NCBI GenBank assembly: GCA_021824285.1
Contig: JAKAKZ010000001.1
Coordinates: 4,096-68,095, forward strand
DNA from: a bacterium
Lineage (GTDB): Bacteria > Patescibacteriota > Patescibacteriia > SG8-24
Direction: 5' to 3'
DNA length: 64,000 nt
Part shown: positions 1 to 64,000 of the stretch, piece after piece
Position numbering within the stretch: position 1 is the first letter of the stretch
How the letters are laid out: the number at the start of each line of letters is the position of its first letter
The notes under the pieces: generated by a model
What the model saw: the letters and a program-made list of their open reading frames with translations, nothing else
Databases searched by the model: none
Told to the model about the DNA's origin: nothing
Position numbers and translations under genes: made by a program

Positions 1-36
1 CATTGAAGATAATTCCTAAGATTACGGCAAGCGTTT

Positions 37-2481
37 TCATTTGCATTCGATGACTTTCATCACCTCGTCGCCGTAGTGGTTGATGGCCTTTACCGCGATC
101 TTGCCGGTGGACGGTTTGGGGAATGGGCGCGAAACCGTCGAACACATGGAATCCCAAGCCTCCTCGGGAATCTCAGCCTTAAGCAGTTTCTTGAATTTAT
201 CGAACGGACAAATATCATTTAGGAAATAGGCGTGCGAGACGAAGAAGCTGCGGCCGTCGTAATTAGTGTCGATGAACCAAGCGGCAAGATCGTCATCGAC
301 CTTACCGGAACCGCTGGAGCGAATTTCGCTCTTCACGGGATCGTACACGTCAACGCCCTTGATCTCGACCACAATCTGCCCCTTCGTCTCCTCGACCCGA
401 ATATCCGGCTCGCCAAAAGCCATGAAGAGGTTACCGCTGCCGGTTTTCTTGAGCAGATCGCCCATTGTGAGGTCTGGATTGATTTTCACTTTCATTACGC
501 GCAACCCATCAATTTCGTTGGGTTCAGAAAGCGCAGCTGCTTCAAAGGAGGTCGCGGCAACAATTAAAAGATTCGCAAACTGCTTAGCCTTGGAAATGGC
601 GGCACGAACGAAGTCGTCGTCGACGCTGCCAAACTCGGGACCGATAGAGACGGCAGCAATCTTCAGCCCGACATCTGTACGAAATTCGCCGCGTGCCTGA
701 AGCTCCGGACCCCCTGGGAGAGTGTCTAGATTTTCGAACTGGATACGCGCCCCTTTGTCGCCGGTCTGCACTCCCGCAACGCGGAGATTGTCAACGATGT
801 TGGCGACATAGTCTTCCGTCGCAAGCATTTGTTGATCGTCACTCACACGATGTGGCGAGAGAGATTCGACCGTAAATGGCCCCGAAACGCGGACGCGATT
901 TTTATCCTCTATGGCTTGGTCGTAAAGAGACTCCTGCTCGGGCGGCTCGTCATTTGCGAGCGATTTCAAAGTCACGTGAGCGGCAGTCTTATACTCAAAG
1001 CCCGCCCGTACGTTATTTTCATCTTTAAGTTTGTAATACTGATACCTCGCACTCATGATACGAGTGCGTGCAAGCGCAAGAGCTACGCGCGATGTGTCCG
1101 TGGTAATCCAACGACGACCCCACTGTTCGGCGACAAAAGCAGTAGTCCCCGAACCACATGTGGGGTCCAGAACAAGATCTCCAAGGTCCGTAGTCATTAA
1201 AACACACCGCTCTATCGCAGAGGATGCCGTCTGAACTACATAAATTTTTCCCTCCGAACGATTTTGTATTCCACCAATATCGGTCCAAATATTTGAAATT
1301 GGAAAAATCGGAAAATCATCCATGAAACGCAAATACCTGAGACGATTGCCCTCAATCACGATGCGACCCTTCTCAGCAAGACGCTTCAGTCCGGCCACTG
1401 TTGTTTTCCAATGAGACCCGGCCGGCGGTTGGTAATCTTTGCCACCGAAGGTAAAAGTCTGATCGGTTGCAGAAGCCCCTTGTGCCGTCAAATCAGACGT
1501 GGTTGCAAGACGGTCCTCATCACCGGCTCGTGAGCTGACTGATCGGATGCTTGAGAGGGGCTTATACTTGGATGCGCCTTCATCTCCGGCGGATTTATCC
1601 TTATATAACTGACGATACTTCAGGTGCCTTATGTCCTTGGCATACCAGATAATATGATCCGCAATGGAAGATAAGGCGTTTCCTGAAAAACCGGTGGTTT
1701 TTGTAAAAACAATTTGCGAGACAAAATTTTCGCTCCCCATCACCTCGTCCATCAAGCACCGCACGAGGTGCACGTTTTCATCATTAATCTGAACAAAACA
1801 CGACCCGCTCTCAGTTAGGAGTTCGCGTGCGGCAATGAGACGGTCACGCAAATACGCCAAGTATGAATGGATTCCCAGCTCCCACGTATCTCGGAATGCC
1901 TTGACCTGTTCCGGCTGACGGACAAAATCCTCAACCCTGTTGTCCTTCACGTCACGCTTCTTCGTCGACACCTGCCAGTTGGAACCAAACTTGATTCCAT
2001 AAGGAGGGTCAATGTAGACGCACTGTACGCGCCCTCGCATCCCCTCCTTCTCAAGTAGCGAATTCATCACCACCAGAGAATCGCCAAGAATCATGCGATT
2101 CTGCCAGTTGTCCTCGTGCGTATAGAAATCAGCCATCTTCTTCGCCTGCTCTGCTGCCGTATCGCCAAACAACGTTGTCTGCAGTTCTGTCTGACCTTCG
2201 TCCTTGAGCCTGGCGATAATTGCTTCCGGAGAAATCTTCTCTTGGACGTAGATCGGCACCGTAGAAACACCGAACTCGCCACCGAGTTCGGCCTTGCCGG
2301 ACCAAGTAAGCTGAGGGTCCAGTGACGGATCATACTCGTAGGTTTTTTTGACCGGACGACGGTCGCGCGGCGAAATCATCTCCGACTCTTCCTGTGTCGG
2401 GATGCGCTTGCGTTTGTCCTCGTGCTTATAAGAAGTGACGGACGCGGCAGATATGGTTGGTGGTGCTTTTTTCCTGGCCAT
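37..2481 (-). CDS. mod: Type III restriction-modification Mod subunit (beta-class N6-adenine/N4-cytosine DNA methyltransferase)
   Basis: 814 aa; catalytic DPPY motif (VYIDPPYGIKFG) lies N-terminal to the AdoMet-binding motif (LDPTCGSGTT), separated by a long variable TRD-like region, which is the beta-class order typical of Type III Mod; stop/start 5 nt from upstream res; region visibly AT-richer than flanking core genes. Confidence 0.8.
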   Translation of the reverse strand: MARKKAPPTISAASVTSYKHEDKRKRIPTQEESEMISPRDRRPVKKTYEYDPSLDPQLTWSGKAELGGEFGVSTVPIYVQEKISPEAIIARLKDEGQTELQTTLFGDTAAEQAKKMADFYTHEDNWQNRMILGDSLVVMNSLLEKEGMRGRVQCVYIDPPYGIKFGSNWQVSTKKRDVKDNRVEDFVRQPEQVKAFRDTWELGIHSYLAYLRDRLIAARELLTESGSCFVQINDENVHLVRCLMDEVMGSENFVSQIVFTKTTGFSGNALSSIADHIIWYAKDIRHLKYRQLYKDKSAGDEGASKYKPLSSIRSVSSRAGDEDRLATTSDLTAQGASATDQTFTFGGKDYQPPAGSHWKTTVAGLKRLAEKGRIVIEGNRLRYLRFMDDFPIFPISNIWTDIGGIQNRSEGKIYVVQTASSAIERCVLMTTDLGDLVLDPTCGSGTTAFVAEQWGRRWITTDTSRVALALARTRIMSARYQYYKLKDENNVRAGFEYKTAAHVTLKSLANDEPPEQESLYDQAIEDKNRVRVSGPFTVESLSPHRVSDDQQMLATEDYVANIVDNLRVAGVQTGDKGARIQFENLDTLPGGPELQARGEFRTDVGLKIAAVSIGPEFGSVDDDFVRAAISKAKQFANLLIVAATSFEAAALSEPNEIDGLRVMKVKINPDLTMGDLLKKTGSGNLFMAFGEPDIRVEETKGQIVVEIKGVDVYDPVKSEIRSSGSGKVDDDLAAWFIDTNYDGRSFFVSHAYFLNDICPFDKFKKLLKAEIPEEAWDSMCSTVSRPFPKPSTGKIAVKAINHYGDEVMKVIECK

Positions 2482-2486
2482 ATTAC

Positions 2487-5447
2487 TTAATGGTTCTCAA
2501 AGCCGTTCTTAATGCCCGCACGGATCAATCCTTCGGTCTCGTGAATGTCCTGCACCTCAAGAAACGCCCACTTGCCGAACCCGCCATGGTTATTGACGGA
2601 TGGAACCCAAAGCTCACGAGCGGTCTTGGTCTTCAACGACTTCTTGTCATCCTTCTTTCCGGTCACCTCAATAAGCAGATTCAATGGCTCTTTCCCGCCC
2701 ACGTCGAGTCGCACGATGAAGTCCGGGATGTAGGCCCGCTCGATGCCCTTGTGCTCATACGGAATGGTGAACCCGAGGTTCTGGTTCTTCACGTAGGAAA
2801 TGACCTCCGGCATCATCTCAAGCTTCTTGGCGACCCCCTGCTCCCATTCTATGGTGTCCGCGACCACGTAATTCACATGGCTTTTGACGGTATCACTGAC
2901 TGGTTTCACCGTGAGGAAATCCACATGACGGGTCGATCCGACCTTATCGAACTGCGCCAGCACGGGCAGCACCTTCCGCTTGCCCTCCTGCGTAATGTTC
3001 TCCTGTACAATCGCTTGTTGGATCTTCGTGAGTGCACCGGCGTAGTATTCCCCAATCGTGAGGTAACCGATGACCATGCGGTCCTTTAGTTTGACCTGGG
3101 TTTTGACGTATTCCTCGACTATTTTCCTCAACTGAGGGAAAAGCCAATACTTGGAATCGCCCTCGGCGTCCGTGTAATACCTTCGAAGCAGCCCTTCTGT
3201 CAAACGCGTGACGACTTCGCCCTCGCGGCGCTCCTTGATTTTCTCAAGGCTCTCTACGACCTCCTCGCCGATGGCCCCTTCGCTGCGGACCTCGGTAGGC
3301 TCGTTCTCAATGACCGTCCGAGACTCTTCGGTGAACGTCGCTCCGAGCTTCTTCTCGTCAATCTCGTAACGGTATCCCTCGACGCGCGGGAAGGAAATCT
3401 CGTACTGCTCCCCCCGGTCGTCAAGGGAATGCACTCGATAGATGACCTTCGGTGGCTTCGGCTTGACGTCCCCGGTCGGGCGCAAGAAGCTGAACGGCAC
3501 CCCGTAGACTTCGGCGTATTCGGGCGAGAGCAGGCCGTTCTCCTCGACGTCATAGTCGACGCGCCGCAGGGCACGGCCGACCACCTGCTCGCAGAGCAGT
3601 TGCGTGGTGAAGGCCCGGATGCCCAGCACATGCGTGACGGTGTTCACGTCCCAACCCTCGGTGAGCATGGAGACGCTGACCACACACTTGATGTTCTCAC
3701 CGAGTTTGCCGGGCTTGCCGACGGTGTTCATGACCTCACGGAGGATTTCCTCGTTGCTCGGCTCGTCGCGACCTGCGTAACGGCGCATGTATTCCTTCTT
3801 AAAATCGTCGACCTCGGACGCGAAGATCCGGATGAACTCGTCATCGATCTTTTCGCCGCTCTCGAGCTGGGCGCTGTCGATGATGAGCGTGTTGGCCTTC
3901 TTGAGCATCTCGTGGCCGTCCTCATTGCGGAAAATGTCGAGGTTGCCCTTTTCGAGCCGGATCGCGCCGGTCGGCGTCTCGCGTTCATATCCGGCAATCC
4001 ACTTGTAGACCATCTCGGAAACAGTGGTGTTGTTGCAGACCACGATCATGACCGGCGGCATGACGGCGGGATTTTTCGTTTTCTCTTCGGCGTATCGGGC
4101 GTAATACTTTTCGTAGTTGCCGTAGAGCGAAAGGAGCGCCTCGTGGAGCTTGGTCGGGAGACTGATCTGCTCCTTGTCGAGGTTGTAACCGCCTGTTTTC
4201 TTGCCCTTTTTCGGGAGCTCGTCGCGCACGTGCAGCCAAAGATTCCTGAACTCCGGTTCATCCGTGATCGCGTCGGATTCGACCGGCAGACGCGGGATTT
4301 TGACGATCCCGCATTCGAGCGCGTCGAGGAGCGAAAAGTCGGAAACGACCCACGGGAACAGCTCGCCTTCCTGATAGCCGGAGCCGCTCAAGAAGTACGG
4401 CGTCGCCGACAGGTCGATGACGGCGTTGACGTCCATCTTTTCGGCAAGCGCCTTGACGCCGCTGATCCAGACCTTGGCATTCTTGTTGTTCTCGTCGGCC
4501 TCCTTCCTCTCCTCCACGGCCAGCTTCTCCTCAGTCGGCTTCTGCTGATAGCAGTGGTGCGCTTCATCATTGATTACTAGCACGCGCTTCTTGTTGAGCA
4601 GGCTCTTGAAGGCCCGATTCACCATCGCGCTCGGAGACTCCTTGGTCGCCTCTTCCTTCATCAATCCGGCGGCCTTGAGCGTCGCGCCAACCTGAAACCG
4701 CTGGAGCTGGAGACGTTCAAGCTTGTGAAAGTTGATGATCAGGACGTTCGCCTTCTGGAGCAGCTCGAAATCGTGATGCGACACGATGTCCCGCTTGCGG
4801 TAATAGTTTTCGGGACTGTTGGGCTGAAGGACGCTCAGGCGGTCGCGGATGGTGATGCCGGGAGCGATGATGGCGAAAGCGTCCGTGAAACGCGTATCCT
4901 GCGGATACTTGATCTTGTTGATGGTGTTGTAGGCGATGATCATCGCCATCACTACCGTCTTGCCGGAGCCGGTCGCCATCTTGAAGGCGAGGCGGTAAAG
5001 GCCTGGGTTGGCGTCGCCGTTGACCCGCCGCAAATCGTTCACCGCCCAAGCGTCGCCGTTCTTCTCGGCGACCTCGTTGATCCACATCAAGGTCTCAAGA
5101 GCCTCGACTTGGCAGAAGAAAAGCTTGTTCTCACGCGTATCGTCCTGCCAATAGGCAAGGAGGTCGCGGGAGGCTTTGGTCAGTCCGGGGTACCCCTTCT
5201 GCCGCCACGTGGCGATGCGGACGCGGATCTTGTTGACGAAGTCGTTCTCCTTCTGGAGCTCGGCACCGTATGCTCCTTCCGCCAAGTTCTGCTCGGCCTG
5301 TTTCTTGGCGGTCTTGGCCTTCGGAACTGGAATATAGAAGGCGCTCGGCCGCCGGCCCTCAACTGTCTGATCGGTAAGACCGCGCTCGTTAGAGCTGAAA
5401 TACCTATCCGGCACCTTATAAGGTGAGTTTAGGACTGGGCTTTCCAT
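2487..5447 (-). CDS. res: Type III restriction enzyme Res subunit (SF2 DEAH helicase with C-terminal PD-(D/E)xK-like nuclease)
   Basis: 986 aa; Walker A ATGSGKTVV, DEAH box VLVINDEAHH, SAT motif; C-terminal IPDFIV...LLIEVTGKKD resembles PD-ExK endonuclease motif; tightly coupled to mod. Confidence 0.8.
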   Translation of the reverse strand: MESPVLNSPYKVPDRYFSSNERGLTDQTVEGRRPSAFYIPVPKAKTAKKQAEQNLAEGAYGAELQKENDFVNKIRVRIATWRQKGYPGLTKASRDLLAYWQDDTRENKLFFCQVEALETLMWINEVAEKNGDAWAVNDLRRVNGDANPGLYRLAFKMATGSGKTVVMAMIIAYNTINKIKYPQDTRFTDAFAIIAPGITIRDRLSVLQPNSPENYYRKRDIVSHHDFELLQKANVLIINFHKLERLQLQRFQVGATLKAAGLMKEEATKESPSAMVNRAFKSLLNKKRVLVINDEAHHCYQQKPTEEKLAVEERKEADENNKNAKVWISGVKALAEKMDVNAVIDLSATPYFLSGSGYQEGELFPWVVSDFSLLDALECGIVKIPRLPVESDAITDEPEFRNLWLHVRDELPKKGKKTGGYNLDKEQISLPTKLHEALLSLYGNYEKYYARYAEEKTKNPAVMPPVMIVVCNNTTVSEMVYKWIAGYERETPTGAIRLEKGNLDIFRNEDGHEMLKKANTLIIDSAQLESGEKIDDEFIRIFASEVDDFKKEYMRRYAGRDEPSNEEILREVMNTVGKPGKLGENIKCVVSVSMLTEGWDVNTVTHVLGIRAFTTQLLCEQVVGRALRRVDYDVEENGLLSPEYAEVYGVPFSFLRPTGDVKPKPPKVIYRVHSLDDRGEQYEISFPRVEGYRYEIDEKKLGATFTEESRTVIENEPTEVRSEGAIGEEVVESLEKIKERREGEVVTRLTEGLLRRYYTDAEGDSKYWLFPQLRKIVEEYVKTQVKLKDRMVIGYLTIGEYYAGALTKIQQAIVQENITQEGKRKVLPVLAQFDKVGSTRHVDFLTVKPVSDTVKSHVNYVVADTIEWEQGVAKKLEMMPEVISYVKNQNLGFTIPYEHKGIERAYIPDFIVRLDVGGKEPLNLLIEVTGKKDDKKSLKTKTARELWVPSVNNHGGFGKWAFLEVQDIHETEGLIRAGIKNGFENH

Positions 5448-5524
5448 GGTGTTTGGCGTGGCGTGAATGGGACTCTAATCTGGATTATTTTATCACAGTT
5501 CCGTTACAATAATATAGTTCACCT

Positions 5525-6199
5525 ATGACAAGTTCCCCCGAGGCGAAAACTGCGGCTGTCCTCCAGCTCATAAACGACCGAATTGTCGTTACTGACAGCG
5601 AAAAAATCGCCGTGTTTGTCGGTGATTTTGTCGATGCCGGAGACAAGATCACGACTGGGGATGCAGCAGCCATCCTGAACCGCCTCCAAAAAAACGGTGC
5701 AATCCGCATACTGGAAATCGGCACTCGGTCCAATTCGGACGGCGGATACACCCTTGAGAATATGCTGCATAAGGGGTTGTTTACTTACCAAGGACCGAGC
5801 TACAACCTCGAGCGTGTCGACCGTAACCGCCTAAATGCCGATAACCTGATTACGTTCCGGGTAGAGCCGAACTTTTTGGAGATTTGCACCACTAGTGACA
5901 GTGCACGCAAGATAATTCTTGCCGGGCAAGGCGTTCGCGAGATGGAAGACCATCTCAAATCGAACCCGATGACGTGGTCCTGCCCAATCGACCGGTCCAA
6001 CGTGGCTCTTCTACTAAAACCGGAGGAATCCATCGCGACCTGGATGGACAAATTCGCTCGTGGCGAATATGGCCACTGCAAAGACCGTCGGCATCCGAAC
6101 CGTTTCTGGATTGAAGACGGCAAAATCCGCTTCGGCACCGTATCAATCCCGGTGACCGAAGCCCTGCCTGTGAAGAAAAAAATTGACGACCACGCATGA
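5525..6199 (+). CDS. hypothetical protein (no recognisable domain), orphan gene between R-M and phage packaging module
   Basis: 224 aa intact ORF preceded by AT-rich promoter-like region (TTACAATAATATAGTT); no motif recognised. Confidence 0.45.
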   Translation: MTSSPEAKTAAVLQLINDRIVVTDSEKIAVFVGDFVDAGDKITTGDAAAILNRLQKNGAIRILEIGTRSNSDGGYTLENMLHKGLFTYQGPSYNLERVDRNRLNADNLITFRVEPNFLEICTTSDSARKIILAGQGVREMEDHLKSNPMTWSCPIDRSNVALLLKPEESIATWMDKFARGEYGHCKDRRHPNRFWIEDGKIRFGTVSIPVTEALPVKKKIDDHA

Positions 6200-6443
6200 G
6201 ACCGTTATAATGTCTTTGAACATTGAAAGCTAACCTTCGATTCTGGCCGGACTTACCTGTATAGGTGAGCGGCCGCGAGTCGGGTTATCGCGCGTCATCG
6301 AACCAGCGGACCTGTGCGCCGCTGAACCGAGAGCCGAGATAACAGAGTATCGGGCGTTCTACGCCGCTGGTATTTTGTTATTTCGGCTTTTGTCGTTATA
6401 GCCAAGCCAGCCACCGAACATCCGGACTGGCTTTTTTGTCTTA

Positions 6444-7796
6444 ATGATTATGTCGATATTTATGAAACCACTCGAATGGCACAACGAAAAACGCAAGGCG
6501 CAGGACATTCTGCCTTGGCCTGGAAATCCTCGTAAACTCACGGACGAACAGGCGGAGCAGCTAAAGAAATCATTGGAAAAATTCAACTTGGTCGAGATTC
6601 CAGCCATCGACACCGATAACCGGCTGATTGCTGGTCACCAGAGGGTCAAAATCCTGCTGGCGTTGGGACGGGGCGGCGAGGAGATCGACGTGCGTGTGCC
6701 GAACCGGAAACTCACCAAGGAAGAGTTCGAGGAATACAACGTGCGCAGCAACCTGACAACCGGGGAATGGGACTTCGACGCGCTTGGCGAACTCGATGAG
6801 ACTTTCCTGTCCGATGTCGGATTTAGCTCCGAAGAGTTGGACCGGATTTTCGGCGAGGACGAAACGCCTGATGTCTTCGACCTTCAGAAGGAACTGAAAA
6901 AACTGGACATCAAGGAGGTCGAGATCAAGAAGGGCGATGTGTGGGCGCTCGGCGAGAGCCAAATGATGTGCGGCGACTCGACTGTCGAGGCGGATTTCCA
7001 GAAGCTCATGGGCGGCGAAAAGGCCGACATGTGTTTAACCGACCCGCCGTACATCCTGGACTACCTGCACGGGAAGACCCGGCATGGCAAGGCGACGGAG
7101 GGGTTCGGATACAAGCGCGACCGCCGGTACCTCGAGACGGAGTCCCTGCCGGACAACTTCACCGAGCTCTGGATGAGCAACGTCGCGGCGGCGGCGAAGC
7201 CGGACTTCTCCATCATCGTGTACGAGAACTGGAAGAACATCCGGACAATCTGGGGCGAGATGGAGAAGCGCTGGAAGGTGAAGAACATGATCGTCTGGCA
7301 CCTAGAGAACCGGCATCAGGGCTTCTCATCCAAGTACCGCTTCTTCAACAAGCACGACATCGCGATGGTGGGAGCGTCTGGCGACGTGCCGTACAACCAC
7401 GACGCGGAGGAGGCTCCGCTCCAGGAGGAGTACGAGACGGCCCTCTACGCCATAAGCGGCAAGCCGAACTGGGAGAAGTACGAGAAGGGCAAGAAAAACT
7501 GCCCGACCGACTTCATCGAGTTCCGCGCCTCCGACGCGAAGCATTCCGGCCAAGGCGTCGTCTTCGGGACGAAGCCGACCGAGATCCTGGTCCCCTACGT
7601 CAAGGTCCTCACGAGGCGCGGCGACCTGATCGTCGAGCCGTTCGGCGGCAGCGGAAGCACCCTGATGGCCGCGACCAAGATGAAGCGGCGCTGCTTCCTG
7701 ATGGAGAAGAGCCCGGTGTACGCCGAGGTCATCCGGAAACGCTGGGAGAAGCTCACCGGCCTCAAGGCCGAACGCGTCGCCTATGCCGGCCGATAA
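6444..7796 (+). CDS. ParB-like nuclease domain / DNA methyltransferase fusion (phage-type DNA MTase)
   Basis: N-terminal ParB/Srx motif (IPAIDTDNRLIAGHQRVKIL); C-terminal MTase motifs TDPPYILDY and VEPFGGSGST; likely true start at MKPLEWH (about 6462); overlaps terminase small subunit gene. Confidence 0.8.
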   Translation: MIMSIFMKPLEWHNEKRKAQDILPWPGNPRKLTDEQAEQLKKSLEKFNLVEIPAIDTDNRLIAGHQRVKILLALGRGGEEIDVRVPNRKLTKEEFEEYNVRSNLTTGEWDFDALGELDETFLSDVGFSSEELDRIFGEDETPDVFDLQKELKKLDIKEVEIKKGDVWALGESQMMCGDSTVEADFQKLMGGEKADMCLTDPPYILDYLHGKTRHGKATEGFGYKRDRRYLETESLPDNFTELWMSNVAAAAKPDFSIIVYENWKNIRTIWGEMEKRWKVKNMIVWHLENRHQGFSSKYRFFNKHDIAMVGASGDVPYNHDAEEAPLQEEYETALYAISGKPNWEKYEKGKKNCPTDFIEFRASDAKHSGQGVVFGTKPTEILVPYVKVLTRRGDLIVEPFGGSGSTLMAATKMKRRCFLMEKSPVYAEVIRKRWEKLTGLKAERVAYAGR

Positions 7797-8259
7797 GCGC
7801 GGCGTCGTCGAGATCCGCCAGGACAAGCAGAAGGAGGTGCTGGTCGAGGAGCTGCGGAAGCGACCGATCGTCCAGAGCGCCTGCCAGAAGGTCGGCATCG
7901 GCCGGGCCTCGTACTACCGCTGGCGCAAGGAGGACCCCGGCTTCGCGGCGGCGGTCGACGAGGCGGTCGAGTCCGGAGTCGGCCTCGTGAACGACGTGGC
8001 GGAGACCCAGCTCATGACGGCCATCCGCGAAGGGAACATGACCGCCGTCGTCTTCTGGCTGAAGCACCACCACCGCTCGTACGCGACGCGAGTCGAGCTG
8101 TCGATGCCGGAAAAGCGGCCGGAGCTCGACCTCACGCCCGAACAGGCCGAACTGATCAGGAAGTCCGTCGCGATGCTCTCGACCGAGCCGGACTCCCCTG
8201 CCCCCGCCTCGGCCGCAGACGCCACGCAAGCGCCGACACCTAAGCCCGTAACCAAATGA
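7783..8259 (+). CDS. phage terminase small subunit (HTH DNA-binding)
   Basis: 158 aa, HTH-like segment IGRASYYRWRKEDPGF; sits immediately upstream of large terminase in canonical order; Pro/Ala-rich tail. Confidence 0.6.
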   Translation: MPADKRGVVEIRQDKQKEVLVEELRKRPIVQSACQKVGIGRASYYRWRKEDPGFAAAVDEAVESGVGLVNDVAETQLMTAIREGNMTAVVFWLKHHHRSYATRVELSMPEKRPELDLTPEQAELIRKSVAMLSTEPDSPAPASAADATQAPTPKPVTK

Positions 8260-8263
8260 ACAC

Positions 8264-9754
8264 ATGGAAAACAAAAGACCCGAATCGTTCGACGAAACGA
8301 TCGCCAGGCTCAAGACGGACCGCGACTTCCGCATCCGGCTCACGGCATTCAGCCATCAATGGTTCTTCATGACCTACTTCCGGGACCACGTCACCTATCC
8401 GCTCGCCGACCTCCACCGCGAGATCTTCCGGATGACGCAGGACCCTCCCACGCCGCTCATCACGGTCGTCGCCTTCCGCTCGTCTGGGAAGTCGACGGTG
8501 CTCTCCCTCTCCTACCCCATCTGGGCGGCGCTGTCCGGACGGAAGAAGTTCATCCTCATCGTGAGCAAGACGGAATCCCAGGTGAAGCAGATAATGTACA
8601 ACATCAAGGCGGAGCTCGAGGGGAACCAGCAGCTGATATCGGACTTCGGGCCGTTCAACACGGGCGACGTCTGGAACGAGCTGTCCCTCGTCCTGCCGCA
8701 GCACGCCGTCCGCATCGTCGGCGTCTCCGCCGAGCATTCCCTGCGCGGCCTCAAGCACCGCTCGCACCGGCCCGACCTCGTCATCATCGACGACGTGGAG
8801 GACATGGAGTCGGTGCGATCCGGCGAGGTCCGCGACAAGCGCTACCGATGGCTGAAGTCGGAGGTCATCCCGGCGGGCGGCGAGTCCTGCCAAATCTGGG
8901 TCGTGGGGAACCTCCTCCACGAGGACTCGCTCGTCTCGCGGCTCCGGAGCGAGATCGAGAACAGGGAGATCGTGGGCACGTACCGGGAGTACCCGATCGT
9001 CGTCGGCGGGGTGCCGACGTGGCCGGGCCGGTTCCCGAGCGCCGCGGCGGTCGAGGAGCTGCGCATGAAGATCGGCGACGACAGGGCGTTCAAGCGGGAA
9101 TACCTCCTGCAGATCACGCCGGAGGCGGACCAGGTGGTCGACCAGAGCTGGCTCCGCTACTACGACAAGCTGCCGGACGCGGACGGGAAACGCCCGGGAG
9201 ACGGGTGGGAGCTCGACTTCGTCGCGACCGGCGTCGACCCGGCCATCTCGCTGAGGGAATCGGCCGACTTCACCGCCATGGTGTCGGCGGCCGTCTACAG
9301 CCGGATCAGGAGGGACAACCTGGGCAACCACTTCTACACCGACCACCACATCTATATCCTGCCGGTCGTCACGAACGCGCACCTGTCGGTAAACGGCATC
9401 ATCGAGAGGGCGAAAGTCACGGCGCAGATCTGCGCGCGGCCGGGCCACACGCACCGGTTCTTCGTCGAGGACGTCGCCTTCCAGAAGGCGCTGATCGACA
9501 CGATGCACGGCGCGAACCTGTACGTAAAAGGAGTGAAGACCGACGGGATGGACAAGCGGTCGCGCCTGATGATTGCCGCGCGCGGGATGGAGACCGGCAA
9601 GGTGTTCTTCCCGCGCACCGGGGCGGAGGAAGTCATCCGGCAGATCGTCGGATTCGGCGCGGAACGGCACGACGACCTCGCCGACGCCTTCTCGACCCTC
9701 GTCCGGCAGGCGGACTATACCGCCACCCACCACCCGAACATATACGTCTTCTGA
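8264..9754 (+). CDS. phage terminase large subunit (ATPase + nuclease)
   Basis: 496 aa; Walker A VVAFRSSGKSTVLS, Walker B-like DLVIIDDVEDME, C-terminal acidic RNaseH-like nuclease region. Confidence 0.8.
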   Translation: MENKRPESFDETIARLKTDRDFRIRLTAFSHQWFFMTYFRDHVTYPLADLHREIFRMTQDPPTPLITVVAFRSSGKSTVLSLSYPIWAALSGRKKFILIVSKTESQVKQIMYNIKAELEGNQQLISDFGPFNTGDVWNELSLVLPQHAVRIVGVSAEHSLRGLKHRSHRPDLVIIDDVEDMESVRSGEVRDKRYRWLKSEVIPAGGESCQIWVVGNLLHEDSLVSRLRSEIENREIVGTYREYPIVVGGVPTWPGRFPSAAAVEELRMKIGDDRAFKREYLLQITPEADQVVDQSWLRYYDKLPDADGKRPGDGWELDFVATGVDPAISLRESADFTAMVSAAVYSRIRRDNLGNHFYTDHHIYILPVVTNAHLSVNGIIERAKVTAQICARPGHTHRFFVEDVAFQKALIDTMHGANLYVKGVKTDGMDKRSRLMIAARGMETGKVFFPRTGAEEVIRQIVGFGAERHDDLADAFSTLVRQADYTATHHPNIYVF

Positions 9755-9847
9755 AGGGCTTAAAGGGCGGCCTGGACTGTTCCGGTCGGTGGCGACATTG
9801 ATGTCCTGCATGCCCCGATAAGGGGCTGTAAGGGCAAATTCAAGGCT

Positions 9848-11131
9848 ATGGACCCATCCACCACCGTGCCGGTCCGGTACTGCCTGTACGCTCGGAAATC
9901 TAGCGAACAGGACGAGCGGCAGGCGCTGTCGATCGACGCGCAGATCCAAGAGATAACCGAACTCGCAGTGAGGGAGAAGCTCGAGATCGTCGCCGTCCGC
10001 AAGGAGAGCCATTCCGCGAAGGACTCCGGCGAGCGACCGGAATACAACGGACTCATCACGGACATCCGCACCGGTATCATTAATGGCATCCTCACGTGGG
10101 CGCCTGACCGCCTCAGCCGTAACGGCGGCGACCTAGGATCGCTGGTCGACCTCATGGACCAAGGAAAGCTCGCGGAGATCCGGACACCGAGCCAGCGGTT
10201 CACGAATTCGCCGAACGAGAAGTTCCTGCTCATGATCCTCTGCTCGCAGGCGAAGCTCGAAAACGACAGCAAGGGCGTGAACGTGCGTCGCGGCCTCAAG
10301 GTGAAGGCGCAGATGGGCTGGCGACCGAACATGTCACCTATGGGGTACATCAACACCAAGACAGGCATCAAGGGCGAACAGAAGGTCATCCTAGACCCGA
10401 AGCGCGCGCCGCTCATCAGAGAAATGTTCGAACGTGTGGCGAACCTCGGCCACAGCGGACGGAAGATCAAGGAATGGCTGGACCAGTCCGGCTTTACGAC
10501 GCGCGGCGGCAAGCCAGTGACGCTCAGCAGCATCTTCCTGATGCTCCGAAACCCATACTACTGCGGCAAGTTCGAGTTCCCGAAGGGCGGCGGCAACTGG
10601 TACCGCGTGGCGCACGAGTCGATCGTGACCGAGGGGCTTTTCGAGGACGTCCAGCGGCAACTCTCGCTAGAGAAGAAAAAGACGCCGTGGGGCTCGAAGG
10701 AGTTCGCCTTCACGCGGCTCATGAAGTGCGGGTCGTGCGGCTCCGGCATCACCGCGCAGGAGAAGTTCAAGTCGATGGACGACGGTACGCGCAAGCGCTA
10801 CGTCTACTACCACTGCGGACGGTCGACCGACAAGGAGTGCGGGGAGCCGTATATCCGCGAAGAAGCACTCATCGAACAGCTTATCGCCGTCCTCGACGAC
10901 CTGAAGATTGACCATGCGGTCTCTAAGAAGAAGTTCCAGGAGGAATTCGACCGGAACCGGAAATTTATGGAGTCGATGATGGGGACCCAAGCCATGCCGG
11001 AAGCGCCACGCCTGGACCATAAGAAGTACGTCCGCCACGTCCTGACCAACGGAACGAAAGAAGAGAAGCGCGAGCTTCTCTCTTGCGTAACGTCCGAGCT
11101 TCGCCTCTCCAACAAGGCCATCAGGATCTAG
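9848..11131 (+). CDS. large serine recombinase (resolvase/invertase N-domain + recombinase domain + zinc ribbon)
   Basis: 427 aa; N-terminal YARKSSEQD...LSIDAQ catalytic Ser region, recombinase domain, Cys cluster CGSCGSG...YYHCGRS. Confidence 0.85.
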   Translation: MDPSTTVPVRYCLYARKSSEQDERQALSIDAQIQEITELAVREKLEIVAVRKESHSAKDSGERPEYNGLITDIRTGIINGILTWAPDRLSRNGGDLGSLVDLMDQGKLAEIRTPSQRFTNSPNEKFLLMILCSQAKLENDSKGVNVRRGLKVKAQMGWRPNMSPMGYINTKTGIKGEQKVILDPKRAPLIREMFERVANLGHSGRKIKEWLDQSGFTTRGGKPVTLSSIFLMLRNPYYCGKFEFPKGGGNWYRVAHESIVTEGLFEDVQRQLSLEKKKTPWGSKEFAFTRLMKCGSCGSGITAQEKFKSMDDGTRKRYVYYHCGRSTDKECGEPYIREEALIEQLIAVLDDLKIDHAVSKKKFQEEFDRNRKFMESMMGTQAMPEAPRLDHKKYVRHVLTNGTKEEKRELLSCVTSELRLSNKAIRI

Positions 11132-11685
11132 GTATCCGGCGCAGGCGGGCTGTTATCGACACGATACCTTCCTTCGCCTTCGGCAATGCCTTTTTTTGCC
11201 TTTTGATAAGCGAACCATGGAACCTGGGGACAGCTCTTGTTCAGCTGTTCTTTTTGCTGCGAGAAGTACTTCAGTTTTTCCGTAAGGACTTCCTCGGAGC
11301 TCTCACGCCAGCAGTCAATGGTTCGAAAAATCCGAACCCTGTTCTGGAGGGCGTCATACTCGTTGCCGGCGTTGAGGTGGGCGTTGGCCCGTTCGTTCGG
11401 GTTCAGGAAAGTCATCACCGCCGTGAAGGCCGCGATTGCGATGGCAAAGATCCCACCAACGGCCTTCAGGTTGTCGGACGTGGTCTGCGACGACGCACTT
11501 ACAATCGAGGACATGATAACTGTCGGCACACCGATCCAAAGATGAAACCGCAACCAAAAATGTGCGGCGGCGAAATGCCCCTTGGATGTGTAAAGGGTCG
11601 CCTCCTCAATCCGCTGCGCTTCCTTGATGATCTCCTCTTTGGTGTGACTTACTGGTTGTTCGGCCGTCGTGAGCTGGTCAGCCAT
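11128..11685 (-). CDS. SLATT-like two-transmembrane effector (putative membrane-disrupting CBASS effector)
   Basis: 185 aa from Met at 11685 (M-A-D-Q...), giving an 8-nt ATGGCTGA overlap with the upstream NTase stop; two predicted TM helices (FWLRFHLWIGVPTVIMSSIV; AVGGIFAIAIAAFTAVMTFL) flanked by helical cytoplasmic segments; AT-richer than core. Confidence 0.5.
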   Translation of the reverse strand: MADQLTTAEQPVSHTKEEIIKEAQRIEEATLYTSKGHFAAAHFWLRFHLWIGVPTVIMSSIVSASSQTTSDNLKAVGGIFAIAIAAFTAVMTFLNPNERANAHLNAGNEYDALQNRVRIFRTIDCWRESSEEVLTEKLKYFSQQKEQLNKSCPQVPWFAYQKAKKGIAEGEGRYRVDNSPPAPDT

Positions 11686-12559
11686 ATGCGGGAAAGTAGT
11701 CTCCAAATATCTTTTGCCAGAACTCCATCGCCTCCTGCGTGCGCCCCCGAGCCTCAAGCTCCTCCGCCTTCAATGCCCGCGTATAAGCCGTCTCGAACTT
11801 ACTCATGGCCTCCATGATCTTCTCGGCGGTGTTGATGTACCGTCCTACGTCACCGCCGTATCCGGCTGGATCCAGATTTTGCTTACTGATCAGCTCCTTG
11901 CCCTTCCCGAAGAAATACCTTACGCCCGACGGAAAATCAGAGATGGTGATGCCTTCAAGAATCTGAAGGGCCAACACCTCGAGGTGGAACGACATGAAAT
12001 GGCGCCCGATGTTCTTATTCCACGCCTTGATCATTTTGATAAGCGGGATCAAATCTCCGTTGTGCGCCACGTTCGAGGCACTCACCAAATCGACATGTTT
12101 CTTGGGATCGGTGGAAATCCAATTCTGGCTTACCGAATCCGGAATTAGGAAACCGCCTCCTTGACGATAAAAACCCGGCACAACGTCGACCACGAAGTCC
12201 GTGAAGGCAACGGTGACAGCCTGCCCGTTCCGACTGATGTCCGGGGTCTTGGTGTAGGTCCGACGCAAGGCCCGCTTCACAAGATCAAGGAGTCCCGCCT
12301 GACCACCGTTTTGCCCATTGTAGTTGTGGTAGTACTTGGCACTGAGGACGACGAAAATATCCACATCAGACTCTTTGAGGGGTCCAATCATGGTGCTCCT
12401 GGAGTACGAGCCGGTCAGAAAGGTGTCCAAAACCTCGAGCTCCGCCTCGACGACCTCGCGGACATTCTTCTGCCGCGTGGCCACCGTTGCCTTCTGGAGC
12501 CCGGTAATCTCGAGATTTTCTTTGAATTTTTGGAACGCGGACTGAATCGTGGTTGCCAT
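11678..12559 (-). CDS. SMODS/CD-NTase-like nucleotidyltransferase (cGAS/DncV-like second-messenger synthase)
   Basis: 293 aa; Pol-beta NTase signature G-S...[DE]hD (LTGSYSRSTMIG...ESDVDIFVV) plus third acidic residue in FTDFVVDVVPGF; size and C-terminal helical domain typical of CD-NTases. Confidence 0.65.
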   Translation of the reverse strand: MATTIQSAFQKFKENLEITGLQKATVATRQKNVREVVEAELEVLDTFLTGSYSRSTMIGPLKESDVDIFVVLSAKYYHNYNGQNGGQAGLLDLVKRALRRTYTKTPDISRNGQAVTVAFTDFVVDVVPGFYRQGGGFLIPDSVSQNWISTDPKKHVDLVSASNVAHNGDLIPLIKMIKAWNKNIGRHFMSFHLEVLALQILEGITISDFPSGVRYFFGKGKELISKQNLDPAGYGGDVGRYINTAEKIMEAMSKFETAYTRALKAEELEARGRTQEAMEFWQKIFGDYFPAYG

Positions 12560-12602
12560 ATTTCCGGCATACCTTACAACTCTGTGGCCGTACGCGCAAT
12601 AC

Positions 12603-12633
12603 GAAACCGCGCGGCCAAAAGCCGCGCGGTTTC
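12603..12633 (-). terminator. GC-rich hairpin (GAAACCGCGCGGCC-aaaa-GCCGCGCGGTTTC), likely terminator after tRNA-Asn
   Basis: perfect 13-bp stem followed by U-rich tract on minus strand; separates tRNA from the NTase gene. Confidence 0.45.
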
Positions 12634-12716
12634 TTCCTTCCTGCCAAGGCTCTCCGGTCCAAGCGAACCACGTCCTACGTGGTCACCTGGTACGGTCTGC
12701 CTGAACTAGAAAGTTG

Positions 12717-12791
12717 TGGCTCCGAGGCTGGGATTCGAACCCAGAACCAATGGATTAACAGTCCACTGCTCTACCGTTGAGCTACCTCGGA
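12717..12791 (-). tRNA. tRNA-Asn (anticodon GUU)
   Basis: Minus-strand cloverleaf: acceptor UCCGAGG/CCUCGGA, T-arm CUGGG-AUUCGAA-CCCAG, anticodon stem GUGGA/UCCAU with loop CUGUUAA (GUU), encoded CCA. Confidence 0.85.
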
Positions 12792-12986
12792 ATACGCAAT
12801 TTTCTGAAAGAATGGCCGATTTAGGCAGAGGCAGATTACGGCAAAGAACGGAAAATGGCAAGTGCTGGGATAATCCACAGCGGCAAACTATCGCTAAGCC
12901 ATAAGGCAAAAAGGCAATAGGCGCGCATGGTCTACTGGCCCCAACCTCGTCTTATGGCCTGACAAACCCAAATATGCGCTACTATT

Positions 12987-14318
12987 ATGGCACCAAACCA
13001 CACCTCTATGCCGACCCACGACCAAAAAACGGCCCGGATCGTCCAGGAACTGCGCGCGCGGCGGAGCACCGCGCCGCTTTCGCTCAAGAAGAGGGCCGTA
13101 TCGCACGAGGTCCCCAAACCGGACGACAAGCGGCACCAGGATGAGAAACTCGACATCAGCGACCTCAATGAGATCCTGGAAATCGACCCGGTGGCGCGCA
13201 CCTGCGTCGCCGAACCGGGCGTGACCTTCGTCGACCTGGTCGCGGCCACGCTGCGGCACGGCCTCGTGCCCTACGTCGTACCGGAGCTCAAGACCATCAC
13301 CATCGGCGGTGCCGTCGCCGGCTGTTCAATCGAGTCGATGTCGTACAAGATCGGCGGCTTCCACGACAACTGCCTCGAGTACGAGGTGATCACGGCGCAG
13401 GGCGACATCCTCCTCTGCACGCCCGACAACGAGAACCGCCTGATCTTCCAGATGGTCCACGGGACTTTCGGCACGCTTGGCATCATCGCGCGGCTGAAAT
13501 TTCGGCTCTGCCCGGCCAAGCCTTACGTTCACGTCACCTATGAGAAGTACGGCGACCTGGAGGCCTACAAGGCGGCCATCTGGCGCCATTACCAGGCCCG
13601 CGACGTGGATTTCATGGACGGCATCATCCATTCGCCGCAGGAACTGGTATTGAGCGTGGCCAACTTCTGCGACCGCGCGCCGTACGCGCACCGCTACGAC
13701 TGGATGCGGGTCTATTACTTGAGTACCAAAACGCGCGAGGAGGATTACCTGCGCACCGCGGATTATTTCTTCCGCTACGACAAGGGCGTGACCAATGTCA
13801 CGCCGCGCTCCTTTTTCGGCCGTCTTTTCTTCGGCAAGCTGCTGGACTCCGACGCCATCCTGCGCCTGGTCACCAGGTTCCGCCGCTTCATCCCGGCCAA
13901 GATGATCCCGGTCACGGTGGACACCTTCATCCCCTTCTCCCGCGTCACGCCGTTCCTGGACTGGTACCGGCGCGAGGTGGGCTTCTTCCCGCTCTGGTGC
14001 GTACCCTACAAGCCGTCGCACCGCTACGAATGGATCGACGACGCCTACCTCAAGGGCGCCGACGACGAGCTGTTCCTGGACCTGGCCATCTACGGGCTGC
14101 CGAAGAATCCCGACAAGGACTACTACCGGCTCCTGGAGGACGAGCTCACAGCCGTCGGTGCCATCAAGACGCTTATCTCGACGAATTACTATTCCGAAGC
14201 CGATTTCTGGAAGATCTGGAACCGGAAGAACTATGAGTCGGTCAAGCGGCGGACCGACCCGGACAACCTCTTCCGCGACCTCTACTCGAAGATGTGCCGC
14301 GCGGCCCGAGGCTTGTGA
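12987..14318 (+). CDS. FAD-binding (PCMH-type) oxidoreductase
   Basis: 443 aa; FAD_binding_4-like region (GGAVAGCSIESMSYKIGGFHDNCLEYEVITAQGDIL...HGTFGTLGIIARLKFRL). Confidence 0.7.
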   Translation: MAPNHTSMPTHDQKTARIVQELRARRSTAPLSLKKRAVSHEVPKPDDKRHQDEKLDISDLNEILEIDPVARTCVAEPGVTFVDLVAATLRHGLVPYVVPELKTITIGGAVAGCSIESMSYKIGGFHDNCLEYEVITAQGDILLCTPDNENRLIFQMVHGTFGTLGIIARLKFRLCPAKPYVHVTYEKYGDLEAYKAAIWRHYQARDVDFMDGIIHSPQELVLSVANFCDRAPYAHRYDWMRVYYLSTKTREEDYLRTADYFFRYDKGVTNVTPRSFFGRLFFGKLLDSDAILRLVTRFRRFIPAKMIPVTVDTFIPFSRVTPFLDWYRREVGFFPLWCVPYKPSHRYEWIDDAYLKGADDELFLDLAIYGLPKNPDKDYYRLLEDELTAVGAIKTLISTNYYSEADFWKIWNRKNYESVKRRTDPDNLFRDLYSKMCRAARGL

Positions 14319-14471
14319 GGTGAATTGATGAGGCGGTCCGGGGCCTGCGGCGTCGGCGGCACCGGCAGGACGGCGCTTATCACCGAAGCGATAGGGCACT
14401 GTGAAGGCGGGCATGAAACCCATTCTGGCAAGGCTTCAGGTGAGACTGATAGTCTGGACTTTATTTTCAAT

Positions 14472-14497
14472 CAAAAAGCCGCCTCGCTGGAGGCGGC
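14472..14497 (-). terminator. intrinsic terminator hairpin GCCGCCTC-gctg-GAGGCGGC + T-run (minus strand)
   Basis: perfect 8-bp GC stem followed by TTTTTGATTG on minus strand, just after CPBP gene stop. Confidence 0.55.
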
Positions 14498-14501
14498 AAG
14501 C

Positions 14502-15062
14502 TCACATCCGCATCAGGGCGGCGAACATGATGGAAAAATTGCAGGCCGCGTGCACGGCGACGCAGCAGAGGTAGCCGATGAACACCGAGGGCCGGCTGTT
14601 CCGCACGAACAGGCGGGCAAGCAGAAAGCCGACCGCTCCCTGCATGAACACGTGGATCAGCGAGCCGTGACCGATGCCGAACAGGAATCCGCAAACGACC
14701 AAGGAGACGATCCGGACTGTCCTACCGTCACCGCGGTCGCGGCGCAAGGCGAGTGACAGCGGCAGAAGCCGGAAAACCGCCTCCTCGATCACCGGCGCGA
14801 AGATGACGCCTTCGCCGAAGGTTATCTGGTGCTTGGCGGCCAAAACGGGGGTCAGCCAGCGTAGGCCGCCCAGCGTGGCCGAGAGCGGGTGCAGATAGTT
14901 TCCGGCGTTGGCGTTGGCTATGGCAACCGCGAAGATCGCGATGGTCCACAGCTGCAGCCAGAAAAATGAGGCGCCGTAGGTCGCGAAAACATCCTTCAGG
15001 CGCTCGCGAAAACTCAACGGAACGATTTCCATCTTCGACCATCCGTTCGGAAAAGAACCCAA
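14502..15062 (-). CDS. CPBP-family intramembrane metalloprotease (CAAX protease/Abi)
   Basis: 186 aa polytopic; motifs EEAVFR and FGIGH characteristic of CPBP family. Confidence 0.7.
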   Translation of the reverse strand: MGSFPNGWSKMEIVPLSFRERLKDVFATYGASFFWLQLWTIAIFAVAIANANAGNYLHPLSATLGGLRWLTPVLAAKHQITFGEGVIFAPVIEEAVFRLLPLSLALRRDRGDGRTVRIVSLVVCGFLFGIGHGSLIHVFMQGAVGFLLARLFVRNSRPSVFIGYLCCVAVHAACNFSIMFAALMRM

Positions 15063-15111
15063 AAAGACCTTAACGGTTACCGAAGGGCATGTAAAGCGGA
15101 GATGGCGATCA

Positions 15112-15158
15112 AACGAAAGCGGGGCCGGCCGCCAGGCACGCCCCCGCTTGGTTTTCGT
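15112..15158 (-). terminator. rho-independent terminator downstream of rpoD
   Basis: AAGCGGGGC...GCCCCCGCTT stem followed by U-tract on minus strand. Confidence 0.5.
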
Positions 15159-15184
15159 TCGCCGGTTTCACGGCGAGCAGGCAA

Positions 15185-16477
15185 TCAATAGTAATCGCGC
15201 AGCCGGGCGATGCCCTGGTGGTGCTGCATCTTTTCGAGCGCCTTCGCCTCGATCTGGCGGATGCGTTCGCGCGTCACGTCGAACTCCTTACCGACTTCCT
15301 CGAGCGTGTGGCTGACGCCGTCGAGCAGGCCGAAGCGCATCTCCAGGATCTTCTGCTCGCGCGGCGAGAGGTCCTTGATGACGTCGCGCACGTAATCGCG
15401 CAGCAGCTGCAGCGCGGCCGCCCGGTCCGGCGAGATGTTCTTGACGTCCTCGATGAAGTCCTCGAGCGTGGAGTCCTCATCGTCGTCGCCGACGGACGTC
15501 TCGAGCGACACGGTCTCCTGCGAGATCTGGATGATGTGGCGGACCTTGTCGATCTCCTCGTTCATCTCCGCGGCGATCTCCTCCGGCAGCGGTTCGCGGC
15601 CGAGGTCCTGGATGAGCTGACGCTCCACCTGCTGGAAGCGGTTGATGGTCTCGACCATATGCACCGGGATGCGGATGGTGCGGGACTGGTCGGCCAAAGC
15701 GCGGGTGATGGCCTGACGGATCCACCAGGTGGCGTAGGTCGAGAACTTGTAGCCCTTGCGGTATTCGAACTTCTTGACCGCGCGGAACAGGCCGATGTTG
15801 CCTTCCTGCACCAGGTCGAGGAGTGACAGCGACTTGCCGACGAACTTCTTGGCGATAGAAACGACGAGACGCAGGTTCGCCTCGATCAGGCGGCGTTCGG
15901 CCTCGCGGTCGTTGCGTTCCTTGCGCTTGGCGAGCGCCACCTCCTCGTCCGGAGTCAAAAGCGGAATCTTGCCGATTTCGCGCAGGTACATCTGGATGTT
16001 GTCGGACGAGATGTCGGTGAGGTCGAAGCGCTTCTTCTCCTTGGTGACGCGGATCTTGTTCAGCGCCTCCTCGCGCTCGGCCTGCCGGCCCAGCAGCCCC
16101 TCCTTCAGTTCCACCACCTGCACGCCGATGCCTTCGAGCTTCTGGAGCAGGTCTTCATAAAGCGGCACATATTCCTCCAGGTCAGCGAATACGGACATGA
16201 TCTCGTTCTCGGTCAGGAAGTTGCGCATCTGCGCGCGCTTAAGGAGACCTTCAATAGCCGATGGGCTCGGCGGTTGCGCCTTGACCCGCGCCTGACGAAG
16301 AGGCTTGGCCGCGCCTTTCTTGGCGGGCTTCTTAGCCCCTTTCTTCGCGACCGGCTTCGTGGAGATTTTCTTGAGCTTGGATTTCTTGGACGCCTCTTTC
16401 TTCACAACCGGCTTCTTGGGCGCCTTTTTCCCCTCAACTTTCTTCGGGGCAAGCTTCTTGACTGGTGTTTTGGCCAT
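15185..16477 (-). CDS. rpoD: RNA polymerase sigma-70 factor RpoD
   Basis: 430 aa; Lys-rich N-terminus, regions 2-4 conserved ([51 protein letters not shown]...[16 protein letters not shown]); downstream of dnaG as in MMS operon. Confidence 0.9.
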
Positions 16478-16544
16478 AGTTGCGGCGGTTTCCCGCCGTA
16501 ATCAGGGCGCAGAGCGCCTCTACAAAAAACCGTGGACTGGCCTA

Positions 16545-18371
16545 TCACTGGAGCAGGCCGTCCAACTGGCGTTGAATTTCCTGGATGCCCGCCTGGTCGC
16601 CGGCCTTTTCGGCCTGGGCCATTTCCTGGCGAAGCTCTTTCTTCCGGCGGTCGATGCGGAGTTTCTGTAGTTCTCCGATCAATCGGTCGAGCGCGTCCTT
16701 CCGCCTCTCGGGCGCCAATTCGCCGAACTCCATTTCAGCGCGGAGTTCTAGGGTGGCGACCAGCTGTGCGGACTCCGCAGTGGGAGCCGGCACCGGCACG
16801 GACGCGGCTCCTGATGAGCCGCCGTTACGTTTCGCAGTATACGCCAGGACGTATTCCGTGTAAAGCTGGCGATAATTCTCCTCAAACTCCTCCGGCAGGA
16901 CCCGGGAAATGGCCTCTTCCGCGAATTCCGGCCACTTATACAGCATGGCCAGCGTGAATTCGGAGACCACGGCATCGCGGGTCTGGGCTTTGGGGAGCTG
17001 ACGGATGCTAGGACTCGCCTCTACGGCCGCGGCTGGCTCTGCGGCGGTCGCGCGGTGGGGCTGGATACGGGATTTCAGCTGCTGCAGGCGCTCGAAAAGC
17101 AGAGAGTCCGGCGTATCGAACAGCCGTGCCGTCTCCCGGATCCAATGGGCCTGTTCGACCGGCTCTTTCATCTTGGCGATTTCCGCGAGAATCTGGTGCG
17201 AGGCCTCCCGTTTGGCTTCGGGATCGTGGAAATCCGTACGCTCCTTGGCCAGCTCCAGGTACCACTCCATGTAGGGTACGGCAGCGGCCACGGCTTTCGG
17301 CCAAAGTTCCGGATGCTGGCGAACGCAATCGTCTGGATCCTTGCCGGCCTCCGGCGGCAGACGCAGCACCCGGACCGTCAGCTCCTGGAGCACGGCCGCA
17401 TCGATGCCGCGCCGCGCGGCCGCCTCCCCCGCCTTGTCGTTATCGAAGGAAAGCACGACGCGGCTAGTGAAGCGCTTAAGGAGCTTGAGTTGGTCATCCG
17501 TGAGAGCCGTGCCGGAACTGGCGACCACGTTCCTGAAACCGGCCTGCTGGACGGACACTACATCCATGTTGCCCTCCACCACGACCGCCAATCCCTGTTT
17601 ACGGATCTCCTGCTTGGCGCGGTCGAGTCCGAAAAGCAGATGGCTCTTGTTATAGACCAACGTCTGGTTGGTGTTGACGTATTTGGCTTCGTTCTCCGGA
17701 TCCTTGCCGTCTGGACCGGGAATGATCCGACCCGTGAAGCCGACGATATTGCCGTGGACGTCGCGGATGGGGAACATCAACCGGTTGCGGAAGCGGTCAA
17801 AGTGGCCGGTGCCGCGTTCGGACCGAGAGACTAGTCCAGCCTTGAAGAGTTCCTCCTCGCTGAATCCCTTGCGCTTAAGGGCGTTAAGCAGGGCGTCCCA
17901 GGTGTCGGGCGCATAGCCGATAAGCCAGTCCTCGATAGTCTCCGGCTTGAGTGCGCGACGGGTGGCGGCGTAAGCGCGGACTTTCTCGGCCACCGGATGC
18001 TTGAGCAGGACCTCATGCCAAAAGCGCGCGGCCATGCGGTTGGCCTCGAGCAGGCGCTGACGTTCCTCGTTGGCCTGCCGATCCTCTGGCTTGAGCTCTA
18101 CGCCGGCCCGCTTGGCTAGAATGCGCAACGCCTCCGGAAAATCCACGCCTTCGATGCGCTGGATGAAGCCGAAGATGTCGCCGTCCTCGCCGCAGCCAAA
18201 GCAGTGGTAGCGCTGGCGATCGACGTTCACGTAGAACGACGGCGTCTTTTCCCCATGGAACGGGCAGCAGGCACGCCAAGCCGACCCGGCTTTCTTGAGC
18301 GGGACGTGATCGGATACGAGCTGGACGATATCCAACTTGGATTTAATCTCTTCGATGACGCCGGAGGACAT
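16545..18371 (-). CDS. dnaG: DNA primase DnaG
   Basis: 608 aa; zinc-ribbon CCPFHGEKTPSFYV...YHCFGCGEDGD, TOPRIM region. Confidence 0.9.
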   Translation of the reverse strand: MSSGVIEEIKSKLDIVQLVSDHVPLKKAGSAWRACCPFHGEKTPSFYVNVDRQRYHCFGCGEDGDIFGFIQRIEGVDFPEALRILAKRAGVELKPEDRQANEERQRLLEANRMAARFWHEVLLKHPVAEKVRAYAATRRALKPETIEDWLIGYAPDTWDALLNALKRKGFSEEELFKAGLVSRSERGTGHFDRFRNRLMFPIRDVHGNIVGFTGRIIPGPDGKDPENEAKYVNTNQTLVYNKSHLLFGLDRAKQEIRKQGLAVVVEGNMDVVSVQQAGFRNVVASSGTALTDDQLKLLKRFTSRVVLSFDNDKAGEAAARRGIDAAVLQELTVRVLRLPPEAGKDPDDCVRQHPELWPKAVAAAVPYMEWYLELAKERTDFHDPEAKREASHQILAEIAKMKEPVEQAHWIRETARLFDTPDSLLFERLQQLKSRIQPHRATAAEPAAAVEASPSIRQLPKAQTRDAVVSEFTLAMLYKWPEFAEEAISRVLPEEFEENYRQLYTEYVLAYTAKRNGGSSGAASVPVPAPTAESAQLVATLELRAEMEFGELAPERRKDALDRLIGELQKLRIDRRKKELRQEMAQAEKAGDQAGIQEIQRQLDGLLQ

Positions 18372-18467
18372 CGTAGTTGGTTGAGAGTCGAGAGTTTAGA
18401 GTTCAAAGTTGAAAGTTTTGGTTCAGTCCAAACTTTCAACTCTCAACTCCGAACTTTCAAACGCCAA

Positions 18468-19280
18468 TCATCGGACCAATTCGATCAATCGCTCAAACGG
18501 CAGCTGCGATGGTTTGGCGTCCGGCGCCAGTTCGCCGCCGCAGATGAGCAACTTCTTGGTGTGATGGAAATACCAGGTCGCCGTCGGATCCTCCTTCGCC
18601 AAGGCCTCATGGACGGCCGTGAGATCGATATCGGTGCCGGCCCGGCCGCGGATATTGCGGTATGAGCCGTCAGGATTCATGTACAGCACCAGATCGAAGC
18701 CGTGCGCGTAGCCGTATGAATCGATCTCGCGGGCGGTCGAGACCAGCGCCACGGCACGTCCGTAGCGCGACTGGAACTCCTGCCGTTTAGCCCAAGCGGT
18801 CTCGAGGCGGACCATATTGCGTTCGGAGACCAGCAAGGCATCAAGCAGGCGATACCCCAGTTCGGCAACCGCGGAGGAATCGCGGCCGGTCCGTTCGTAC
18901 TCTCCCTGAAAGACCATCGGAACGGTGAACTCGCGGTAAGCTACCGCATTCAGTTTGCCCGTGTCCTCCTCAAGCACCCAGGCGACGATTTTGGCGATGG
19001 CCGCGGCTTCCTCCGGGTCAGCGATACGGCCTTTTATGGCCTTGTGCACCAGCGTCGTGGCGCAATCCCCCACATCACCCTTGTGCTCATCGAAGCGCCC
19101 GCGGGCCATGCCGACGTAAATGATGCCCAAATCCGCATCCGGCTCGCTTACCCGCCTGTCCGCCGGCAGAAACTCCAGGGCCGCATTCTCGGCTCCCGGC
19201 TGATAGCGCTTCAGCAGCCAGGCGGCACAGATGTCGTCCAAGTGCGGCCGAATATGGGTGATGATGCGTTTAACGGTCAT
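18468..19280 (-). CDS. MYG1/UPF0160-family metal-dependent hydrolase (putative)
   Basis: 270 aa; N-terminal ITHIRPHLDDICAAWLL resembles MYG1 signature GTHxGxFHCDEALAxxLL. Confidence 0.4.
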   Translation of the reverse strand: MTVKRIITHIRPHLDDICAAWLLKRYQPGAENAALEFLPADRRVSEPDADLGIIYVGMARGRFDEHKGDVGDCATTLVHKAIKGRIADPEEAAAIAKIVAWVLEEDTGKLNAVAYREFTVPMVFQGEYERTGRDSSAVAELGYRLLDALLVSERNMVRLETAWAKRQEFQSRYGRAVALVSTAREIDSYGYAHGFDLVLYMNPDGSYRNIRGRAGTDIDLTAVHEALAKEDPTATWYFHHTKKLLICGGELAPDAKPSQLPFERLIELVR

Positions 19281-19349
19281 AAATGCGCATTAGCATAGCC
19301 ATACTTTACCCGATGCCATGGTAACGTAAAAGGGAGGCCGCTCACCAAC

Positions 19350-19385
19350 AAAAAAGGCCCCGCGCATGATGCGACGGGGGCCTTT
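19350..19385 (-). terminator. rho-independent terminator after surface-protein gene
   Basis: minus strand GGCCCCCGTCGC-atcat-GCGCGGGGCC followed by TTTTTTG. Confidence 0.55.
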
Positions 19386-19411
19386 GGCGCCTCAGAGGCG
19401 GCGGGTCCGGA

Positions 19412-21166
19412 TTAGAGCGGGTTGCCGAAGGCGTACATGAACAGGAATGCGGGATTCATGTCCACGACTTTGGTTTTCCAGTCAGACCCGTACAGATCAG
19501 CCGCCATGGCCTCGTCCCTGACGGCGCGCAGGATGCCGCCGTTAGAAACGACGTAGACGGTAGGATCGCTTTGGAACTTGACCATATGGGTCCCGGGATG
19601 GAAGCGGACATTCTGCCCGATCGGGAGAGAGGCCATGAGATCGGCGGAAACGACCTGCACGTCGCTAGAGTCCTTAAACCATGAGGCGAACACCTGATCG
19701 TTGACGAACACGTGGCGGCGACCGTCCGCTCCGCAGTAATAGACAGCGGCGTCGGTCGACGTCTTGATCAGGGTGCCGACGGTGCAGACCGGCGAGGAGA
19801 TCAGGTGACTGGCGCCGAGATCATCGTCGATCGTCTTGACAGATGCCGACTCGTCTTCGGGGAAGAAACCCGAAACGGCATGCCGAGCAGCTTCGACGAC
19901 GGTGTCGGTGGTGGCGTTGGCGACGGTGTCGATGGTTGCGTCGGCGGAAACGCCGCCGGCGGTCGTGAAGCCGGTATCGCTGGAGTCAGAAGTGAGGACT
20001 TTCGAATCAGCATCCAGGCCTTCGACCACCAGTTTGGCCGACTTCGTGCTCACGGCCGGAACCAGCCAGTCGAAATAACCCTTGTTCACGGGAAGGTTAT
20101 CCGCGATGACCGTCGGGTAGCTGTTGCCGTCGTCAGCTGAAAGCTTGAGACGAGCGCTAACGACCTCGCCACCTCCGAAGCCGAACAGGACAAGCTTATG
20201 CTCACCGGCCTTCATGATTTCGCCGCCGTTGGGATAGGAAAGTACCGCAGTCGGCGCCCGGCGGGTCCTGGCGTAGAGAGAAACCGTCAGATCCTTCGTA
20301 TCCGGATCGCCGTTATAGAAGGACGTGTCGGACTGGATCCAGTCGGTCGAAATCGGATAGACGCCGACGGGGTTCGTGGTCGTGATCGAAACGGAGAATA
20401 CACAGGAGGCCCCTGGCGCCAGGTCCAGACCGCTCATGCTGATATCCGAGGTCGCATCGGAGGCGACGATGGTGCCGCACGAACCTTGGACGGCGCTCGG
20501 CGTGGAGGTCAGGAATCCGGACGGAAGGACGTTCGTGAACCGGATATTGGTCTGCGTCACCACGGTGCTCGGGTTGGTGACCGTGTAGGTAACGCGCGTG
20601 GTGCCGCCCAGGCTGATGGTGCTCGGATTGAAGGATTCGACGAGCCGTGGCGTCGGCAGGACCTCGATGGTGAACTGGTCCGACGTGACCGGGCTGGCAA
20701 GCTCGGCCGCGGACAGCTGGACGGTGAATTCCTTCACGCCGGACGTCGTGCCCTTAACATCAAGCCAGAACTGGCAGTAGGAGCCGTTCGTCGCCGGCAG
20801 CGAGCCGCCGCTGAAGGCAATCGTGCTGGAGCCGGCAATCGCAGTGACGGTGCCGCCGCAAGTGGTGCCTCCGAGACCGTTCGGCGTCTTGACGATAAGG
20901 CCGGACGGAAGATTCAGGGTGAACGCCAGTGAGCTAAGGGCGGTATAACCGGTATTAATGACGGAAAACCTAATATAATCCGACCCATTGATCTGGATAT
21001 AGGAAGTGCCGTGACCGACGGACAGGACCGCCGCCGACGTCAGGGCGGCCGCGGAATACGGGCGGGCGCCGGGAAACGCGCCGATGACTCCCAGAACCGC
21101 AATTCCGACGGACGTGACGGAAACGGCCAGACGGCTAAATAACCCACTACCTGAATGAGGACGCAT
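19412..21166 (-). CDS. secreted repeat-domain surface protein (signal peptide, DUF11-like repeats)
   Basis: about 585 aa from MRPHSGS; N-terminal hydrophobic signal-like segment; repeated Thr/Ser-rich beta modules with conserved Cys (ASCVFSVSITT, GSYCQFWLDV). Confidence 0.55.
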   Translation of the reverse strand: MRPHSGSGLFSRLAVSVTSVGIAVLGVIGAFPGARPYSAAALTSAAVLSVGHGTSYIQINGSDYIRFSVINTGYTALSSLAFTLNLPSGLIVKTPNGLGGTTCGGTVTAIAGSSTIAFSGGSLPATNGSYCQFWLDVKGTTSGVKEFTVQLSAAELASPVTSDQFTIEVLPTPRLVESFNPSTISLGGTTRVTYTVTNPSTVVTQTNIRFTNVLPSGFLTSTPSAVQGSCGTIVASDATSDISMSGLDLAPGASCVFSVSITTTNPVGVYPISTDWIQSDTSFYNGDPDTKDLTVSLYARTRRAPTAVLSYPNGGEIMKAGEHKLVLFGFGGGEVVSARLKLSADDGNSYPTVIADNLPVNKGYFDWLVPAVSTKSAKLVVEGLDADSKVLTSDSSDTGFTTAGGVSADATIDTVANATTDTVVEAARHAVSGFFPEDESASVKTIDDDLGASHLISSPVCTVGTLIKTSTDAAVYYCGADGRRHVFVNDQVFASWFKDSSDVQVVSADLMASLPIGQNVRFHPGTHMVKFQSDPTVYVVSNGGILRAVRDEAMAADLYGSDWKTKVVDMNPAFLFMYAFGNPL

Positions 21167-21367
21167 AGTGCTCTCGAGTAAGAATTTATGGAATTGAAAA
21201 GTAGCACAGATTCCGATTAACGTCAATCTGGCCAGACCGGGAAAATACCGGAGCAGATCGGCTCATCTTAGAGGACAACAAAAGGCGCGCCGGCGGTCCC
21301 GCGCATGTCAGAATCAGAAGCCCCGGAAGATAAGGAACTGCCGCAGCAGACACGCCGGCATGCGGCG

Positions 21368-22030
21368 TCAAAGGCCGAAACGTCCGATCAGCTCGGCATA
21401 TGAATCGAAAGTGGATTTCGCGCCGAATTTCAATAACTGCCCATTCGAGAACGAGGTCGTTATCCCGAGCACGCCGCATCCGGCGGCGACGGCCGACCGG
21501 ATGCCGTTATCCGAGTCTTCGATGACCAAACAGCTACCGGCCGGAAGCTCGAGCTTGGCCACGGCCTTGCGGTATGGCTCCGGGTCGGGCTTGCCGTGCG
21601 TCAGTTCGTCGCCGGTCGTGACCGCATCAAAATACTGTCCGATGCCCAGCCGCCGAAACGTATCCTGCTGGATGGCGGCGTTACTGGAAGTACAGAAGCC
21701 GATTCGCCGTACACGCGGCCGCAGCCGCCGGATGAATTCCACGGCGCCGGGCACGGCCGGCACGCCGTCGGAGAGCAACTGCGCGTACAAGACGGTCTTC
21801 CGCCGCAGCAGATCGCGTATGTCCGGAAGTTCCCGATGGCCGTAACGGCGGAAGAGGTCCTCAAAAATCTCATCCGTACGCATTCCCTGAAAATTGGCCC
21901 AGTCGGTTAGGGGCACGTCAAAACCGTATTCACGGCACAAGGCCTGCTCCGACACCGCATGCAAATGTTCCGAATCCGTGATGACGCCGTCCATGTCGAA
22001 GATGACGGCAGAATAATCTGTCAGCTGCAT
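21368..22030 (-). CDS. HAD-superfamily hydrolase, subfamily IA (beta-phosphoglucomutase-like)
   Basis: 220 aa; motif I VIFDMDGVITDSE, later HAD motifs. Confidence 0.8.
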   Translation of the reverse strand: MQLTDYSAVIFDMDGVITDSEHLHAVSEQALCREYGFDVPLTDWANFQGMRTDEIFEDLFRRYGHRELPDIRDLLRRKTVLYAQLLSDGVPAVPGAVEFIRRLRPRVRRIGFCTSSNAAIQQDTFRRLGIGQYFDAVTTGDELTHGKPDPEPYRKAVAKLELPAGSCLVIEDSDNGIRSAVAAGCGVLGITTSFSNGQLLKFGAKSTFDSYAELIGRFGL

Positions 22031-22229
22031 GACGCCATGTTAGCCTAAATAAGCCAAATTTCAAATGATTAGATTCTTTGGCGATCGGTCGGCGGCTGAC
22101 GGTTGCCAGAATCCGGCCGCTGATATAATATGCCTCCACGTATTGAGAGCGTTAAGTTTGAAGTGTGAAGAGTGTAGGGCGCGGCCCTTGTAACTTCGGA
22201 CTTCCAGCTCCACACTCCATCCTACCCAC

Positions 22230-22298
22230 GGAGAGGTCGCATAGAGGTCTAGTGCACTCGCTTGGAAAGCGAGCAGACCGCAAGGTCTCGAGGGTTCG
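22230..22298 (+). pseudogene. truncated 5' copy (nt 1-69) of tRNA-Ser(GGA)
   Basis: 69/69 identical to the first 69 nt of the intact tRNA-Ser at 22605; diverges inside T-loop into two GC hairpins then the GIY-YIG ORF; no matching 3' acceptor strand. Confidence 0.7.
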
Positions 22299-22349
22299 CC
22301 CGGTCATCCGACCGGGCGCCCAGTCGAATGACTGGGCGAATCCACTTAC

Positions 22350-22619
22350 ATGAAATACGTCTATCTGCTTAAATTGCGGAACGGCGACATCTATAAAGGA
22401 TCAACCGGTGATTTGCGCCGCCGGATGGAAGAGCACCGACTTGGTAAGGTCGAATCGACGAAACACTTCCGGCCGCTATCGCTAATAGGCTACGAGGCAT
22501 ATCAGAATCACGAAGACGCTGAACGCCGCGAGCGATTCCTGAAGACAACCGGGGGGGAAAGGCTGCTGAAACAGCAATACAAAAACGCCATAACCCAACC
22601 ATACGGAGAGGTCGCATAG
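22350..22619 (+). CDS. GIY-YIG family endonuclease (homing-endonuclease-like)
   Basis: 89 aa; YVYLLKLRNGDIYKGSTGDLRRRMEEH matches GIY-x10-YIG...R...E core; 3' end overlaps first 15 nt of intact tRNA-Ser. Confidence 0.75.
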   Translation: MKYVYLLKLRNGDIYKGSTGDLRRRMEEHRLGKVESTKHFRPLSLIGYEAYQNHEDAERRERFLKTTGGERLLKQQYKNAITQPYGEVA

Positions 22620-22692
22620 AGGTCTAGTGCACTCGCTTGGAAAGCGAGCAGACCGCAAGGTCTCGAGGGTTCGAATCCCTCCCTCTCCGCCA
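22605..22692 (+). tRNA. tRNA-Ser (anticodon GGA), long variable arm, encoded CCA
   Basis: 88 nt: acceptor GGAGAGG/CCUCUCC, D-arm, anticodon stem CUCGC/GCGAG with loop UUGGAAA, variable arm CAGACCGCAAGGUCUC, T-arm GAGGG-UUCGAAU-CCCUC, GCCA. Confidence 0.85.
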
Positions 22693-22850
22693 TCAAATAC
22701 GGCACCGCTTAATGCGGGGCCGTATTTGATTGATGGGCTGAGGGGGATTCGAAGCCGACGGCGAGGACTGCCTAGTATGGCAGTCCGAGACGCGGCGGGC
22801 TCCGGATGAGGCCGCGCAAATGTCTTTTTCTAGCGCGGCCGAGGGAGGAG

Positions 22851-22870
22851 GAATCCCTCCCTCTCCGCCA
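22851..22870 (+). repeat. direct repeat of 3'-terminal 20 nt of tRNA-Ser (att-like remnant)
   Basis: GAATCCCTCCCTCTCCGCCA identical to tRNA-Ser positions 69-88, about 160 bp downstream of the intact gene; followed by bidirectional terminator hairpins. Confidence 0.6.
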
Positions 22871-22940
22871 CGAACCCGTCAGCCCAGGCTGGCGGGTTTT
22901 TGAGATAATGAAAAACCCGTCCGAGCGGACGGGTTAATGA

Positions 22941-23558
22941 TTATTCGGGAGACTTCATCGGCGGAACCGCCGGCGGCAGCTCGTAGAACTGGACGTCCTC
23001 GCGGCCGGGCTCGATGCCGTAGCCGCCACGGCCGTTGCCTTGGCCGTCGCCGCCCTGGCCGTCACCGTCGCCGTCCCCGTCGCCGCCCTCACCGTCGCCG
23101 CCTCCGCCCTTGCGGCCGAATTCGACGACGACCGGACGGCCGTTCTTGAGCATCAGTCGGGCGCGGTCCGCGCCCTTGTGCATGTTCCGGGAGTACGGCA
23201 GGACGTAGGCCCGCGGCTCGCCGTCACGCGACGTGTAGCCCAGAGGATTCGCGCGGGGATCGCCGCCGGAATCCAGAGAGCGTAGCCACAGGTAGATGGC
23301 GCCGGGATCGCTGCCGTCGGGCCGCGGTTCACGGACCATCACCCAGAAGACCATGGCCTTCCGGGGCGGTGACGAGTCCGTCGGCCAGCCCTTGTAGCTG
23401 CCGAGGGAGGACCAGATGACGATGCAGAAGGCCGGCACCACGACGATCACCAGAAGCTTCTGCCACCAGTTCCACTTGGTGCCGATGAGAATCAGGCACA
23501 GCACCACGGCGAGCAGGAAGAAGGCCAGCGGAATGGCCAAAGTGCGCGGATCCATCAC
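22941..23558 (-). CDS. membrane protein with Gly/Asp-rich low-complexity tail (hypothetical), third gene of MotA/ExbB-like operon
   Basis: 205 aa; two N-terminal TM helices; GGGGDGEGGDGDGDGDGQGG tail; 4-nt overlap with upstream gene. Confidence 0.5.
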   Translation of the reverse strand: MMDPRTLAIPLAFFLLAVVLCLILIGTKWNWWQKLLVIVVVPAFCIVIWSSLGSYKGWPTDSSPPRKAMVFWVMVREPRPDGSDPGAIYLWLRSLDSGGDPRANPLGYTSRDGEPRAYVLPYSRNMHKGADRARLMLKNGRPVVVEFGRKGGGGDGEGGDGDGDGDGQGGDGQGNGRGGYGIEPGREDVQFYELPPAVPPMKSPE

Positions 23559-24184
23559 TGACCTCCTTGGGGTCGGCCATGTGCCCCGCCAACGATCGGC
23601 CGTTCCAGCTCGTTGATCTCGCTGATGGTCCCGTCCGGGCGGACGGTAAACCGGAAGGCGGTCCCCTCTTCGCCGTTGGTCTTGAGGACCAGATCGCGAC
23701 GCTTGATCTCCTGGTCCTCGCCCTTCAGGCTGAAGAGCCGGACCGTGACCGGCGTCGGATCGGTCTCCCGCTTGTGGTACATGTGGATCGCCACGATGTA
23801 CTCGCCGGGAATCGTCCCGCGCAGGATGGTGCGCTCCTCGTTACGCGCGACGTTCACCTGACCGCTCTGCGTGTCGACCCGGTCGCTCGTCGCGCCCTGG
23901 TCATCGTGCTCAAGATGCATGAGACCGATGTCGCGGGCCGAGAAGAAAGCGATCCGGCCGGTCGGGTCCTCGACGTAGAGGTCCACGTCGTCGCCCGACG
24001 CGTCCGGCCACTCCATGACCACGGCGTAGACGCCGTCGGTCTTGAGCGCGGCCTGCTGCGCCCGCTGGCGCTCGGCACGATGGCTGACGTCGGAGAGCAT
24101 CATGAGACCCAGCAGCATGGCCAGGTTGCTCATGAGGAAATCGACGAACAGCGTCTTGCCGAAGAGCTGCGGCCGGCGCTTCAC
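23555..24184 (-). CDS. ExbD/TolR-like single-pass membrane protein (putative)
   Basis: 209 aa; N-terminal KTLFVDFLMSNLAMLLGLMMLS resembles ExbD/TolR TM signature (TPLIDVMLVLLIIFMV); overlaps MotA/ExbB-like gene by 4 nt. Confidence 0.35.
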   Translation of the reverse strand: MKRRPQLFGKTLFVDFLMSNLAMLLGLMMLSDVSHRAERQRAQQAALKTDGVYAVVMEWPDASGDDVDLYVEDPTGRIAFFSARDIGLMHLEHDDQGATSDRVDTQSGQVNVARNEERTILRGTIPGEYIVAIHMYHKRETDPTPVTVRLFSLKGEDQEIKRRDLVLKTNGEEGTAFRFTVRPDGTISEINELERPIVGGAHGRPQGGQ

Positions 24185-24693
24185 GGCTTCCTCGCCGCGT
24201 TGCGCACATCGGAAGCCGGCTTCGCCGGCTGCGGCCTCAAGGCCTGGCCGAGGAAGTGACTCTGCAGCTCGATGAGCAGGCCGCAGGCGCCTCCGACGAT
24301 GGTGTTGATGAGCACGGTGCCCATGCCGGTGCGGATCTGCCGCACCAGCTGTTCGGCGGCATCAGCGCCGCCGTTCGAGACGTCCTGCATCATCAGGAAG
24401 TAGCCCACGACCGTGCCGAGCAGGCCCAGGGTCACGCAGACGCTCGAGGCGAACCAGCCGCTTTCGAGCTCATGACGGAGCGTTTCCTGGTCCCGGCCGT
24501 TCGAAGCGCGCCAGGCGAGCCGACCGCACCAGAGCGTGGTCAGCAGAAAGACACCGAAGGTCACGAGCGTGATGTGCGTCGGGTCGCCCCGCAGCACATA
24601 GTGCGACCAGCCGAGCCGCGACAGGATGACGAAGCCCACGGCCACGGCGCAGGCAAACAACGACCACTGCAGGAACAGGCGCTTGCCTTGCAT
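24181..24693 (-). CDS. MotA/TolQ/ExbB-family proton channel protein (short form)
   Basis: 170 aa, 3 TM; C-terminal LGLLGTVVGY...GMGTVLINTIVGGACGLL matches the conserved TolQ/ExbB helix (IGLLGTVVGL ... ALITTAIGLVAAIP). Confidence 0.55.
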   Translation of the reverse strand: MQGKRLFLQWSLFACAVAVGFVILSRLGWSHYVLRGDPTHITLVTFGVFLLTTLWCGRLAWRASNGRDQETLRHELESGWFASSVCVTLGLLGTVVGYFLMMQDVSNGGADAAEQLVRQIRTGMGTVLINTIVGGACGLLIELQSHFLGQALRPQPAKPASDVRNAARKP

Positions 24694-24842
24694 GTTTTTC
24701 TCCTAATAAAAAGAACCCTATGGCTCAGCATACTGGACAGCGAAGAAAGCGCAAGGCCGGGAATCTTGCCGTCGAAAGGGACCGCCCAGATGGACGTTTA
24801 TCCACAACAGCCGTTTATGCCAAAGCAGACGGAAAGCGTGCT

Positions 24843-25169
24843 ATGATTTCCCTGACTGATACCATAATTATGAACGAAAACGTTTGGTACATACTCTTTT
24901 CCGCCATCACGGCGTTGATGTCCATACTCGGGGTTTGGGCGGCGAAACGCGCGATGCAGCGTGGTCTGACCTATAGCGCGATGGCGGCTACGCTGTGGGC
25001 GCTGGTCTTCTTCGCCGTCGGCCGCGTCTGGCACACTTACCGCGAAATCGAAAGCCTGGAAGGCGAATGGGCCGAGATGCTGGAATACTCGATTTACCTG
25101 TGCGGCTATCTGCTGTTCATCTGGCTGACCGCCCTCTCGGGAAAGGTCAAGACAGTGGTCCGTCAGTGA
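24843..25169 (+). CDS. small integral membrane protein (paralog A)
   Basis: about 108 aa from MISLTDT; shares AM(Q/R)(R/T)GLTYSAM(A/R)ATL core with downstream paralog; followed by a hairpin and T-run (AAAACGCG...CGCGTTTTCGTTTTG). Confidence 0.5.
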   Translation: MISLTDTIIMNENVWYILFSAITALMSILGVWAAKRAMQRGLTYSAMAATLWALVFFAVGRVWHTYREIESLEGEWAEMLEYSIYLCGYLLFIWLTALSGKVKTVVRQ

Positions 25170-25364
25170 TGAGCCGGCCGGGGGGTCAAAACGCGGCGAA
25201 AGCGCGTTTTCGTTTTGAGGTGCAATCGCCGCCGGCACAAAGCGCAAAAAGGGCGCGGATGCGGATTTTTTACGTTCGGTAGCGGTATTCTGCAATTTGC
25301 CCGGCACTAGGCCGCGTGATATATTTGCCTAATCAATGAGGCAAAATCATCAACTTAAATCGCT

Positions 25365-25703
25365 ATGGGTCAAATCATCACTATCAACATGATTCTGGCC
25401 GTCGTCACGGCGCTTTTGGCCGGTGCCGCGGTCGTTTCTGCGGAGCACGCGATGCGTACGGGACTGACTTATAGCGCCATGCGGGCCACGCTGATCGTGC
25501 TGGTGTTCGTGGCCCTCGCGCATCTGGTGCACGCCTTCGCGGAGATGCTCGGATTCGAGTTCGATAAGAAAATAGCCTTTGCCCAATACGGCCTGTACAT
25601 CATCGGCTACTCGGCATTCGTGCTGTTGAGCATCAACGCACTCAAACTGCGCCGGCCAGCGCCACCGAGCCAAGGAGCCGGGCAGAACCAGAAGCGCCAA
25701 TAA
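25365..25703 (+). CDS. small integral membrane protein (paralog B)
   Basis: 112 aa; paralogous to 24843..25169; AT-rich promoter-like region upstream. Confidence 0.5.
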   Translation: MGQIITINMILAVVTALLAGAAVVSAEHAMRTGLTYSAMRATLIVLVFVALAHLVHAFAEMLGFEFDKKIAFAQYGLYIIGYSAFVLLSINALKLRRPAPPSQGAGQNQKRQ

Positions 25704-25737
25704 AATAGTCCGCCGCGGAAAGCGGCGGATTTCAGTC

Positions 25738-26793
25738 TCAGCGGCGAATCAGCATGCCATCGCCGAAAGAGAAGAGCCGGAAGCCGCGACGGACGGCGTA
25801 ACGGTACGCCCGAAGCAGGCGCTCGCGGCCGACCAGAGCAGCGACCAGCATCAGCAGCGAGGAGCGCGGCACATGAAAATTGGTGATCAAGCCGTCGACG
25901 ACGCGAAACCGGTATCCCGGACGGATAAAGAGTCGAGTGGCGCCGTCGCGGCGCAATCCCCTGCCAGTCGCGGCCGACTCCAGGGCGCGCACGACTGTAG
26001 TGCCCACGGCAACCACCGGGCGTCCAGCGGCTTTAGCCCGCCGAATGGCCGCCGCCGTCTTCACTGGAATTTCATAATGTTCCTCGTGCAAACGGCCCTG
26101 CGCGACCTGCTCCGGTTTGAGCGGCAGGAACGTGCCGAGATTCACATGCAAAGTCACGAAGGCAATCTCGTGCCCGGCCGCGCGCAGCGCACGGAGAAGA
26201 CGGGGCGTGATGTGCAGGGAGGCCGTCGGGGCCGCCACGGAACCCGTACGGCGGGCAAAAACGGTCTGGTATTTCGCGCGGATCGCTGCTTCGCGCAGCG
26301 GCGTTTTTTTGAGGTACGGCGGCAACGGCATCGCACCATGACGGCGGCAGAGGTCCAGAACCGTGCCGCGGGCGGACAGCCGCATCGTATAGCGCCCCTG
26401 TTCCACGGACTCGATATGAATCCAGGTCGACCCGACCCGCACACGGCTACCAGGCGTGAGCGGCCGGTCACAGAGCGCCTCGAAGCGCCCGCGGCCCGGC
26501 AGGTCACGGACATAGAGCAGGCGGGCCTGACCGCCCGTTTCCTTAGTCACCGTGAGCCGCGCCGGAATGACCTTGGTCTCGTTGAGGACGACCAGTGATC
26601 GTGGCGGAAGGTACCTGGGCAAATTACGGAACGTATCCTCCCCGACCACGCCGCGGCGCGGTTCGAGCACCAAAAGCCGCGCCGCATCGCGCGGCACTGC
26701 CGGCTCGAGCGCGACCGCCGAGTCAGGATACGAATAATCGTAGGATTTCAGCAGGCGTTCAAAGGAGTCCATCGGGGTCATCGACACATGCAT
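25738..26793 (-). CDS. queA: S-adenosylmethionine:tRNA ribosyltransferase-isomerase QueA
   Basis: 351 aa; QueA family conservation throughout (YDYSYP...RDAARLLVL, VAVGTTVVRALES). Confidence 0.85.
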   Translation of the reverse strand: MHVSMTPMDSFERLLKSYDYSYPDSAVALEPAVPRDAARLLVLEPRRGVVGEDTFRNLPRYLPPRSLVVLNETKVIPARLTVTKETGGQARLLYVRDLPGRGRFEALCDRPLTPGSRVRVGSTWIHIESVEQGRYTMRLSARGTVLDLCRRHGAMPLPPYLKKTPLREAAIRAKYQTVFARRTGSVAAPTASLHITPRLLRALRAAGHEIAFVTLHVNLGTFLPLKPEQVAQGRLHEEHYEIPVKTAAAIRRAKAAGRPVVAVGTTVVRALESAATGRGLRRDGATRLFIRPGYRFRVVDGLITNFHVPRSSLLMLVAALVGRERLLRAYRYAVRRGFRLFSFGDGMLIRR

Positions 26794-26803
26794 GGTTGCC
26801 TGT

Positions 26804-27946
26804 TCAGATCAGGCCGCGCCTGATCTCCGTCCGCACCCGACGGACGAGCTCGTTGAAATGCCAAAGGTTATGGATGGTAAGCAGGGTCCCGGCCGTATAC
26901 TCCTTGGCGCGATAGAGGTGGCAGAGATAACCGCGGGTGTATTTGGTGCAGGTCGGGCAGCCGCAGGCTGAATCAAGAGGCGCACGGGACTTCAGATGCT
27001 TGGACGAGCCAATCTCCAGGCGGCCCCGCGAAGTGAACGCCGTGCCGTGGCGGGCGTACTGCGTCGGAACCGTGCAGTCGAAGGTATCCACTCCTTCCTT
27101 GACGATACGGCGAATATCATCGGGATGACCGATGCCCAAAAGATGACGCGGCTTGCCTTCCGGCAGTTCACGGACCACCTCGCGCAGCATCGCGGTCATG
27201 GTCTTCTTATCCGCACCGAATTCCCCTCCGATCCCGAATCCGTCGAACGGCAGTGAGGCGACGGTCCGGGCCGAGGCGCGGCGCAGGTCCTTGAACTTGC
27301 CGCCCTGGACGATGCCGTAGAGCGATTGCTTGGGGTCACGGGCCTTCAAGCAACGTTCGGCCCAACGATGCGTCCGCGCCACGGACATTTCCGTGTAGGC
27401 CCGATCCGCGTTGGGCGGGGTGCATTCGTCGAAAGCGAAGGCGATATCCGCGCCGAGCGCGGCCTGAATGCTCATGGATTCCTCTGGTCCGATGAAGATC
27501 TTGCGGCCATCGAGATAGGAGGTGAAGGTGACCCCCTGTTCGGTGATGGAGAGGAGTTTCGGCTTCTGCTTCAGACCGACCTTGGCCGTGGTGTCGCGAT
27601 AGCCGATCTTGCCCAAACCGTAATCACGGCCGAACCCCAGGCTGAAGACCTGAAAACCGCCGGAATCAGTCATGATCGGACGCTTCCAGGCCATGAACTC
27701 GTGCAAGCCGCCTTGCGCCCGGACGACCTGCTCGCCTGGCTTGAGGTGCAGGTGAAAGGTATTGCAGATCAGGAGCGGGCTGCCGGCTCCCTCCGCTTGT
27801 TCCGCCGTCAGCGTCTTCACGGCCGCCTGGGTGGCGACCGTAACGAGCGCCGGGGTCTCCACCGTCCCATGCGCAGTGTGCAGCAAACCGAGCCGGGCGC
27901 GGCTTTTCTTGGAGCGTTTGAGGATTTCCAGGCGGACGCGGGGCAT
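26804..27946 (-). CDS. tgt: queuine tRNA-ribosyltransferase Tgt
   Basis: 380 aa; TIM-barrel Tgt motifs (GGFQVFSL, DCTVPTQYARHG), zinc site CGCPTCTKYTRGYLCHL. Confidence 0.9.
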   Translation of the reverse strand: MPRVRLEILKRSKKSRARLGLLHTAHGTVETPALVTVATQAAVKTLTAEQAEGAGSPLLICNTFHLHLKPGEQVVRAQGGLHEFMAWKRPIMTDSGGFQVFSLGFGRDYGLGKIGYRDTTAKVGLKQKPKLLSITEQGVTFTSYLDGRKIFIGPEESMSIQAALGADIAFAFDECTPPNADRAYTEMSVARTHRWAERCLKARDPKQSLYGIVQGGKFKDLRRASARTVASLPFDGFGIGGEFGADKKTMTAMLREVVRELPEGKPRHLLGIGHPDDIRRIVKEGVDTFDCTVPTQYARHGTAFTSRGRLEIGSSKHLKSRAPLDSACGCPTCTKYTRGYLCHLYRAKEYTAGTLLTIHNLWHFNELVRRVRTEIRRGLI

Positions 27947-28012
27947 TGAGGTGGGTGGCTTTGCGCTTAAAGCTTCGAGCTTGGAGCTACGTTAGTGCAG
28001 ACGTAATTAGAG

Positions 28013-28048
28013 CCTAAAACAGAGGTTTTGGCTAGGGGGCACCCTCTG
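28013..28048 (-). terminator. putative terminator hairpin after membrane aminopropyltransferase gene
   Basis: minus strand CAGAGG-(17 nt loop)-CCTCTG followed by TTTTAGG. Confidence 0.35.
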
Positions 28049-28054
28049 GTGCGT

Positions 28055-29584
28055 TCAGCGGCGCGCCATGCTGAACTCCGCGGACAGGAAATCCACGGGA
28101 GCGCGGTCGTCGGTCAGGAGCAGTCCCCGGCCGGAAGGCGGCGCGGCTTCGGCCGACATCGCCGCGACGCGCACCCCGTCCAGTTCCGGCGGCAGTGATT
28201 GCGCCGCAGCCGTCAAATCGAGCGGCGCATCGCTCGCGAAGATGATGCGGTTGAGGCTGTCCGCCACATGCACAACAGCGATGTGACTGAATACCGACCC
28301 AATAGTATCGATCAGGCTGCGGTAGAGCGGATCTCCCGGAACGTATTCGATCACGTTCATGGCCATGGCTCCGCCTGGTGCGAGCCTGTCCTTTACCGAT
28401 TCAAAGGCCTCGCGGGTCGCCAGCGTGACCGCCACATGCCGGTTGACGTAGGCGTCCAACACGATTGCCTCATACGAACCGGCGGAGTTCCGCAAGAAAA
28501 GGCGTCCGTCCGCGTTCACGAGCCTGATGCTGGACGGATCCAAACCCAAATCCGCTTCCGCAATCGCGGTCACGGCCGGGTCCAGTTCCACGCCCGTGAG
28601 ATCGACCGGGCGCAAGCCCGCCCCCAACCGGTAAGGCCGGATTGCCGCTCCGCCGGCCAGGCCGATGATCGCGGCCCGGTGCGCCGCTCCATGACCGGGG
28701 CGCAGCTGCGGCAGTAGCGAGAAATAATCATAGTAGTGGCCGGTCACCGGATCGGACGGATCGTAGACCGACTGTACGGCCAGGGCCTCATTGAAGGTCA
28801 GATACCGCTTACCGTCGCGTTCCAGCACGCGCACGAGCTGATATGGCGTTTCCGCGCGGCGAATGACGCCGGAGAGCGTCTCAAAAGGCGGAGTCACCGC
28901 GAACGCCAGCGGGAGCAGCAGAACGGCCATGAGCCTGCGCTTACCGCCGCCGGCCGAATAGAGCCAAAGTCCGACGGCAAGAAGCGTCCCGGCCACGATG
29001 GCGACAGTCGCCGAAACGCCCAAATCCGGCACCAGCACCAAAGTCGGAGTCAAAGTTCCGACGATGCTGCCGAAGGTAGAGACCATGAAAAAACGGGAAG
29101 ACGCCAAGCCCACGTCACGGCAGGCCGACCAGCGCTTAAGAATCGTCGGCGACAGCATGGTCGCCAGAAAAACCGGAGGCGCAAAAACAGCAGCGGAGAC
29201 GCCCAAGGAACCTAAAAAAACCCCTGACAGCCGTCCGTCGGCGGCGAGCAGGACAAATGCCAAGGAGGCAAAGACCGGCAGAAGCAGCGCCCCGAGTATG
29301 GCCAATATGCCGGTCCCCATGAGCAGAAGACCGATTGGGCGCAAGCCGAGATTACGCATGGCCAGACGTCCGCCGAACCAATACCCGACGGATGCGGCCG
29401 TCAGAACGCAGACGATGATGCTGGTCCAGACGAAAACCGAAGCGCCGAAATACGGCGCCAACTGCCGCGAGGCCGTCAGTTCGACCGCCATGGTAGCCGC
29501 GCCACCAGCAAAAGCGGCGGCCGCCAAATAGCGTTCTTCGTCCGCGCCGCAGAACACGGCTTTCAGACGGGCCATCAGAGCCAT
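28055..29584 (-). CDS. polytopic membrane protein fused to spermidine-synthase-like (aminopropyltransferase/methyltransferase fold) domain
   Basis: 509 aa; N-terminal about 8 TM; C-terminal Rossmann region (AIIGLAGGAAIRPY...VLDAYVNRHVAV) like PABS family. Confidence 0.6.
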   Translation of the reverse strand: MALMARLKAVFCGADEERYLAAAAFAGGAATMAVELTASRQLAPYFGASVFVWTSIIVCVLTAASVGYWFGGRLAMRNLGLRPIGLLLMGTGILAILGALLLPVFASLAFVLLAADGRLSGVFLGSLGVSAAVFAPPVFLATMLSPTILKRWSACRDVGLASSRFFMVSTFGSIVGTLTPTLVLVPDLGVSATVAIVAGTLLAVGLWLYSAGGGKRRLMAVLLLPLAFAVTPPFETLSGVIRRAETPYQLVRVLERDGKRYLTFNEALAVQSVYDPSDPVTGHYYDYFSLLPQLRPGHGAAHRAAIIGLAGGAAIRPYRLGAGLRPVDLTGVELDPAVTAIAEADLGLDPSSIRLVNADGRLFLRNSAGSYEAIVLDAYVNRHVAVTLATREAFESVKDRLAPGGAMAMNVIEYVPGDPLYRSLIDTIGSVFSHIAVVHVADSLNRIIFASDAPLDLTAAAQSLPPELDGVRVAAMSAEAAPPSGRGLLLTDDRAPVDFLSAEFSMARR

Positions 29585-29587
29585 AGG

Positions 29588-30055
29588 TCAGACCGGACTG
29601 CGCAGGAACAGCAGGCCGGTGATGAAGAGGAAGAAGATGTAGGCCGAAGCCGCCATGGCGATGTAGCGCTTCGGCAACTGACGGCGGGCATGGGCGTTGG
29701 CGTAGGTGAAGAGGGCCAAGCACGCGCCCATGAGTCCGGCGTCGCGCACCGTCAGATCGTCCGCGCCGATCGGCAGGAAGAAGGCCAACAGGAAAAAGAA
29801 GGCGCCGGCCGCAGCTTCCCTGACGTATTTGCCGGAGACCAACAGCACGCCGACCGCGGCCTCAAGCAGGCCGGCCGCCACAATCACCCAAGACCAGGGG
29901 GCAGGCAGCAGATCGCTCAGGAATTCCGGCAGCCGCGCATACCAGGCGATAGGATGCAGGATTTTATGCAGCCCGAACCACAGGAACACGCTACCCACGG
30001 CGAAGCGCAGGATCACTATGCCGAGATCGCGATCGTCTTTGCGGAAAATATCCAT
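29588..30055 (-). CDS. DoxX-family membrane protein (putative)
   Basis: 155 aa, 4 TM; ILRFAVGSVFLWFGLHKI DoxX-like. Confidence 0.5.
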   Translation of the reverse strand: MDIFRKDDRDLGIVILRFAVGSVFLWFGLHKILHPIAWYARLPEFLSDLLPAPWSWVIVAAGLLEAAVGVLLVSGKYVREAAAGAFFFLLAFFLPIGADDLTVRDAGLMGACLALFTYANAHARRQLPKRYIAMAASAYIFFLFITGLLFLRSPV

Positions 30056-30061
30056 AATAAA

Positions 30062-30829
30062 TCAGCCGATAGCCGGCCGGCGTTGGCGCAGGAGCAGCCA
30101 GATTCCGGCCGAAACCATGATCAGGCAGCCGTACTGCGCCGGCGTCAGATAAAAATATCTGGCATCGGCGATGCCTGGATCCCATATGCGGTAGAAGTCC
30201 AGCGCGAAACGGCCGAGACCGTAAATGACGAGATAAAGGGGCAGGAAACCGCGGCGGCGCAGGGCCGGACGCAGCTTGGCCAGGGCCAAGAAGAGCCCGA
30301 ACATCAGAAAACCGAGCAAGGAGTTCAGCAGCCCGTGGTCCAGACGCGGTCCGTCAGGAAAACCAACCGCCAAAAAAGACGTAGAAGAAACGCCGAGATG
30401 GTCGTGGATGAGAAAGCAGCCGATGCGCCCGATGCCGTCCCCGAGCGGCAGGACAAAGGCGGCGACGTCGGCGTAATCACGCCACTCGAGACCGGTGCGC
30501 CAGCAATATGCGATGAGCGTCGCCGCCCCGAAGAGCAGACCGCCGGTGATGGACATGCCGCCCTGCCAGAACTTCAGGATGCGCAGCGGATCGGCTAAGT
30601 AAGCGGCCGGATCATAGGCGAAGACGTGGACCAACCGACCTCCGATGAGCGCCGCGATGACGGTCCAGGTGGCGAGATCCAAAAAGCGTTCGCCGTCGAG
30701 ACCGCGCCGCTTCGCCTCATGCCGACCGACATAGGCCGCCGTCAGTATGCCGATGGCGACCATGAGGCCCCAAACCTGAATGTGTACGGGACCGACGGTG
30801 AAACTGGTCAAGGTAAAATACGGAATCAT
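30062..30829 (-). CDS. lgt: prolipoprotein diacylglyceryl transferase Lgt
   Basis: 255 aa; Lgt signature region (LIGGRLVHVF, FGAATLIAYCW), polytopic. Confidence 0.8.
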   Translation of the reverse strand: MIPYFTLTSFTVGPVHIQVWGLMVAIGILTAAYVGRHEAKRRGLDGERFLDLATWTVIAALIGGRLVHVFAYDPAAYLADPLRILKFWQGGMSITGGLLFGAATLIAYCWRTGLEWRDYADVAAFVLPLGDGIGRIGCFLIHDHLGVSSTSFLAVGFPDGPRLDHGLLNSLLGFLMFGLFLALAKLRPALRRRGFLPLYLVIYGLGRFALDFYRIWDPGIADARYFYLTPAQYGCLIMVSAGIWLLLRQRRPAIG

Positions 30830-32574
30830 TTTTTGGGCCCCTTACGGATAAGAAGAAAAAGCCAGACCATCATAGCGGACGAAACCATGAAACCTATCTC
30901 TCCGACCGGCAAGCCAAGCACGGCCAGCTTCTGTTCCGCCCGCATGATCACGGCCGAACCGATCGCTAAGGCGGCGGAAAGCAGCGCCAGGACGCGCAGG
31001 TCATTCTGGCGGTCGAACTCCTCCTTGAGGTCATAAAGCTCCTGCAGGTCGATGCGCACGCCCACCTCGCCCTTCTCGAACCGTTCCAGCAGGGACCGCG
31101 TCTCCTCGGGCAGGCGCTTAAGGAACTGCAGCGCATCGAAAACCGATGTTTCCGCGGTCTGCCGCATCTTATCCGGAGAAAACTCATCGAGCAGCGCGGC
31201 CGTCACCTGCGGCTTGATGGCCGCCGTCAAATCGAAATCCGGATCAAGCTTCAGCACCATCGCCTCCACGGTGAGAAAGGCCTTGCCGAGCAAAATCAGG
31301 TCGGCCGGGAACAGGATGCCGCGCCGGCTGCCGGCCAGGAGCACATGGTAGAAGGCGAAAGCCGCACCCTTCTTCTCGAGCGGCTTATAGAGAATACCGG
31401 TGAGGGTGGAGCGCACGTCATCGCCGAATCCTTCGATGTCCGCCGCGTCCTTGGACTGCGCCAAATCCACCATGTGGCGGGCGAAGCCGTCGATGTCCTT
31501 GTTCAGGAAGCAGGAAAAGCAGCTCAGCACCTCATAACGGCTGCGTTCCGAGAGCGTCCCGACCATGCCGAAATCGTAGAGCGCGATGCGCGGCGCATTC
31601 TCCGGACCCGGCTCGGCGTTCTTCCGCACCGCCTTGGGCGGTACGCAGACGATATTGCCGGGGTGCGGATCGGCGTGGAAAAAGCCGTCACGCAGGAACA
31701 TGCGCAAACCGACGCCCAAGCCCTTGGCCGCGACCCAGGCCGAATCGATATGGGCCTTCTTGAGCCCGGTCAGGTCGTCCACCTTGATGCCGCCGACATA
31801 GTCCGTCACCAGCACAGACGGCGTGACCAGTTTCCAATGGACTCCCGGAATCACGACCTCGCTGTCCTTGCGGAACGACTCGCGAATCCGGTCCATGTTG
31901 GCGCCCTCCAGGGAGAAATCCAGCTCCCGCATGGTCCAAGCCGCGAATTCGGCCACGAGCCGGACAGGCCGGAAACGCCGGCTCTCCGGGATATGCTCCT
32001 CCAGCAGGCGCGCCACGAAGGCCATGATGCGCACGTCGGTCGCCACAAGCCGGTCAGCGGCCGGACGCTTGACCTTGACTGCGACCACCGTACCGTCCTT
32101 GAGCCGTGCCCGATGGACCTGCGCCAGCGAGGCCGCGGCGGCCGGCTTTTCAGTGAAGTCGGAAAAGATATTCTCAATCGGCTGACCCAACTCGCGCTCG
32201 ACGATCTTCTCGGCCGTCCCAGGCATGAGCGGACGCACCGCATCCTGAAGTTTGGCGAACTCCGCCGCCACATCCACGCCGACCACATCGGGCCGCATAC
32301 TCATGATCTGGCCGAGTTTGACGAAAGTCGGGCCAAGGCGCTCAAAGGAGCGCCGCAGACGAACCTCAAGAGGCGGCCCAGCCTCCGGCCCATCGGTACG
32401 ACGCGCCCCTGGCCGCAGGCGCAAGGCCGCGAGCGCCCGGGACCGGAGCGGCACCAGATACCGCAGGCGCATGCGGTCGACAAAATGGGCCATCCCCTCT
32501 TCCATGAGGACGGTCACCACGGTCCGGAAACGGCGGATGTCGCCGATGGCATCGGGCAGGTTGGCGAGCGGCAT
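30826..32574 (-). CDS. UbiB/ABC1-family atypical protein kinase
   Basis: 582 aa; ABC1 motifs (AAASLAQVHRARLKDGTVVAVKVKRP; HADPHPGNI), C-terminal TM. Confidence 0.8.
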   Translation of the reverse strand: MPLANLPDAIGDIRRFRTVVTVLMEEGMAHFVDRMRLRYLVPLRSRALAALRLRPGARRTDGPEAGPPLEVRLRRSFERLGPTFVKLGQIMSMRPDVVGVDVAAEFAKLQDAVRPLMPGTAEKIVERELGQPIENIFSDFTEKPAAAASLAQVHRARLKDGTVVAVKVKRPAADRLVATDVRIMAFVARLLEEHIPESRRFRPVRLVAEFAAWTMRELDFSLEGANMDRIRESFRKDSEVVIPGVHWKLVTPSVLVTDYVGGIKVDDLTGLKKAHIDSAWVAAKGLGVGLRMFLRDGFFHADPHPGNIVCVPPKAVRKNAEPGPENAPRIALYDFGMVGTLSERSRYEVLSCFSCFLNKDIDGFARHMVDLAQSKDAADIEGFGDDVRSTLTGILYKPLEKKGAAFAFYHVLLAGSRRGILFPADLILLGKAFLTVEAMVLKLDPDFDLTAAIKPQVTAALLDEFSPDKMRQTAETSVFDALQFLKRLPEETRSLLERFEKGEVGVRIDLQELYDLKEEFDRQNDLRVLALLSAALAIGSAVIMRAEQKLAVLGLPVGEIGFMVSSAMMVWLFLLIRKGPKK

Positions 32575-32576
32575 GT

Positions 32577-33035
32577 TCAGATGGCGCCGAGACGGTTCAG
32601 CGCTTTACGGTAACCGGCCACGGCGCGGCGCGCCAGACCGGTCTCCAGATGGAAAGTGGCCTCATGGACCAGTTGATTGCGGACCTTGTGCGCCCACCAG
32701 ACATCGCGCAGTTCCGGATAGCGGTACTGGGCGAATTTCAGCCGCTCACCCAATGTTTCTCCGGGCATGGCGAGCGTCTTCAGGGCCTGATCGAGCAGCT
32801 TGTCGGCCTCGACAATGGCCAGCTTGCGCTGCATTTCGCCGCCGCTTGCCGCCATGTCCTCAATTTCCTGCCAGCGCCGCCGCAACGTGGCGCGGTCCTG
32901 TGCCATGAACTTGCGCGAAGCAAAGAAACGGCGCAAGGCGCGGAACAGGGAAAAGACAATGACCGACACCGCCGCCGCGCCGACAGCATAAGCGGCGATT
33001 GGACCGGCGGACGCTAGATCAATGGTCACCGTCAT
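32577..33035 (-). CDS. hypothetical membrane-anchored protein
   Basis: 152 aa; N-terminal TM; no recognised motif. Confidence 0.4.
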   Translation of the reverse strand: MTVTIDLASAGPIAAYAVGAAAVSVIVFSLFRALRRFFASRKFMAQDRATLRRRWQEIEDMAASGGEMQRKLAIVEADKLLDQALKTLAMPGETLGERLKFAQYRYPELRDVWWAHKVRNQLVHEATFHLETGLARRAVAGYRKALNRLGAI

Positions 33036-33049
33036 ATCGCAGGAAGCGG

Positions 33050-33496
33050 TCAGCCGGCGATCCAGGTGACGCGCGCGATCTCATCGCCTTTCGGCCAGAT
33101 AATCTCGAGCGTACCGCCTTTGTGGCTCGCGTGCACATGCTTGCCCAAAGCTACCGCCAGATGGGCCTGCGCGGTCAGGACGGTGACGCCGCCCGGACCG
33201 GCGGTCAGCTTGACCACGCGGTTGGCGGAATCACGTTCCTCCGCGAGCCGGGCCTGATGGCGCAGCTCGGCGAGCAATCCGGCTTTCAGCTCCGGCACGA
33301 GACCGGACAGCTTGAGCTCGCCGCCGACCGCCCGGCGTACGGTCGGGCGCATGCGTTTCAGATCCCGCCGCATGGCTTCGCTGTCACGGACCGGTCGGCT
33401 AAAACCGCCGCTGGCCGTGCGCCGCTTCGTCTTGCGCGGCATGACTTTGCTGGGACGGACACGGGCGGACCGGCGGATGATGCGGACGGTCTTCAT
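33050..33496 (-). CDS. hypothetical basic protein
   Basis: 148 aa; Arg/Lys-rich N-terminus; no motif recognised. Confidence 0.35.
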   Translation of the reverse strand: MKTVRIIRRSARVRPSKVMPRKTKRRTASGGFSRPVRDSEAMRRDLKRMRPTVRRAVGGELKLSGLVPELKAGLLAELRHQARLAEERDSANRVVKLTAGPGGVTVLTAQAHLAVALGKHVHASHKGGTLEIIWPKGDEIARVTWIAG

Positions 33497-33519
33497 AGGG
33501 ACAAACGGTTAAACAATGA

Positions 33520-34989
33520 TTATTTTTTCAATGGGAGGCGACCATGCGCCTCTTCGAAGGCGCGGGCCACGGCCAGCAGACGGCCCTCCTCGAAATGGCG
33601 GCCGATGAACTGGAAGCCGACCGGCAGGCCGGCGGCCAAACCGCAGGGCAGGCTCAAGGCCGGCAGGCCGGCGACGTTGACGGCCACAGTGTAGATGTCC
33701 GCCAGATACATGGCGAGCGGATCATCCTGCATCTCGCCGAGCTTCCAGGCTGCGAGCGGCGAAGTCGGGCCGACCAGCACGTCCACGTCGCGGAACGCTC
33801 GGAAAAAATCGTCGGAAATCAGCCGTCGGGCCTTCTGGGCCTGCAAATAATAGGCGTCGTAATAGCCGGAGGAGAGAGCGTAGGTACCGATCATGATGCG
33901 GCGTCTGGCTTCCTTGCCGAAGCCCTGGCCGCGGGACCGGCGATAGGTGTTCTCGAGCGAACCGCCCGACACGCGCGTGCCGTAGCGCATGCCATCGAAA
34001 CGCGCCAGGTTGGCGCTGACCTCGGACGGCATGAGGACGTAATAGACGGCCAGCGCGTATTCGCTGTGCGGCAAAGAGACTTCCTTGATTTCCGCGCCCA
34101 AGCCCGCCATCCGTTCGATCGCCTGACGCACGGAAGCTTCGACTTCCGGCTGCATGCCCTGGCCAAAATATTCTTTGGGCACGCCCACACGAATGCCCTT
34201 GAGGGACGCCAGGCGTTCGCCCTTCAGTCCCCAATCGGAGCGCAGTTCGACGCTCGTGCTGTCGTTGGCGTCGCGGCCCTCGATGGCTCCGAGCAGCAGC
34301 TCCGCGTCGTCCACCGACCGGGTCAGCGGTCCGATCTGGTCCAGACTTGAGGCCATGGCGATGAGGCCATAGCGCGAAACGCGGCCGTAGGTCGGTTTGA
34401 GGCCGACCACGCCGCACATGGCCGCGGGCTGGCGGATGGAGCCGCCAGTGTCGGAACCCAATGCGCCGCAGGCCGAGCCCTCGGCCACCGCCACGGCACT
34501 GCCGCCGGACGAACCTCCCGGAATTTGTGCCGTGTCCCAAGGATTGCGGGTCGGGCCATGTACCGAGGACTCCGTCGACGAGCCCATGGCGAACTCGTCC
34601 ATGTTGGTCTTGCCCAGAAGGACCGCGCCGGACCGGCGAAGCTTTCCGACGACCGTGGCGTCATAGGCCGCGCGGTAGTCCTTGAGGATGCCGGAGCCGG
34701 CCGTGGTACGGCCGCCGGCCACGCAGATGTTGTCCTTGACCGCTAAGGGAATGCCGTCGAGCTCGGAGAGCGGCTGGCCTGCTTTCCGCCGTCCATCAGC
34801 TTCGCGCGCGCCCGCCAAGGCCCCTTCGCGATCGATCGTGACGTAGGCGGAGGTGATCGTCTGTCCGACCTCCGCGGCGCGCAAACAGGCCTCCGTCAGC
34901 TCGACGGAGCTCAATTCACTCTTGCGCAGCGCCGCCGCCGCTTCTGTGATAGTCATGGTCTTCGGATCCATATCAGGAAAATACCGCAT
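33520..34989 (-). CDS. gatA: Glu-tRNA(Gln)/Asp-tRNA(Asn) amidotransferase subunit A
   Basis: 489 aa; amidase signature GGSSGGSAVAVAEG and Ser-cisSer-Lys context. Confidence 0.9.
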   Translation of the reverse strand: MRYFPDMDPKTMTITEAAAALRKSELSSVELTEACLRAAEVGQTITSAYVTIDREGALAGAREADGRRKAGQPLSELDGIPLAVKDNICVAGGRTTAGSGILKDYRAAYDATVVGKLRRSGAVLLGKTNMDEFAMGSSTESSVHGPTRNPWDTAQIPGGSSGGSAVAVAEGSACGALGSDTGGSIRQPAAMCGVVGLKPTYGRVSRYGLIAMASSLDQIGPLTRSVDDAELLLGAIEGRDANDSTSVELRSDWGLKGERLASLKGIRVGVPKEYFGQGMQPEVEASVRQAIERMAGLGAEIKEVSLPHSEYALAVYYVLMPSEVSANLARFDGMRYGTRVSGGSLENTYRRSRGQGFGKEARRRIMIGTYALSSGYYDAYYLQAQKARRLISDDFFRAFRDVDVLVGPTSPLAAWKLGEMQDDPLAMYLADIYTVAVNVAGLPALSLPCGLAAGLPVGFQFIGRHFEEGRLLAVARAFEEAHGRLPLKK

Positions 34990-35266
34990 CCGTCTTCAGC
35001 AGGTCGCCCTGCCGAGCGGGCATGGCCTCAAGCAAGCGCTGGCGCGTAGCCGCGTCGCAGGAGCGCACCTCGTCCGGCCGCAGAGGGTCCCAGAGCTCCA
35101 AGGCATGCGTCATCGGCTCAACGCTCGCGGTGTCGAGCTGACGGAGCTTGCCGACATAATCGAGAATCGAAGAAATCTGCCGACGAAAGGACTCCCGCTC
35201 TTCGGCGGAAAGCTCCAATCGGGCCAAGGCGGCAATCTTATCCACCTCTTCCAAGGTCAGTTGCAT
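34973..35266 (-). CDS. gatC: Glu-tRNA(Gln)/Asp-tRNA(Asn) amidotransferase subunit C
   Basis: 97 aa; GatC-like (EEVDKIAALARLELSAEE...ILDYVGKL); overlaps gatA start. Confidence 0.8.
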   Translation of the reverse strand: MQLTLEEVDKIAALARLELSAEERESFRRQISSILDYVGKLRQLDTASVEPMTHALELWDPLRPDEVRSCDAATRQRLLEAMPARQGDLLKTDAVFS

Positions 35267-35308
35267 ACGTCAAAAACTTGTCAGCTTATAAGGTCGGAAC
35301 GGCGTATC

Positions 35309-38258
<2,950 letters not shown>

Positions 38259-38261
38259 AGG

Positions 38262-38903
38262 TCAACGGCGAAATTGCCGCCCGGCGGCGGTAGCCTGAAC
38301 CGAAGTGATGGTCAGACCCTCCGTCTGGTTGGTGTTCTCTAGCACCATCACGACCGTCACGCGCTGCTGCAGATTGCTGACGAAACCGTCAATCGTGGCG
38401 TCATAAATGCTGGGGTCGCGGTACGGCGCCACATAGAACTTCAGGTTCCGCAGACGGACGCTTTTCGGCGTAATCGGCGCCGGTGCCGAACCGTCGACCG
38501 TGACAAGCAGACACGGCTGGCTGTCGGCATCGGCACAATACTGTCCCGTGGCGGCATCGCTCTTCTCAAAGACGATCTGCGAACTGTTCTCGTCGATAAG
38601 AGCCAACGAGTCGGCTGGCAGCGGCACCGTGCCGGAATAATACTGGTAGTCCACGAGATCGTTCCGGATTTCACGCACCATGGCCTCAAGCGTGTAACGG
38701 GCATCTGCCTGGGCCCGCTCCATGGAAAAAACCTTGCGCTGCGCGCGGTTGGACATGATGAAGATGTCCGAGGCGGTCGCGACCGTCAGCGAAAACAGGC
38801 CGAGCACGACCACCATTTCCATGAGCGTGAAGCCGCGGGCATCCGCCACGCGCCTTTTTCCGTGCAGCCGCGAATCAGCGCCAATCATAAAGCCATTCCT
38901 CAA
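38262..38903 (-). CDS. type IV pilin-like protein (pseudopilin/minor pilin)
   Basis: prepilin signal G|FTLMEMVVVLGLFS with Glu+5. Confidence 0.65.
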   Translation of the reverse strand: MRNGFMIGADSRLHGKRRVADARGFTLMEMVVVLGLFSLTVATASDIFIMSNRAQRKVFSMERAQADARYTLEAMVREIRNDLVDYQYYSGTVPLPADSLALIDENSSQIVFEKSDAATGQYCADADSQPCLLVTVDGSAPAPITPKSVRLRNLKFYVAPYRDPSIYDATIDGFVSNLQQRVTVVMVLENTNQTEGLTITSVQATAAGRQFRR

Positions 38904-39507
38904 GTTTCAGATTCCGTTGCTTGTTGACCACATTCCAGCGGACCGAAACCTCGACCTTCATGCCGATCTTGTGGGAGGTGGCCGCGCAGGGGCCGCAGGT
39001 CGTAGTCTCGTTGCCGCTCGCGTCAGCACAGACCGAGCTGATCGTCAGATAACGCTTGAACACGGTCGCTTCGGTATCCGGCGGCTTGTTGGGTGCCTGG
39101 ACATAGAGCCCGAGGGTCGCATCGTTGGGGCTCGAGGTGTAGCGCCAGACCGTGGAACTGAGGTCGCCGAAACCGGTCGTGGCGTAATCCAGAGACCAAA
39201 AACCGCTGGTCTGACCGGACGGGTCAAAGACCGGGATGGCGGTGCAGCGCGCCGGATCAGCGATGCCGGAGTCGAAGACCTGGTCAGCGAGCCAATTCGA
39301 GTCGCGCATGGCCCGCACGGCCTCAATTCCCTCGCGGGCCAAATTAGCGGCCACAATGCCCAATTCGCTTTCCTTCTCGGCCTTGACGGACACCGTCACG
39401 AGCGTGAGCGCGGAGGAAACCGCCGTGACGACGATGCCCAAAGCCACCGCCGCCTCCACCATACTCTGACCGGCACTACGCCGCCGTTGACGCAGGAGGT
39501 GAGGCAT
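38875..39507 (-). CDS. type IV pilin-like protein (minor pilin, PilV-like)
   Basis: N-terminal AGQSMVEAAVALGIVV prepilin-like hydrophobic helix with Glu. Confidence 0.5.
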   Translation of the reverse strand: MPHLLRQRRRSAGQSMVEAAVALGIVVTAVSSALTLVTVSVKAEKESELGIVAANLAREGIEAVRAMRDSNWLADQVFDSGIADPARCTAIPVFDPSGQTSGFWSLDYATTGFGDLSSTVWRYTSSPNDATLGLYVQAPNKPPDTEATVFKRYLTISSVCADASGNETTTCGPCAATSHKIGMKVEVSVRWNVVNKQRNLKLEEWLYDWR

Positions 39508-39508
39508 A

Positions 39509-40147
39509 TCACTGATTGCTGACCTGTCCGGAAAGCCGGTTGACCGTCACCTCGCGCGTCAGATTGTCGGTCGGATTGGTGAGCCGCACCGTCGCCAAAG
39601 TGGGAGCCGCATCGCCGGCGGAAAAAGGCAGGCCGTTGAAGCGGACGGTCGGCTTCGGCGGCATGAAAGTGATGTCGAGATCGGAATTGACGGCCGGCGT
39701 CAGACCGCTGACCACGACGTTGCGGCCGGGAGAGACGGAATTGCTGCGCACCGATTCAGAGGGCTGATAGCGGTAATCGCCGTTCAGGTCGGCAAACATC
39801 ACGATACTGCGCGCCCCGGCGCTGGAGAAACTAAGGTGGATTCCCCAGGCGTCCGGCACGTCAGTGACGCAGGTCTCGCCCCCATGGCAATCCCCCTGCC
39901 CTCCAGGACAGAGGCCGGCGGCGGTGCCGGTACCGCTTTCCTGGCAGAAAGCGACCGTCGCGCCGGCAATGGCGCTGGTCTGCGCCCGCCGGATGGAGGA
40001 ATCAAGTATCTGACCGGCATACCGAAGCTCCTCGTTGCGCCGTCCGGCGCCGAAGTTCGACAGCGCCAGACCGGTGACCACGGCGAAGATGCTCATGGCT
40101 ACGAGCAGCTCAACCAGCGAATAGCCTTTAGCGGAGTCGGGAATCAT
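39509..40147 (-). CDS. type IV pilin-like protein (FimT/PilE-like minor pilin)
   Basis: prepilin signal KGYSLVELLVAMSIFAVV; start taken at Met giving a 4-nt overlap with pilD. Confidence 0.6.
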   Translation of the reverse strand: MIPDSAKGYSLVELLVAMSIFAVVTGLALSNFGAGRRNEELRYAGQILDSSIRRAQTSAIAGATVAFCQESGTGTAAGLCPGGQGDCHGGETCVTDVPDAWGIHLSFSSAGARSIVMFADLNGDYRYQPSESVRSNSVSPGRNVVVSGLTPAVNSDLDITFMPPKPTVRFNGLPFSAGDAAPTLATVRLTNPTDNLTREVTVNRLSGQVSNQ

Positions 40148-40935
40148 AGGGCCAGGCCGGTCAGGCCGGAATACCACGCCAGAACGCCATCACCCCAGAG
40201 CAGCGCGACCAGGGTCGCCAGCGACAGAAAGGTGCCGAAAGGGATTTCACTTCGCCAGCCCTTGTGACGCATGGCAATCAAGGTCGAACCGATGATGGCG
40301 CCGGAAACATAGGCTATAAACAGCGCCAACAGCAGTTTGGACGGGCCGAGCGCCGCTCCCATGAACCCGCCAAGGTAGATGTCGCCGCCGCCGATCCAGC
40401 GCCCCTTCGACAGGACGAACTGCAGAGCGAAAAAACCAGCGCCCAGAGCTACGGCCAGAAGCAGGCTCGTCCAGGGGATGCCGAGCGCCAGGTTGGCCGC
40501 GGCGGCCAGAAGACCGGCCGGCACGACCAGCTTCGGCAGGATCAGCATGTACTTGAGATCGTAGAGGAACACCACGGTCAGGAGCGACCCGACAAACCAG
40601 AAATAGACCAGCCGCGCCACTGTCATCTGGTCGATATACTGCGAGCCGTCCAAAACGGAAAGCGCCGACCAGACGTACACCAAACCGACGGCCAGCTCGA
40701 CCATCAGATACTGCGGGCTGATCTCCTTGCGGCAGTAGCGACAGCGGCCGCGGAGCATCAGCCAGCTCAAGGCCGGGACGAGATCGAGCGCCCCCAAGCG
40801 ATGCCCGCAGTTCGGACAGTGGGAGCGGCCAGAAAGGATGTTCTCGCCAACGCGCAGCCGATACACCGAGGCGTTCAGAAAACTGCCCATCGATGCGCCA
40901 AATGCGAAAATGAAGGCGGCCAAGACCGGACTCAT
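40144..40935 (-). CDS. pilD: prepilin peptidase PilD (A24 family, with N-terminal zinc-ribbon)
   Basis: 263 aa; CPNCGHRLG...CRYCRK tetracysteine, polytopic A24 peptidase. Confidence 0.85.
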   Translation of the reverse strand: MSPVLAAFIFAFGASMGSFLNASVYRLRVGENILSGRSHCPNCGHRLGALDLVPALSWLMLRGRCRYCRKEISPQYLMVELAVGLVYVWSALSVLDGSQYIDQMTVARLVYFWFVGSLLTVVFLYDLKYMLILPKLVVPAGLLAAAANLALGIPWTSLLLAVALGAGFFALQFVLSKGRWIGGGDIYLGGFMGAALGPSKLLLALFIAYVSGAIIGSTLIAMRHKGWRSEIPFGTFLSLATLVALLWGDGVLAWYSGLTGLAL

Positions 40936-41142
40936 ATGGGCTTATGATAGCACGACGCCAATCTGAACGCGATGCTTATTTGAGGTCATGCGCTCAAGAC
41001 CGGTTATCCTGCCGGATCTGGCAATTCGTTGCCTATGCGCAAGGCCGCATTCCGACCGGACATGGCAGTCGTCGCTCGCTGATTACTCGCATTACCAACG
41101 AAAAACGGCCCCGCCGAAGCGGAGCCGTTCTTCTGAATCGGC

Positions 41143-41622
<480 letters not shown>

Positions 41623-41662
41623 GGCCTGTGGCTACGAATTAGATATTTGGAGTTGTGACTTT

Positions 41663-41671
41663 ATTATAGCA
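41663..41671 (-). promoter_or_regulatory. extended -10 promoter element TGCTATAAT upstream of the major pilin gene
   Basis: minus-strand CGTGCTATAAT about 40 nt upstream of pilin ATG; same motif upstream of pilM (48396..48404) and a TGCTATCAT variant upstream of pilD. Confidence 0.5.
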
Positions 41672-41831
41672 CGAAATCGTCGTAGGTGCCACGCTGGCGG
41701 TCGGATTCGACCTTATCCTTCCCGAGTGGGTTACCCACAATGACAAAAAAAGGATAGCACAAATCTCGGCAAGTGAACTGTGCATATCTCTAATAAAAAA
41801 TAAGCTCCCCCGAGCTTATCCGCCGCGCAAA

Positions 41832-43037
41832 TCAGAACTGCTGCGCCATCTGGTACATCGGCAGCATGATGGCGGCGACCATGATGCCTACGGCACCGCC
41901 CATGGCCAACATGATGAGCGGCTCGATGGCTGAAACCAGGTTGTCCACCAGGTTCTCCAGGTCTCGGGTATAAAAATCGGTCAGGCGCTCCAGCACCTCC
42001 TGCATCCGGCCCGTCTCCTCGCCGACCGCCATCATCTGCGGGACCATGAGCGGCATGGTGCGGTCGCTCATGAAGACCGAGGTGATCGAATGGCCGTCCG
42101 AAACCTGTTTTTTCGTCTCCACGATATTCTTGCGGTAATGCGCGTTGCCGACGATGTCTGACGTCACGGTGAGGGCCTGCGGGATGTCCAGACCGCCGGA
42201 AAGCATAGTGCCGAAACTGCGGGTGAAGCGCACCAGATAGATGCGCTGCAGCAAGGGTCCGACCACGGGAATGAACAGCTTAACGAAATCCCATTTGCTG
42301 CGGCCGCTTTCAGTGGAGACCCACCAGCGGAAGGCGATGCCGGCCAGGACCGCGCCGATGGCGATGCCGACCACGTTGTTTTTCATGAACTCGCTGGTCG
42401 CGATCAGCAGGCGCGTCGTCCACGGCAGTTTCATGCCCGACTCGATCAGCGAGGCCGTGAGCTTCGGCACCACGAAGGTCATCATGATGAAGCCGATCAC
42501 GATCATGCCGGTGACGACGATGATCGGATAGGTCATGGCGCCCTTGATGCGCGAATTGAGGTCGTAGTCGCGCTCCATCTGGTCGGCCATGTAGTTCATG
42601 ACCTCCTCTAGGCGGCCGGTCGTTTCTCCGGACTTCACCATGTTGATGAAGAAGTCGGTAAAGGCGTTCCGGTGGCTCTCCATGGCCGTCGACAGCGCAA
42701 TGCCGTTCTCGACCTCGCTCGCCAGATCCAGCACGATGGCCCGCAGCTTCCGGTGCTGCGTCTGTTTGGCGACGGTCTTCAGCGCCTGCACGATCGGCAC
42801 TTTCGCGCCCATCAAAACGGAAAATTGGCGCGAAAAAATCACGATCTCCTTGATCGGAATCTTGTTCAGAAACGGCAGTTCCTTGCCCCCGAAAGCGTCC
42901 TTCTTGGCCTCCAGCTTCAGGACCGTGAAACCGCGGTCCCGCAGGGTATCCATCGCGCTCTCCCGGTCCGGAGATTCGACGACGCCCGATGAGGTCGCAC
43001 CCTGCCCGTCGGTCGCCCGATATGAGAATTTAGGCAT
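41832..43037 (-). CDS. pilC: type IV pilus inner-membrane platform protein PilC (GspF family)
   Basis: 401 aa; duplicated T2SF domains, 3 TM. Confidence 0.9.
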   Translation of the reverse strand: MPKFSYRATDGQGATSSGVVESPDRESAMDTLRDRGFTVLKLEAKKDAFGGKELPFLNKIPIKEIVIFSRQFSVLMGAKVPIVQALKTVAKQTQHRKLRAIVLDLASEVENGIALSTAMESHRNAFTDFFINMVKSGETTGRLEEVMNYMADQMERDYDLNSRIKGAMTYPIIVVTGMIVIGFIMMTFVVPKLTASLIESGMKLPWTTRLLIATSEFMKNNVVGIAIGAVLAGIAFRWWVSTESGRSKWDFVKLFIPVVGPLLQRIYLVRFTRSFGTMLSGGLDIPQALTVTSDIVGNAHYRKNIVETKKQVSDGHSITSVFMSDRTMPLMVPQMMAVGEETGRMQEVLERLTDFYTRDLENLVDNLVSAIEPLIMLAMGGAVGIMVAAIMLPMYQMAQQF

Positions 43038-43098
43038 GGTGGCTTGGCGCCGGGAAGACCTTGCCGGCGTTCCCGAAACGATAACCCGAAATCACCGC

Positions 43099-43485
43099 TC
43101 AGGTGATTTTCAGGACCTTCTTTATCTTGGCGACAGCCTCGGCCGGCACGAAATGCGCTTTGATGAGGTAATCGACTGCGCCATCCTCCAGGCCCTTCTC
43201 GATATCCTCCTTCTGGCCCAGGTTGGTAAGCATGATGCCCGGAATGTCCTTGGTGCCGGGATCGGCCTTGAGCCGCTTACGGGCCTCAAAACCATCGAGC
43301 TTCGGCATGAGCACGTCCAACAGGATCAGGTCGGGTTTCTCTTTCTGCGCCACCTTAATGCCTTCCTCGCCATCGTGCGCGGAGACGACCTGAAAACCCT
43401 CCAGATCCAACTTGGTAGCGTAGATCCCCGACAGGAACGTGTCGTCATCGACAATGAGAATCTTCGGCATCGGCTTGTCTGGCAT
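43099..43485 (-). CDS. CheY-like response regulator receiver (stand-alone; PilH-like)
   Basis: 128 aa; KILIVDDD...DLILLDVLMPKLDGFE...; no output domain. Confidence 0.8.
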   Translation of the reverse strand: MPDKPMPKILIVDDDTFLSGIYATKLDLEGFQVVSAHDGEEGIKVAQKEKPDLILLDVLMPKLDGFEARKRLKADPGTKDIPGIMLTNLGQKEDIEKGLEDGAVDYLIKAHFVPAEAVAKIKKVLKIT

Positions 43486-43507
43486 ATATTATGTGGTTCG
43501 GTCGGCG

Positions 43508-45250
43508 TCACTCCGACGTTATGCGCATTACGTCTTCTATTGTAGTCCAACCCTCAAGAGCCTTCAAGAGCGCGTCCTGACGAAGGTTGATGAAATCCTT
43601 GCGTTTAAGCACTTCCTGCACCTGATCGACCGGGAATCCCTTGGCGATAAGCAGCTTAAGCTCCTCGTCGAACTGGAAGATCTCGCCGACCGCCACGCGG
43701 CCGACATAGCCGCCGTTGTTGCAGCGGGTGCAGCCGCGCCCCTTATAGAAGGTCCAAGGGGTCTTTTCGAGGTCCAGATGCTTGCGGTATTTGAGCGGGA
43801 TGGCCAGTACCTCCTGCCGCACGCGGGCTTCGACCTCCGGCGGCAGCTGGATCGAGGTCTTGCAGCGTTCGCAGATCTTGCGGGCGAGGCGCTGGGCGAT
43901 GGCCATGTTGAAGGTGGCGGACAGCAGGAAGGGCTCGATGTGCATGTCCATGAGGCGCGGAACCACGCCCATGGCGTCGTTGGTGTGGATGGTGGAGAAG
44001 ATCAGGTGGCCGGTCAGCGCCGCGTGCACGGCCAGTTCGCCGGTCTCCGAGTCGCGGATTTCGCCGACCATGATGATGTTGGGGTCCTGGCGCAGCAGGG
44101 CGCGGAGGCCGGAGGCGAAGGTAAAGCCGACTTCCGGACGGACCTGCGACTGGTTGACGCCCTGAATGGTGTACTCGACCGGATCCTCCAGCGTGGAAAT
44201 GTTGACGCGCTCCTCGTTGCGCATGTTCATGATGGTGAAGAGCGTCGTCGATTTGCCGGAGCCGGTCGGACCGGTAATCAGGAAGATGCCGTGCGGCTTG
44301 CGGATCTCCTCGACGATGGCCTCGACGTACTGGGTACGGAAACCGAGCTGTTCGAGCGTGGGCACGCCTCTCGTGGTGTCCAGCACGCGCATCACGACCT
44401 TCTCCTGATCCTGCAGCGGTAAAGTCGACACGCGGAAATCGATGCGCTTGCCGTTGAAGGTCTCCGTGATGCGGCCGTCCTGCGGCACGCGCGTCTCGTC
44501 CAGCTTGAGGTTGGCCAGCACCTTCACGCGGGCGACCAACGAGGCGTGGATGTACTTCGGCAGGGTCAGGGAGGTGCGCAAGACGCCGTCCACGCGGTAG
44601 CGGACGCGGCTGTCATTGGCCAGCGGCTCGATGTGAATATCGGACGCGCCGCCGTCGTAGGCGTGGCGCAGGATGACGCTGACGATGCGGGAGACTGGCG
44701 CCCCCTTGATCACCTCCTCGATCTTCTCCTCTTTCTGGGCCTCTTTCGGCTTCTCAACGAACTTTTCCTTGGCGACTTCGAGGGCCTTGGCGACTTCCTT
44801 GCCGAGCGCCTCGTATTTCTTCATCGCGAAAGCGTAAGAGGCCGGCGAAACGATGTGATACTTGAGCCGCAACCCGGCCGTCTGCGCATAGAAGTCCAGC
44901 GCCTGGCGCTGCTGGCCGTCAAGCGGATCGACCATGCCGACCAGCACCCCCTCGTCGTCCTTGTCGAAGGCGACCGCCTTGGTCGTCTCGGCGACCTGCT
45001 TCGGAATCAGGTTCACGTTGGCGGATACGATATTTTTGCCCTGCAGGTCCGCGTATGGAAGCCCCATGACCGTGCCGCGTGCCTTGGCCAGCCCCTCTTC
45101 ATCAAGGAATTTCTTTTCAATTAAAAGCGCAGCTAGGCTCTTGCCCGTGGCCTGCTCGTCGGCGCGCAAACCGTTCGCCTGCTCGTCGGTCAGGGTGCCG
45201 GATTCTATAAGGATAGCCAAGAGCTCGGTTTCCTGGGCGCGGGAGGCCAT
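43508..45250 (-). CDS. pilB: type IV pilus assembly ATPase PilB (GspE family)
   Basis: 580 aa; N-terminal GSPII_E_N, Walker A GPTGSGKSTTL, His box, tetracysteine CERC...CTRC. Confidence 0.9.
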   Translation of the reverse strand: MASRAQETELLAILIESGTLTDEQANGLRADEQATGKSLAALLIEKKFLDEEGLAKARGTVMGLPYADLQGKNIVSANVNLIPKQVAETTKAVAFDKDDEGVLVGMVDPLDGQQRQALDFYAQTAGLRLKYHIVSPASYAFAMKKYEALGKEVAKALEVAKEKFVEKPKEAQKEEKIEEVIKGAPVSRIVSVILRHAYDGGASDIHIEPLANDSRVRYRVDGVLRTSLTLPKYIHASLVARVKVLANLKLDETRVPQDGRITETFNGKRIDFRVSTLPLQDQEKVVMRVLDTTRGVPTLEQLGFRTQYVEAIVEEIRKPHGIFLITGPTGSGKSTTLFTIMNMRNEERVNISTLEDPVEYTIQGVNQSQVRPEVGFTFASGLRALLRQDPNIIMVGEIRDSETGELAVHAALTGHLIFSTIHTNDAMGVVPRLMDMHIEPFLLSATFNMAIAQRLARKICERCKTSIQLPPEVEARVRQEVLAIPLKYRKHLDLEKTPWTFYKGRGCTRCNNGGYVGRVAVGEIFQFDEELKLLIAKGFPVDQVQEVLKRKDFINLRQDALLKALEGWTTIEDVMRITSE

Positions 45251-45256
45251 AACTGT

Positions 45257-45547
45257 TCAGGGCTGGAGGGCTCCGAAGATGTCGTCGACACCGGTCGGGC
45301 CAGGTTCAATCGGCGCCGCCGTGTCCGAGGAGGCCGGAAAATCAGGCCGACGGATAACGGCGTCATCGATGTTCTGCGGAATAGTGGGGCGGGTCGGCGC
45401 CGCATACTGAGCTGACATGTCGACGGGCGGCGGCAGCAGGCTCTTCCAATTCAAGGCGAGCAGGATGACGACGATAACGAAAAACACCGCGGCCAACGCC
45501 ATCGCCTGCTGCTGTTTGGTCAGCTGGATATCCATAACGGAATTCAC
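45257..45547 (-). CDS. small membrane protein (hypothetical) in pil operon
   Basis: 96 aa, single TM; overlaps pilO start by 4 nt. Confidence 0.4.
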   Translation of the reverse strand: MNSVMDIQLTKQQQAMALAAVFFVIVVILLALNWKSLLPPPVDMSAQYAAPTRPTIPQNIDDAVIRRPDFPASSDTAAPIEPGPTGVDDIFGALQP

Positions 45548-46179
45548 TTTTGCTTAGCGGCATCGTACCGCGTGACCTTGAGGCCGATCTTCTCCAGGGC
45601 GTTCGGATCAAGATAGTAGGTGTAGATGTCGAGCGAATAGTCCGTGGTGTCGGTACCGACCGACACGGAACGGATGTCATAGACGCGCCGGAAGGTCTCC
45701 AACAGGCCGAGGAACCGTTTCAGCTTACGGTAATCGCCGCCGGATATGCCTACCGTGACCTTGATCACGCTCCGACCGGAAACGCTGTCGGCTGGCACGT
45801 CCAGGCTGGTCGAAACGCCCTTCAGCACAAAGCCGGAGCGTTTGGCCAAATCCTCGAAATCCGCGAATACGCCGACCGGATCGCCGGTTTCCGGCACTAA
45901 GGCTTTCATTTTGCCCAAGCTGTCGCTAGGCAATTCAGCCAGTTTCTTCGCAGCCTTATCAAGCTTGTCGCGGTAGGTCTGCGATTCGGCGAGGCGGGCC
46001 TGGGCCGGCGCCAAATCAAGACGTCCGCCAGCAAGGATATCCCCGAGCGACGGCCTGATCAGCAGGAAATAGCCGGCCAAAAGGACTGCGAGTCCCACCA
46101 CCGGAACGGTATACGGCAGGAACCGCGCGGCCTTGATCAGCATTTCCTTGTTGATGGTCAGGGAAGCCATAGGGGTCAT
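45544..46179 (-). CDS. pilO: type IV pilus assembly protein PilO (putative)
   Basis: 211 aa; single TM then coiled-coil and periplasmic domain; position after PilN-like. Confidence 0.55.
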   Translation of the reverse strand: MTPMASLTINKEMLIKAARFLPYTVPVVGLAVLLAGYFLLIRPSLGDILAGGRLDLAPAQARLAESQTYRDKLDKAAKKLAELPSDSLGKMKALVPETGDPVGVFADFEDLAKRSGFVLKGVSTSLDVPADSVSGRSVIKVTVGISGGDYRKLKRFLGLLETFRRVYDIRSVSVGTDTTDYSLDIYTYYLDPNALEKIGLKVTRYDAAKQK

Positions 46180-47249
46180 TTTTTGGCTTCTTTGAGCTGC
46201 CGGAGAATGACCGGGAGCTGTCCGCTGCAGGAGGCGAAATCCTCGGCCAGCGCGTCCGCGAAGGCCTCATGGAACGGTTTGGACATGTCCAAACGGCAAT
46301 CCGCGTTCTTCAGAGCGATATCCTTGTTGTCGTTCACGACGTAGCGGAACCTGATTTCGCAGAATCCTTTGACCTCGCCCAGCACCTCGTAGTGGGTTTT
46401 GGCCGTACCCTCTTCGCCATCAGCCGTTGTCGGCGAACAGGTCTTGAACTTGTTGTCGAGGCACTGCATCATCTCGGACCAGGTCTTATCCGTGCCGCAG
46501 TCCACGACCTGCTCCGGCGCAGCCGGCATGTCGCCCTGCCGGAAACGGGCGGCCGCAGCGGCATAGCGCAACGGAATATTGAACTTGACCGAACTGACGT
46601 TCCCGTAATCGTCCCCCACGGCATCCGCCGCGCTGATGCCGACGGCAACGATGTCCGAGGTGGCCCGGAAGGCCATGATCTGCCTGACGATATCGCGGTA
46701 TTTGAGCGCCGTAGCGCTCAAAGCGATGGTCCCCTTCTCCAAATCGATAGCCGCAGAACCGTAGCGCACAGCCGGGATGGTGTTCCGCTCGATGAGCCGG
46801 AACACGCGCGTCGCATAGACGTGCTGATCCAGGGTCTTGGCCACGACCGAAGAGCGGATCGAATAGAGGGCCAAGTCGTTGACGGAACTGCTCATGTCGG
46901 AAATCTGCTTGTCGGTCGCTTGGATTTGCGACCTGATGGACTCAAGCGTGGCCATGCGCCTAGCGGCGACGCTCCGCAACAGGGCATAACCGACGCCGAA
47001 CAGCACCAGTTCGACCGCAACCACGAGACCGATTATGGCCAGCCAGCGCCGCGGGTCGGTCTTGGCCTGCTCCGCGATTTCCGAAGGAATCAGCGAGACG
47101 CGCAAAGCGCCGGCTCCGGTTGAGGGGGCCTTGGGCGGGGCGAGCGGCGGTTTCGGCGGCGCCGGCGGCGGCTTTGGCGCCGGCGGCTTTGGCGGGGCGC
47201 CCGAGCCAGATTGTGGCGGTATAAGCGGAGCGTCTGCCATAGTTGTCAT
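46176..47249 (-). CDS. pilN: PilN-like pilus assembly protein with Pro-rich N-terminus
   Basis: 357 aa; PKPPAPKPP repeats, single TM, coiled-coil; position between pilM and pilO. Confidence 0.5.
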   Translation of the reverse strand: MTTMADAPLIPPQSGSGAPPKPPAPKPPPAPPKPPLAPPKAPSTGAGALRVSLIPSEIAEQAKTDPRRWLAIIGLVVAVELVLFGVGYALLRSVAARRMATLESIRSQIQATDKQISDMSSSVNDLALYSIRSSVVAKTLDQHVYATRVFRLIERNTIPAVRYGSAAIDLEKGTIALSATALKYRDIVRQIMAFRATSDIVAVGISAADAVGDDYGNVSSVKFNIPLRYAAAAARFRQGDMPAAPEQVVDCGTDKTWSEMMQCLDNKFKTCSPTTADGEEGTAKTHYEVLGEVKGFCEIRFRYVVNDNKDIALKNADCRLDMSKPFHEAFADALAEDFASCSGQLPVILRQLKEAKK

Positions 47250-48355
47250 TCGATGTCGCGCATGGCGAGGCCGACCGACACCGCGAAACGCGGTCCGACC
47301 TCGTCGAGCACCGGACGAAGCTCATCAGGATAGACGACCCGGGCCCACGGATCGCCGACGTAAGAGCGGATACTGAGCTGTTTGGTGAAGTAGCCGGCGA
47401 GCGAAGGCAAAAGGGCGGAACCGCCGGTGATGATGATCTTCTCCACCTGCTTCCCGTTCTGGTCATCGCCCTGACCGGTGTAGAGATCCATTGAATATTT
47501 CAGCTCCGTGACCATCGGCAGCATGGTCGTCTCGAAGACCTTCGGCAGGCCCTCCGCCGGATAGATGGAGGACACGCCCTTGATGTCGCACTTCAGCGAC
47601 TCGGCCGACTTGATATCCATATTCAGGGCCCGGCTCATGGCCCGCGTGAGCGAGGCGCCGCCCATATCGAGGCTGCGCGTCACGTACGGAACGCCGTTCT
47701 CCACGATGATGATGTTGGTGCGGAGCGCGCCGATGTCCACGATCATGCTGATGGAGCGGTCCTTGCCGATAAGAGAGCGGACCAGCGCGAAAGTCTCCGT
47801 CTCCAGGCTTTCGAGAGTCAGGCCGGCCAGCTGAAAAACCTTCAGGTACTTGCTCACCATGGCGCGGGAGGCGCCCGTGATGAGCATCTGGACGTTCTTG
47901 CTCTCCTCCTTCTTCGCGTCTTCCTTGGCAGGCCCCTTGGCCGCGCCCTTTTCGCCCGGTGCCGGAATGGGCTTGTAATCCATGATCATGTCCTCGAGCG
48001 GCACGGGGATGAGCTTGCGCGCCTGGACCTGCGCCGCCTCCAGCATCTCCTTTTCCGGTCCCTTGGGGACGGTGATGACCGAATTGAAGACTGACGCGAT
48101 CGGCAGGCCGGCCACGGTTCGGGCAGTCGAAGTCCGGGCTTTAGCTGTAATTTTTTTCAACAAAGCCGCCGTCTCTTCCGGCGCATCGGTGAGATTCGCC
48201 GGCTGGGAATCCGGTAGGCGTTCCGTGAAGCCGTAAGTGGCGAGCCTGGCCCGCCCTTTCTCATTCTGCAGTTCGACTACCTTAATGCCGCCGGCGCCCA
48301 AGTCGACTCCGAGGTAGCTCTGCTTTTTCGGTCCGAAAAATAAGCCCATAATCAT
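47246..48355 (-). CDS. pilM: type IV pilus assembly protein PilM (actin-like ATPase)
   Basis: about 369 aa from MIMGLFF (longer supplied ORF would overlap the -10 promoter element); actin/FtsA fold motifs LGVDLGAGGIKVV, DIGALRTNI. Confidence 0.8.
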   Translation of the reverse strand: MIMGLFFGPKKQSYLGVDLGAGGIKVVELQNEKGRARLATYGFTERLPDSQPANLTDAPEETAALLKKITAKARTSTARTVAGLPIASVFNSVITVPKGPEKEMLEAAQVQARKLIPVPLEDMIMDYKPIPAPGEKGAAKGPAKEDAKKEESKNVQMLITGASRAMVSKYLKVFQLAGLTLESLETETFALVRSLIGKDRSISMIVDIGALRTNIIIVENGVPYVTRSLDMGGASLTRAMSRALNMDIKSAESLKCDIKGVSSIYPAEGLPKVFETTMLPMVTELKYSMDLYTGQGDDQNGKQVEKIIITGGSALLPSLAGYFTKQLSIRSYVGDPWARVVYPDELRPVLDEVGPRFAVSVGLAMRDIE

Positions 48356-48437
48356 TTTGGCCGCAAACAATCCACAGGGCTGATTGGCCGATTGCATTAT
48401 AGCACGCTAGAGCTCCCGCGGCCTTATCTGAAGCCCG

Positions 48438-51400
48438 TCACTGCGAGATGCCGCCGAAGCGCGGCAGGGCCTTTGAGAAATCGCCGATGCCCGGCGGCGG
48501 ATTAGCCACGGCCCGACCGTCGTAAACGACCCGTTCCGCGCCCTGCTCCAGGCTCTGAAAGAGGCGGTCAAAATGGAAGACCTTGGCCACCATGACGCCG
48601 AGAACCGTAAGCGGCCGGTAGATATCCTGGTTCGACGGATAGACGCTCGTGATTCCAGATTTGCCGTCAGCGAAGAAAGTGCCCACGGCCCAAGTGACGC
48701 GCCGGTCGATATAGATATTGCCGCCCTTGAGCGGATCGAGCGGCTCTGCCAGGACGATCCAGGCCACGGAAGCCAACGAGGCGATATTGCTTTGGCTGGA
48801 CGGCGTGTTCTGATAATCGATATCCGTGGCGATGATGAGGTTGCCACCCTCGACCAGGATGGTGCCGGCGCCCGAAGCGGTATCGTTGCCGTTCAGAATC
48901 GTGAGCGCGGTCGCGGCACTGACCGTCAGGTCGTCCGGCGCACCGCCGACCGGGACGTACCGATAGACCTTGCCGCCGAGCGGGCCGTTGGCGATCGCCG
49001 TGTCGAGCTCCGCCGAGCTGCCGAAGGTCACGACCTCACCGTAGCGTCCGTTCTTCAGGCCGTTAAGATCGAGCTTGCCCAGAACGGTCTGGAAGCCCTG
49101 GGTGCGGACTGGGGTCGCGTAGCGGTATTTGGGGTCGGTCCGATTGCCCTGGGCGCAGAGCTCGCCGCGGAAATTGCTGATCGAACCTTTGGCCGAGATG
49201 CAGTACGTGGCGTTGTACCGGCCGCGCGGCGGATACTTGCGCGCGCCGATGCGCTGGGCCGAATAGAGGTTACCGAGATCGCTCTGCAGCCAGGGCGGGA
49301 TCAGGCGGTCGCAGTAATTGACGCTGGTGCAGGAGTCGCCGGCCGGGCAATCGGCGTTGCTGGAGCAGCTGATGGAGCTGTTGATCCAGCAGGAACCAAG
49401 ACAAGGGGCATTCTCGCCGCAGTCGGCGTTGGTGCGGCAGCTTGCGGTCCGATCCAGATCGCAGCGGCCGATGCCCTTCTCGCGGCTGCAGGTGGTCGTG
49501 TCCGGCAGGCCCTGATCGATGCAGTCCTGGGCGTTCCGGCAGCCGACCGGGCCGCCGCTTTTCAGGACAGAGCAGAAGCCGCACTCGAAATCGCTCAAAC
49601 AGATCTGGCCGCCGACCGCGCACATGCCCCAGCTGTAGCTGCAGTACTGCGGGTCCGACTTCGCGGGATAGCTGTCCGGCACGCCCAAATCCGCCGGTGC
49701 GGTCTGGTGCGGCTCCAGACGGATGGCGGGACAGCAGTCGTTACAGCGGATCTTCTTGGACATGTAGTCCGGCGAGCCCGGATCGAGCACGGCCAGCGGG
49801 AAATCCTGGAGGCACTGCTGCTTGTCGTTGAGATCGCTGTTGGACGGCCGCGTGCAGCACAGCGGATCAGTCGTCGGATCGCAGAGCTGGCTGTCTCCGA
49901 GACCGGTCAGCACCTTGCGGGAGTCGTCGTTCTGGCACGGCGTGTTGCGGTCAAGTTCGCAGCGCCCGAGATTCACGTCGGCGTCGCAGGCGTTACCGAT
50001 GCCGTTAGCGTCGAAATCGGACTGGTCCGGATTGTAGATGCCGGAACAGTTGTCGCAGACCTGCGGCGACGCGTCCCTGGTGAACATCTTGGTGTAGAGC
50101 GCTTCCGGCGCGCCGTCGCCGTCGAAATCGGCCTTGCTGCAGACAGTCTCCGGTTCGCCGAAGGCCGGCAAGTGGTTACAGACGTAGAAAACCTGGCGGT
50201 TCGATTCGCCGCTGTTGCCCGCGCCGTCGATGACGGACAGGGTCATGAAATACTCGCCGTCGGCCAGGTCCGGGATGGTCAGGTTCCCGTCGCAGATGGC
50301 GTGATTGCCGATGCCGACCAGCGGGAAGCTGTCGCCGCTCGCCCAAGTCAGAGGATTGCCGGCGGGGTCCAGAAGCGCCGTTCCGCCGTTATTGTCGTAG
50401 ATCTTGCCCTGGCAGGCGCCGTTGCCGAAAGCGGTGCCGGAGATGAACGTAGCCGTGGCTTTCGCCCGCATGCGCAGCCGGCGGAAGAACGGCGTCAGGG
50501 GTTGCTGCGGCACGAACTGCGTCCCACCCGAGCCGGTGTTGACTTGGATGACGAAGGCGGCGGGCACCAGGCGGAACTGGTCGCTTGTGGCCGGCGAAAT
50601 GGCCGGGGTGACCTCCACGTCCAACGAGGCGTTCTGCAGATCGCTGGTGTTACCGGCAGCGTCCTCGATATAAGAGCGCACGTCGTAGGAACCGCTCAAC
50701 TGAAAAACGAACGGTTGCGAGACGCAATTCGGGCCGGCAAACACCGTCGGATCGCTGTTGATGTCCGTAGCGCAGCGGCAGATGAGCGTCGGCGGTTTCG
50801 GATTGTCGTCCGGAATGACCCGCAGGCGGCGCGACGTGCCATAGGGGACGCGGAAAACCGGTCCGACCATGCCCTCCGGCTGGACGGCCAGTGCCGTCGG
50901 CTTCTGGGCCTCGTACAGAGTTGAAAAGAAGTGCAACGGATCCGTAGTCTCGACCTGGCCGTCCTCGCGCGTGCCGTCCGCGTGAGAGGCTACGACGCTG
51001 ATCGGATAAGGATAGGTCGTGGCGAAGGCGGCCGAGGACGGCGTCGGGCACTGCAGGCGCAGATCGAAAGGGCCGACCGGGCTGCCGGTGCTGAAGACCT
51101 GCACGGCCTTGCCGCGCTCGGCCGCGAAAGAGAACTGTCCGGCGCCGGAACCGACCAGGACGCAGGTGGCGTCGGCGTACGGATAGTACCGGTCCGTCGT
51201 CGTGGCATCGCCGATGACGAAAGTCACGGCGGCATATGAAGACGTACCGACCAGCTCCACCAGGTCATTGTAGCTGCTGCCGCCCGCGACGCTCTCATGG
51301 ACCGTGCCGTAGACGCGGGCCGAAAGGGTGGACGAAAAGCCGCCTGGCGCGGTCAGCGGATAGCCGGCCGGGTCAGTCGGCAAAAAAGCCGGCACCTCGA

Positions 51401-52316
51401 CGCAGGAATAGTCCGGGGTCGTGACGCAGGCGAAATCGGTCGACGGGGCCTTGGCATACGGGAACGGCAAGGTCGGCAGCGGCACGGCCTGGTACGGAGG
51501 ATTCTGGCCGCAAACGAAATTATCCCAGGTCTTTCCGCCCCAGTCCGGCGAGTTGAAACAATCGGGGTCGACGACGTCGATCAGGCCGTCGGCATCATTG
51601 TCGATACCGTCGGAGCAGGAGGTTTCCGGATTTTCGCACTTTCCCCCGCCGGGGGCATTCTTGCCCAGGCAGCTGGCCTCTTCGCAGTCCTTCTTGCCGT
51701 TGCCGTCATTGTCAAAGCCGTCACTGCAGGTGACATCATCGTTTTCGGCCGCGGCGCAGAAGGCCGCGTTGCCCGGACCGCCGAGCGTGCCGAGACGACG
51801 GTAGTTCTCGCCCGGCGACGGCAGGCAGTCCGCCACGTCAGCGCAGTCGATCAGCCCATCCAGGTCCGCGTCCTTCTGATCAGCGCACATCGCGTAATTG
51901 ACGTCTTCGCGCGTCGGGCAGGGGCCGCAGTTGCCGAACTTGTTGGCGCAGGAGGCGTCGGCGCAATCGGCGCTGCCGTTCTGGTCGTCATCGATGCCGT
52001 TGCTGCAGTAGTTATAACCGTTGACGAGATCCAACTCCCGATTGACGCACATGCGGCCGTCGGAAGAGAGCGCGCCGTAACATGCCGGATCCTCGCAGTT
52101 GGCCTTCCCGTTCCCGTCGTTGTCCACGGCGACGGAGACCCCGTTGACGATAGCGGTATCGAAACAGTAATCGTCGTTGATCACGCCGTCGACGATGTTC
52201 TCGGCGGAAAAGGTGCCCTGCGCGCGGGCCGTGGCCGCCACCAGAAACAGCGACGAGCAGCCGACGGCGAGAACCGCCATGCCGATGATGGTCCGAATGG
52301 GCGGAAATGGCTTCAT
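48438..52316 (-). CDS. giant secreted cysteine-rich repeat protein (Ca-binding-like DxDxDG/TSP3-like motifs), putative adhesin
   Basis: about 1292 aa from MKPFPPIRTIIG signal peptide; many C-x-D-P-x-C and DNDGNGK/DDDQNGS modules; abuts upstream secreted protein gene. Confidence 0.6.
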   Translation of the reverse strand: MKPFPPIRTIIGMAVLAVGCSSLFLVAATARAQGTFSAENIVDGVINDDYCFDTAIVNGVSVAVDNDGNGKANCEDPACYGALSSDGRMCVNRELDLVNGYNYCSNGIDDDQNGSADCADASCANKFGNCGPCPTREDVNYAMCADQKDADLDGLIDCADVADCLPSPGENYRRLGTLGGPGNAAFCAAAENDDVTCSDGFDNDGNGKKDCEEASCLGKNAPGGGKCENPETSCSDGIDNDADGLIDVVDPDCFNSPDWGGKTWDNFVCGQNPPYQAVPLPTLPFPYAKAPSTDFACVTTPDYSCVEVPAFLPTDPAGYPLTAPGGFSSTLSARVYGTVHESVAGGSSYNDLVELVGTSSYAAVTFVIGDATTTDRYYPYADATCVLVGSGAGQFSFAAERGKAVQVFSTGSPVGPFDLRLQCPTPSSAAFATTYPYPISVVASHADGTREDGQVETTDPLHFFSTLYEAQKPTALAVQPEGMVGPVFRVPYGTSRRLRVIPDDNPKPPTLICRCATDINSDPTVFAGPNCVSQPFVFQLSGSYDVRSYIEDAAGNTSDLQNASLDVEVTPAISPATSDQFRLVPAAFVIQVNTGSGGTQFVPQQPLTPFFRRLRMRAKATATFISGTAFGNGACQGKIYDNNGGTALLDPAGNPLTWASGDSFPLVGIGNHAICDGNLTIPDLADGEYFMTLSVIDGAGNSGESNRQVFYVCNHLPAFGEPETVCSKADFDGDGAPEALYTKMFTRDASPQVCDNCSGIYNPDQSDFDANGIGNACDADVNLGRCELDRNTPCQNDDSRKVLTGLGDSQLCDPTTDPLCCTRPSNSDLNDKQQCLQDFPLAVLDPGSPDYMSKKIRCNDCCPAIRLEPHQTAPADLGVPDSYPAKSDPQYCSYSWGMCAVGGQICLSDFECGFCSVLKSGGPVGCRNAQDCIDQGLPDTTTCSREKGIGRCDLDRTASCRTNADCGENAPCLGSCWINSSISCSSNADCPAGDSCTSVNYCDRLIPPWLQSDLGNLYSAQRIGARKYPPRGRYNATYCISAKGSISNFRGELCAQGNRTDPKYRYATPVRTQGFQTVLGKLDLNGLKNGRYGEVVTFGSSAELDTAIANGPLGGKVYRYVPVGGAPDDLTVSAATALTILNGNDTASGAGTILVEGGNLIIATDIDYQNTPSSQSNIASLASVAWIVLAEPLDPLKGGNIYIDRRVTWAVGTFFADGKSGITSVYPSNQDIYRPLTVLGVMVAKVFHFDRLFQSLEQGAERVVYDGRAVANPPPGIGDFSKALPRFGGISQ

Positions 52317-53965
52317 GGCAGCTTCTTGAGCAGGTCTTCCGACGTGCAGCAGTACTCGCCCGACTGCGCGCCTGGCGCATAGCAATCGCCGTTACCGAAG
52401 TTCGCGCTGGCGCAATCACAGTCGAAATAGCCGTCGTTCGGGTCGTTGTACCGGCACCAGGTGCCGTCCGCCATGTTATTGCTGCTGGCCCCCTGAAAGG
52501 ACGGCTGATTGCTGCAGCAACGGTCGCCGCGGCGGTAGGAGCTGTCGCGGCAGTCTATGGGATTGCCGGAATTCTTCTGGCAGGTCAGCGGCGCCTGGGC
52601 GGGATTCATCGCGTAAGGAAGCCCGCGGCAAGTGCGGTCGGCCGCATCGATGTTGCCGTTGCCGTCGCCATCCAGACCGTCGTCGCAGTAGCCTTCGACC
52701 GAGAGACCGCGGCGCATCAGCAAGGTGTAGGCCACGTCGCCCGTAATGTCGCATTTCTTGACGTTGTTGAAATAGGCGCCAGCGTTCGATTCGAAGCAGC
52801 TTTCCGCCGCCTGCTGGTCGGCCAATGACCAGTCGTTGGAGTGCACATACACCGGCCAACGGCTGTCGACCTTATCGATGATGACCCGACAGTAATTGGT
52901 GCCGCCGGGATTGTGCACCTTGTCGCAGATTGCGTCCGCGCCGCAATCGGCATCGATGTTGCAGACCGTGCCGCGCCTCAACGGCGGCGAAGTGACGTAG
53001 CAGTAATTCATGTACCACAGCCCGCGGGGTCCGAGCGGGTCGCTCGACAGCAGATCGGTCGTAGCCTCGAAAAAGCCCGTGAGCGCCGGCGGCGAATTGT
53101 AGATGTTGTCGTCGGTAATCCGCCGGATGTATTTCTGCGTTGTCGGGGTCGTATCGATCTGACATTCCACTAAGGCGCCTTTCTGAGCCATGAAATTATC
53201 GAAGGAAACGCCAATCGTGTGCAGATGCGTGCCGGGTAGGGTCACTCCCGGACCAGGGACAGGCTCGTAGATGCCGAGCGGCCGATGGACGTTACCGACC
53301 TGCGACGGCAGCCAGGTGGTCTTCGCGTAAGCGCCGAATTCGATCCAGCCGAGCCCCGTGCCGTCGTTGTTACCGCTCCAGGCCCAGCGGCTTTCCGGAT
53401 GCGCGGCATCGATGAAAGTGCCGTCCGCCGTGTTCAAGCCGAGATAGAAATTGGCTGCGGCGCAGTCGTTGGCGTCCTTGTTCGCGCAGTTGAGCGAGAT
53501 CCAACCGTTGTTGCCTAGGCTGTGCACCCGCGCCCAACCCCAAATCTGGTTCCTCTTCGTCTGTCCGTTGCTATCGATGTAGACGCGACGGTATTGGGCG
53601 TACGGCGCCACGCCTTCTGGCGTAATGGCGGCCGGATCGCTGTCCAGACAGCTGGTGCCGAAACAAATCCAACCCATGGTTTCGGACCATGCCCAACCGT
53701 ACATATTCGCCAGATTCTTGTTGCCGGCCACGTCCTCAAACGTCACGCCGTAATCCGCCGTGGCGCAAGTTCCGGAGTCCACGCAATTCAGTGAGAGCCA
53801 GCCTGCCGTTCCGGACCACACCCAACCCTGGATATTATCGAAAGTGCCGGCGCGGGCCGGCGCTGCGGACATGAAAAGCAGGCCGGCAAAACAAGCCAGC
53901 GCCGCGAGAATGCTGCGTGTGACCGCGGAAAACCGATTCCGCATATGACGCATCCTATTATACAC
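52313..53965 (-). CDS. secreted Trp-rich repeat protein (4x GWxWSxxxGWIxxxC motif)
   Basis: 550 aa; signal peptide-like N-terminus; tandem GWVWSGTAGWLSLNC / GWAWSETMGWICFG / GWARVHSLGNNGWISLNC / RWAWSGNNDGTGLGWIEFG repeats. Confidence 0.55.
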   Translation of the reverse strand: MYNRMRHMRNRFSAVTRSILAALACFAGLLFMSAAPARAGTFDNIQGWVWSGTAGWLSLNCVDSGTCATADYGVTFEDVAGNKNLANMYGWAWSETMGWICFGTSCLDSDPAAITPEGVAPYAQYRRVYIDSNGQTKRNQIWGWARVHSLGNNGWISLNCANKDANDCAAANFYLGLNTADGTFIDAAHPESRWAWSGNNDGTGLGWIEFGAYAKTTWLPSQVGNVHRPLGIYEPVPGPGVTLPGTHLHTIGVSFDNFMAQKGALVECQIDTTPTTQKYIRRITDDNIYNSPPALTGFFEATTDLLSSDPLGPRGLWYMNYCYVTSPPLRRGTVCNIDADCGADAICDKVHNPGGTNYCRVIIDKVDSRWPVYVHSNDWSLADQQAAESCFESNAGAYFNNVKKCDITGDVAYTLLMRRGLSVEGYCDDGLDGDGNGNIDAADRTCRGLPYAMNPAQAPLTCQKNSGNPIDCRDSSYRRGDRCCSNQPSFQGASSNNMADGTWCRYNDPNDGYFDCDCASANFGNGDCYAPGAQSGEYCCTSEDLLKKLP

Positions 53966-54004
53966 GAAACCCCAGCTTGAGGCTGGGGATTAACTGCCGG
54001 GGCT

Positions 54005-54412
54005 TCATTCCGCCGCGTGGCGGTCAAGGGCTTGATTCACCAGGCGGTCGGCATCCTTGTTGTTCTCGCGCCGCACGTGGGTGAAAGTGACTTTGCGGAA
54101 CCCGAGCCGAAGATTATGGACACGCATGTACTGCTGGGCCAAACCGGGATCCTTCACGCGATATTGTCCGGCCAATTGCCGCACTACGAGTTCAGAATCC
54201 AGGTACACGTCGAGCTCATCGGCCCCCAGCTCTTTGGCATGCTCTAAGGCATCAATGACCGCCGCATATTCGGCGTGGTTATTGGTGGCGTGACCCAAAT
54301 AACGGCCATGTTCCTTAACCGGTCGGCCGTCGGTGTCCGTAATGTACACGCCGAGCGCGGCCGGACCTGGATTGCCGCGCGCGCCGCCGTCCGTGTGCGC
54401 TATCAGTTTCAT
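54005..54412 (-). CDS. rnhA: ribonuclease HI
   Basis: 135 aa; DGGARGNPGPA, NNHAEY, ...D catalytic DEDD pattern. Confidence 0.85.
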   Translation of the reverse strand: MKLIAHTDGGARGNPGPAALGVYITDTDGRPVKEHGRYLGHATNNHAEYAAVIDALEHAKELGADELDVYLDSELVVRQLAGQYRVKDPGLAQQYMRVHNLRLGFRKVTFTHVRRENNKDADRLVNQALDRHAAE

Positions 54413-56151
54413 ATTACGGGCTGCGCCAAGCGCAGATCTATGGCCTTAAGCTGAATCTCCTGACGGCCGTTCCAGACGTTGATGCCTAGTTCGACGACCA
54501 AATCGATATGGCTGCCAGGCACGATCGCCCTCGCCTTCTCTGCCAGATTGAAAGCGATGACCTTCGATTCGACCGCCACATCACCCCGGACGGCCAGACG
54601 GACATGACGTCCGTTCTGACCCACCGGCGTAGCCGAGGACATGACGAGGTCGCGCAAGAGGAACCGCGGCCGGGGATTGCCTTCGCCGTGCGGCTCGAAC
54701 TTCTGGAGCAGATGCACGAGATCCCAGGTCACCTGGGAAAGCCGGATTTCCGCGTCCGACTGCAGCACCGGACGCAGATCGCGTCCGGCCAGCTCGCGCC
54801 GCGCGTACTCCTCCACGATAGCGCAGAACTCGCGGAAATGCCCATCCCCATCCACGGTCATGCCGCAGGCCTGCGGATGGCCGCCGAAGCGCGTGAGGTG
54901 ACCCTTGGCCGCCTCGAGCGCGGCCACCAGGTTGAAGCCGGGTACGCCGCGGCCCGACCCGACGTAGCGCTCCCCTTCCCGGCCGAAAACCATGGCCGGC
55001 ACGCCGGTCTCGGAGGCGATCTTGCCGGCCACGAGGCCGACAAGGCCCGCCGACCAGCCGTCGCCCCAGACGATGCGAAGCGGCGTGTCCTGCGGCGCTG
55101 CGGCGAGCCGCGCTTGGGCCGCGCGCATGATCTCCTCGGTGCTGCGCTGACGGGCCAAATTTAAATCATTGAGTTTTTCCGCAAGTATCTTCGCGTCTTC
55201 GAGCGTCGGCGCCATGAGCGCGTCGAGCGCGTGCTGCGCGTGGTCCATGCGTGAGGCCGCGTTGATGCGCGGGCCGATGCCGAAACCGACGGAAACGGTG
55301 TCGATCGCGCCGGCGGCCAGGCCGGCGGTCTCCAGGATGCGCTGCAGGCCCGGGCGCCGGGTCTTGTTGAGCACGACCAGCCCGTATTTCTCGAGCGTCC
55401 GGTTCTCGCCCACGAGCGGCATCAGATCCGTGACCGTGGCGATCGCCACGAGATCCAGCAGCCATTTGTCGAAGCCGGCCGAGAACGGCTTGCCGCGCTC
55501 GGCCGCGTAGCGCATGAACCCGCAGGCCAGCTTGAAGGATACGCCGACCGCCGCCAGCTTACCGAACGGATAAGTCTCCCCCGGCACGAGCGGATGGATG
55601 AGGATGCATTCCGGCACCTGCGGCGGCACCTGATGGTGGTCAACCACGATCGTGTCGATGCCGCGCTCGGCCGCGAGCGCGATCTCGGGCGCGCAGCTGA
55701 TGCCGCAATCCACGGTGATCATGAGGTCGGTCTTACGGCCGGACAGGACCTCGACCGCCTCGCGGCTGACGCCGTAGCCCTCTTTCTCGCGGTGCGGGAT
55801 GTAACTGCCGATGCGCGACCGGTCGGCGCCCAGAAGGCGCGCGGCCTCGTGCAGCGTCGTGAGCAGTACCGCCGATCCGGTGACGCCGTCGGCGTCATAA
55901 TCGCCGTAAACGACGATATTCTCCCCATCGGTGAGCGCGCGCCAGATGCGGGCGCAGGCGGCCTCCATCTCGCGGAAAAGATAGGGATCATGAAGATCCC
56001 GGACGTAGTCGGGCTGCAGAAATGCCTCGACCTGATCCTTGGCCGTGATTCCGCGGCTCCACAGCAACTGAACCGCAACAGGGTGCAGCTCGGAAAAACG
56101 CTCGCGCATGTCCTGCGCTGGCGGATCGGCAAGAGTCCAACGGCGGTCCAT
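54409..56151 (-). CDS. recJ: single-stranded-DNA-specific exonuclease RecJ
   Basis: 580 aa; DHH motifs (VVYGDYDADGVTGSAV, DHH), DHHA1, C-terminal OB. Confidence 0.85.
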   Translation of the reverse strand: MDRRWTLADPPAQDMRERFSELHPVAVQLLWSRGITAKDQVEAFLQPDYVRDLHDPYLFREMEAACARIWRALTDGENIVVYGDYDADGVTGSAVLLTTLHEAARLLGADRSRIGSYIPHREKEGYGVSREAVEVLSGRKTDLMITVDCGISCAPEIALAAERGIDTIVVDHHQVPPQVPECILIHPLVPGETYPFGKLAAVGVSFKLACGFMRYAAERGKPFSAGFDKWLLDLVAIATVTDLMPLVGENRTLEKYGLVVLNKTRRPGLQRILETAGLAAGAIDTVSVGFGIGPRINAASRMDHAQHALDALMAPTLEDAKILAEKLNDLNLARQRSTEEIMRAAQARLAAAPQDTPLRIVWGDGWSAGLVGLVAGKIASETGVPAMVFGREGERYVGSGRGVPGFNLVAALEAAKGHLTRFGGHPQACGMTVDGDGHFREFCAIVEEYARRELAGRDLRPVLQSDAEIRLSQVTWDLVHLLQKFEPHGEGNPRPRFLLRDLVMSSATPVGQNGRHVRLAVRGDVAVESKVIAFNLAEKARAIVPGSHIDLVVELGINVWNGRQEIQLKAIDLRLAQPVI

Positions 56152-56474
56152 CGATTTACGGGTCCGGAAAGATTAAAGCTTAGGGCTTAAAGCTTCTGCT
56201 CTAAGCTCCCAGCTTCAAGCTTCACTTATTCAAGTACGGCGCGACCATGCCGAAAACCATGGCCAGGGCGGAAAAACCGGTAAGCGTAATCCAAACGACC
56301 TTGCGGACCTGCCGGCGACGGATGCGGATATTACCGATTTTAGGCATAAATGCGGTTGAGTGTGATGGCTTAAGGGTCGAAAGGTCGAAGGGACACGCGG
56401 CGGTGGCCTTTAAACCATTAAACCCCTACACCCTTAAACCGAATACGATTGATATGTTATCACGGCCCAGAAAA

Positions 56475-58289
56475 TCAATCACGTTTCAGCACGGACAGGA
56501 AGGCCTCCGGCGGAATGTCCACCTTACCGCCCTTCATCATGCGCTTCTTGCCTTCCTTCTGCTTGTTGAGCAGTTTCTGCTTGCGGGTCCAGTCACCACC
56601 CGAAAGATAGCCGGTGACGTCCTTGCGGTACGGGGCGATGCGTTCCGAGGCCACGACCTTGCCGCCGAGAGCAGCCTGGATCTTCACCTCGAACTGCTGG
56701 CGCGGCAGGGTTTCCTTGAGCGATTCGCAGATCTTGCGGCCGATACGCTGGGCCGCATCGCGGTAAACGATGGTGGCGAAGGCCTCCACCGGTTCTTCCG
56801 CCACAAGGATGTCGAGCCGCGCCACGTCCGCCTCGCGGTAATCGAGGAACTCGTAGTTCAGCGAGGCATAGCCGGAGGAGACGCTCTTCAGCTTGTCGTA
56901 GAAATCCACCAGGATGGACGACAGCGGCATCTCGTAATGCAGGTAGACGCGGCTCGCACCCTCATCGGCGGTCAGGTATTCGGTGTTGCGGTAGAGCCCG
57001 CGCTTGTCCTGGACGAGCGCCATGATGTTGCCGAGGAAATCGCGCGGCGCGATAATGTCGGCGCGCACCCACGGCTCCTCGATGAACTCGATGCGGCTCG
57101 GGTCCGGCAGGTCCATGGGGCTCTTCACGGTAACTGTGGTCTGGTCGCTCTGGTGGACGCGGTAGGCCACGGATGGGACCGTGACCACGACCTCCAGACC
57201 GTATTCGCGGCGCAGGCGCTCCTGGACGATTTCGAGATGCAGGAGGCCGAGCATGCCACAGCGGAAGCCGAAGCCGAGCGCGGTGGAGTGCTCCGGCTCA
57301 AAGGAGAGCGCGGAATCGCTTAATTTCAATTTCAGCATCGCATCGCGCAGGCGCTCAAAGGCGTCGCCTTCCTTGGGGAAGATGCCGGCAAAGACCATGG
57401 GCATGATGTCCTTGTAGCCCTCGACCGGCTCCACTCCCCGTTCGCGCGCATCGGCCACGGTCAGCGTGTCGCCGACGCGGCACGCCGCGATCTCCTTGAG
57501 GCCGGAACAGACGTAGCCGATTTCGCCGGCGCGGAGCGAATCGGTGGGCTTGAATTTCGGCGTAAATATGCCGAGGTCGATGACCTCGCCGCGTGCCCTG
57601 GTGGCGAACAGCGATATCTTGTCATTTTTCTTCAACTCTCCGTCGACCACGCGCACGAAGGCGACCACGCCCTTGTAGGAATCGTACATGGAGTCGAAAA
57701 CCAGGCCGCGGAAAGGCCTTGCCGGGTCGCCCTGCGGCGGCGGCACCTTGGCGGCCACGGCCTCCAGGATGTCGGCGACGCCGGAACCGGTCTTGCCGGA
57801 GGCGAAGATAACTTCCTCCGGTGCGCAGCCGATGAGGTGCACGAGCTCCTCGCGAGCCTTTTCCGGTTCGGCGTTCGGCAGGTCGATCTTGTTGACCACG
57901 GGGATGATGGCCAGGTCCTGCTCAAGAGCCAGGTAAAGATTGCCGATGGTCTGCGCCTGTACGCCTTGGGTGGCGTCGACGAGCAGAATCGCGCCCTCGA
58001 CGGCCGCGAGCGAGCGCGAGACCTCGTAGGTAAAGTCCACGTGGCCCGGCGTGTCGATCAGGTTGAACTCGAAAGTCCGCCCGGCGCGGGTGGTGTAGCT
58101 CATGCGCACGGGCTGCAGCTTGATGGTGATGCCGCGCTCGCGCTCCAGGTCCATCTGGTCGAGCATCTGGTCCTTCATCTCGCGCTTGGAGACGGTTTTG
58201 GTGATCTCCAAAATGCGGTCCGCCAGCGTGGACTTGCCGTGGTCGATGTGCGCGATGATGCAGAAATTGCGGATGTCGTTCATTTCCAT
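56475..58289 (-). CDS. lepA: elongation factor 4 (LepA)
   Basis: about 604 aa from MEMNDIRNFCIIAHIDHGKSTLADR (supplied ORF has a 114-aa spurious N-extension); G-domain motifs, LepA C-terminal domain. Confidence 0.9.
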   Translation of the reverse strand: MEMNDIRNFCIIAHIDHGKSTLADRILEITKTVSKREMKDQMLDQMDLERERGITIKLQPVRMSYTTRAGRTFEFNLIDTPGHVDFTYEVSRSLAAVEGAILLVDATQGVQAQTIGNLYLALEQDLAIIPVVNKIDLPNAEPEKAREELVHLIGCAPEEVIFASGKTGSGVADILEAVAAKVPPPQGDPARPFRGLVFDSMYDSYKGVVAFVRVVDGELKKNDKISLFATRARGEVIDLGIFTPKFKPTDSLRAGEIGYVCSGLKEIAACRVGDTLTVADARERGVEPVEGYKDIMPMVFAGIFPKEGDAFERLRDAMLKLKLSDSALSFEPEHSTALGFGFRCGMLGLLHLEIVQERLRREYGLEVVVTVPSVAYRVHQSDQTTVTVKSPMDLPDPSRIEFIEEPWVRADIIAPRDFLGNIMALVQDKRGLYRNTEYLTADEGASRVYLHYEMPLSSILVDFYDKLKSVSSGYASLNYEFLDYREADVARLDILVAEEPVEAFATIVYRDAAQRIGRKICESLKETLPRQQFEVKIQAALGGKVVASERIAPYRKDVTGYLSGGDWTRKQKLLNKQKEGKKRMMKGGKVDIPPEAFLSVLKRD

Positions 58290-58369
58290 ATCGGGAGTGG
58301 GGAGTGGGAAGTTTGGAGTGTGAAGGTATTGCTGGGGCGCTTCACGCTTCAAACTTCCCACTCCATACT

Positions 58370-60010
58370 TTATTCGGCCACGATGGCCTCGCCTTCCTGG
58401 CCCAGCTCGGAACGCGGTCCGGGCGCGCCGCGACGGCGGTAGAGGGCCACGATGCGGCGGGCGTCTTCGGAACCGAGCAGGAGGGCCAAAGCGATGTAGG
58501 CCGCGATGCCCAGCGCGCCGGCCACCGCGCCCTGCGTGAAGATACCGACGAAGGTCTGCATGTTCACGACCGCGCCAAGAACCGTCTTGCCGAGCTGGAT
58601 GACCAGCGCCATGGCGACGCCGGCGACGCACATGACCGCGAGCGGACGCATGATGGCCGCCTCGCCGAGATTGCCGGTCCGCCGCCGCAGAAACGCCCAG
58701 AGCACGACCAGATTGAAGACGCTGCCGACGGAAAAGGCCAGGGCCAGACCCGGCGTGCCCATGCCGCGCGCGACGAGGACCGCGGCCAGCAGACGTTCCA
58801 GCACGACCGCGACAATGCCGGCGTAAAGCGGCGTCTTCACGTCATGATAGGCGAAGAAGGCACGGGTCACGAGCGGCAGGAGCGCCTGGGCGAAGAGGCT
58901 CAAGGTGAAATAGGCCAGAGCATCGGCCGTAGCGATGGTATCGCTCCAGTCGAAACGGCCGGTACCCAGAATGACGCGGACGATCTGGGCCCGGAGCAGC
59001 AGGAAGGCGACGGTCGCCGGAATGATCAGGAACATCACGGAGCGCACGGTCTTGGCGTAAGCGTCCACGAAGCCGGTCCGGTCGTATTTGGCCGCCAGCT
59101 CGGAAATCAGCGGGAAAGCGGCCACGGCGAAGGAGACGCCGATGATGCCGATGGGGAAACTCTGCAGGTTATTGGCCAGGTTGAAGACCGCGATGCCGCC
59201 CGCACCGACGGTCGAGGCGACGCCCGTGAGGATGGCAAGATTCAGCTGCGAGACGGCCAGACCGGCCGTGCGCGGCACCATCAGCCGCCAGATGTCGCGC
59301 AGGCCGGCGTCGCGCCAGTCCCAAATCGGCCGGTAACGGAAGCCGAGCGCCAGGCAGGCCAGGAGCTGGACGGCCATGTGCATGGCCGCGCCGAACACCA
59401 CGCCCCAGGCGGCCCCGGCCACGCCGAGACGCGGCACCAAGAAGACGATGCCGAAAATGATGCCGAAATTGTAGAGGATCGGCGCGAGCGCGTAAGTCAG
59501 GAACCGGCGCCGCACCTGCAGGACGCCGCCCAGGACGCCCGAGACGCCCAAGAGCACCGGCGACAGGAACATGACGCGCGTGAGACTGACGGTCAGCTCC
59601 CGGACATGGCCGCCGAAACCGGGAGCGATGTAGCGCGTGAGCCAGGGCGCGGCGGCGGCGCCGGCGACGGCCGCGACGACGAGCAGCGCGCCGAGCACCG
59701 TCAGGAGCAGCGAAGTCAGCCGGCTGGCTGATTCATTGAGCTTTTCTTCATGCGACTCGCGGGTCAGGACGCGCGTCAGCACCGGAATGAAGCCGGCCGT
59801 GATGGCGCCAAGGACGAAGAGGTTGTAGACCAGGTCCGGGATGCGGAAGGCGGCGTAATAGGCATCGAGCTCCGCGCCAGCGCCGAACGTGCCGGAGAGC
59901 ATCCGGTCGCGCAGGACGCCGACCGCACGGCTCGCGAGCGAAGCGACGCCCAAAAGAACCGCCGCGGCGGTGACGGTCGAGGACTTGGATTTGAGCAGGC
60001 GGCCGAGCAT
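58370..60010 (-). CDS. murJ: lipid II flippase MurJ (MviN)
   Basis: 546 aa, about 14 TM; MurJ N-terminal signature LRDRMLSGTFGAGAELDAYYAAFRIPDL. Confidence 0.85.
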   Translation of the reverse strand: MLGRLLKSKSSTVTAAAVLLGVASLASRAVGVLRDRMLSGTFGAGAELDAYYAAFRIPDLVYNLFVLGAITAGFIPVLTRVLTRESHEEKLNESASRLTSLLLTVLGALLVVAAVAGAAAAPWLTRYIAPGFGGHVRELTVSLTRVMFLSPVLLGVSGVLGGVLQVRRRFLTYALAPILYNFGIIFGIVFLVPRLGVAGAAWGVVFGAAMHMAVQLLACLALGFRYRPIWDWRDAGLRDIWRLMVPRTAGLAVSQLNLAILTGVASTVGAGGIAVFNLANNLQSFPIGIIGVSFAVAAFPLISELAAKYDRTGFVDAYAKTVRSVMFLIIPATVAFLLLRAQIVRVILGTGRFDWSDTIATADALAYFTLSLFAQALLPLVTRAFFAYHDVKTPLYAGIVAVVLERLLAAVLVARGMGTPGLALAFSVGSVFNLVVLWAFLRRRTGNLGEAAIMRPLAVMCVAGVAMALVIQLGKTVLGAVVNMQTFVGIFTQGAVAGALGIAAYIALALLLGSEDARRIVALYRRRGAPGPRSELGQEGEAIVAE

Positions 60011-60166
60011 CTATTTAAACAGTCCGCCGATGGGCGGAAGCTGGTGCAGTATAAGCTTATTTTGGGCAACTGGCAAGCGGTAGGGTCGGCAGAATCGCGG
60101 AAGACAAACCAACCCGCTGGTCGGGCAGCAGGCCGGCAAAAAACCTCGAGCTCGCGGGCTGGGTCA

Positions 60167-61315
60167 TCAGAGAGCCGCCTTGGTCTCCTTGGCGATCATC
60201 AGCTCCTCGTTGGTCGGCACGACCAGGACTTTCGGCTTGCCTGGCAGTTTGACGAGATCCATGATCCGTTCGCGGAGGAAGGCGTTGCGCTCCCCCACCC
60301 CGGCCGTGAAGATGACCGCATCCGCACCGCCCATGAGCGCGGCGAATTGGCCGATGTAGCGGGCCACGTCGTAGCAGAACACGTCCACGGCGATGCGGCA
60401 CCACTTGCGCTCATCGGCGTCCTTGGGGGCAACCGGCTGGACACCATCGACTTTCCAGCCGGTCCGCGCCAGCACGTCGCGCATGTCCTTGAAGCCGGTC
60501 AGTCCCAGCATGCCGGACTTCTTGTTCATCAGGTCGTCTACCTCCTGCTCCGTCATCTTCAGCTCGCGCATCAGGTAGAGCGGGATAGCGGCGTCGATGT
60601 CGCCGCAGCGGGTCGACATGGTGACGCCTTCAAGCGGCGTGAAGCCCATGGAGGTGTCCGTGGCCCTGCCGTTCTTCACGGCCGTGACCGAGGCGCCGGA
60701 ACCGATATGACAGGAGACCAGGCGCAATTTGCTGTAGGGTTTCTTCAATATTTTTGCGGCCTCGCGCGTGACATACTGGTGCGAGATGCCGTGGAAGCCG
60801 TACTTGCGTATCTTATGCTTGAGATAAAGTTCAAGTGGTAGCGAGTAGACGAAAGCCTCCGGGCCGAGCGTGCGGTAGAAGGACGTGTCGAAGACCGCCA
60901 CGTTCTTGGCCCTCGGCAGGAGCTCCAGGCAAGAACGGATGCCGGCCAGGTTCGGCGGGTTGTGGAGCGGCGCCAGCCGGCTGTAGGTCTCAAGCCGCGT
61001 CAGCACGCCGTCAGCAACCACGGTCGGCACGACGAACTCCTCGCCACCGTGGACCACCCGATGCCCGACAGCGCGGATGGCGGCGGTGTCGATTTTTTCC
61101 CTCTTGAGGGCGGCGAACACCGCGGCGAGCGCGGCCTTGTGGTCCGGTACGGCCGGCATGGCCCCATGCCGCTTCTCCCCGCTTCCGATGCGGTATTCGA
61201 GGAACGGGGCGTCAAGACCGATGCGCTCGACCAAGCCGTTCGCCAGTTCCTTGAGCGACGACGAGTAGAGGCGAAACTTCAGACTGGAACTGCCGGAATT
61301 GATCACGAGAATCAT
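60167..61315 (-). CDS. ackA: acetate kinase
   Basis: 382 aa; MILVINSGSSSLKFRLY N-terminus, HGISHQY, IGSGAS motifs. Confidence 0.9.
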   Translation of the reverse strand: MILVINSGSSSLKFRLYSSSLKELANGLVERIGLDAPFLEYRIGSGEKRHGAMPAVPDHKAALAAVFAALKREKIDTAAIRAVGHRVVHGGEEFVVPTVVADGVLTRLETYSRLAPLHNPPNLAGIRSCLELLPRAKNVAVFDTSFYRTLGPEAFVYSLPLELYLKHKIRKYGFHGISHQYVTREAAKILKKPYSKLRLVSCHIGSGASVTAVKNGRATDTSMGFTPLEGVTMSTRCGDIDAAIPLYLMRELKMTEQEVDDLMNKKSGMLGLTGFKDMRDVLARTGWKVDGVQPVAPKDADERKWCRIAVDVFCYDVARYIGQFAALMGGADAVIFTAGVGERNAFLRERIMDLVKLPGKPKVLVVPTNEELMIAKETKAAL

Positions 61316-61335
61316 ATGGGTTGGGCTTTGCGGTC

Positions 61336-61974
61336 CTACCGGAGCTGTGGCCAGCGCGCATCATGCCAGATGACCTGACCGGCCCGCTCCACCCGTACGA
61401 TCCGTCCTTTAGAGCCGAAGGTCGGCAAGGAGCAGGCATTGCCCTCATCGGTATCAAGGTGGATGTTCATGCGGAAAGTCGGGTGCACGCGGACGATGAA
61501 GTTGTGGTAGGTCGCGGCCTGTTGCCCCGGGATGTACAGCGAGATGATATCGCCCTTCTGCAGACCGCGCTCCGCCGCCTCCGTGTCGGAGATATGCAGA
61601 TGCCGCTGCGGATCGATGACGCCTTCCTTGAGCTCCAGCTGGCCCCGCGGTCCGATGAGAGTACAGCCGGGAGTGCCGTCAAGCTTGCCGGACTCGCGCA
61701 TCGGCACGTCGATTCCGATCTTGAAACCGTCGCTGTAGGCGAACTCCACCTGCGTCTTCGGCCGGCACGGACCGAGCACCCGGCACTCCGTTTTCCCCTT
61801 GGGGCCGACGACCGTGACCTTCTCCTCTGCGGCCCACTGACCGGTCTGCGAGAGGTTCTTCTTGATCTTCATCTGGTAGCCGGGGCCGAAGAGGACGTCC
61901 TGATCGGCCTGCGACAGATGCACGTGGCGGGCGGACACCTCAATCGGAAGTTCGATATCGTTTTGGAGCGGCAT
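61336..61974 (-). CDS. pduL: PduL-type phosphate acyltransferase (phosphotransacetylase substitute)
   Basis: 212 aa; duplicated PduL modules (ARHVHLS, HLHISD) with Cys/His metal ligands; precedes ackA. Confidence 0.75.
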   Translation of the reverse strand: MPLQNDIELPIEVSARHVHLSQADQDVLFGPGYQMKIKKNLSQTGQWAAEEKVTVVGPKGKTECRVLGPCRPKTQVEFAYSDGFKIGIDVPMRESGKLDGTPGCTLIGPRGQLELKEGVIDPQRHLHISDTEAAERGLQKGDIISLYIPGQQAATYHNFIVRVHPTFRMNIHLDTDEGNACSLPTFGSKGRIVRVERAGQVIWHDARWPQLR

Positions 61975-62120
61975 ATCGGATGTTTGAAAGTTCGAAAGTT
62001 GGGAGTCGGGAGTTAAAATCGAGCTGGGGACAAGACAACGTGATTATATATGAAAATAAAAATCCCGTCCGCCGTGTTCGGGACAGGACACGCATCAGCG
62101 CCGAACTCTGAACCGCCCAA

Positions 62121-62489
62121 TCACAGCTCGTCGGACCAGGTGAACGTCGGTGCCTCGGGCAGGTCGCAAAAAAGGTCATCGCCCTCCAGGACGAGCTTCA
62201 CGGGCGTGAGTTTAGCGCCCTCCTCCACCGGCGGCGACTTGCCCATGCCGGTCTCGGCATCGAACAGCGCACCGTGCAGGTTGCATTTCAGCCGCTTGCC
62301 GTCAAAACGCATCTGGCCGCCCATGTGCGGACACTTGTCGAGATAGGCCTTGGGCTGACCGTCCATATTCAAGACCATCACGGCCCGGCCGTCGACCTCG
62401 TATTTCTTGAACTGCCCCAGGGAGATTTCCGAGAACTTCCCCAGCCGATGACGGACGTCGGCCATATCAATTCTCCGCTTGTCCGCCAT
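62121..62489 (-). CDS. Rieske [2Fe-2S] domain protein
   Basis: 122 aa; CPHMGG...CNLHGALF Rieske boxes. Confidence 0.7.
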   Translation of the reverse strand: MADKRRIDMADVRHRLGKFSEISLGQFKKYEVDGRAVMVLNMDGQPKAYLDKCPHMGGQMRFDGKRLKCNLHGALFDAETGMGKSPPVEEGAKLTPVKLVLEGDDLFCDLPEAPTFTWSDEL

Positions 62490-63207
62490 TCCGTTTGGCG
62501 GTCTTGGACTTCGAGTGGCCGAACGTGTAGTGGAAGAGGTCGGTCTTCGGCGCCCCGCGGGCGCGCATATAAAGCTCGCAGAGCAGGAACTTAGCCGCGA
62601 TGTTCAGGCGGCCGTCGCGGTCCAGGCGACGCACGGATACGGGGATGCGGTAGATCTTGAGCACGCCGAACTTCGCGATCTTGCCGGCACGGTCCGCGTA
62701 ATCATGGTCCTCGGCCAGCTTGATTTCCTCGTCGAAGCCGGAAATGGCCTCATGTATTTTTTTGCGCGCGAAAATGCAGAAACCCGGGGCATGCGGCATC
62801 GTGGAAGCGGTGACGCGCATGAAATAGTTGAAGACCTCATGGAAGACCTTGTCCACTTTCTTGTCGGAAATCGGGTCAGCCTCGCAGGTCGCGACGTCGA
62901 GCCTGCGCTTCTCGAACTCGGCGATAGTGCCCTGCAGGAACCAAGGGTCCGGGAGCACGACATCGGAATCCAGGAACAGCAGGATGTCGCCTTTCGCCGC
63001 CGTCGCGCCGCGGTTGCGGCCCACGGCCGGCATGCCGCCGTCCACCACCCGCGCACCCATCTCGACCGCCAGCGCCCTGGTCTGGTCTTTCGAATTGGCG
63101 TCAGCGACGATGACCTCGAAATCCTTAAACGTCTGCGCCTGGATGGAGCGCAGCAGGAACGGCAGGTAGGCCTCTTCGTTGTAGGTCGGAATGATGATGG
63201 AGAGCAT
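62467..63207 (-). CDS. family 2 glycosyltransferase
   Basis: 246 aa; LSIIIPTYNEEAYL, FLDSDVV (DxD) GT-A motifs. Confidence 0.8.
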   Translation of the reverse strand: MLSIIIPTYNEEAYLPFLLRSIQAQTFKDFEVIVADANSKDQTRALAVEMGARVVDGGMPAVGRNRGATAAKGDILLFLDSDVVLPDPWFLQGTIAEFEKRRLDVATCEADPISDKKVDKVFHEVFNYFMRVTASTMPHAPGFCIFARKKIHEAISGFDEEIKLAEDHDYADRAGKIAKFGVLKIYRIPVSVRRLDRDGRLNIAAKFLLCELYMRARGAPKTDLFHYTFGHSKSKTAKRNGGQAEN

Positions 63208-63266
63208 CGGTCGGGGTCTTAATATCCGGCGTCTTCACTGTCGCCTTCGGGCACCGCCACTACAAT

Positions 63267-63773
63267 CTAGCACTTCTGGCGGAGAGCATACAGGGCGATG
63301 CCGCAAGCCACGGAAACGTTGAACGATTCCTTGATACCGAGCATGGGGATTTCCGCGACCGCATCGAGCCGACGGCGGATGGCGGGGGTAAGGCCGCGGA
63401 TCTCGTTGCCCACGACGAGCGCCAGCGGAAAGCGCGGCCGGAGGTCCGGCAGGGGGACGGCGCCGGCGCACTTCTCCAGGCCGACCAGATAATAACCATC
63501 TTTTTTCAATCGTTCGAGGAGAGGCCAGGTGGCACCGGCCTTCCGCCAAGGCACGGACCGCTCGGCGCCGAGCGCCACCTTCTGCAGGCCGCGCTGTTCC
63601 GGCGTGCCGGTGATGCCGCAGAGGTAGATGCGCGCTACGCCGAAACCGTCGGCCGACCGGAACATCGCGCCGACGTTGTAGAGGCTGCGGATGCCGTCGA
63701 GAACCAAGACGATTTCCTTCTTTTTTGCGTCCGGCATAGCGGTCTGGTCAATATGGGGAACGACGGCGCGCAA
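63267..63773 (-). CDS. SpoU/TrmH-family RNA 2'-O-methyltransferase
   Basis: 168 aa; SPOUT motifs (LVVGNEIRGL, ESFNVSVACGIALY). Confidence 0.75.
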   Translation of the reverse strand: MRAVVPHIDQTAMPDAKKKEIVLVLDGIRSLYNVGAMFRSADGFGVARIYLCGITGTPEQRGLQKVALGAERSVPWRKAGATWPLLERLKKDGYYLVGLEKCAGAVPLPDLRPRFPLALVVGNEIRGLTPAIRRRLDAVAEIPMLGIKESFNVSVACGIALYALRQKC

Positions 63774-63821
63774 GCGGTTTCGGGCTTGAAGCCGGCGCGT
63801 TTTATCTATATACTCTGCCGC

Positions 63822-64000
63822 ATGAAATACGGCGACAGAGTGACGTTACCCATCACGGAAATGGACCGCAAGGGGCGCGGCCGCGGGCTCGTGAACGGCC
63901 GGCCGGTCGGAGCCTATTTCTGCGCGCCCGGCGAAACCATCGAGGGCACTTTCTACGCCCGGAAGCAGGGCGTCAAGATGCTGCGGCTCGAGGCGGTCAC
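63822..64000 (+). CDS. TRAM-domain RNA methyltransferase, N-terminal fragment (runs off window)
   Basis: 59 aa TRAM-like beta-barrel start (YGDRVTLPITEMDRKGRGRG...YFCAPGE); truncated by window edge. Confidence 0.45.
   Translation, partial: MKYGDRVTLPITEMDRKGRGRGLVNGRPVGAYFCAPGETIEGTFYARKQGVKMLRLEAV

Follow-up and report, generated by a model that had tools for sequence, protein, structure and literature searches.

The window analysed here is a stretch of 64,000 nucleotides of bacterial DNA, and the segment of interest occupies its left end up to an intact tRNA-Asn(GTT) gene at positions 12717..12791 (minus strand, 3' end towards the segment; ARAGORN; Rfam tRNA, 74.9 bits). All the genes named in a preliminary description of this segment were found at their places by gene calls and profile matches, and the segment is, as described there, accessory, mobile, defence-related and tRNA-linked.

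The leftmost genes form a restriction-modification (R-M) pair on the minus strand. Mod, a Type III-like R-M methyltransferase of 814 aa (37..2481), matches PADLOC MTase_III (PDLC03632, 4e-208) and Pfam N6_N4_Mtase (5.5e-28) and is 77% identical in amino acids to the Mod found at the same position in the related locus L173. Upstream of it lies the restriction subunit Res (986 aa, 2487..5447), which is 86% identical to the Res of L173 and scores 1106 bits with NCBIfam NF046055 (BPTD_3080-family restriction endonuclease; cut-off 800). Within Res, a Pfam ResIII domain spans residues 131-351, the C-terminus (880-947) has a weak match to a TnsA-like nuclease, and the PADLOC REase_III matches are weak (1e-6). 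A methyltransferase of the Type III kind is thus adjacent to a helicase-nuclease, as in Type III R-M systems, with a 5-nt gap and a res-mod gene order that is the reverse of the usual one.

Protein X, the orphan gene of the preliminary description (ORF224, 224 aa, 5525..6199, plus strand), had no family match in Pfam, PADLOC, PHROG and NCBIfam profile searches, and only five clusters of it were found among 5.8 billion proteins. In the two clusters for which the context was read (L173 and L178) it occupies the same position, and it co-varies with the type of left cargo. Its AF2 model is poor (pLDDT 59) and the Foldseek matches are non-significant, the top ones being mostly winged-helix regulators or Rep initiators; the protein may bind DNA through a winged helix. 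A contig of the same population (L002) extends the window by 1737 nt leftwards and adds an 81-aa gene, a second N6/N4 methyltransferase (396 aa) and one further gene. Since this contig continues leftwards, the left boundary lies beyond the window, as had been proposed. Look-ups with Mod, Res and ORF224 aimed at a leftward extension returned only short contigs, and the left arms of the relatives L177 and L178 contain no boundary within them.

To the right of protein X are four genes on the plus strand, of which the first three overlap or almost abut. The first (6444..7796; gene callers put the start at 6462) encodes a ParB-domain N6/N4 DNA methyltransferase supported by Pfam N6_N4_Mtase (6e-22) and phrog_498 (3e-71), with the ParB-like N-terminus resting on phrog_620 (5e-21); it shows 77-86% identity in L173, L086 and L172 and a dN/dS of about 0.09. 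The second gene, with a 14-nt overlap, encodes the terminase small subunit TerS (158 aa, 7783..8259; PHROG terminase small subunit, 7e-8; PF13022, 32 bits, above cut-off), which is 50-73% identical in relatives. The third encodes a full-length terminase large subunit, TerL (496 aa, 8264..9754; phrog_38, 1.4e-67), whose Walker A (SGKST) and Walker B (DDVED) motifs do not vary across 11 homologs. TerL is the fastest-evolving core gene, with 55-62% identity in relatives and a dN/dS of 0.35-0.39, and its protein sequence evolves three to four times faster than its neighbours. Cultured-phage TerL proteins are at most 26% identical to it; a PDB profile search and an IMG/VR scan with TerL alone gave no match, and a metagenome scan with TerL alone returned only the L086 contig again. 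The open reading frames of the packaging genes are intact with dN/dS below 1, and these genes look functional.

The fourth gene (9848..11131) encodes a large serine recombinase of 427 aa, the presumed integrase. The Resolvase (PF00239), Recombinase (PF07508) and Zn_ribbon_recom (PF13408) domains are all above cut-off, so that the catalytic serine, Recombinase domain and zinc ribbon of integrase-type large serine recombinases are all present; phrog_95 (integrase) matches at 1e-68. The catalytic YARKSS...Q motif is kept in all relatives, and identity is 50-85% in close relatives and 43-56% in 67 IMG/VR loci.

Three non-coding features accompany these genes. A sigma-70-like promoter candidate before the core operon (6183..6211, plus strand; TTGACG-17-TATAAT, 11/12 matches) is a consensus match only, the total promoter count of the region being not above chance. 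It is followed by a conserved, highly structured leader with two terminator-like hairpins ahead of the methyltransferase start (6229..6440, plus strand), which has a fold z-score of -6.9 and no Rfam match. Nucleotide identity in the leader is about 90% among the window, L173 and L178, which exceeds that of the flanking genes, and four compensatory pairs were observed. The third feature is a hairpin inside the 3' end of the recombinase gene (11061..11082, no strand assigned), where core homology ends and right cargo begins: in four relatives GAGAAGCG.GAG does not vary and the hairpin hardly does, and past it the four diverge completely. This hairpin was scored as a terminator-like site for minus-strand cargo, and the C-terminal 20 or so residues of the recombinase vary with the cargo.

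Between the recombinase and the tRNA lies a two-gene CBASS on the minus strand. The SLATT_4 two-transmembrane effector (11128..11685; NCBIfam SLATT_4, 7e-37; PADLOC 2TM effector, 2e-63) overlaps the recombinase stop codon by 4 nt at its 3' end and the cyclase gene by 8 nt. The cyclase is a CD-NTase of 293 aa (11678..12559; NF041117 CBASS_cyclase_b, 221 bits, cut-off 200; PADLOC cyclase, 1.8e-104; Pfam SMODS, 2e-24). Cap2/Cap3 and HORMA/TRIP13 ancillary genes are absent beside the pair, its only other neighbours being the recombinase and the tRNA, and a cyclase with an adjacent effector and no ancillary genes corresponds to a minimal Type I CBASS.

A 16-nt motif, TACGGTCTGCCTGAAC (12691..12706, plus strand), was found 10 nt from the tRNA 3' end, and it is a candidate for both the recombinase half-site and the right end of the element. 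It occurs once in the window at zero mismatch and recurs at the same offset of 10 nt beside tRNA-Asn in L173 and beside tRNA-Gln in L086, where it forms an imperfect palindrome. Looser GGTCT-type motifs adjoin other tRNAs in IMG/VR relatives. In all 21 informative loci (first tRNA after the recombinase, opposite strand) the recombinase end faces the tRNA 3' end, with seven tRNA species represented, and the L172 and L173 contigs terminate within the homologous tRNA-Asn. We consider it highly probable that the recombinase inserts the element at the tRNA 3' end. Serine recombinases are not usually linked to tRNA genes, which counts against the single-element reading proposed below. A search for a direct repeat of the tRNA-Asn 3' end, as suggested in the preliminary description, gave none from -1736 to 12716 of the window (the far boundary lying beyond). 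L177, searched over 22 kb, and 17 IMG/VR relatives, compared by exact words of 14 nt or more, showed none either. Such an absence is expected for a serine recombinase. The FAD_binding_4 gene to the right of the tRNA is scattered over phyla in unrelated contexts when one genome per species is considered; the source species is not among these, and no empty site was obtained by way of this gene.

The compositional contrast that had been reported, between low-GC R-M and CBASS genes and a terminase block of normal GC, was confirmed by computing GC, GC3 and tetranucleotide composition. Against a background of 14.5-64 kb (GC 0.623 +/- 0.017 in 2.5-kb windows), GC is 0.51 in Mod (z -6.4), 0.57 in Res and 0.56 in the recombinase 3' end with the CBASS (z -3.5), and 0.65 in TerS-TerL (z +1.5). 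The GC3 values are 0.57 for Mod, 0.61 for ORF224, 0.67 for the SLATT gene and 0.70 for the CD-NTase; those of the four core genes are 0.83-0.93 and those of host genes 0.75-0.88. On the left side of the tRNA the tetranucleotide distance is raised throughout (z 1.8-7.8), even in the terminase block with its normal GC (z 3.3-3.8), and it is back at background directly to the right of the tRNA (FAD-Rce1, z -0.2). The composition boundary coincides exactly with the tRNA.

The same methyltransferase-TerS-TerL-recombinase order (positions ~6,47x-11,08x of the window) was observed in six independent metagenome places (L086, L087, L171, L172, L173/L177 and L178), where TerL is 55-62% and the recombinase 50-85% identical; the methyltransferase is 77-86% identical, but only 30% in L087, and is missing from L171. 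Scanning IMG/VR with the recombinase as anchor gave 67 loci, and 39 of the 62 in which a recombinase ORF was called contain the methyltransferase, TerS, TerL and recombinase in that order. All relatives come from metagenomes or predicted proviruses. The family core is about 4.6 kb long and syntenic, with its genes on one strand, and its GC tracks that of the hosts from 0.32 to 0.66. Around it are up to three cargo bays, located left of the methyltransferase, in the TerL-recombinase gap and in the recombinase-tRNA gap, with contents that are mostly anti-phage defence. In the window copy the left bay holds the Type III-like R-M system, protein X and further genes past the window, and the right bay holds the CBASS. 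The cargo of other loci includes ThsB (Thoeris-like) in L173, Gabija (GajA, 8e-190; GajB, 4e-170) with Type IIG and HKD-Snf2 in L172, a Type III-like system in L171 and a Type I R-M system in L094.

Genes for a virion were not found in this family. Among 118 random neighbouring ORFs, R-M, helicase, reverse-transcriptase and AAA families dominate, and no virion family appears among the 25 leading ones in Pfam or PHROGs. In Pfam and PHROG searches the window gave no portal, capsid or tail gene, and the portal, capsid, tail and lysis genes of an intact prophage are not present. L087 is a complete element of about 10 kb lying between host-like genes, without virion genes. Pfam, PADLOC, PHROG and NCBIfam searches identified no replication gene, repressor or excision factor in the window, where the replication module of satellites is not represented by any primase, helicase or Rep family; an S24 repressor is confined to L087-type members and an HTH_17 Xis-like gene to the left arm of L177. 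None of 34 complete IMG/VR contigs showed terminal repeats or was circular, and neither a helper phage nor an excised circle or encapsidated copy was observed. The ends of L211 are 93% alike over 438 nt, an ambiguous observation. A duplication in L095 was considered as evidence of an excised form and rejected as probably an assembly artefact.

We hold with confidence that these loci belong to one modular element family with cargo bays. For the window itself we propose, with a probability of roughly 55%, that positions 1 to ~12,716 are the right-hand part of a single phage-satellite-like integrative mobile element, with a visible length of at least 14.4 kb when the window is joined to the 1.7 kb from L002. 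As in satellites, genes of its own for diverting packaging are present as intact TerS and TerL, and a complete virion set is lacking in the part seen, the left end of the element lying beyond the window. The serine recombinase would insert and excise the element at the tRNA-Asn 3' end, the TerS/TerL pair would recognise the element's own DNA and load it into the procapsids of a helper phage, as satellites do, and the methyltransferase would protect the transferred DNA. The transfer in helper-phage capsids, read here from gene content, stands at about an even chance, and we infer that a self-packaging satellite-like element using such capsids is the likeliest mechanism. Comparison of the relatives shows that cargo cassettes are exchanged by recombination in flanks that are conserved: the start of the methyltransferase gene, the hairpin near the end of the recombinase gene and the terminal segment beside the tRNA. 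This exchange gives rise to the GC mosaic, which is best read as cassette turnover within a single element.

The alternative that survives best is that the core is a fossil, a prophage lineage repeatedly reduced to a methyltransferase/terminase/integrase stump whose terminase no longer acts in transfer, and which persists only through the mobility of the recombinase or linkage to useful defence genes. The dN/dS of TerL, the highest among the core genes, fits this, as do the lack of replication or regulatory genes in the window and the loss of TerL, which is missing in about nine relatives and is absent or replaced by other genes in, for example, L187, L188, L190, L204, L225 and L234; the fast evolution and the losses could reflect relaxed constraint instead of adaptation to helpers. 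On the other hand, at least 39 loci retain full-length TerS and TerL with invariant ATPase motifs and no frameshifts in those read, and independent decay would not halt at the same four genes across such diverse hosts. In addition, the TerL slot of L201 and L207 holds a non-orthologous TerL (phrog_2), and a different family in the same slot argues for selection on function. We regard the fossil as unlikely.

Also unlikely is a terminase module that acts as a defence or interference device, for instance by competing with or mis-cutting infecting phage DNA at packaging, in an element that moves by other routes, such as its recombinase combined with transformation, conjugative helpers, or lateral transduction. 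Defence systems always surround the module, and the fast evolution of TerL suits an arms race. Satellites are also known to disturb helper packaging through TerS-type proteins (10.1101/2024.04.22.590561). However, PADLOC gives TerS and TerL no defence-model match except a chance-level one for TerS (DrmC, E 0.006), interference and self-packaging are not mutually exclusive in known satellites, and the linkage with an integrase and a methyltransferase of its own fits transfer better.

The preliminary description had taken the mosaic to suggest two or more acquisition layers at one tRNA-linked hotspot. In its full form this reading includes a phage packaging remnant and means that an R-M island, a CBASS cassette and a decayed prophage stump together with its integrase, none of them related to the others, arrived successively and independently at a tRNA-Asn hotspot. 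The GC and GC3 mosaic, with low-GC R-M and CBASS beside the GC-normal terminase block, is real and speaks for it, and the Mod methyltransferase is itself highly mobile, with more than 8000 relatives across phyla. This view is nevertheless largely refuted, and we give it little credence. The terminase block is the conserved backbone of one family, with the same cargo positions in dozens of loci in hosts of differing GC, and the R-M and CBASS genes sit in positions which hold other defence systems in relatives. The cargo ends 0-40 nt from the recombinase stop codon in the window, L173, L172 and L178. Because the terminal motif lies between the CBASS and the tRNA, and likewise at a different tRNA in L086, the CBASS is cargo inside the element and not a separate insertion. 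Lastly, it is very improbable that the segment is the end of a complete temperate phage with structural genes further left: the left end has not been reached and a methyltransferase-TerS-TerL module is typical of phage genomes, but a true phage relative (L096) has portal and MuF directly after TerL where the integrase follows here, L087, about 10 kb long, has host-like genes on either side, the 10-kb left arms of L177 and L178 contain only defence-type and unknown genes without virion genes, and the census of neighbouring ORFs is without virion families.

The satellite-like element resembles several known systems and differs from each. P4 has a tyrosine integrase, a primase and capsid-size factors, and it uses a helper terminase that acts on a cos site. 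The window element departs from this in its serine recombinase, in encoding both TerS and TerL as well as a methyltransferase, and in its cargo bays, of which there are up to three. Like P4-like satellites, it would need a helper for virion proteins. It is also comparable to P4-like satellites and P2 prophages (10.1101/2021.01.21.427644) in being small and integrative, with a backbone that is conserved and a set place at which diverse defence systems are swapped. SatelliteFinder models four satellite families (P4-like, PICI, cfPICI and PLE), and terL is core only in cfPICI (PMC10085698). The window element shares terL with the cfPICIs. These also have genes for the capsid, for head-tail adaptors and connectors, for a transcriptional regulator and for a primase-replicase (PMC10085698), all of which are absent from the window and the examined relatives; the part of the element seen does not fit the cfPICI definition.

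PICIs and SaPIs are chromosomal islands whose own TerS redirects packaging and which often carry defence genes, all of which recalls the window element, and PICIs contain a primase-replicase module (PMC10085698). The window element differs from them in that its recombinase is of the serine type, TerL is present and no replication module can be recognised. PICIs have a tyrosine integrase and AlpA/Stl-type regulation and are without TerL; profile searches of the window gave no tyrosine integrase and no AlpA or pri-rep match. PICMIs, which are known satellites, are also without a replication module.

No PLE-type genes are present in the window element, and to our knowledge PLE is not tRNA-linked. 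PLE of Vibrio cholerae and module-3 VEIMEs are, in the accessible sections of PMC9618062, satellites that integrate by a serine recombinase as here. According to the same sections, some VEIMEs carry TerS and R-M genes, and VEIMEs encode terminase small-subunit homologs, the large subunit being attributed to the helper phage (PMC9618062). Tycheposons are likewise tRNA-linked integrative elements with modular cargo, 27 of 937 of them rely on a large serine recombinase, and terS or a capsid gene is found in the PICI-like forms (10.1101/2020.12.28.424599). They differ in having primase and helicase replication modules and mainly tyrosine recombinases; their PICI-like forms are without extra cargo, and a TerL and methyltransferase core is not described for them. 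Phage-derived packaging genes and an integrase beside a tRNA also recall a defective prophage, unlike which the four-gene set is intact over dozens of loci with a wide host range, the recombinase is of the serine and not the tyrosine type, and no tRNA-end direct repeat was found. A classical tRNA-linked island is similarly not indicated, there being no tyrosine recombinase and no tRNA-end repeat in the window, which does not extend to the far boundary of the element.

A full-text literature search found no description of a methyltransferase-TerS-TerL-serine recombinase element; its coverage is incomplete and an earlier description is possible. The family thus appears to be widespread and undescribed. 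More tentatively, the window element may be a member of a new and widespread class of phage satellites that have both terminase subunits and a DNA methyltransferase without capsid genes ("terminase-only" hijackers), with tRNA-3'-end serine recombinases, and that form a major defence shuttle in hosts of GC 0.32-0.66. If so, this would be a new form of phage parasitism, in which the DNA-packaging motor would come complete with the element and the shell alone would be taken from the phage. The genes shuttled at fixed positions are those of R-M, CBASS, Thoeris-like and Gabija systems, reverse transcriptases and unknown genes. In P2/P4 elements, new defence systems have already been found from conserved flanks around variable content, and the three cargo bays would offer a ready place to seek unknown defence genes. 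The recombinases would form a new set of tRNA-directed integrases acting at many different tRNA genes; a recombinase clade constantly placed against the tRNA 3' end is uncommon among such enzymes and of interest for genome engineering. In annotation, it would be wrong to score such segments as prophage remnants with separate islands beside them, or to score them as viruses, as which IMG/VR lists them, probably only because of their terminase genes.

The segment to the left of the tRNA-Asn gene contains the Mod (37-2481) and Res (2487-5447) genes of a Type III R-M system, both on the minus strand, the orphan 224-aa ORF224 (5525-6199) which has no family match, a methyltransferase with a ParB-like N-terminus (MT; 6444-7796), TerS (7783-8259), TerL (8264-9754), a large serine recombinase (LSR; 9848-11131) and a CBASS pair on the minus strand, namely a SLATT 2TM effector (11128-11685) and a CD-NTase (11678-12559), followed by tRNA-Asn(GTT) (12717-12791, minus strand). 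With 1106 bits, Res falls into the BPTD_3080 family of restriction endonucleases (NCBIfam), and the CD-NTase scores above the CBASS_cyclase_b cut-off. All the genes listed in the preliminary description were recovered at these positions, and its proposal that the region reaches past window position 1 was confirmed by L002, a contig from the same population that shows accessory genes leftwards. A two-TM-like small gene of 81 aa and a second N6/N4 methyltransferase of 396 aa, the latter not related to Mod, were observed at L002 283-1777 (window -1454 to +40), and L002 also carries a further gene.

Only ten clusters of nearest TerL homologs (53-72% identity) were found among 5.8 billion proteins searched. 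All six clusters for which the TerL context was read keep one gene order, in which MT (missing only in L171), TerS and TerL are followed by no more than a few small genes and then by LSR, and none of the six has a portal gene after TerL. Identity to the window is 77-86% for MT (30% in L087, with MT missing only in L171), 50-85% for LSR, 50-73% for TerS and 55-62% for TerL. The flanking cargo differs from member to member. On their left side L173 and L177 share the Type III R-M system of the window, and their right side holds a ThsB TIR protein accompanied by an unknown partner. In L172 the left cargo consists of a Type IIG enzyme and an HKD-Snf2 helicase and the right cargo is Gabija; L086 shares this left pair and has small ORFs on its right. 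A Type III-like pair lies on the right in L171, while L087 has HEPN, TIR and S24 repressor genes on the left and, with a length of about 10 kb, lies between host-like genes. Next to ThsB, the right cargo bay of L173 encodes a 211-aa protein (13392-14027) that no PADLOC model matches and that is a candidate for the unknown partner in a Thoeris-like system.

The central block is a conserved backbone. Between the window and members whose cargo differs, homology at the DNA level begins about 30 nt inside the MT gene and runs up to a conserved hairpin, which lies about 50-70 nt ahead of the LSR stop codon, and the right cargo gene ends 0-40 nt from this codon. ORF224 has only five relatives anywhere, and it occupies the same position in both contexts read (L173 and L178); it accompanies the Type III left arm and is replaced by an unrelated protein where the left arm is Type IIG.

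The right end of the element can be located with reference to the tRNA. The first tRNA downstream of LSR lies on the opposite strand in 17 of 17 informative IMG/VR relatives, or 21 of 21 when the window, L086, L172 and L173 are included, and the contigs L172 and L173 break within a tRNA-Asn homologous to that of the window. The tRNA species in the IMG/VR relatives are Ser, Asn, Gln, Glu, Asp, Trp and Arg, and in some cases no more than 120-200 nt separate LSR from the tRNA, in others the gap holds cargo. The tRNA link is a family trait that fixes the right end. A 16-nt motif, TACGGTCTRYCKGAAC, was found exactly 10 nt off the tRNA 3' end (window 12691-12706) and at the same offset in L173, with one mismatch, and beside the tRNA-Gln of L086. 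In L086 the motif is half of an imperfect palindrome, as a serine-recombinase site would give. No further copies were found in the 64-kb window at the same stringency. Since the motif keeps a fixed offset beside both tRNA-Asn and tRNA-Gln, it belongs to the element, whose right end would lie at, or a few bases from, the tRNA 3' end; the CBASS pair is for the same reason placed inside the element as cargo. The direct repeat of the tRNA end that had been proposed as a check was not found anywhere searched (window -1736 to 12716, 22 kb of L177 and, with exact words of 14 nt or more, 17 IMG/VR relatives). A serine recombinase requires only a 2-bp crossover, and the missing repeat is therefore in keeping with this enzyme. 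Short T-arm-like pseudo-tRNA fragments (GGATTCGAAC-type) were observed inside the element near the intact tRNA in several relatives (L086 about 16600-16620; L172 about 16830-16860; L186, L196 and L222 within 60-130 nt of the tRNA), with none seen in the window. Such fragments could have been left behind by earlier insertions or could belong to the attachment site.

When IMG/VR was scanned with the aligned family recombinases, 67 loci with 43-56% identity were recovered. An LSR ORF was called in 62 of them, and BLAST comparison with the proteins of the family served to label their ORFs. The MT-TerS-TerL...LSR arrangement was found in 39 loci, MT and/or TerS with LSR but no recognisable TerL in 11, and no core genes upstream of LSR in 12. 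Among the 11 loci without a recognisable TerL, the slot is taken in two by a TerL from another PHROG family (phrog_2; L201 1780-3060 and L207 8535-9860) and in one by a Sie-like superinfection-exclusion gene (L187 4697-5248), and it is empty in L204. In several members the stretch from TerL to LSR holds R-M or Type IIG genes as cargo and so constitutes a third cargo bay. Core-gene GC follows the neighbouring DNA, from 0.32 (L211) through 0.47-0.50 (L172) to 0.60-0.66 (window), so that the family lives in very different hosts. Many of its members are already present in IMG/VR as unnamed 'viral' contigs, and four of the ids (2626541890, 2830725366, 2778261306 and 2785511067) seem to belong to genome records, not metagenome ones.

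TerS and TerL are both full length, and Walker A and Walker B of TerL, plus many other positions, are invariant in 11 homologs. Against L173 and L086, dN/dS was about 0.09-0.10 for MT, 0.14-0.19 for LSR, 0.18-0.44 for TerS and 0.35-0.39 for TerL, these being rough figures as synonymous sites are close to saturation. TerL is therefore under constraint, yet it changes fastest among the core genes. Its divergence might alternatively reflect relaxed constraint, and the core as a whole might be a functionless fossil stump. Because TerL is constrained while changing fast and is replaced by an unrelated TerL in some members, we read the pattern as probable selection for a working terminase that fits different helper phages.

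Comparison of metagenomic contigs, on which this wholly computational study is based, points firmly to a family with a four-gene backbone, defence-filled cargo bays, a tRNA-facing LSR end with a conserved terminal motif and no virion genes. We infer that LSR would insert the element at the 3' end of the tRNA and excise it again, that its own TerS and TerL would load its DNA into capsids from a helper phage, that MT would protect this DNA on arrival and that homologous recombination in the conserved flanks would swap the cargo. Satellite traits missing here are a helper phage, a module for replication, a regulator in this copy and direct evidence that the element is excised or encapsidated (none of 34 complete IMG/VR contigs has terminal repeats). 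As an alternative, the terminase module may serve defence and not transfer; among 118 random neighbouring ORFs, the top Pfam families are ResIII, N6_Mtase, Helicase_C, Eco57I, Methylase_S, HsdM_N, SWI2_SNF2, DUF2779 and reverse transcriptase.

The contrast in composition noted in the preliminary description was borne out, and the improbable rival reading built on it is that the pieces were stacked independently. GC is 0.51-0.57 in the R-M genes, 0.54-0.56 in CBASS and 0.65 in TerS-TerL against a background of 0.623 +/- 0.017. GC3 reaches 0.83-0.93 in the four central genes; for most of the cargo it is 0.57-0.70, and for Res 0.79. Tetranucleotide usage is deviant across the entire segment, the GC-normal block included, and returns to background level exactly at the tRNA. 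In a single modular element, exchange of cargo in the conserved flanks would give such a GC mosaic. The adjacent Mod and Res genes (37-5447) differ in GC3 (0.57 and 0.79) and in identity to L173 (77% and 86%), which suggests a recent exchange within the Mod methyltransferase, for example in its specificity region. Directly right of the tRNA, a FAD_binding_4 gene (12987-14318) is host-like in GC and tetranucleotide usage. Its relatives (62-79% identical) occur in MAGs labelled Gammaproteobacteria, Firmicutes, CPR bacteria and DPANN archaea, with no adjoining tRNA-Asn in the ten checked for tRNAs; the gene may have been widely transferred, or contamination may affect some of the MAG bins.

That a complete prophage continues to the left is the weakest alternative, as portal, capsid and tail families are absent from the top 25 of both Pfam and PHROGs in the 118-ORF census, while in L096, a genuine phage relative with a 38% identical TerL, portal and MuF immediately follow TerL.

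Taken together, the present family would work like a satellite with defence hotspots. By their membership tests it falls outside every named satellite family. In cfPICI, terL is a core gene, the only such case among the four satellite families modelled by SatelliteFinder, but it is accompanied by capsid and connector genes (PMC10085698), whereas the present family has no virion genes. PICI/SaPI have TerS only, in contrast to TerS plus TerL here. PLE, some VEIMEs and EPIPs share serine integrases but have other gene sets (PMC9618062, PMC12822802). Tycheposons are likewise tRNA-linked and modular, although they carry mainly tyrosine recombinases and replication genes, and their PICI-like forms lack cargo (10.1101/2020.12.28.424599). 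P2/P4 elements offer the model of fixed-position defence hotspots (10.1101/2021.01.21.427644). The full-text literature searched, of incomplete coverage, gave no description of the MT-TerS-TerL-LSR architecture.

Between ORF224 and MT lies a candidate sigma-70-like promoter close to consensus (6183-6211). Behind it comes a non-coding leader of 210 nt (6229-6440) with about 90% nucleotide identity in three members, higher than that of the flanking genes. The leader matches no Rfam family, folds much more stably than shuffled sequence (z -6.9) and holds two terminator-like sites (hairpin plus U-run) ahead of the MT start. As leads for further work, it could be controlled by antitermination, one way to sense the late gene expression of a helper, or it could be an origin or packaging site.

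Six IMG/VR contigs carry two family LSR genes, a few to about 40 kb apart (L188/L190, L191/L205, L194/L200, L206/L241, L214/L240 and L244/L245), with two full elements in at least three of them. The contig ends of the low-GC locus L211 (1-438 and 11958-12396) are alike, with 93% identity over 438 nt; two elements in tandem could explain this, as could a circular form whose assembly drew on a mixed population. Finally, an exact 1972-bp duplication spanning methyltransferase-TerS-TerL was found in L095 (1-1972 and 9118-11089), where one of the two TerL copies is cut short and runs into PfkB, ribonucleotide reductase and NUDIX genes; a chimeric assembly or a partial duplication is the probable cause.

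Follow-up and report, generated by a model that had tools for sequence, protein, structure and literature searches.

Two short genes that overlap on the minus strand, lodged between a serine recombinase gene and a tRNA gene of a Patescibacteria genome, raise the question of whether they form a phage defence operon and, if so, of which type. A preliminary description had read them as a minimal CBASS-like abortive-infection operon, in which a SMODS/CD-NTase enzyme is paired with a SLATT-like membrane effector. We analysed the window, that is, the whole stretch of 64,000 nucleotides in which the genes lie. Family matches, catalytic residues, the transmembrane (TM) pair and the gene junction all agree with that description, in which the killing itself is a prediction, and the pair is very probably a CBASS operon of type I, in which a minimal CD-NTase cyclase is joined to a two-transmembrane effector of the SLATT_4 family and which is carried as defence cargo. 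The features concerned are the following.

37..5447, minus strand: type III restriction-modification pair (Mod 37-2481, Res 2487-5447), a second defence system in the same low-GC block
6444..9754, plus strand: phage-type backbone of ParB-DNA methylase, small terminase and large terminase
6444-7796, plus strand: ParB-DNA methylase (phrog_498, 3.3e-71)
7783-8259, plus strand: small terminase TerS (phrog_4044, 6.8e-08, a weaker match)
8264-9754, plus strand: large terminase TerL (phrog_38, 1.4e-67)
9848..11131, plus strand: large serine recombinase/integrase (Pfam Resolvase, Recombinase and Zn_ribbon_recom; phrog_95 integrase, 1.3e-68)
11128..11685, minus strand: SLATT_4 two-transmembrane effector gene (185 aa; TM helices about 47-66 and 71-94)
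11678..11685, minus strand: ATGGCTGA start/stop overlap, the proposed translational coupling junction
11678..12559, minus strand: CD-NTase (SMODS) cyclase gene (293 aa, ATG start; predicted catalytic G50-S51, D65, D67 and D125)
12560..12716, minus strand: leader between the tRNA-Asn and cyclase genes, highly structured, including a G+C-rich hairpin of 14 perfectly paired bp at about 12600-12635
12717..12791, minus strand: tRNA-Asn(GTT), directly upstream of the cyclase gene (ARAGORN; Rfam tRNA, 74.9 bits)

Both reading frames and their 8-nt overlap lie exactly where they had first been placed. The cyclase stop codon TGA (11678-11680) falls inside ATGGCTGA, and the 185-aa reading of the effector begins with the ATG at 11685 and runs to 11128, a start backed by the alignment of homologues, which open with MD or MA at the same column. 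An in-frame TTG 21 nt upstream may be an alternative start, with which the overlap would be 29 nt. The TATGGNTAA junction, with its ATG within the stop, is kept in five of the seven related loci that carry the pair as well as in the window's own copy (L001), and we propose that one transcript serves both genes and that their translation is coupled.

The upstream gene encodes a CD-NTase/SMODS enzyme of the CBASS cyclase family. The protein matches the PADLOC Cyclase profile PDLC00823 at full length and is intact against it (1.8e-104; residues 1-293 against 285 profile positions), reaches 221.3 bits against NCBIfam CBASS_cyclase_b, for which the curated equivalog cutoff is 200, and matches Pfam SMODS at 1.9e-24; minor matches are to DncV-like_NTFase and, over 47 residues, to the generic Pol-beta core NTP_transf_2. 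The motifs first noted by eye, G-S, DxD and a third Asp in a DVVP context, are all present, as G50-S51 in LTGSYS, D65-V-D67 in SDVDIF and D125 in VVDVVP, and these five residues are invariant in an alignment of 37 homologues. The profile search thus gave the SMODS/CD-NTase assignment that the preliminary description had expected, and the structure search gave the expected resemblance to cGAS/DncV: with the AF2 model (pLDDT 77.7), Foldseek returned P. aeruginosa CdnD (6p8u/6p82) as the best match, with an E-value of 1e-20 and TM 0.75-0.81, and the top of the match list consists exclusively of cGAS/DncV-like CD-NTases. By sequence as well, P. aeruginosa CdnD is by far the best solved relative, as judged by a pairwise search of the PDB (phmmer; 6p82, 2e-33; next best, 1.4e-11). 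The enzyme is minimal, with neither a sensor domain nor a HORMA partner.

The downstream gene encodes a SLATT_4 two-transmembrane CBASS effector; few kinds of CBASS effector are as common as SLATT. It matches the PADLOC CBASS 2TM Effector profile PDLC00712 at 1.5e-63, against which it is intact (residues 14-178 against 171 profile positions), and NCBIfam NF033632 SLATT_4 at 127.1 bits (cutoff 55), so that a SLATT partner was found where one had been predicted. Against Pfam PF18186 SLATT_4 it scores 26.6 bits, 0.4 under the gathering cutoff of 27; PF18186 is a precomputed annotation of its homologues, which NCBI names 'SLATT domain-containing protein'. Profile E-values of 1e-104 for the cyclase and 1e-63 for the effector exclude a match by chance. 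Hydropathy (Kyte-Doolittle, 19-residue windows) exceeds 1.2 only at residues about 43-65 and 69-97, and these peaks coincide with helices 47-66 and 71-94 of the AF2 model, which is all helical (pLDDT 88.6) and sets them between long helices 14-45 and 96-127; the two TM helices bracketed by helical segments are therefore as first described, and the helical N- and C-terminal parts are probably cytoplasmic. The 24 residues invariant in the homologue alignment are kept, with a membrane-proximal invariant cluster formed by H37, H48, N95-P96, N108 and R118. No nucleotide-binding domain was recognisable in the protein, and the PDB copy searched held no solved structure or fold relative of it.

Directly beside the cyclase gene and in the same orientation there is thus a gene of a recognised Cap effector class (PADLOC 2TM), the arrangement by which CBASS is recognised. 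None of the neighbouring proteins matched a CBASS accessory in PADLOC. With the tRNA-Asn gene 157 nt away on the upstream side and the convergent recombinase gene overlapping downstream, accessory genes (Cap2/Cap3, HORMA/TRIP13) are excluded, which makes the system type I; types II, III and IV are ruled out, as their accessory genes have no space. In type I CBASS the cyclase mostly belongs to clade D, E or F and the effector to the 2- or 4-TM kind (bioRxiv 10.1101/2023.05.21.541620), and SLATT4 is listed among the CBASS effector classes (PMC12480259).

From published CBASS work we infer that the system is inducible, makes a cyclic product, binds it through the SLATT protein, forms a pore and protects against phage, in the following steps: (i) the cyclase would stay inactive until a phage-derived cue arrived (in the type I systems studied, either a structured RNA of the phage or a cue tied to capsid-assembly proteins); (ii) its G50-S51 / D65xD67 / D125 Pol-beta site would then link NTPs into a cyclic dinucleotide or trinucleotide; (iii) the nucleotide would bind SLATT_4 in its cytoplasmic helical part; (iv) the effector would oligomerise or open in the membrane, the potential would collapse, and the cell would stop or die before the phage matures, that is, by abortive infection. 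The pore model is an assumption, since neither a solved structure nor a fold relative of SLATT was found, and the way in which step (i) would hold the cyclase off and switch it on is tentative, because the nearest solved enzyme depends on a HORMA partner that this operon lacks. The literature searched held no product, trigger, ligand binding or toxicity for SLATT_4 effectors and no description of the ligand-binding mode of SLATT effectors.

Among known systems, EcCdnF04-SLATT6 and EcCdnF05-SLATT6, type I CBASS tested in E. coli, are alike in that a CD-NTase is followed by a small SLATT membrane effector, with two genes and no accessories (bioRxiv 10.1101/2023.05.21.541620), and such cyclase-SLATT6 operons restricted phage at least 10,000-fold in E. 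coli (bioRxiv 10.1101/2023.05.21.541620). The operon in the window differs from them in that its effector is SLATT_4, its cyclase is nearest to the CdnD type and not to clade F, its host belongs to the Patescibacteria and it is known from its sequence. It shares with type I SLATT/2TM CBASS the carriage on mobile DNA and the swapping of effectors among close cyclase relatives. The closest solved cyclase, CdnD of P. aeruginosa ATCC 27853 (PaCdnD; PDB 6p82, 6p8j, 6p8u; type III CBASS), aligns over residues 2-290 at 31% identity, its GSYAR, DIDIF and VDAVP falling on the GS, DxD and D motifs. PaCdnD works with HORMA2 (the title of 6p8u names a CdnD:HORMA2 complex), whereas the window operon is without HORMA and has a membrane protein as effector; the PaCdnD operon also has Trip13 and a NucC nuclease effector, both missing here.

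The small size of the effector, and its two TM helices with a cytoplasmic part taken to read a cyclic nucleotide, are also found in Cap15/S-2TM-beta of CBASS and in OptE of Panoptes, but the sensor of those proteins is a beta-barrel, while the SLATT_4 effector is entirely helical. RT-associated SLATT proteins (PADLOC RTasSLATT, DRT) belong to the same domain superfamily, and the effector matches their profile PDLC03811 at 2.7e-12; their partner enzyme, however, is an RT and not a CD-NTase, and this match is far weaker than that to the CBASS 2TM profile. Membership of Panoptes itself (OptS/OptE) was considered and rejected, since it needs mCpol with S-2TM-beta and the operon has SMODS with an all-helical SLATT_4.

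A departure from conventional CBASS signalling could take two forms: either a constitutive, HORMA-less CdnD-like cyclase restrains SLATT_4, or the all-helical effector has an unprecedented ligand mode, for example through H37, H48, N95-P96, N108 and R118; that one or the other holds we consider unlikely. The first form, taken by itself, would be an inverted guard or decoy logic as in Panoptes, in which a constitutive cyclase supplies a nucleotide that holds SLATT shut, and phage sponges or nucleases that deplete the nucleotide free the effector. In its favour, the cyclase is minimal, as described above, and Panoptes is also a two-gene system of a synthase and a 2TM effector, whose authors leave the sign of regulation open for other 2TM partners (PMC12657218). 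Panoptes, however, joins an mCpol (Cas10-palm) synthase to an S-2TM-beta effector and not SMODS to SLATT (PMC12657218), SMODS-SLATT6 operons act as conventional phage-induced type I CBASS (bioRxiv 10.1101/2023.05.21.541620), and the cyclase lies above the CBASS cyclase equivalog cutoff, so that we judge the inverted logic to be very unlikely.

MAGs from many phyla contain the pair with its overlapping junction, at 50-75% identity, and more than 2,300 relatives are found at E<=1e-10. The same effector lies directly downstream in 7 of 13 related loci from different phyla. Four loci (L006, L012, L013 and L014) pair a cyclase of the same subfamily with a CBASS 4TM effector in place of SLATT_4, which is effector swapping as described for CBASS, and in two (L004 and L005) the effector is lost. 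Some relatives already carry the name 'CBASS oligonucleotide cyclase' or 'SLATT domain-containing protein', among them relatives from MAGs of Paceibacterota and Moraniibacteriota, and the operon is one that PADLOC or NCBI's pipeline would annotate automatically. The suggestion that the system may be uncharacterised in this lineage accordingly holds only in that no Patescibacteria CBASS has been tested; it fails for the family, which is abundant and partly named. Cyclase relatives were limited to one weak partial match in GenBank phages, and none was found in IMG/VR viral contigs searched with single-protein patterns. The cyclase does match PHROG families (phrog_23526, 3e-66).

As for its setting, the operon rides as accessory cargo on a phage-derived integrative element by the tRNA-Asn gene, at the end where the recombinase lies. 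The lower-GC patch, the serine recombinase, the terminase module and the tRNA gene reported in the preliminary description were each confirmed: GC is 0.54 and GC3 0.67-0.70 in the operon genes, against 0.61-0.66 and 0.75-0.88 in host genes, and the recombinase gene is convergent with the effector gene, their stop codons overlapping by 4 nt. The tRNA-Asn gene is the boundary between the acquired block and the core genes to its right (FAD-binding, CAAX, RpoD and DnaG). Between this gene and the cyclase gene, the leader has a fold energy of -75.2 kcal/mol (z = -5.65 against shuffles) and may be a tRNA terminator, an element border or a regulatory region. The restriction-modification pair of the same low-GC block matches PADLOC MTase_III PDLC03632 (4.1e-208) and REase_III (1.3e-06) and Pfam ResIII and N6_N4_Mtase.

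The same backbone order is found in 12 IMG/VR loci, and related viral contigs have other defence candidates in the equivalent slot by the recombinase. A conserved mobile backbone with a variable defence slot is also seen in the P2/P4 phage and satellite hotspots (PMC9122126); here, in contrast, the backbone consists of ParB-methylase, TerS, TerL and large serine recombinase, with the slot on one flank or the other of the recombinase, and the arrangement is known from sequence. Horizontal acquisition, as originally proposed, is borne out by the lower GC3, by relatives at about 70% identity across unrelated phyla and by the position in the cargo slot of a conserved mobile backbone. The left end of the element runs off the window, no direct repeat of the 3' part of the tRNA was found within 1-13200, and a look-up of the Mod gene for the left border of the island returned only a 7.9-kb contig. 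Two related genomes (L016 and L017) keep DnaG-RpoD-CAAX and diverge directly after, neither giving a clean empty site. A pattern scan of IMG/VR gave no TerL relatives directly; these were found indirectly, via the recombinase loci.

This setting also bears on the possibility that the genes are a passenger, decayed or silent, that has kept its reading frames but lost expression or activity and travels with a degraded prophage. Of a phage only the methylase, TerS, TerL and integrase are visible, and the window contains neither a portal nor a capsid gene; a scan of the minus strand between the tRNA-Asn and cyclase genes gave no sigma-70-like promoter; and two cyclase relatives have lost the effector, as noted above. 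Against this, both ORFs are full length, no catalytic residue and none of the 24 invariant effector residues has been lost, the coupling junction is unbroken, and the promoter scan covers the E. coli-type consensus only, which is uninformative for a non-model phylum; a silent passenger is thus quite improbable. It is slightly harder still to credit that the pair serves the mobile element as an addiction or stabilisation module, or as a physiological second-messenger circuit for membrane function. It does lie on a mobile element beside its recombinase, and such an element could in principle be stabilised by pairing a toxic membrane protein with an enzyme that controls it, but the family is catalogued and tested as defence, a type III restriction-modification system lies alongside, and related elements hold other defence candidates in the equivalent slot. 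An MNT-type NTase (antitoxin or aminoglycoside-type) with an unrelated membrane partner, the outcome that the preliminary description had set against its own reading, or a HEPN-MNT toxin-antitoxin, is refuted for practical purposes, because the weak Pfam NTP_transf_2 match (residues 32-78, 22.2 bits, cutoff 21) spans the shared Pol-beta core only, whereas the SMODS and CBASS cyclase models span the whole protein at 87-347 bits, the fold search gives CD-NTases only, and the partner is SLATT_4 and not HEPN.

With type I CBASS as the preferred reading, the finding is the correct annotation of a standard operon and by itself of little importance, though of modest value in three respects. The SMODS-SLATT_4 pair is clean and minimal, and its genome belongs to the Patescibacteria (CPR), a group with tiny genomes and few defence systems per genome, yet a reported high defence density (PMC12259885). 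Since SLATT is common, yet has no solved structure in the PDB copy searched and no account of ligand binding in the literature searched, the compact 185-aa effector with its confident model is a reasonable candidate for structural work. The operon also marks a cargo slot by the serine recombinase that could be mined for new systems. Were the guard logic or the unprecedented ligand mode to prove true, it would be new biology for one of the most abundant CBASS effector classes, in an episymbiotic Patescibacteria host.

The preliminary description had read two minus-strand genes as a minimal CBASS-like operon, in which a SMODS cyclase is followed by a SLATT effector. Both ORFs were present as described, with the 8-nt overlap, and the interpretation was supported. 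The operon and the features beside it are:

37-5447 (-): type III R-M pair; Mod, 814 aa (PADLOC MTase_III, 4e-208), and Res, 986 aa (weak REase_III, and Pfam ResIII)
5525-6199 (+): 224-aa ORF
6444-11131: phage-type backbone left of the operon; ParB-DNA methylase (phrog_498, 3.3e-71), TerS (weak match), TerL (phrog_38, 1.4e-67) and large serine recombinase (phrog_95, 1.3e-68)
11128-11685 (-): effector, 185 aa (MADQLTTAE...), ATG at 11685, frame open from a TTG at 11757
11678-12559 (-): cyclase, 293 aa, N-terminus MATTIQSAF
12560-12716 (-): spacer between tRNA-Asn and cyclase

At the junction, gcatATGGCTGAcc, the effector ATG starts 5 nt ahead of the cyclase stop, and in the homologue alignment the effector homologues begin at the same column as this ATG. 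The TATGGNTAA junction recurs in five of the seven related loci that carry the pair, in addition to the window's own copy, so the overlap is conserved; in the remaining two, the effector ATG lies 1-2 nt past the cyclase stop. The overlap arises because the cyclase's conserved C-terminal Tyr-Gly-stop codons include the effector start.

Profile searches placed the nucleotidyltransferase among the SMODS/CD-NTase enzymes, as had been proposed: it matched Pfam SMODS (1.9e-24, 87 bits; cutoff 26.5), the NCBIfam equivalog CBASS_cyclase_b (221.3 bits; cutoff 200) and, over its full length, the PADLOC CBASS cyclase model (1.8e-104), while generic Pol-beta Pfam families gave only partial, weak matches. 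The predicted GS, DxD and third-Asp residues also held up, G50, S51, D65, D67 and D125 (in D-V-V-P) being invariant across 37 aligned homologues (69-75% identity). Among solved proteins the nearest is Pseudomonas aeruginosa CdnD (PaCdnD; PDB 6p82, 6p8j, 6p8u), the cyclase of a type III CBASS (E 2e-33, residues 2-290), whose GSYAR, DIDIF and VDAVP align with GSYSR, VDIF and VDVVP of the window cyclase. An AlphaFold2 model (pLDDT 77.7) compared with the PDB by Foldseek gave only CD-NTases as top matches, the best being PaCdnD (E 1e-20, TM 0.75-0.81), followed by CdnC, CdnB, Enterobacter cloacae and Salmonella CdnD, DncV and CdnE. With these profiles and folds, an MNT-type identity, which the preliminary description had given as grounds for refutation, was excluded. 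The product of PaCdnD is a cyclic trinucleotide.

That the partner is a two-TM SLATT-like effector was likewise borne out, by the PADLOC CBASS '2TM' effector model (1.5e-63, residues 14-178) and NCBIfam SLATT_4 (127 bits; cutoff 55); Pfam SLATT_4 scored 26.6 bits, slightly below its cutoff of 27. The hydropathy profile has just two hydrophobic peaks, around residues 43-65 and 69-97. The AlphaFold2 model (pLDDT 88.6) is all helical: a TM hairpin (47-66 and 71-94) runs on without a break into two long helices (14-45 and 96-127), and two more helices lie at 131-151 and 157-171. Residues invariant among homologues (G36/H37, W44, F47, H48, G52, P54, T92-F93, N95-P96, N108 and R118) gather at the predicted membrane-cytoplasm interface.

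Upstream, on the same strand, a tRNA-Asn gene ends 157 nt from the cyclase, and the convergent recombinase gene overlaps the effector stop; this is therefore a two-gene system, a type I CBASS. Such systems mostly combine clade D/E/F cyclases with 2- or 4-TM effectors, and closely related cyclases adjoin differing effectors (bioRxiv 10.1101/2023.05.21.541620). SLATT4 and SLATT6 are named CBASS effector classes, and over 40% of CBASS effectors are membrane proteins (PMC12480259). The variety found here matches that picture: among the 13 cyclase-related loci from species-representative genomes, the same SLATT_4 effector (51-63% identity) lies directly downstream in seven, and a CBASS '4TM' effector (E down to 2e-117) takes its place in four (L006, L012, L013, L014). 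Some homologues already bear the NCBI names 'CBASS oligonucleotide cyclase' and 'SLATT domain-containing protein'.

In L012 (Bradyrhizobium japonicum SZCCT0231, 6001-8818), two tandem CD-NTase genes precede one 4TM effector; their mutual identity is only 28%, yet PADLOC PDLC00823 is best for both. The other two loci, L004 and L005 (Verrucomicrobia MAGs, 6001-7860), have close cyclase relatives with a small PDC-S09-like NTase gene after them, and neither SLATT_4 nor a full-length 4TM effector was found there. L005 has a second cyclase upstream, then a 159-aa ORF matching only the C-terminal part of the 4TM model. Both look like CBASS loci that have been rearranged or are decaying.

More than 2,300 cyclase relatives were found at E<=1e-10, the best 120 all 69-75% identical. 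Among species-representative genomes, those with a relative at 54-74% identity belong to Gastranaerophilales, Paceibacterota, Verrucomicrobia, Chitinophagaceae, Victivallales, Pseudomonadales, Marinamargulisbacteria, Bradyrhizobium and Cyanobacteria/Obscuribacterales, a scatter that points to horizontal spread.

MAG GCA_027346945.1 encodes identical cyclase and effector proteins. The genes to the right of the tRNA are core ones, for a FAD-binding protein, a CAAX protease, RpoD and DnaG and, farther right, QueA, Tgt, a GatA-like amidase, LigA, PilB and RecJ. The best named relatives of RpoD (75-83% identity) belong to Parcubacteria, Uhrbacteria and 'Patescibacteria group', which makes the host a CPR bacterium; its GC is 61% overall. 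DnaG-RpoD-CAAX protease synteny (12987-18371) is kept in two related Patescibacteria genomes (L016, L017), and past the CAAX gene all three differ, so that the tRNA-Asn side is a variable region in this lineage. In the core part, the NAD-dependent DNA ligase (35309-37792 (-), 827 aa) matched its adenylation domain in two stretches, which suggests an insertion of about 150 residues, for example an intein or lineage-specific insert; ORFs 48438-52385 (-), 1,315 aa, and 28055-29584 (-), 509 aa, had no Pfam match at 1e-5.

GC3 agrees with the lower-GC patch that had been noted, and the PHROG matches agree with the recombinase and terminase beside it. GC3 is host-like in the phage-type genes (0.83-0.93), 0.67-0.70 in the CBASS genes and 0.57-0.61 in Mod and the 224-aa ORF; this mosaic suggests that the defence genes came in after the backbone. 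The type III R-M pair has the lowest GC in the window and shares its acquired block with the CBASS operon. Searches of Pfam, PHROGs and PADLOC gave no match for the 224-aa ORF, which lies between that pair and the backbone, and the related viral loci contain no relative of it. The 12560-12716 spacer is much more strongly folded than its shuffled versions (z -5.65). A perfect 14-bp G+C hairpin in it, GAAACCGCGCGGCC...GGCCGCGCGGUUUC, has no U-tract; candidate roles are tRNA terminator, recombination site and regulator.

Relatives of the recombinase (46-55% identity) were found in 12 IMG/VR viral loci (L018-L029). The upstream order ParB-methylase, TerS, TerL is common to all 12, one being without detectable TerL. 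The stretch from TerL to the recombinase (0.1-6 kb) and that after the recombinase both vary between loci. Cargo with defence-model matches includes a type IIG R-M enzyme and an HKD/Snf2 helicase (L028), a reverse transcriptase (L024), PDC-S14 (L021) and PDC-S11 (strong in L025, weak in L022). The window's pair sits in the post-recombinase slot, and the comparison supports its being exchangeable defence cargo of a mobile element; the 6444-11131 backbone and its 12 relatives look like the defence hotspot of an undescribed element family, resembling in principle the P2/P4 hotspots (PMC9122126). The proposed horizontally acquired setting is borne out by the GC3 mosaic, the cyclase relatives across phyla and this backbone. 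Border searches and comparison with L016 and L017 did not locate the element ends. IMGVR_UViG_3300009873_002614 (37,138 bp; L028 and L029) carries two different backbone copies about 18 kb apart, perhaps elements in tandem or small units resembling satellites.

Both proteins' family membership, the intact catalytic residues and the TM topology elements are established, as are the coupled two-gene architecture, the conserved pairing and the mobile, defence-rich context. By analogy with published CBASS work, infection would activate the cyclase, the cyclic oligonucleotide made would bind the effector, and membrane disruption would lead to abortive infection; we infer that the SLATT protein reads the nucleotide. 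Phage structured RNA is a known trigger for type I CBASS (PMC10686824), and type I escape mutations map to capsid-assembly proteins (bioRxiv 10.1101/2023.05.21.541620). The main alternative, negative regulation as in Panoptes (PMC12657218), is unlikely: both of its protein families differ from those of the window's pair.

CPR defensomes have already been the subject of a bulk survey (PMC12259885), and standard pipelines would annotate this CBASS operon, whose close relatives are numerous. It is still of value for work on the unsolved SLATT mechanism and on the cargo slot that this recombinase-bearing element carries.

Follow-up and report, generated by a model that had tools for sequence, protein, structure and literature searches.

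It is 35 years since heptameric repeats in intergenic DNA were recorded in cyanobacteria, and records from Xanthomonas, Beggiatoaceae and Bacteroidetes followed, but no function has been demonstrated for them. The GGGAATC repeats of Xanthomonas and the GGGGA(C/T)T repeats of Nostoc PCC 7120 occur in roughly four tandem copies, are strongly intergenic and are found mostly between co-directional ORFs (PMC4692102). Many of them are arranged as two nearby convergent arrays with the potential to form a stem-loop or cruciform, and 70–75 convergent inverted pairs of GGGAATC repeats are present per Xanthomonas genome (PMC4692102). Their length and sequence vary among close relatives, and housekeeping genes are associated with them (PMC4692102). 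In cyanobacteria, a hairpin made of 7-bp STRR units is located between hupS and hupL, for which roles in transcript stability or translational coupling have been proposed (PMC2670836). Three families of STRR units are noted for Calothrix (PMC4692102). A third type, the direct TAACTGA repeat, is found in marine Beggiatoaceae, some Cyanobacteria and Bacteroidetes (MacGregor 2015, PMC4679880). It has a single conserved unit, and 169 of the 170 sets counted in a Beggiatoaceae genome are direct repeats, the other being inverted (PMC4679880). According to the same paper, heptanucleotides are the commonest long SSRs in many bacteria and are ascribed to polymerase slippage (Mrazek 2007, via PMC4679880).

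A preliminary description of a 64,000-nt stretch of DNA, referred to here as the window, proposed a dispersed family of intergenic elements composed of inverted heptamer arrays. The host is a Patescibacteria-like (candidate-phyla-radiation) genome of 61% GC. The arrays were evaluated here with respect to periodicity, placement, folding and occurrence in relatives, and were compared to the systems above.

Results

Intergenic arrays with a period of seven or eight nucleotides

Tandem arrays were called with TRF and the chance level was taken from 40 dinucleotide-preserving shuffles of the window. Five arrays of period 7–8 with at least 3.5 copies were observed against a mean of 0.1 in the shuffles, and four with at least 4 copies against none; TRF copy numbers of the window arrays ranged from 4 to 5.9. 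Autocorrelation was calculated per lag for 12 arms and compared to shuffles of the same arm. The best lag was 7 in nine arms and 8 in the remaining three (p ≤ 0.022 each). The intergenic heptamer pattern is therefore confirmed as real, is present at the positions originally reported and is far more frequent than base composition predicts.

Degenerate tandem arrays were found at seven intergenic loci (Table 1), all confined to the non-coding portion of the window (6.2%). They constitute a dispersed, non-random family of 7-nt-periodic elements that are often inverted. The preliminary description held that each locus has two inverted arrays of heptamers with a consensus of its own, and this stood in part. 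Inverted pairs were found at five loci (dnaG, lepA, recJ, the small ORF and tRNA-Ser), whereas pduL and tgt have one array with no adjacent partner. The unit is a heptamer at most loci but the period is 8 at the small-ORF element. The consensus does differ by locus, with GRAGTNN, AAGCTTN and TTTAAGGG as the window units, yet GRAGTNN (complement NNACTYC) is common to dnaG, lepA, pduL and tRNA-Ser and recurs in the relatives L081 and L101. Beyond the arrays, intergenic DNA showed no enrichment of the core words GRAGT/ACTYC. The hairpins predicted for inverted pairs in the window had 20–34 base pairs and energies of -28 to -38 kcal/mol (z -2.2 to -7.6).

Table 1. Coordinates, context, periodicity and predicted folding of the seven elements in the window.
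Element	Coordinates	Strand	Context and type	TRF array	Periodicity	Fold (kcal/mol)
dnaG	18372–18467	-	Whole 96-nt spacer from 270-aa gene (18468–19280) to dnaG (16545–18371); inverted period-7 pair	18380–18417 (5.4 copies) and 18431–18460 (4.3 copies), period 7	lag 7, p ≤ 0.0035	-34.8 (RNA), z -6.1
lepA	58290–58369	-	Whole 80-nt spacer from murJ (58370–60010) to lepA (56475–58289); inverted GGGAGTG-type heptamers	58293–58320, period 7		-37.4, z -7.0 to -7.6 (two runs)
recJ	56152–56227	-	76-nt spacer from 41-aa small ORF (approximately 56228–56347) to recJ (54409–56151); period 7, AAGCTTN-type units	56168–56224	p ≤ 0.0015	-28.1, z -4.2
Small ORF	56348–56474	-	127-nt spacer between lepA and 41-aa small ORF; period-8 inverted arrays	56410–56440, period 8	lag 8, p ≤ 0.008	100-nt core -33.2 (z -3.3); whole spacer -38.0 (z -2.7)
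tRNA-Ser	22140–22229	+	From promoter-like site to truncated tRNA-Ser copy; weaker period-7 inverted element		p = 0.007 and 0.022 (arms)	-30.5, z -2.2
pduL	61975–62014	-	Single C-rich, G-poor array ending at pduL ATG	61982–62000, period 8	p = 0.0055	
tgt	27947–27990	-	Single period-7 array ending at tgt ATG; no inverted partner		lag 7, p = 0.0005	no significant fold (z -1.2)

Read in the sense of the gene, the dnaG element consists of GAAAGTT/GGAGTTG/AGAGTTG..., a loop and AACTTTC/AACTTTG/AACTCTA/AACTCTC/GACTCTC. Its arms are complementary at 25 of 31 positions and the hairpin begins directly past the stop codon and ends 9 nt upstream of the ATG. The lepA hairpin likewise begins at the stop codon, ends 6 nt upstream of the ATG and has arms complementary at 26 of 30 positions. 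The recJ and small-ORF elements lie on either side of the 41-aa ORF, which is conserved. In the former the phase of the repeat continues through the loop, and in the latter an array of TTTAAGGG type opposes CCCTTCGA/CCCTTAAG in a hairpin at about 56365–56440.

The tRNA-Ser element had been described as lying upstream of a tRNA-Ser gene. That gene is a truncated copy (22231–22298) and matches nucleotides 1–68 of the intact gene, found further on at 22605–22692, exactly. The promoter-like site preceding the element (22103–22131, TTGCCA-17-TAATAT) is the sole consistent promoter detected, and since the element lies between this site and the truncated copy it would be transcribed as a 5' leader. 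The pduL array reads AACTCCCG/ACTCCCA/ACTTTCGA/ACTTTCAA. A short G-rich remnant (62101–62114), a U-tract terminator (62053–62089) and a TATAAT box (62043–48) are all located upstream of it in gene sense, meaning that a terminator and a promoter are nested between two arms; the MFE fold of the 146-nt pduL spacer pairs the remnant with the array. The tgt array is built from AGCTCCA/AGCTCGA/AGCTTTA/AGCGCAA/AGCCACC/CACCTCA.

Placement and orientation

Placement at the 5' ends of operons, as first suggested, does not describe most elements, which instead fill spacers between co-directional genes; four of the window loci are intercistronic. The genes flanking most elements are probably co-transcribed. 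In the intercistronic cases the entire spacer is predicted to form one imperfect stem, which in nine spacers begins 0–6 nt past the stop codon and ends 2–21 nt before the next start. The arrays are kept almost exclusively in a single arrangement, in which a G-rich array just past the upstream stop codon opposes one that is C-rich and poor in G directly ahead of the next start, and the two are complementary in most cases. Only 1–2 G are found in the 30 nt preceding dnaG, lepA and pduL.

The G-rich arm came first and the C-rich arm second in all 14 of 14 periodic hairpins from the window and relatives (two-sided binomial 1.2e-4), the class of some of these being assigned by eye, while generic hairpins in the controls had no orientation bias (54 vs 47). 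Polarity towards the downstream gene was considered as a strand signal and was rejected, as a G-rich-first palindrome reads identically on both strands. What remains is a class bias, G-rich-first rather than C-rich-first. Fold energies of sense and antisense strands revealed no consistent G-U asymmetry (five elements sense-favoured, three antisense-favoured and one equal), and a cruciform or hairpin at the DNA level is therefore equally compatible with these data.

No promoter-like sites for dnaG, lepA or recJ were found inside the elements. A scan for U-tracts and terminators flagged no element in the window, although canonical terminators were detected elsewhere in it. At the gathering threshold and at E ≤ 0.5, a search of the window against Rfam 15 brought only two tRNAs to threshold, and no match overlapped any element. 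A Shine-Dalgarno-like motif was found in 5 of the 55 genes in the window; a missing motif was thus rejected as a trait special to genes preceded by arrays.

Relatives and turnover

The elements are not confined to the window, as similar ones were found in the relatives L081, L084, L085, L086 and L101. The density of arrays with at least 4 copies, expressed per 100 kb, was 6.3 for the window, about 15 for the non-redundant relatives L081–L093 and 1.3 for the negative controls, which were 1.3 Mb of unrelated loci from a contig scan with DnaG (relatives at 31–46% identity) that was dominated by universally conserved motifs. Equally close relatives of the same GC content (L094–L098) had about 1.3 such arrays per 100 kb. 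The distribution of the arrays is lineage-specific.

Both the units and the presence of the elements differ between lineages at 46–84% protein identity. At the junction of the 270-aa gene and dnaG the unit is GAGAGTT in the window, GGGATTN in L081, TAAGTGC in L085 and TAGTAAC in L086, the last as a direct-only array, and the two genes abut in nine other relatives. The murJ–lepA junction shrinks from the 80 nt of the window to 4, 3 and 1 nt in L101, L102 and L103, respectively (LepA identity 75–83%). Orthologous junctions in relatives are usually 0–11 nt, which implies that the element makes up the whole spacer. L082, which is 81% identical, aligns across dnaG, rpoD and the dnaG–rpoD spacer but not across the element. 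L081 and L087 (99.9% identical) had no indels across four arrays, a divergence too small to inform on copy number.

Elements were also found at the orthologous small-ORF junctions of L101. The recJ side (L101:6608–6683) has a 76-nt period-7 G-rich-first hairpin and the lepA side (L101:6381–6478) a period-8 G-rich-first element with a unit unlike that of the window, followed by a T-run. The L081 units were GGGATTN, AGTTTGT and GTTTTAC, and AGTTTTAGGTTTTGCG is common to two L081 loci. Two L081 arrays run right up to a -35-like box (TTGAC), one at L081:9914–9951 (GGGATTTAGGGATTGAGGGGTAGAGGG) has four G3+ tracts, and the element at L081:13292–13420 encloses a canonical terminator. A GGAGTG/CACTCC unit recurs at different loci in the window, L081 and L101, which could point to a sequence-specific partner. 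Paired elements of relatives had z values of -3.9 to -9.5. The arms stay complementary while the units change between lineages, and turnover of the elements is fast; it is the architecture, in the form of period and arm complementarity, that is conserved and not the sequence.

Discussion

The arrays are best read as the kind of repeat represented by the STRRs of cyanobacteria and, in Xanthomonas and Nostoc, by the GGGNATC repeats. We consider it probable that they are heptanucleotide (7–8 nt) SSR arrays born by slippage and transcribed as intercistronic stem-loops, and that they are neither a transposable element nor the operators of one protein. Slipped-strand expansion would generate the arrays and keep them turning over, and they would appear where a compact genome tolerates extra DNA, that is in the spacers between genes. 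There the element is probably transcribed inside a polycistronic mRNA, since the genes on either side of it point the same way and adjoin directly in relatives. Any action it has would most likely be that of an intercistronic RNA stem-loop that holds the stop and start codons close, and that could alter decay, RNase processing or downstream translation. Slippage accounts for direct arrays; it does not by itself account for complementary inverted pairs or for the strict G-rich-first order.

The period of 7–8 nt, direct and inverted, raises the question of a protein that recognises 7-nt repeats in DNA or RNA. Candidate readers would be omega/ParG-type ribbon-helix-helix proteins, at operators or centromere-like sites, or S1, Csp and CsrA-like RNA binders of the kind put forward for TAACTGA repeats. 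The ribbon-helix-helix proteins omega (pSM19035) and ParG (TP228) have arrays of 7–8-bp units, direct and inverted, that adjoin promoters. These arrays repeat one conserved unit at a handful of promoters in a module for plasmid partition or copy control, and the cognate gene lies nearby. The elements resemble them in unit length and in combining both orientations, and the recurrence of GRAGTNN/CACTCC at four window loci as well as in L081 and L101, together with the L081 arrays that end at a -35-like box, would fit such a protein. RNA binders have moreover been proposed for start-proximal heptamers in genomes poor in Shine-Dalgarno motifs (PMC4679880), as this one is. In place of one heptad at regulated promoters, however, units differ across the window loci (GAGAGTT, GGGAGTG, AAGCTTN, TTTAAGGG), within L081 and between orthologous junctions; core words are not enriched beyond the arrays, and close relatives lack the arrays altogether. 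Position relative to promoters is also inconsistent, the tRNA-Ser element lying downstream of its promoter-like site and the L081 arrays upstream of a -35 box. The earlier suggestion of protein-binding arrays is thus not upheld for any one protein, and we regard protein sites as unlikely. Less likely still is a MITE-like or REP-like mobile family inserting into intergenic DNA. REPs of E. coli are palindromes dispersed through extragenic DNA; they are transcribed as part of operons and are able to stabilise the mRNA upstream of them. Copies of REPs and MITEs have a family consensus in common, and MITEs also have terminal repeats and target duplications. The elements are likewise dispersed, palindromic and intergenic, they occupy spacers of some lineages and are absent from close relatives, as between murJ and lepA, and one sequence is common to two L081 loci. 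Yet their sequence is copy-specific with an internal 7–8-nt periodicity, in contrast to REPs and MITEs. Arms are locus-specific and loops unrelated in sequence, the copies have no terminal inverted repeats in common, no flanking duplications were detected by eye and there is no single palindromic consensus of the REP/BIME kind. Terminators and promoters are nested within two elements, and an unsystematic inspection revealed no transposase or RAYT-like gene adjoining any copy. The MITE-like origin put forward initially is therefore not supported.

Readings in which the hairpin itself is selected were also weighed. One holds that it is a translational device that brings the stop next to the start and so preserves termination-reinitiation coupling, or a ribosome-dependent unmasking of the start. 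The tight fit of the stem between stop and start codons, the scarcity of Shine-Dalgarno motifs and the abutting of orthologous pairs in relatives, which implies ancestral coupling, are all consistent with this, and coupling has been suggested for STRR hairpins (PMC2670836). The single arrays without a hairpin (pduL, tgt) lie in longer spacers, the pduL array downstream of a terminator and a TATAAT box. The support is nevertheless geometric, and a stable 25–30-bp stem ending 6 nt before a start could equally block initiation. The L086 array between the same two genes as the dnaG element is direct-only, and hairpins are found as well ahead of tRNA genes or fragments, where translation plays no part. 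As arrays occur in such untranslated contexts (tRNA leaders and upstream regions), a translation-specific role cannot be general, and we give this reading a small chance. A broader version, to which we assign an equally low probability, views the inverted 7–8-nt arrays not as junk but as a selected, slippage-tuned device of Shine-Dalgarno-free bacteria. With the stop and start codons joined at the foot of a long stem, terminating ribosomes would re-initiate across the 80–130-nt insert, or RNase III would cut the operon transcript; slippage would lengthen or shorten the stem and tune the expression ratio of the neighbouring genes, and the strict order of G-rich and C-rich arms would be its functional signature. 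It is highly improbable that the elements are attenuators or terminators lacking a U-tract that lower downstream expression, for example of dnaG, as compared to the rpsU-dnaG-rpoD operon of E. coli. Long, stable hairpins do lie directly downstream of stop codons, a T-run follows one L101 element and a canonical terminator is enclosed by one in L081. The window elements however have no U-tract, ordinary intrinsic terminators being found elsewhere, and as promoter-like sites are absent from the interval between each element and dnaG, lepA or recJ, all of which are probably needed, strong termination would silence these genes. Action through G-quadruplexes in the G-rich arrays and i-motifs in the C-rich ones, in DNA or RNA, which has been proposed for GGGNATC repeats, is just as doubtful. 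Related heptamers form quadruplexes in vitro with a preference for four units (Rehm et al., PMC4692102), typical arrays here have 4–5 units and one L081 array has the four G3+ tracts. Four G3 tracts are however found in none of the window arrays; lepA has three plus a GG, dnaG (GAGAGTT/GAAAGTT) and recJ (AAGCTT) have none, and folding predictions place the G-rich arm of paired elements in a duplex.

The host is informative in that its genome is tiny and compact and non-coding DNA is scarce, and still the same period, convergent pairing and stop/start orientation are found, in elements that replace the short junctions of relatives. The same architecture in a Patescibacteria-like genome argues for a general mechanism, perhaps a general selective filter, and not for lineage-specific biology. 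Orthologous junctions with and without an element, or with different units but with pairing kept, constitute natural experiments that could tell action as RNA hairpins, action as DNA structures and no action apart. In practical terms, the elements can lead to errors in gene calling, in the prediction of promoters and terminators and in the assembly of CPR genomes.

The preliminary description knew of no earlier account of the pattern, and this has to be revised. Published work covers heptamer arrays of Xanthomonas and Nostoc that are inverted, converge and follow the same placement rule (PMC4692102), 7-bp STRR hairpins between cyanobacterial genes (PMC2670836) and TAACTGA repeats just upstream of starts (PMC4679880). 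The elements belong to this known class of intergenic heptamer repeats, while the host lineage and the units differ; no paper linking heptamer repeats to Patescibacteria or CPR was found in the literature search. The closest counterparts are the repeats of Xanthomonas and Nostoc, whose G-rich-first, C-rich-second rule is that of every periodic hairpin examined here (PMC4692102), and the GGGATTN unit of the L081 dnaG element resembles their GGGNATC type. In contrast to them, several unrelated units occur per genome in place of one consensus, period 8 occurs alongside 7, most window arrays have fewer than the four G3 tracts that a quadruplex requires, the host is Patescibacteria-like and the intercistronic elements are the whole spacer between genes that abut in relatives. 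With the cyanobacterial STRRs the elements have in common 7-bp tandem repeats in non-coding DNA, several unit families and some hairpins between genes that are co-transcribed (here probably), but in other units, another phylum and a high-GC, very compact genome. As with TAACTGA repeats, sense-strand arrays end a few nt from the start codons of genes without Shine-Dalgarno motifs and without a common function, and the L086 array (GTAACTG/GTAACTA) is one base off TAACTGA, whereas inverted pairs and many units dominate here. Units of the window match none of the named consensus sequences (GGGNATC, STRR1-3, TAACTGA), while GGGATTN in L081 and GTAACTG in L086 come close. STRR1-3 are reportedly CCCCAGT, TTGGTCA and CAACAGT, and are said to go back to Mazel et al. 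in 1990. The mismatch of units excludes the named sub-families only, since the class is defined by its architecture, and tandem 7-nt units, a non-coding bias and convergent G-rich-first pairs, as in heptameric SSRs of the STRR/GGGNATC kind, are all found in the elements described here.

Results

Periodic arrays in intergenic DNA

The array loci were read directly in the sequence and then placed against ORFs, tRNAs and Pfam matches. All seven were intergenic, intergenic DNA making up 6.2% of the window. Arrays of period 7–8 with at least 3.5 copies numbered 5 in the window versus a mean of 0.1 in 40 dinucleotide-preserving shuffles of it, and those with at least 4 copies numbered 4 versus 0 in 40 such shuffles. 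The autocorrelation maximum fell at lag 7 in 9 of 12 arms and at lag 8 in the other 3, each with p ≤ 0.022 against shuffles of the same arm. The heptamer-array feature is real and statistically robust, and the preliminary description of it was right in outline. The gene names assigned there (dnaG, lepA, pduL of the PTAC family, tgt and recJ) also held, as did a consensus differing by locus, though a GRAGTNN/NNACTYC unit type was common to four window loci. Two generalizations needed narrowing: the heptamer period applies to most arrays but the element at 56348-56474 has period 8, and inverted arrays are present at five loci while pduL and tgt carry a single array.

Periodic arrays returned by Tandem Repeats Finder (window positions)
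Locus	Position	Period (nt)
dnaG	18380-18417	7
dnaG	18431-18460	7
recJ	56168-56224	7
lepA	58293-58320	7
small-ORF spacer	56410-56440	8
pduL	61982-62000	8

Hairpin geometry and individual loci

Nearly all genes in the window lie on the minus strand, where rpoD follows dnaG and murJ precedes lepA. The inverted pairs form long imperfect hairpins at dnaG, lepA, recJ, the spacer upstream of a 41-aa small ORF and tRNA-Ser, with predicted energies of -28 to -38 kcal/mol and z-scores of -2.2 to -7.6. Across nine intercistronic spacers the predicted stem began 0–6 nt past the upstream stop and ended 2–21 nt ahead of the downstream start. In all 14 periodic hairpins (5 in the window and 4, 1, 1 and 3 in the relatives' loci L081, L084, L085 and L101), some of them classed by eye, the G-rich arm was 5' and the C-rich arm 3', versus a 54:47 split for generic hairpins of control loci (two-sided binomial, 1.2e-4). 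As a G-rich-first palindrome reads identically on both strands, this bias identifies no strand. Its consequence is that the upstream gene has a G-rich tail past its stop and the downstream gene a G-poor, C-rich leader. The pduL and tgt arrays, C-rich, G-poor, ending at the ATG and lacking an adjacent partner, obey the same leader rule; the pduL spacer also holds, farther upstream, a short G-rich remnant, and nested between this remnant and the array are a TATAAT box and a canonical U-tract terminator. Folding energies of sense and antisense strands were mixed, so that G-U pairing is no evidence for RNA over DNA structure.

The element at 22140-22229 does adjoin tRNA-Ser sequence, but this is a truncated copy, which reproduces exactly the initial 68 nt of the intact gene (22605-22692). 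Directly upstream of the element lies a promoter-like site (TTGCCA-17-TAATAT, 22103-22131), and the element would on that account be a transcribed 5' leader. In fact, tRNA-Ser(GGA) occurs in three pieces, the third, besides the intact gene and the truncated copy (22231-22298), being a downstream 3'-end fragment at about 22853-22873 (GGAATCCCTCCCTCTCCGCCA). Roughly 300 nt containing a 90-aa ORF (22350-22619) separate the truncated and intact copies, and the arrangement looks like what integration or excision at a tRNA gene would leave behind. The small ORF between lepA and recJ (minus strand, about 56228-56347, some 40 aa) encodes a hydrophobic segment, MPKIGNIRIRRRQVRKVVWITLTGFSALAMVFGMVAPYLNK, as translated by eye; its position is conserved in relatives, with called genes of 42 (L101), 41 (L102) and 44 aa (L103).

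Two further features were noted. The 244-nt spacer at 6200-6443 (plus strand), upstream of a 450-aa gene starting at 6444, opens with a TATAAT-like box, holds several hairpins predicted to be stable and has a terminator-like end with a T-run; it matched no Rfam family, not even at E ≤ 0.5, and could be a cis-regulatory leader. An in-frame GCCGTC-type repeat with periods 6, 15 and 27 (23016-23110, minus strand), within a 205-aa gene (22941-23558), codes for a stretch of low complexity rich in Asp and Gly, and has no relation to the intergenic heptamers.

Orthologous junctions

At the junction of dnaG with the 270-aa gene preceding it, units were GAGAGTT-type in the window, GGGATTN in L081 and TAAGTGC in L085, all three forming hairpins; L086 had a direct GTAACTN array only, and in nine other relatives the genes were 0–11 nt apart. 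The murJ-lepA gap was 80 nt in the window versus 4, 3 and 1 nt in relatives with 83%, 75% and 76% LepA identity. In L101 (83% LepA identity) the lepA/small-ORF junction held a 98-nt period-8 element with units differing from those of the window, AGTGACGG facing perfect CACTCCGC x4.5, and the small-ORF/recJ junction a 76-nt period-7 element of exactly the window's length, its C-rich arm alignable in part. Alignment to L082, an 81%-identical contig, spanned dnaG, rpoD and their ordinary spacer but did not extend through the element. Taken together, these comparisons indicate that the element constitutes the entire spacer in intercistronic cases, that its turnover is much faster than that of the flanks, and that both arms stay mutually complementary as the unit changes.

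Distribution among relatives

Twenty further relative loci were collected via DnaG, the lineage-specific 270-aa protein and LepA. Arrays occupied most of the larger spacers of L081 (64% DnaG identity) and were likewise present in L084, L085, L086 and L101; L094–L098, L102 and L103, equally close and of the same GC content, had essentially none. Per 100 kb, arrays of at least 4 copies came to 6.3 in the window and about 15 in the non-redundant L081–L093 set, as compared to 1.3 in unrelated control loci totalling 1.3 Mb, where the few arrays belonged mainly to Cytophagales and other Patescibacteria. The pattern is therefore patchy in the lineage, neither confined to the window, an outcome that the preliminary description would have counted against itself, nor a by-product of base composition.

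The Cytophagales arrays, of period 7 (L014:1217-1343, L017:1208-1351 and L024:2068-2390, from Spirosoma, Aquirufa and Algoriphagus, unrelated Bacteroidota), include an inverted pair in L014, TAGACGT facing AACGTCT, and are consistent with published heptamer repeats in Bacteroidetes. L081 carries a second, unrelated family (positions 5925-6040, 4540-4570 and about 14390-14420), whose unit of about 38 nt with a GC-rich palindrome, GTCATTCCCGCGAAAGCGGGAATCCGGGTAGCCCACCCC, is present three times in tandem; further spacers hold related single copies (…CCCGCGCAGGCGGGAATCCAGAACGAT…), and the family has the look of a REP or CRISPR-like repeat.

Host and translation signals

The best named relatives of DnaG and LepA were 'Patescibacteria group', Uhrbacteria and Parcubacteria bacteria, and the GC content of the window was 61%. 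As only 5 of 55 predicted window genes had a GGAG/GAGG/AGGA motif within 20 nt upstream, translation in this genome appears to proceed largely without Shine-Dalgarno pairing, and the absence of the motif at array-preceded genes is not special. Several promoter-like -10 boxes lie 6–9 nt from an ATG, for example upstream of 40935, and their placement suggests leaderless or very short-leader mRNAs.

Discussion

We consider it moderately probable that the elements belong to a known repeat class, originated by slippage and act as intercistronic RNA stem-loops, classification and origin carrying most of the weight and the RNA role less. Slipped-strand mispairing would create and alter the arrays. 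As no promoter-like site was found between the elements and dnaG, lepA or recJ, and orthologous genes abut, the arrays would be read through within polycistronic transcripts, and in the cell they would take the form of intercistronic stem-loops with a possible influence on decay, processing or downstream initiation. Other arrangements would be removed by selection, such as spacers that fail to pair or a start codon immediately preceded by structured or G-rich sequence.

The preliminary description had favored protein-binding sites or a MITE-like family. A protein reading the heptads is unlikely, given that the units are diverse and keep no consistent position with respect to promoters, which speaks against operators of a single sequence-specific factor; core words were not found enriched outside the arrays. 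A mobile element is very improbable, and MITE or REP status was rejected, since no termini, loops or target duplications are common to the copies. No Rfam family matched any element. Quadruplex action deserves scarcely any credence, the canonical motif being rejected since none of the arrays in the window contains four G3 tracts, and the same low standing is given to attenuation, as the window elements lack the terminator U-tract that canonical terminators elsewhere in the window possess. That the stem-loops are a dedicated translational-coupling device is likewise considered unlikely.

The elements are of value for the natural comparisons they allow, between orthologous junctions with and without an element or with different units and pairing kept, in a genome where spare DNA is limited and Shine-Dalgarno usage largely not apparent.

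The preliminary description knew of no earlier account of the pattern, yet its kind is already published. Rehm et al. (2015) reported repeats of GGGAATC in Xanthomonas and of GGGGA(C/T)T in Nostoc that are strongly intergenic, prefer about four units, lie mainly between co-directional ORFs, are transcribed and vary between close relatives, with 70–75 convergent inverted pairs per Xanthomonas genome and no function found (PMC4692102). Between hupS and hupL, cyanobacterial 7-bp STRR repeats fold into hairpins, for which transcript stabilisation or translational coupling was suggested (PMC2670836). MacGregor (2015) described TAACTGA heptamers that immediately precede start codons where ribosome-binding sites are scarce, and relayed from Mrazek (2007) that, among long simple-sequence repeats, heptanucleotides are the most common and may stem from polymerase slippage (PMC4679880). 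Our literature search found no reports of such repeats in Patescibacteria. The Xanthomonas and Nostoc heptamers match every architectural feature of the window elements (PMC4692102), which are accordingly not new in kind and belong to a class of intergenic heptameric repeats that is known but has yet to be explained; new here are the phylum and the repeat units.
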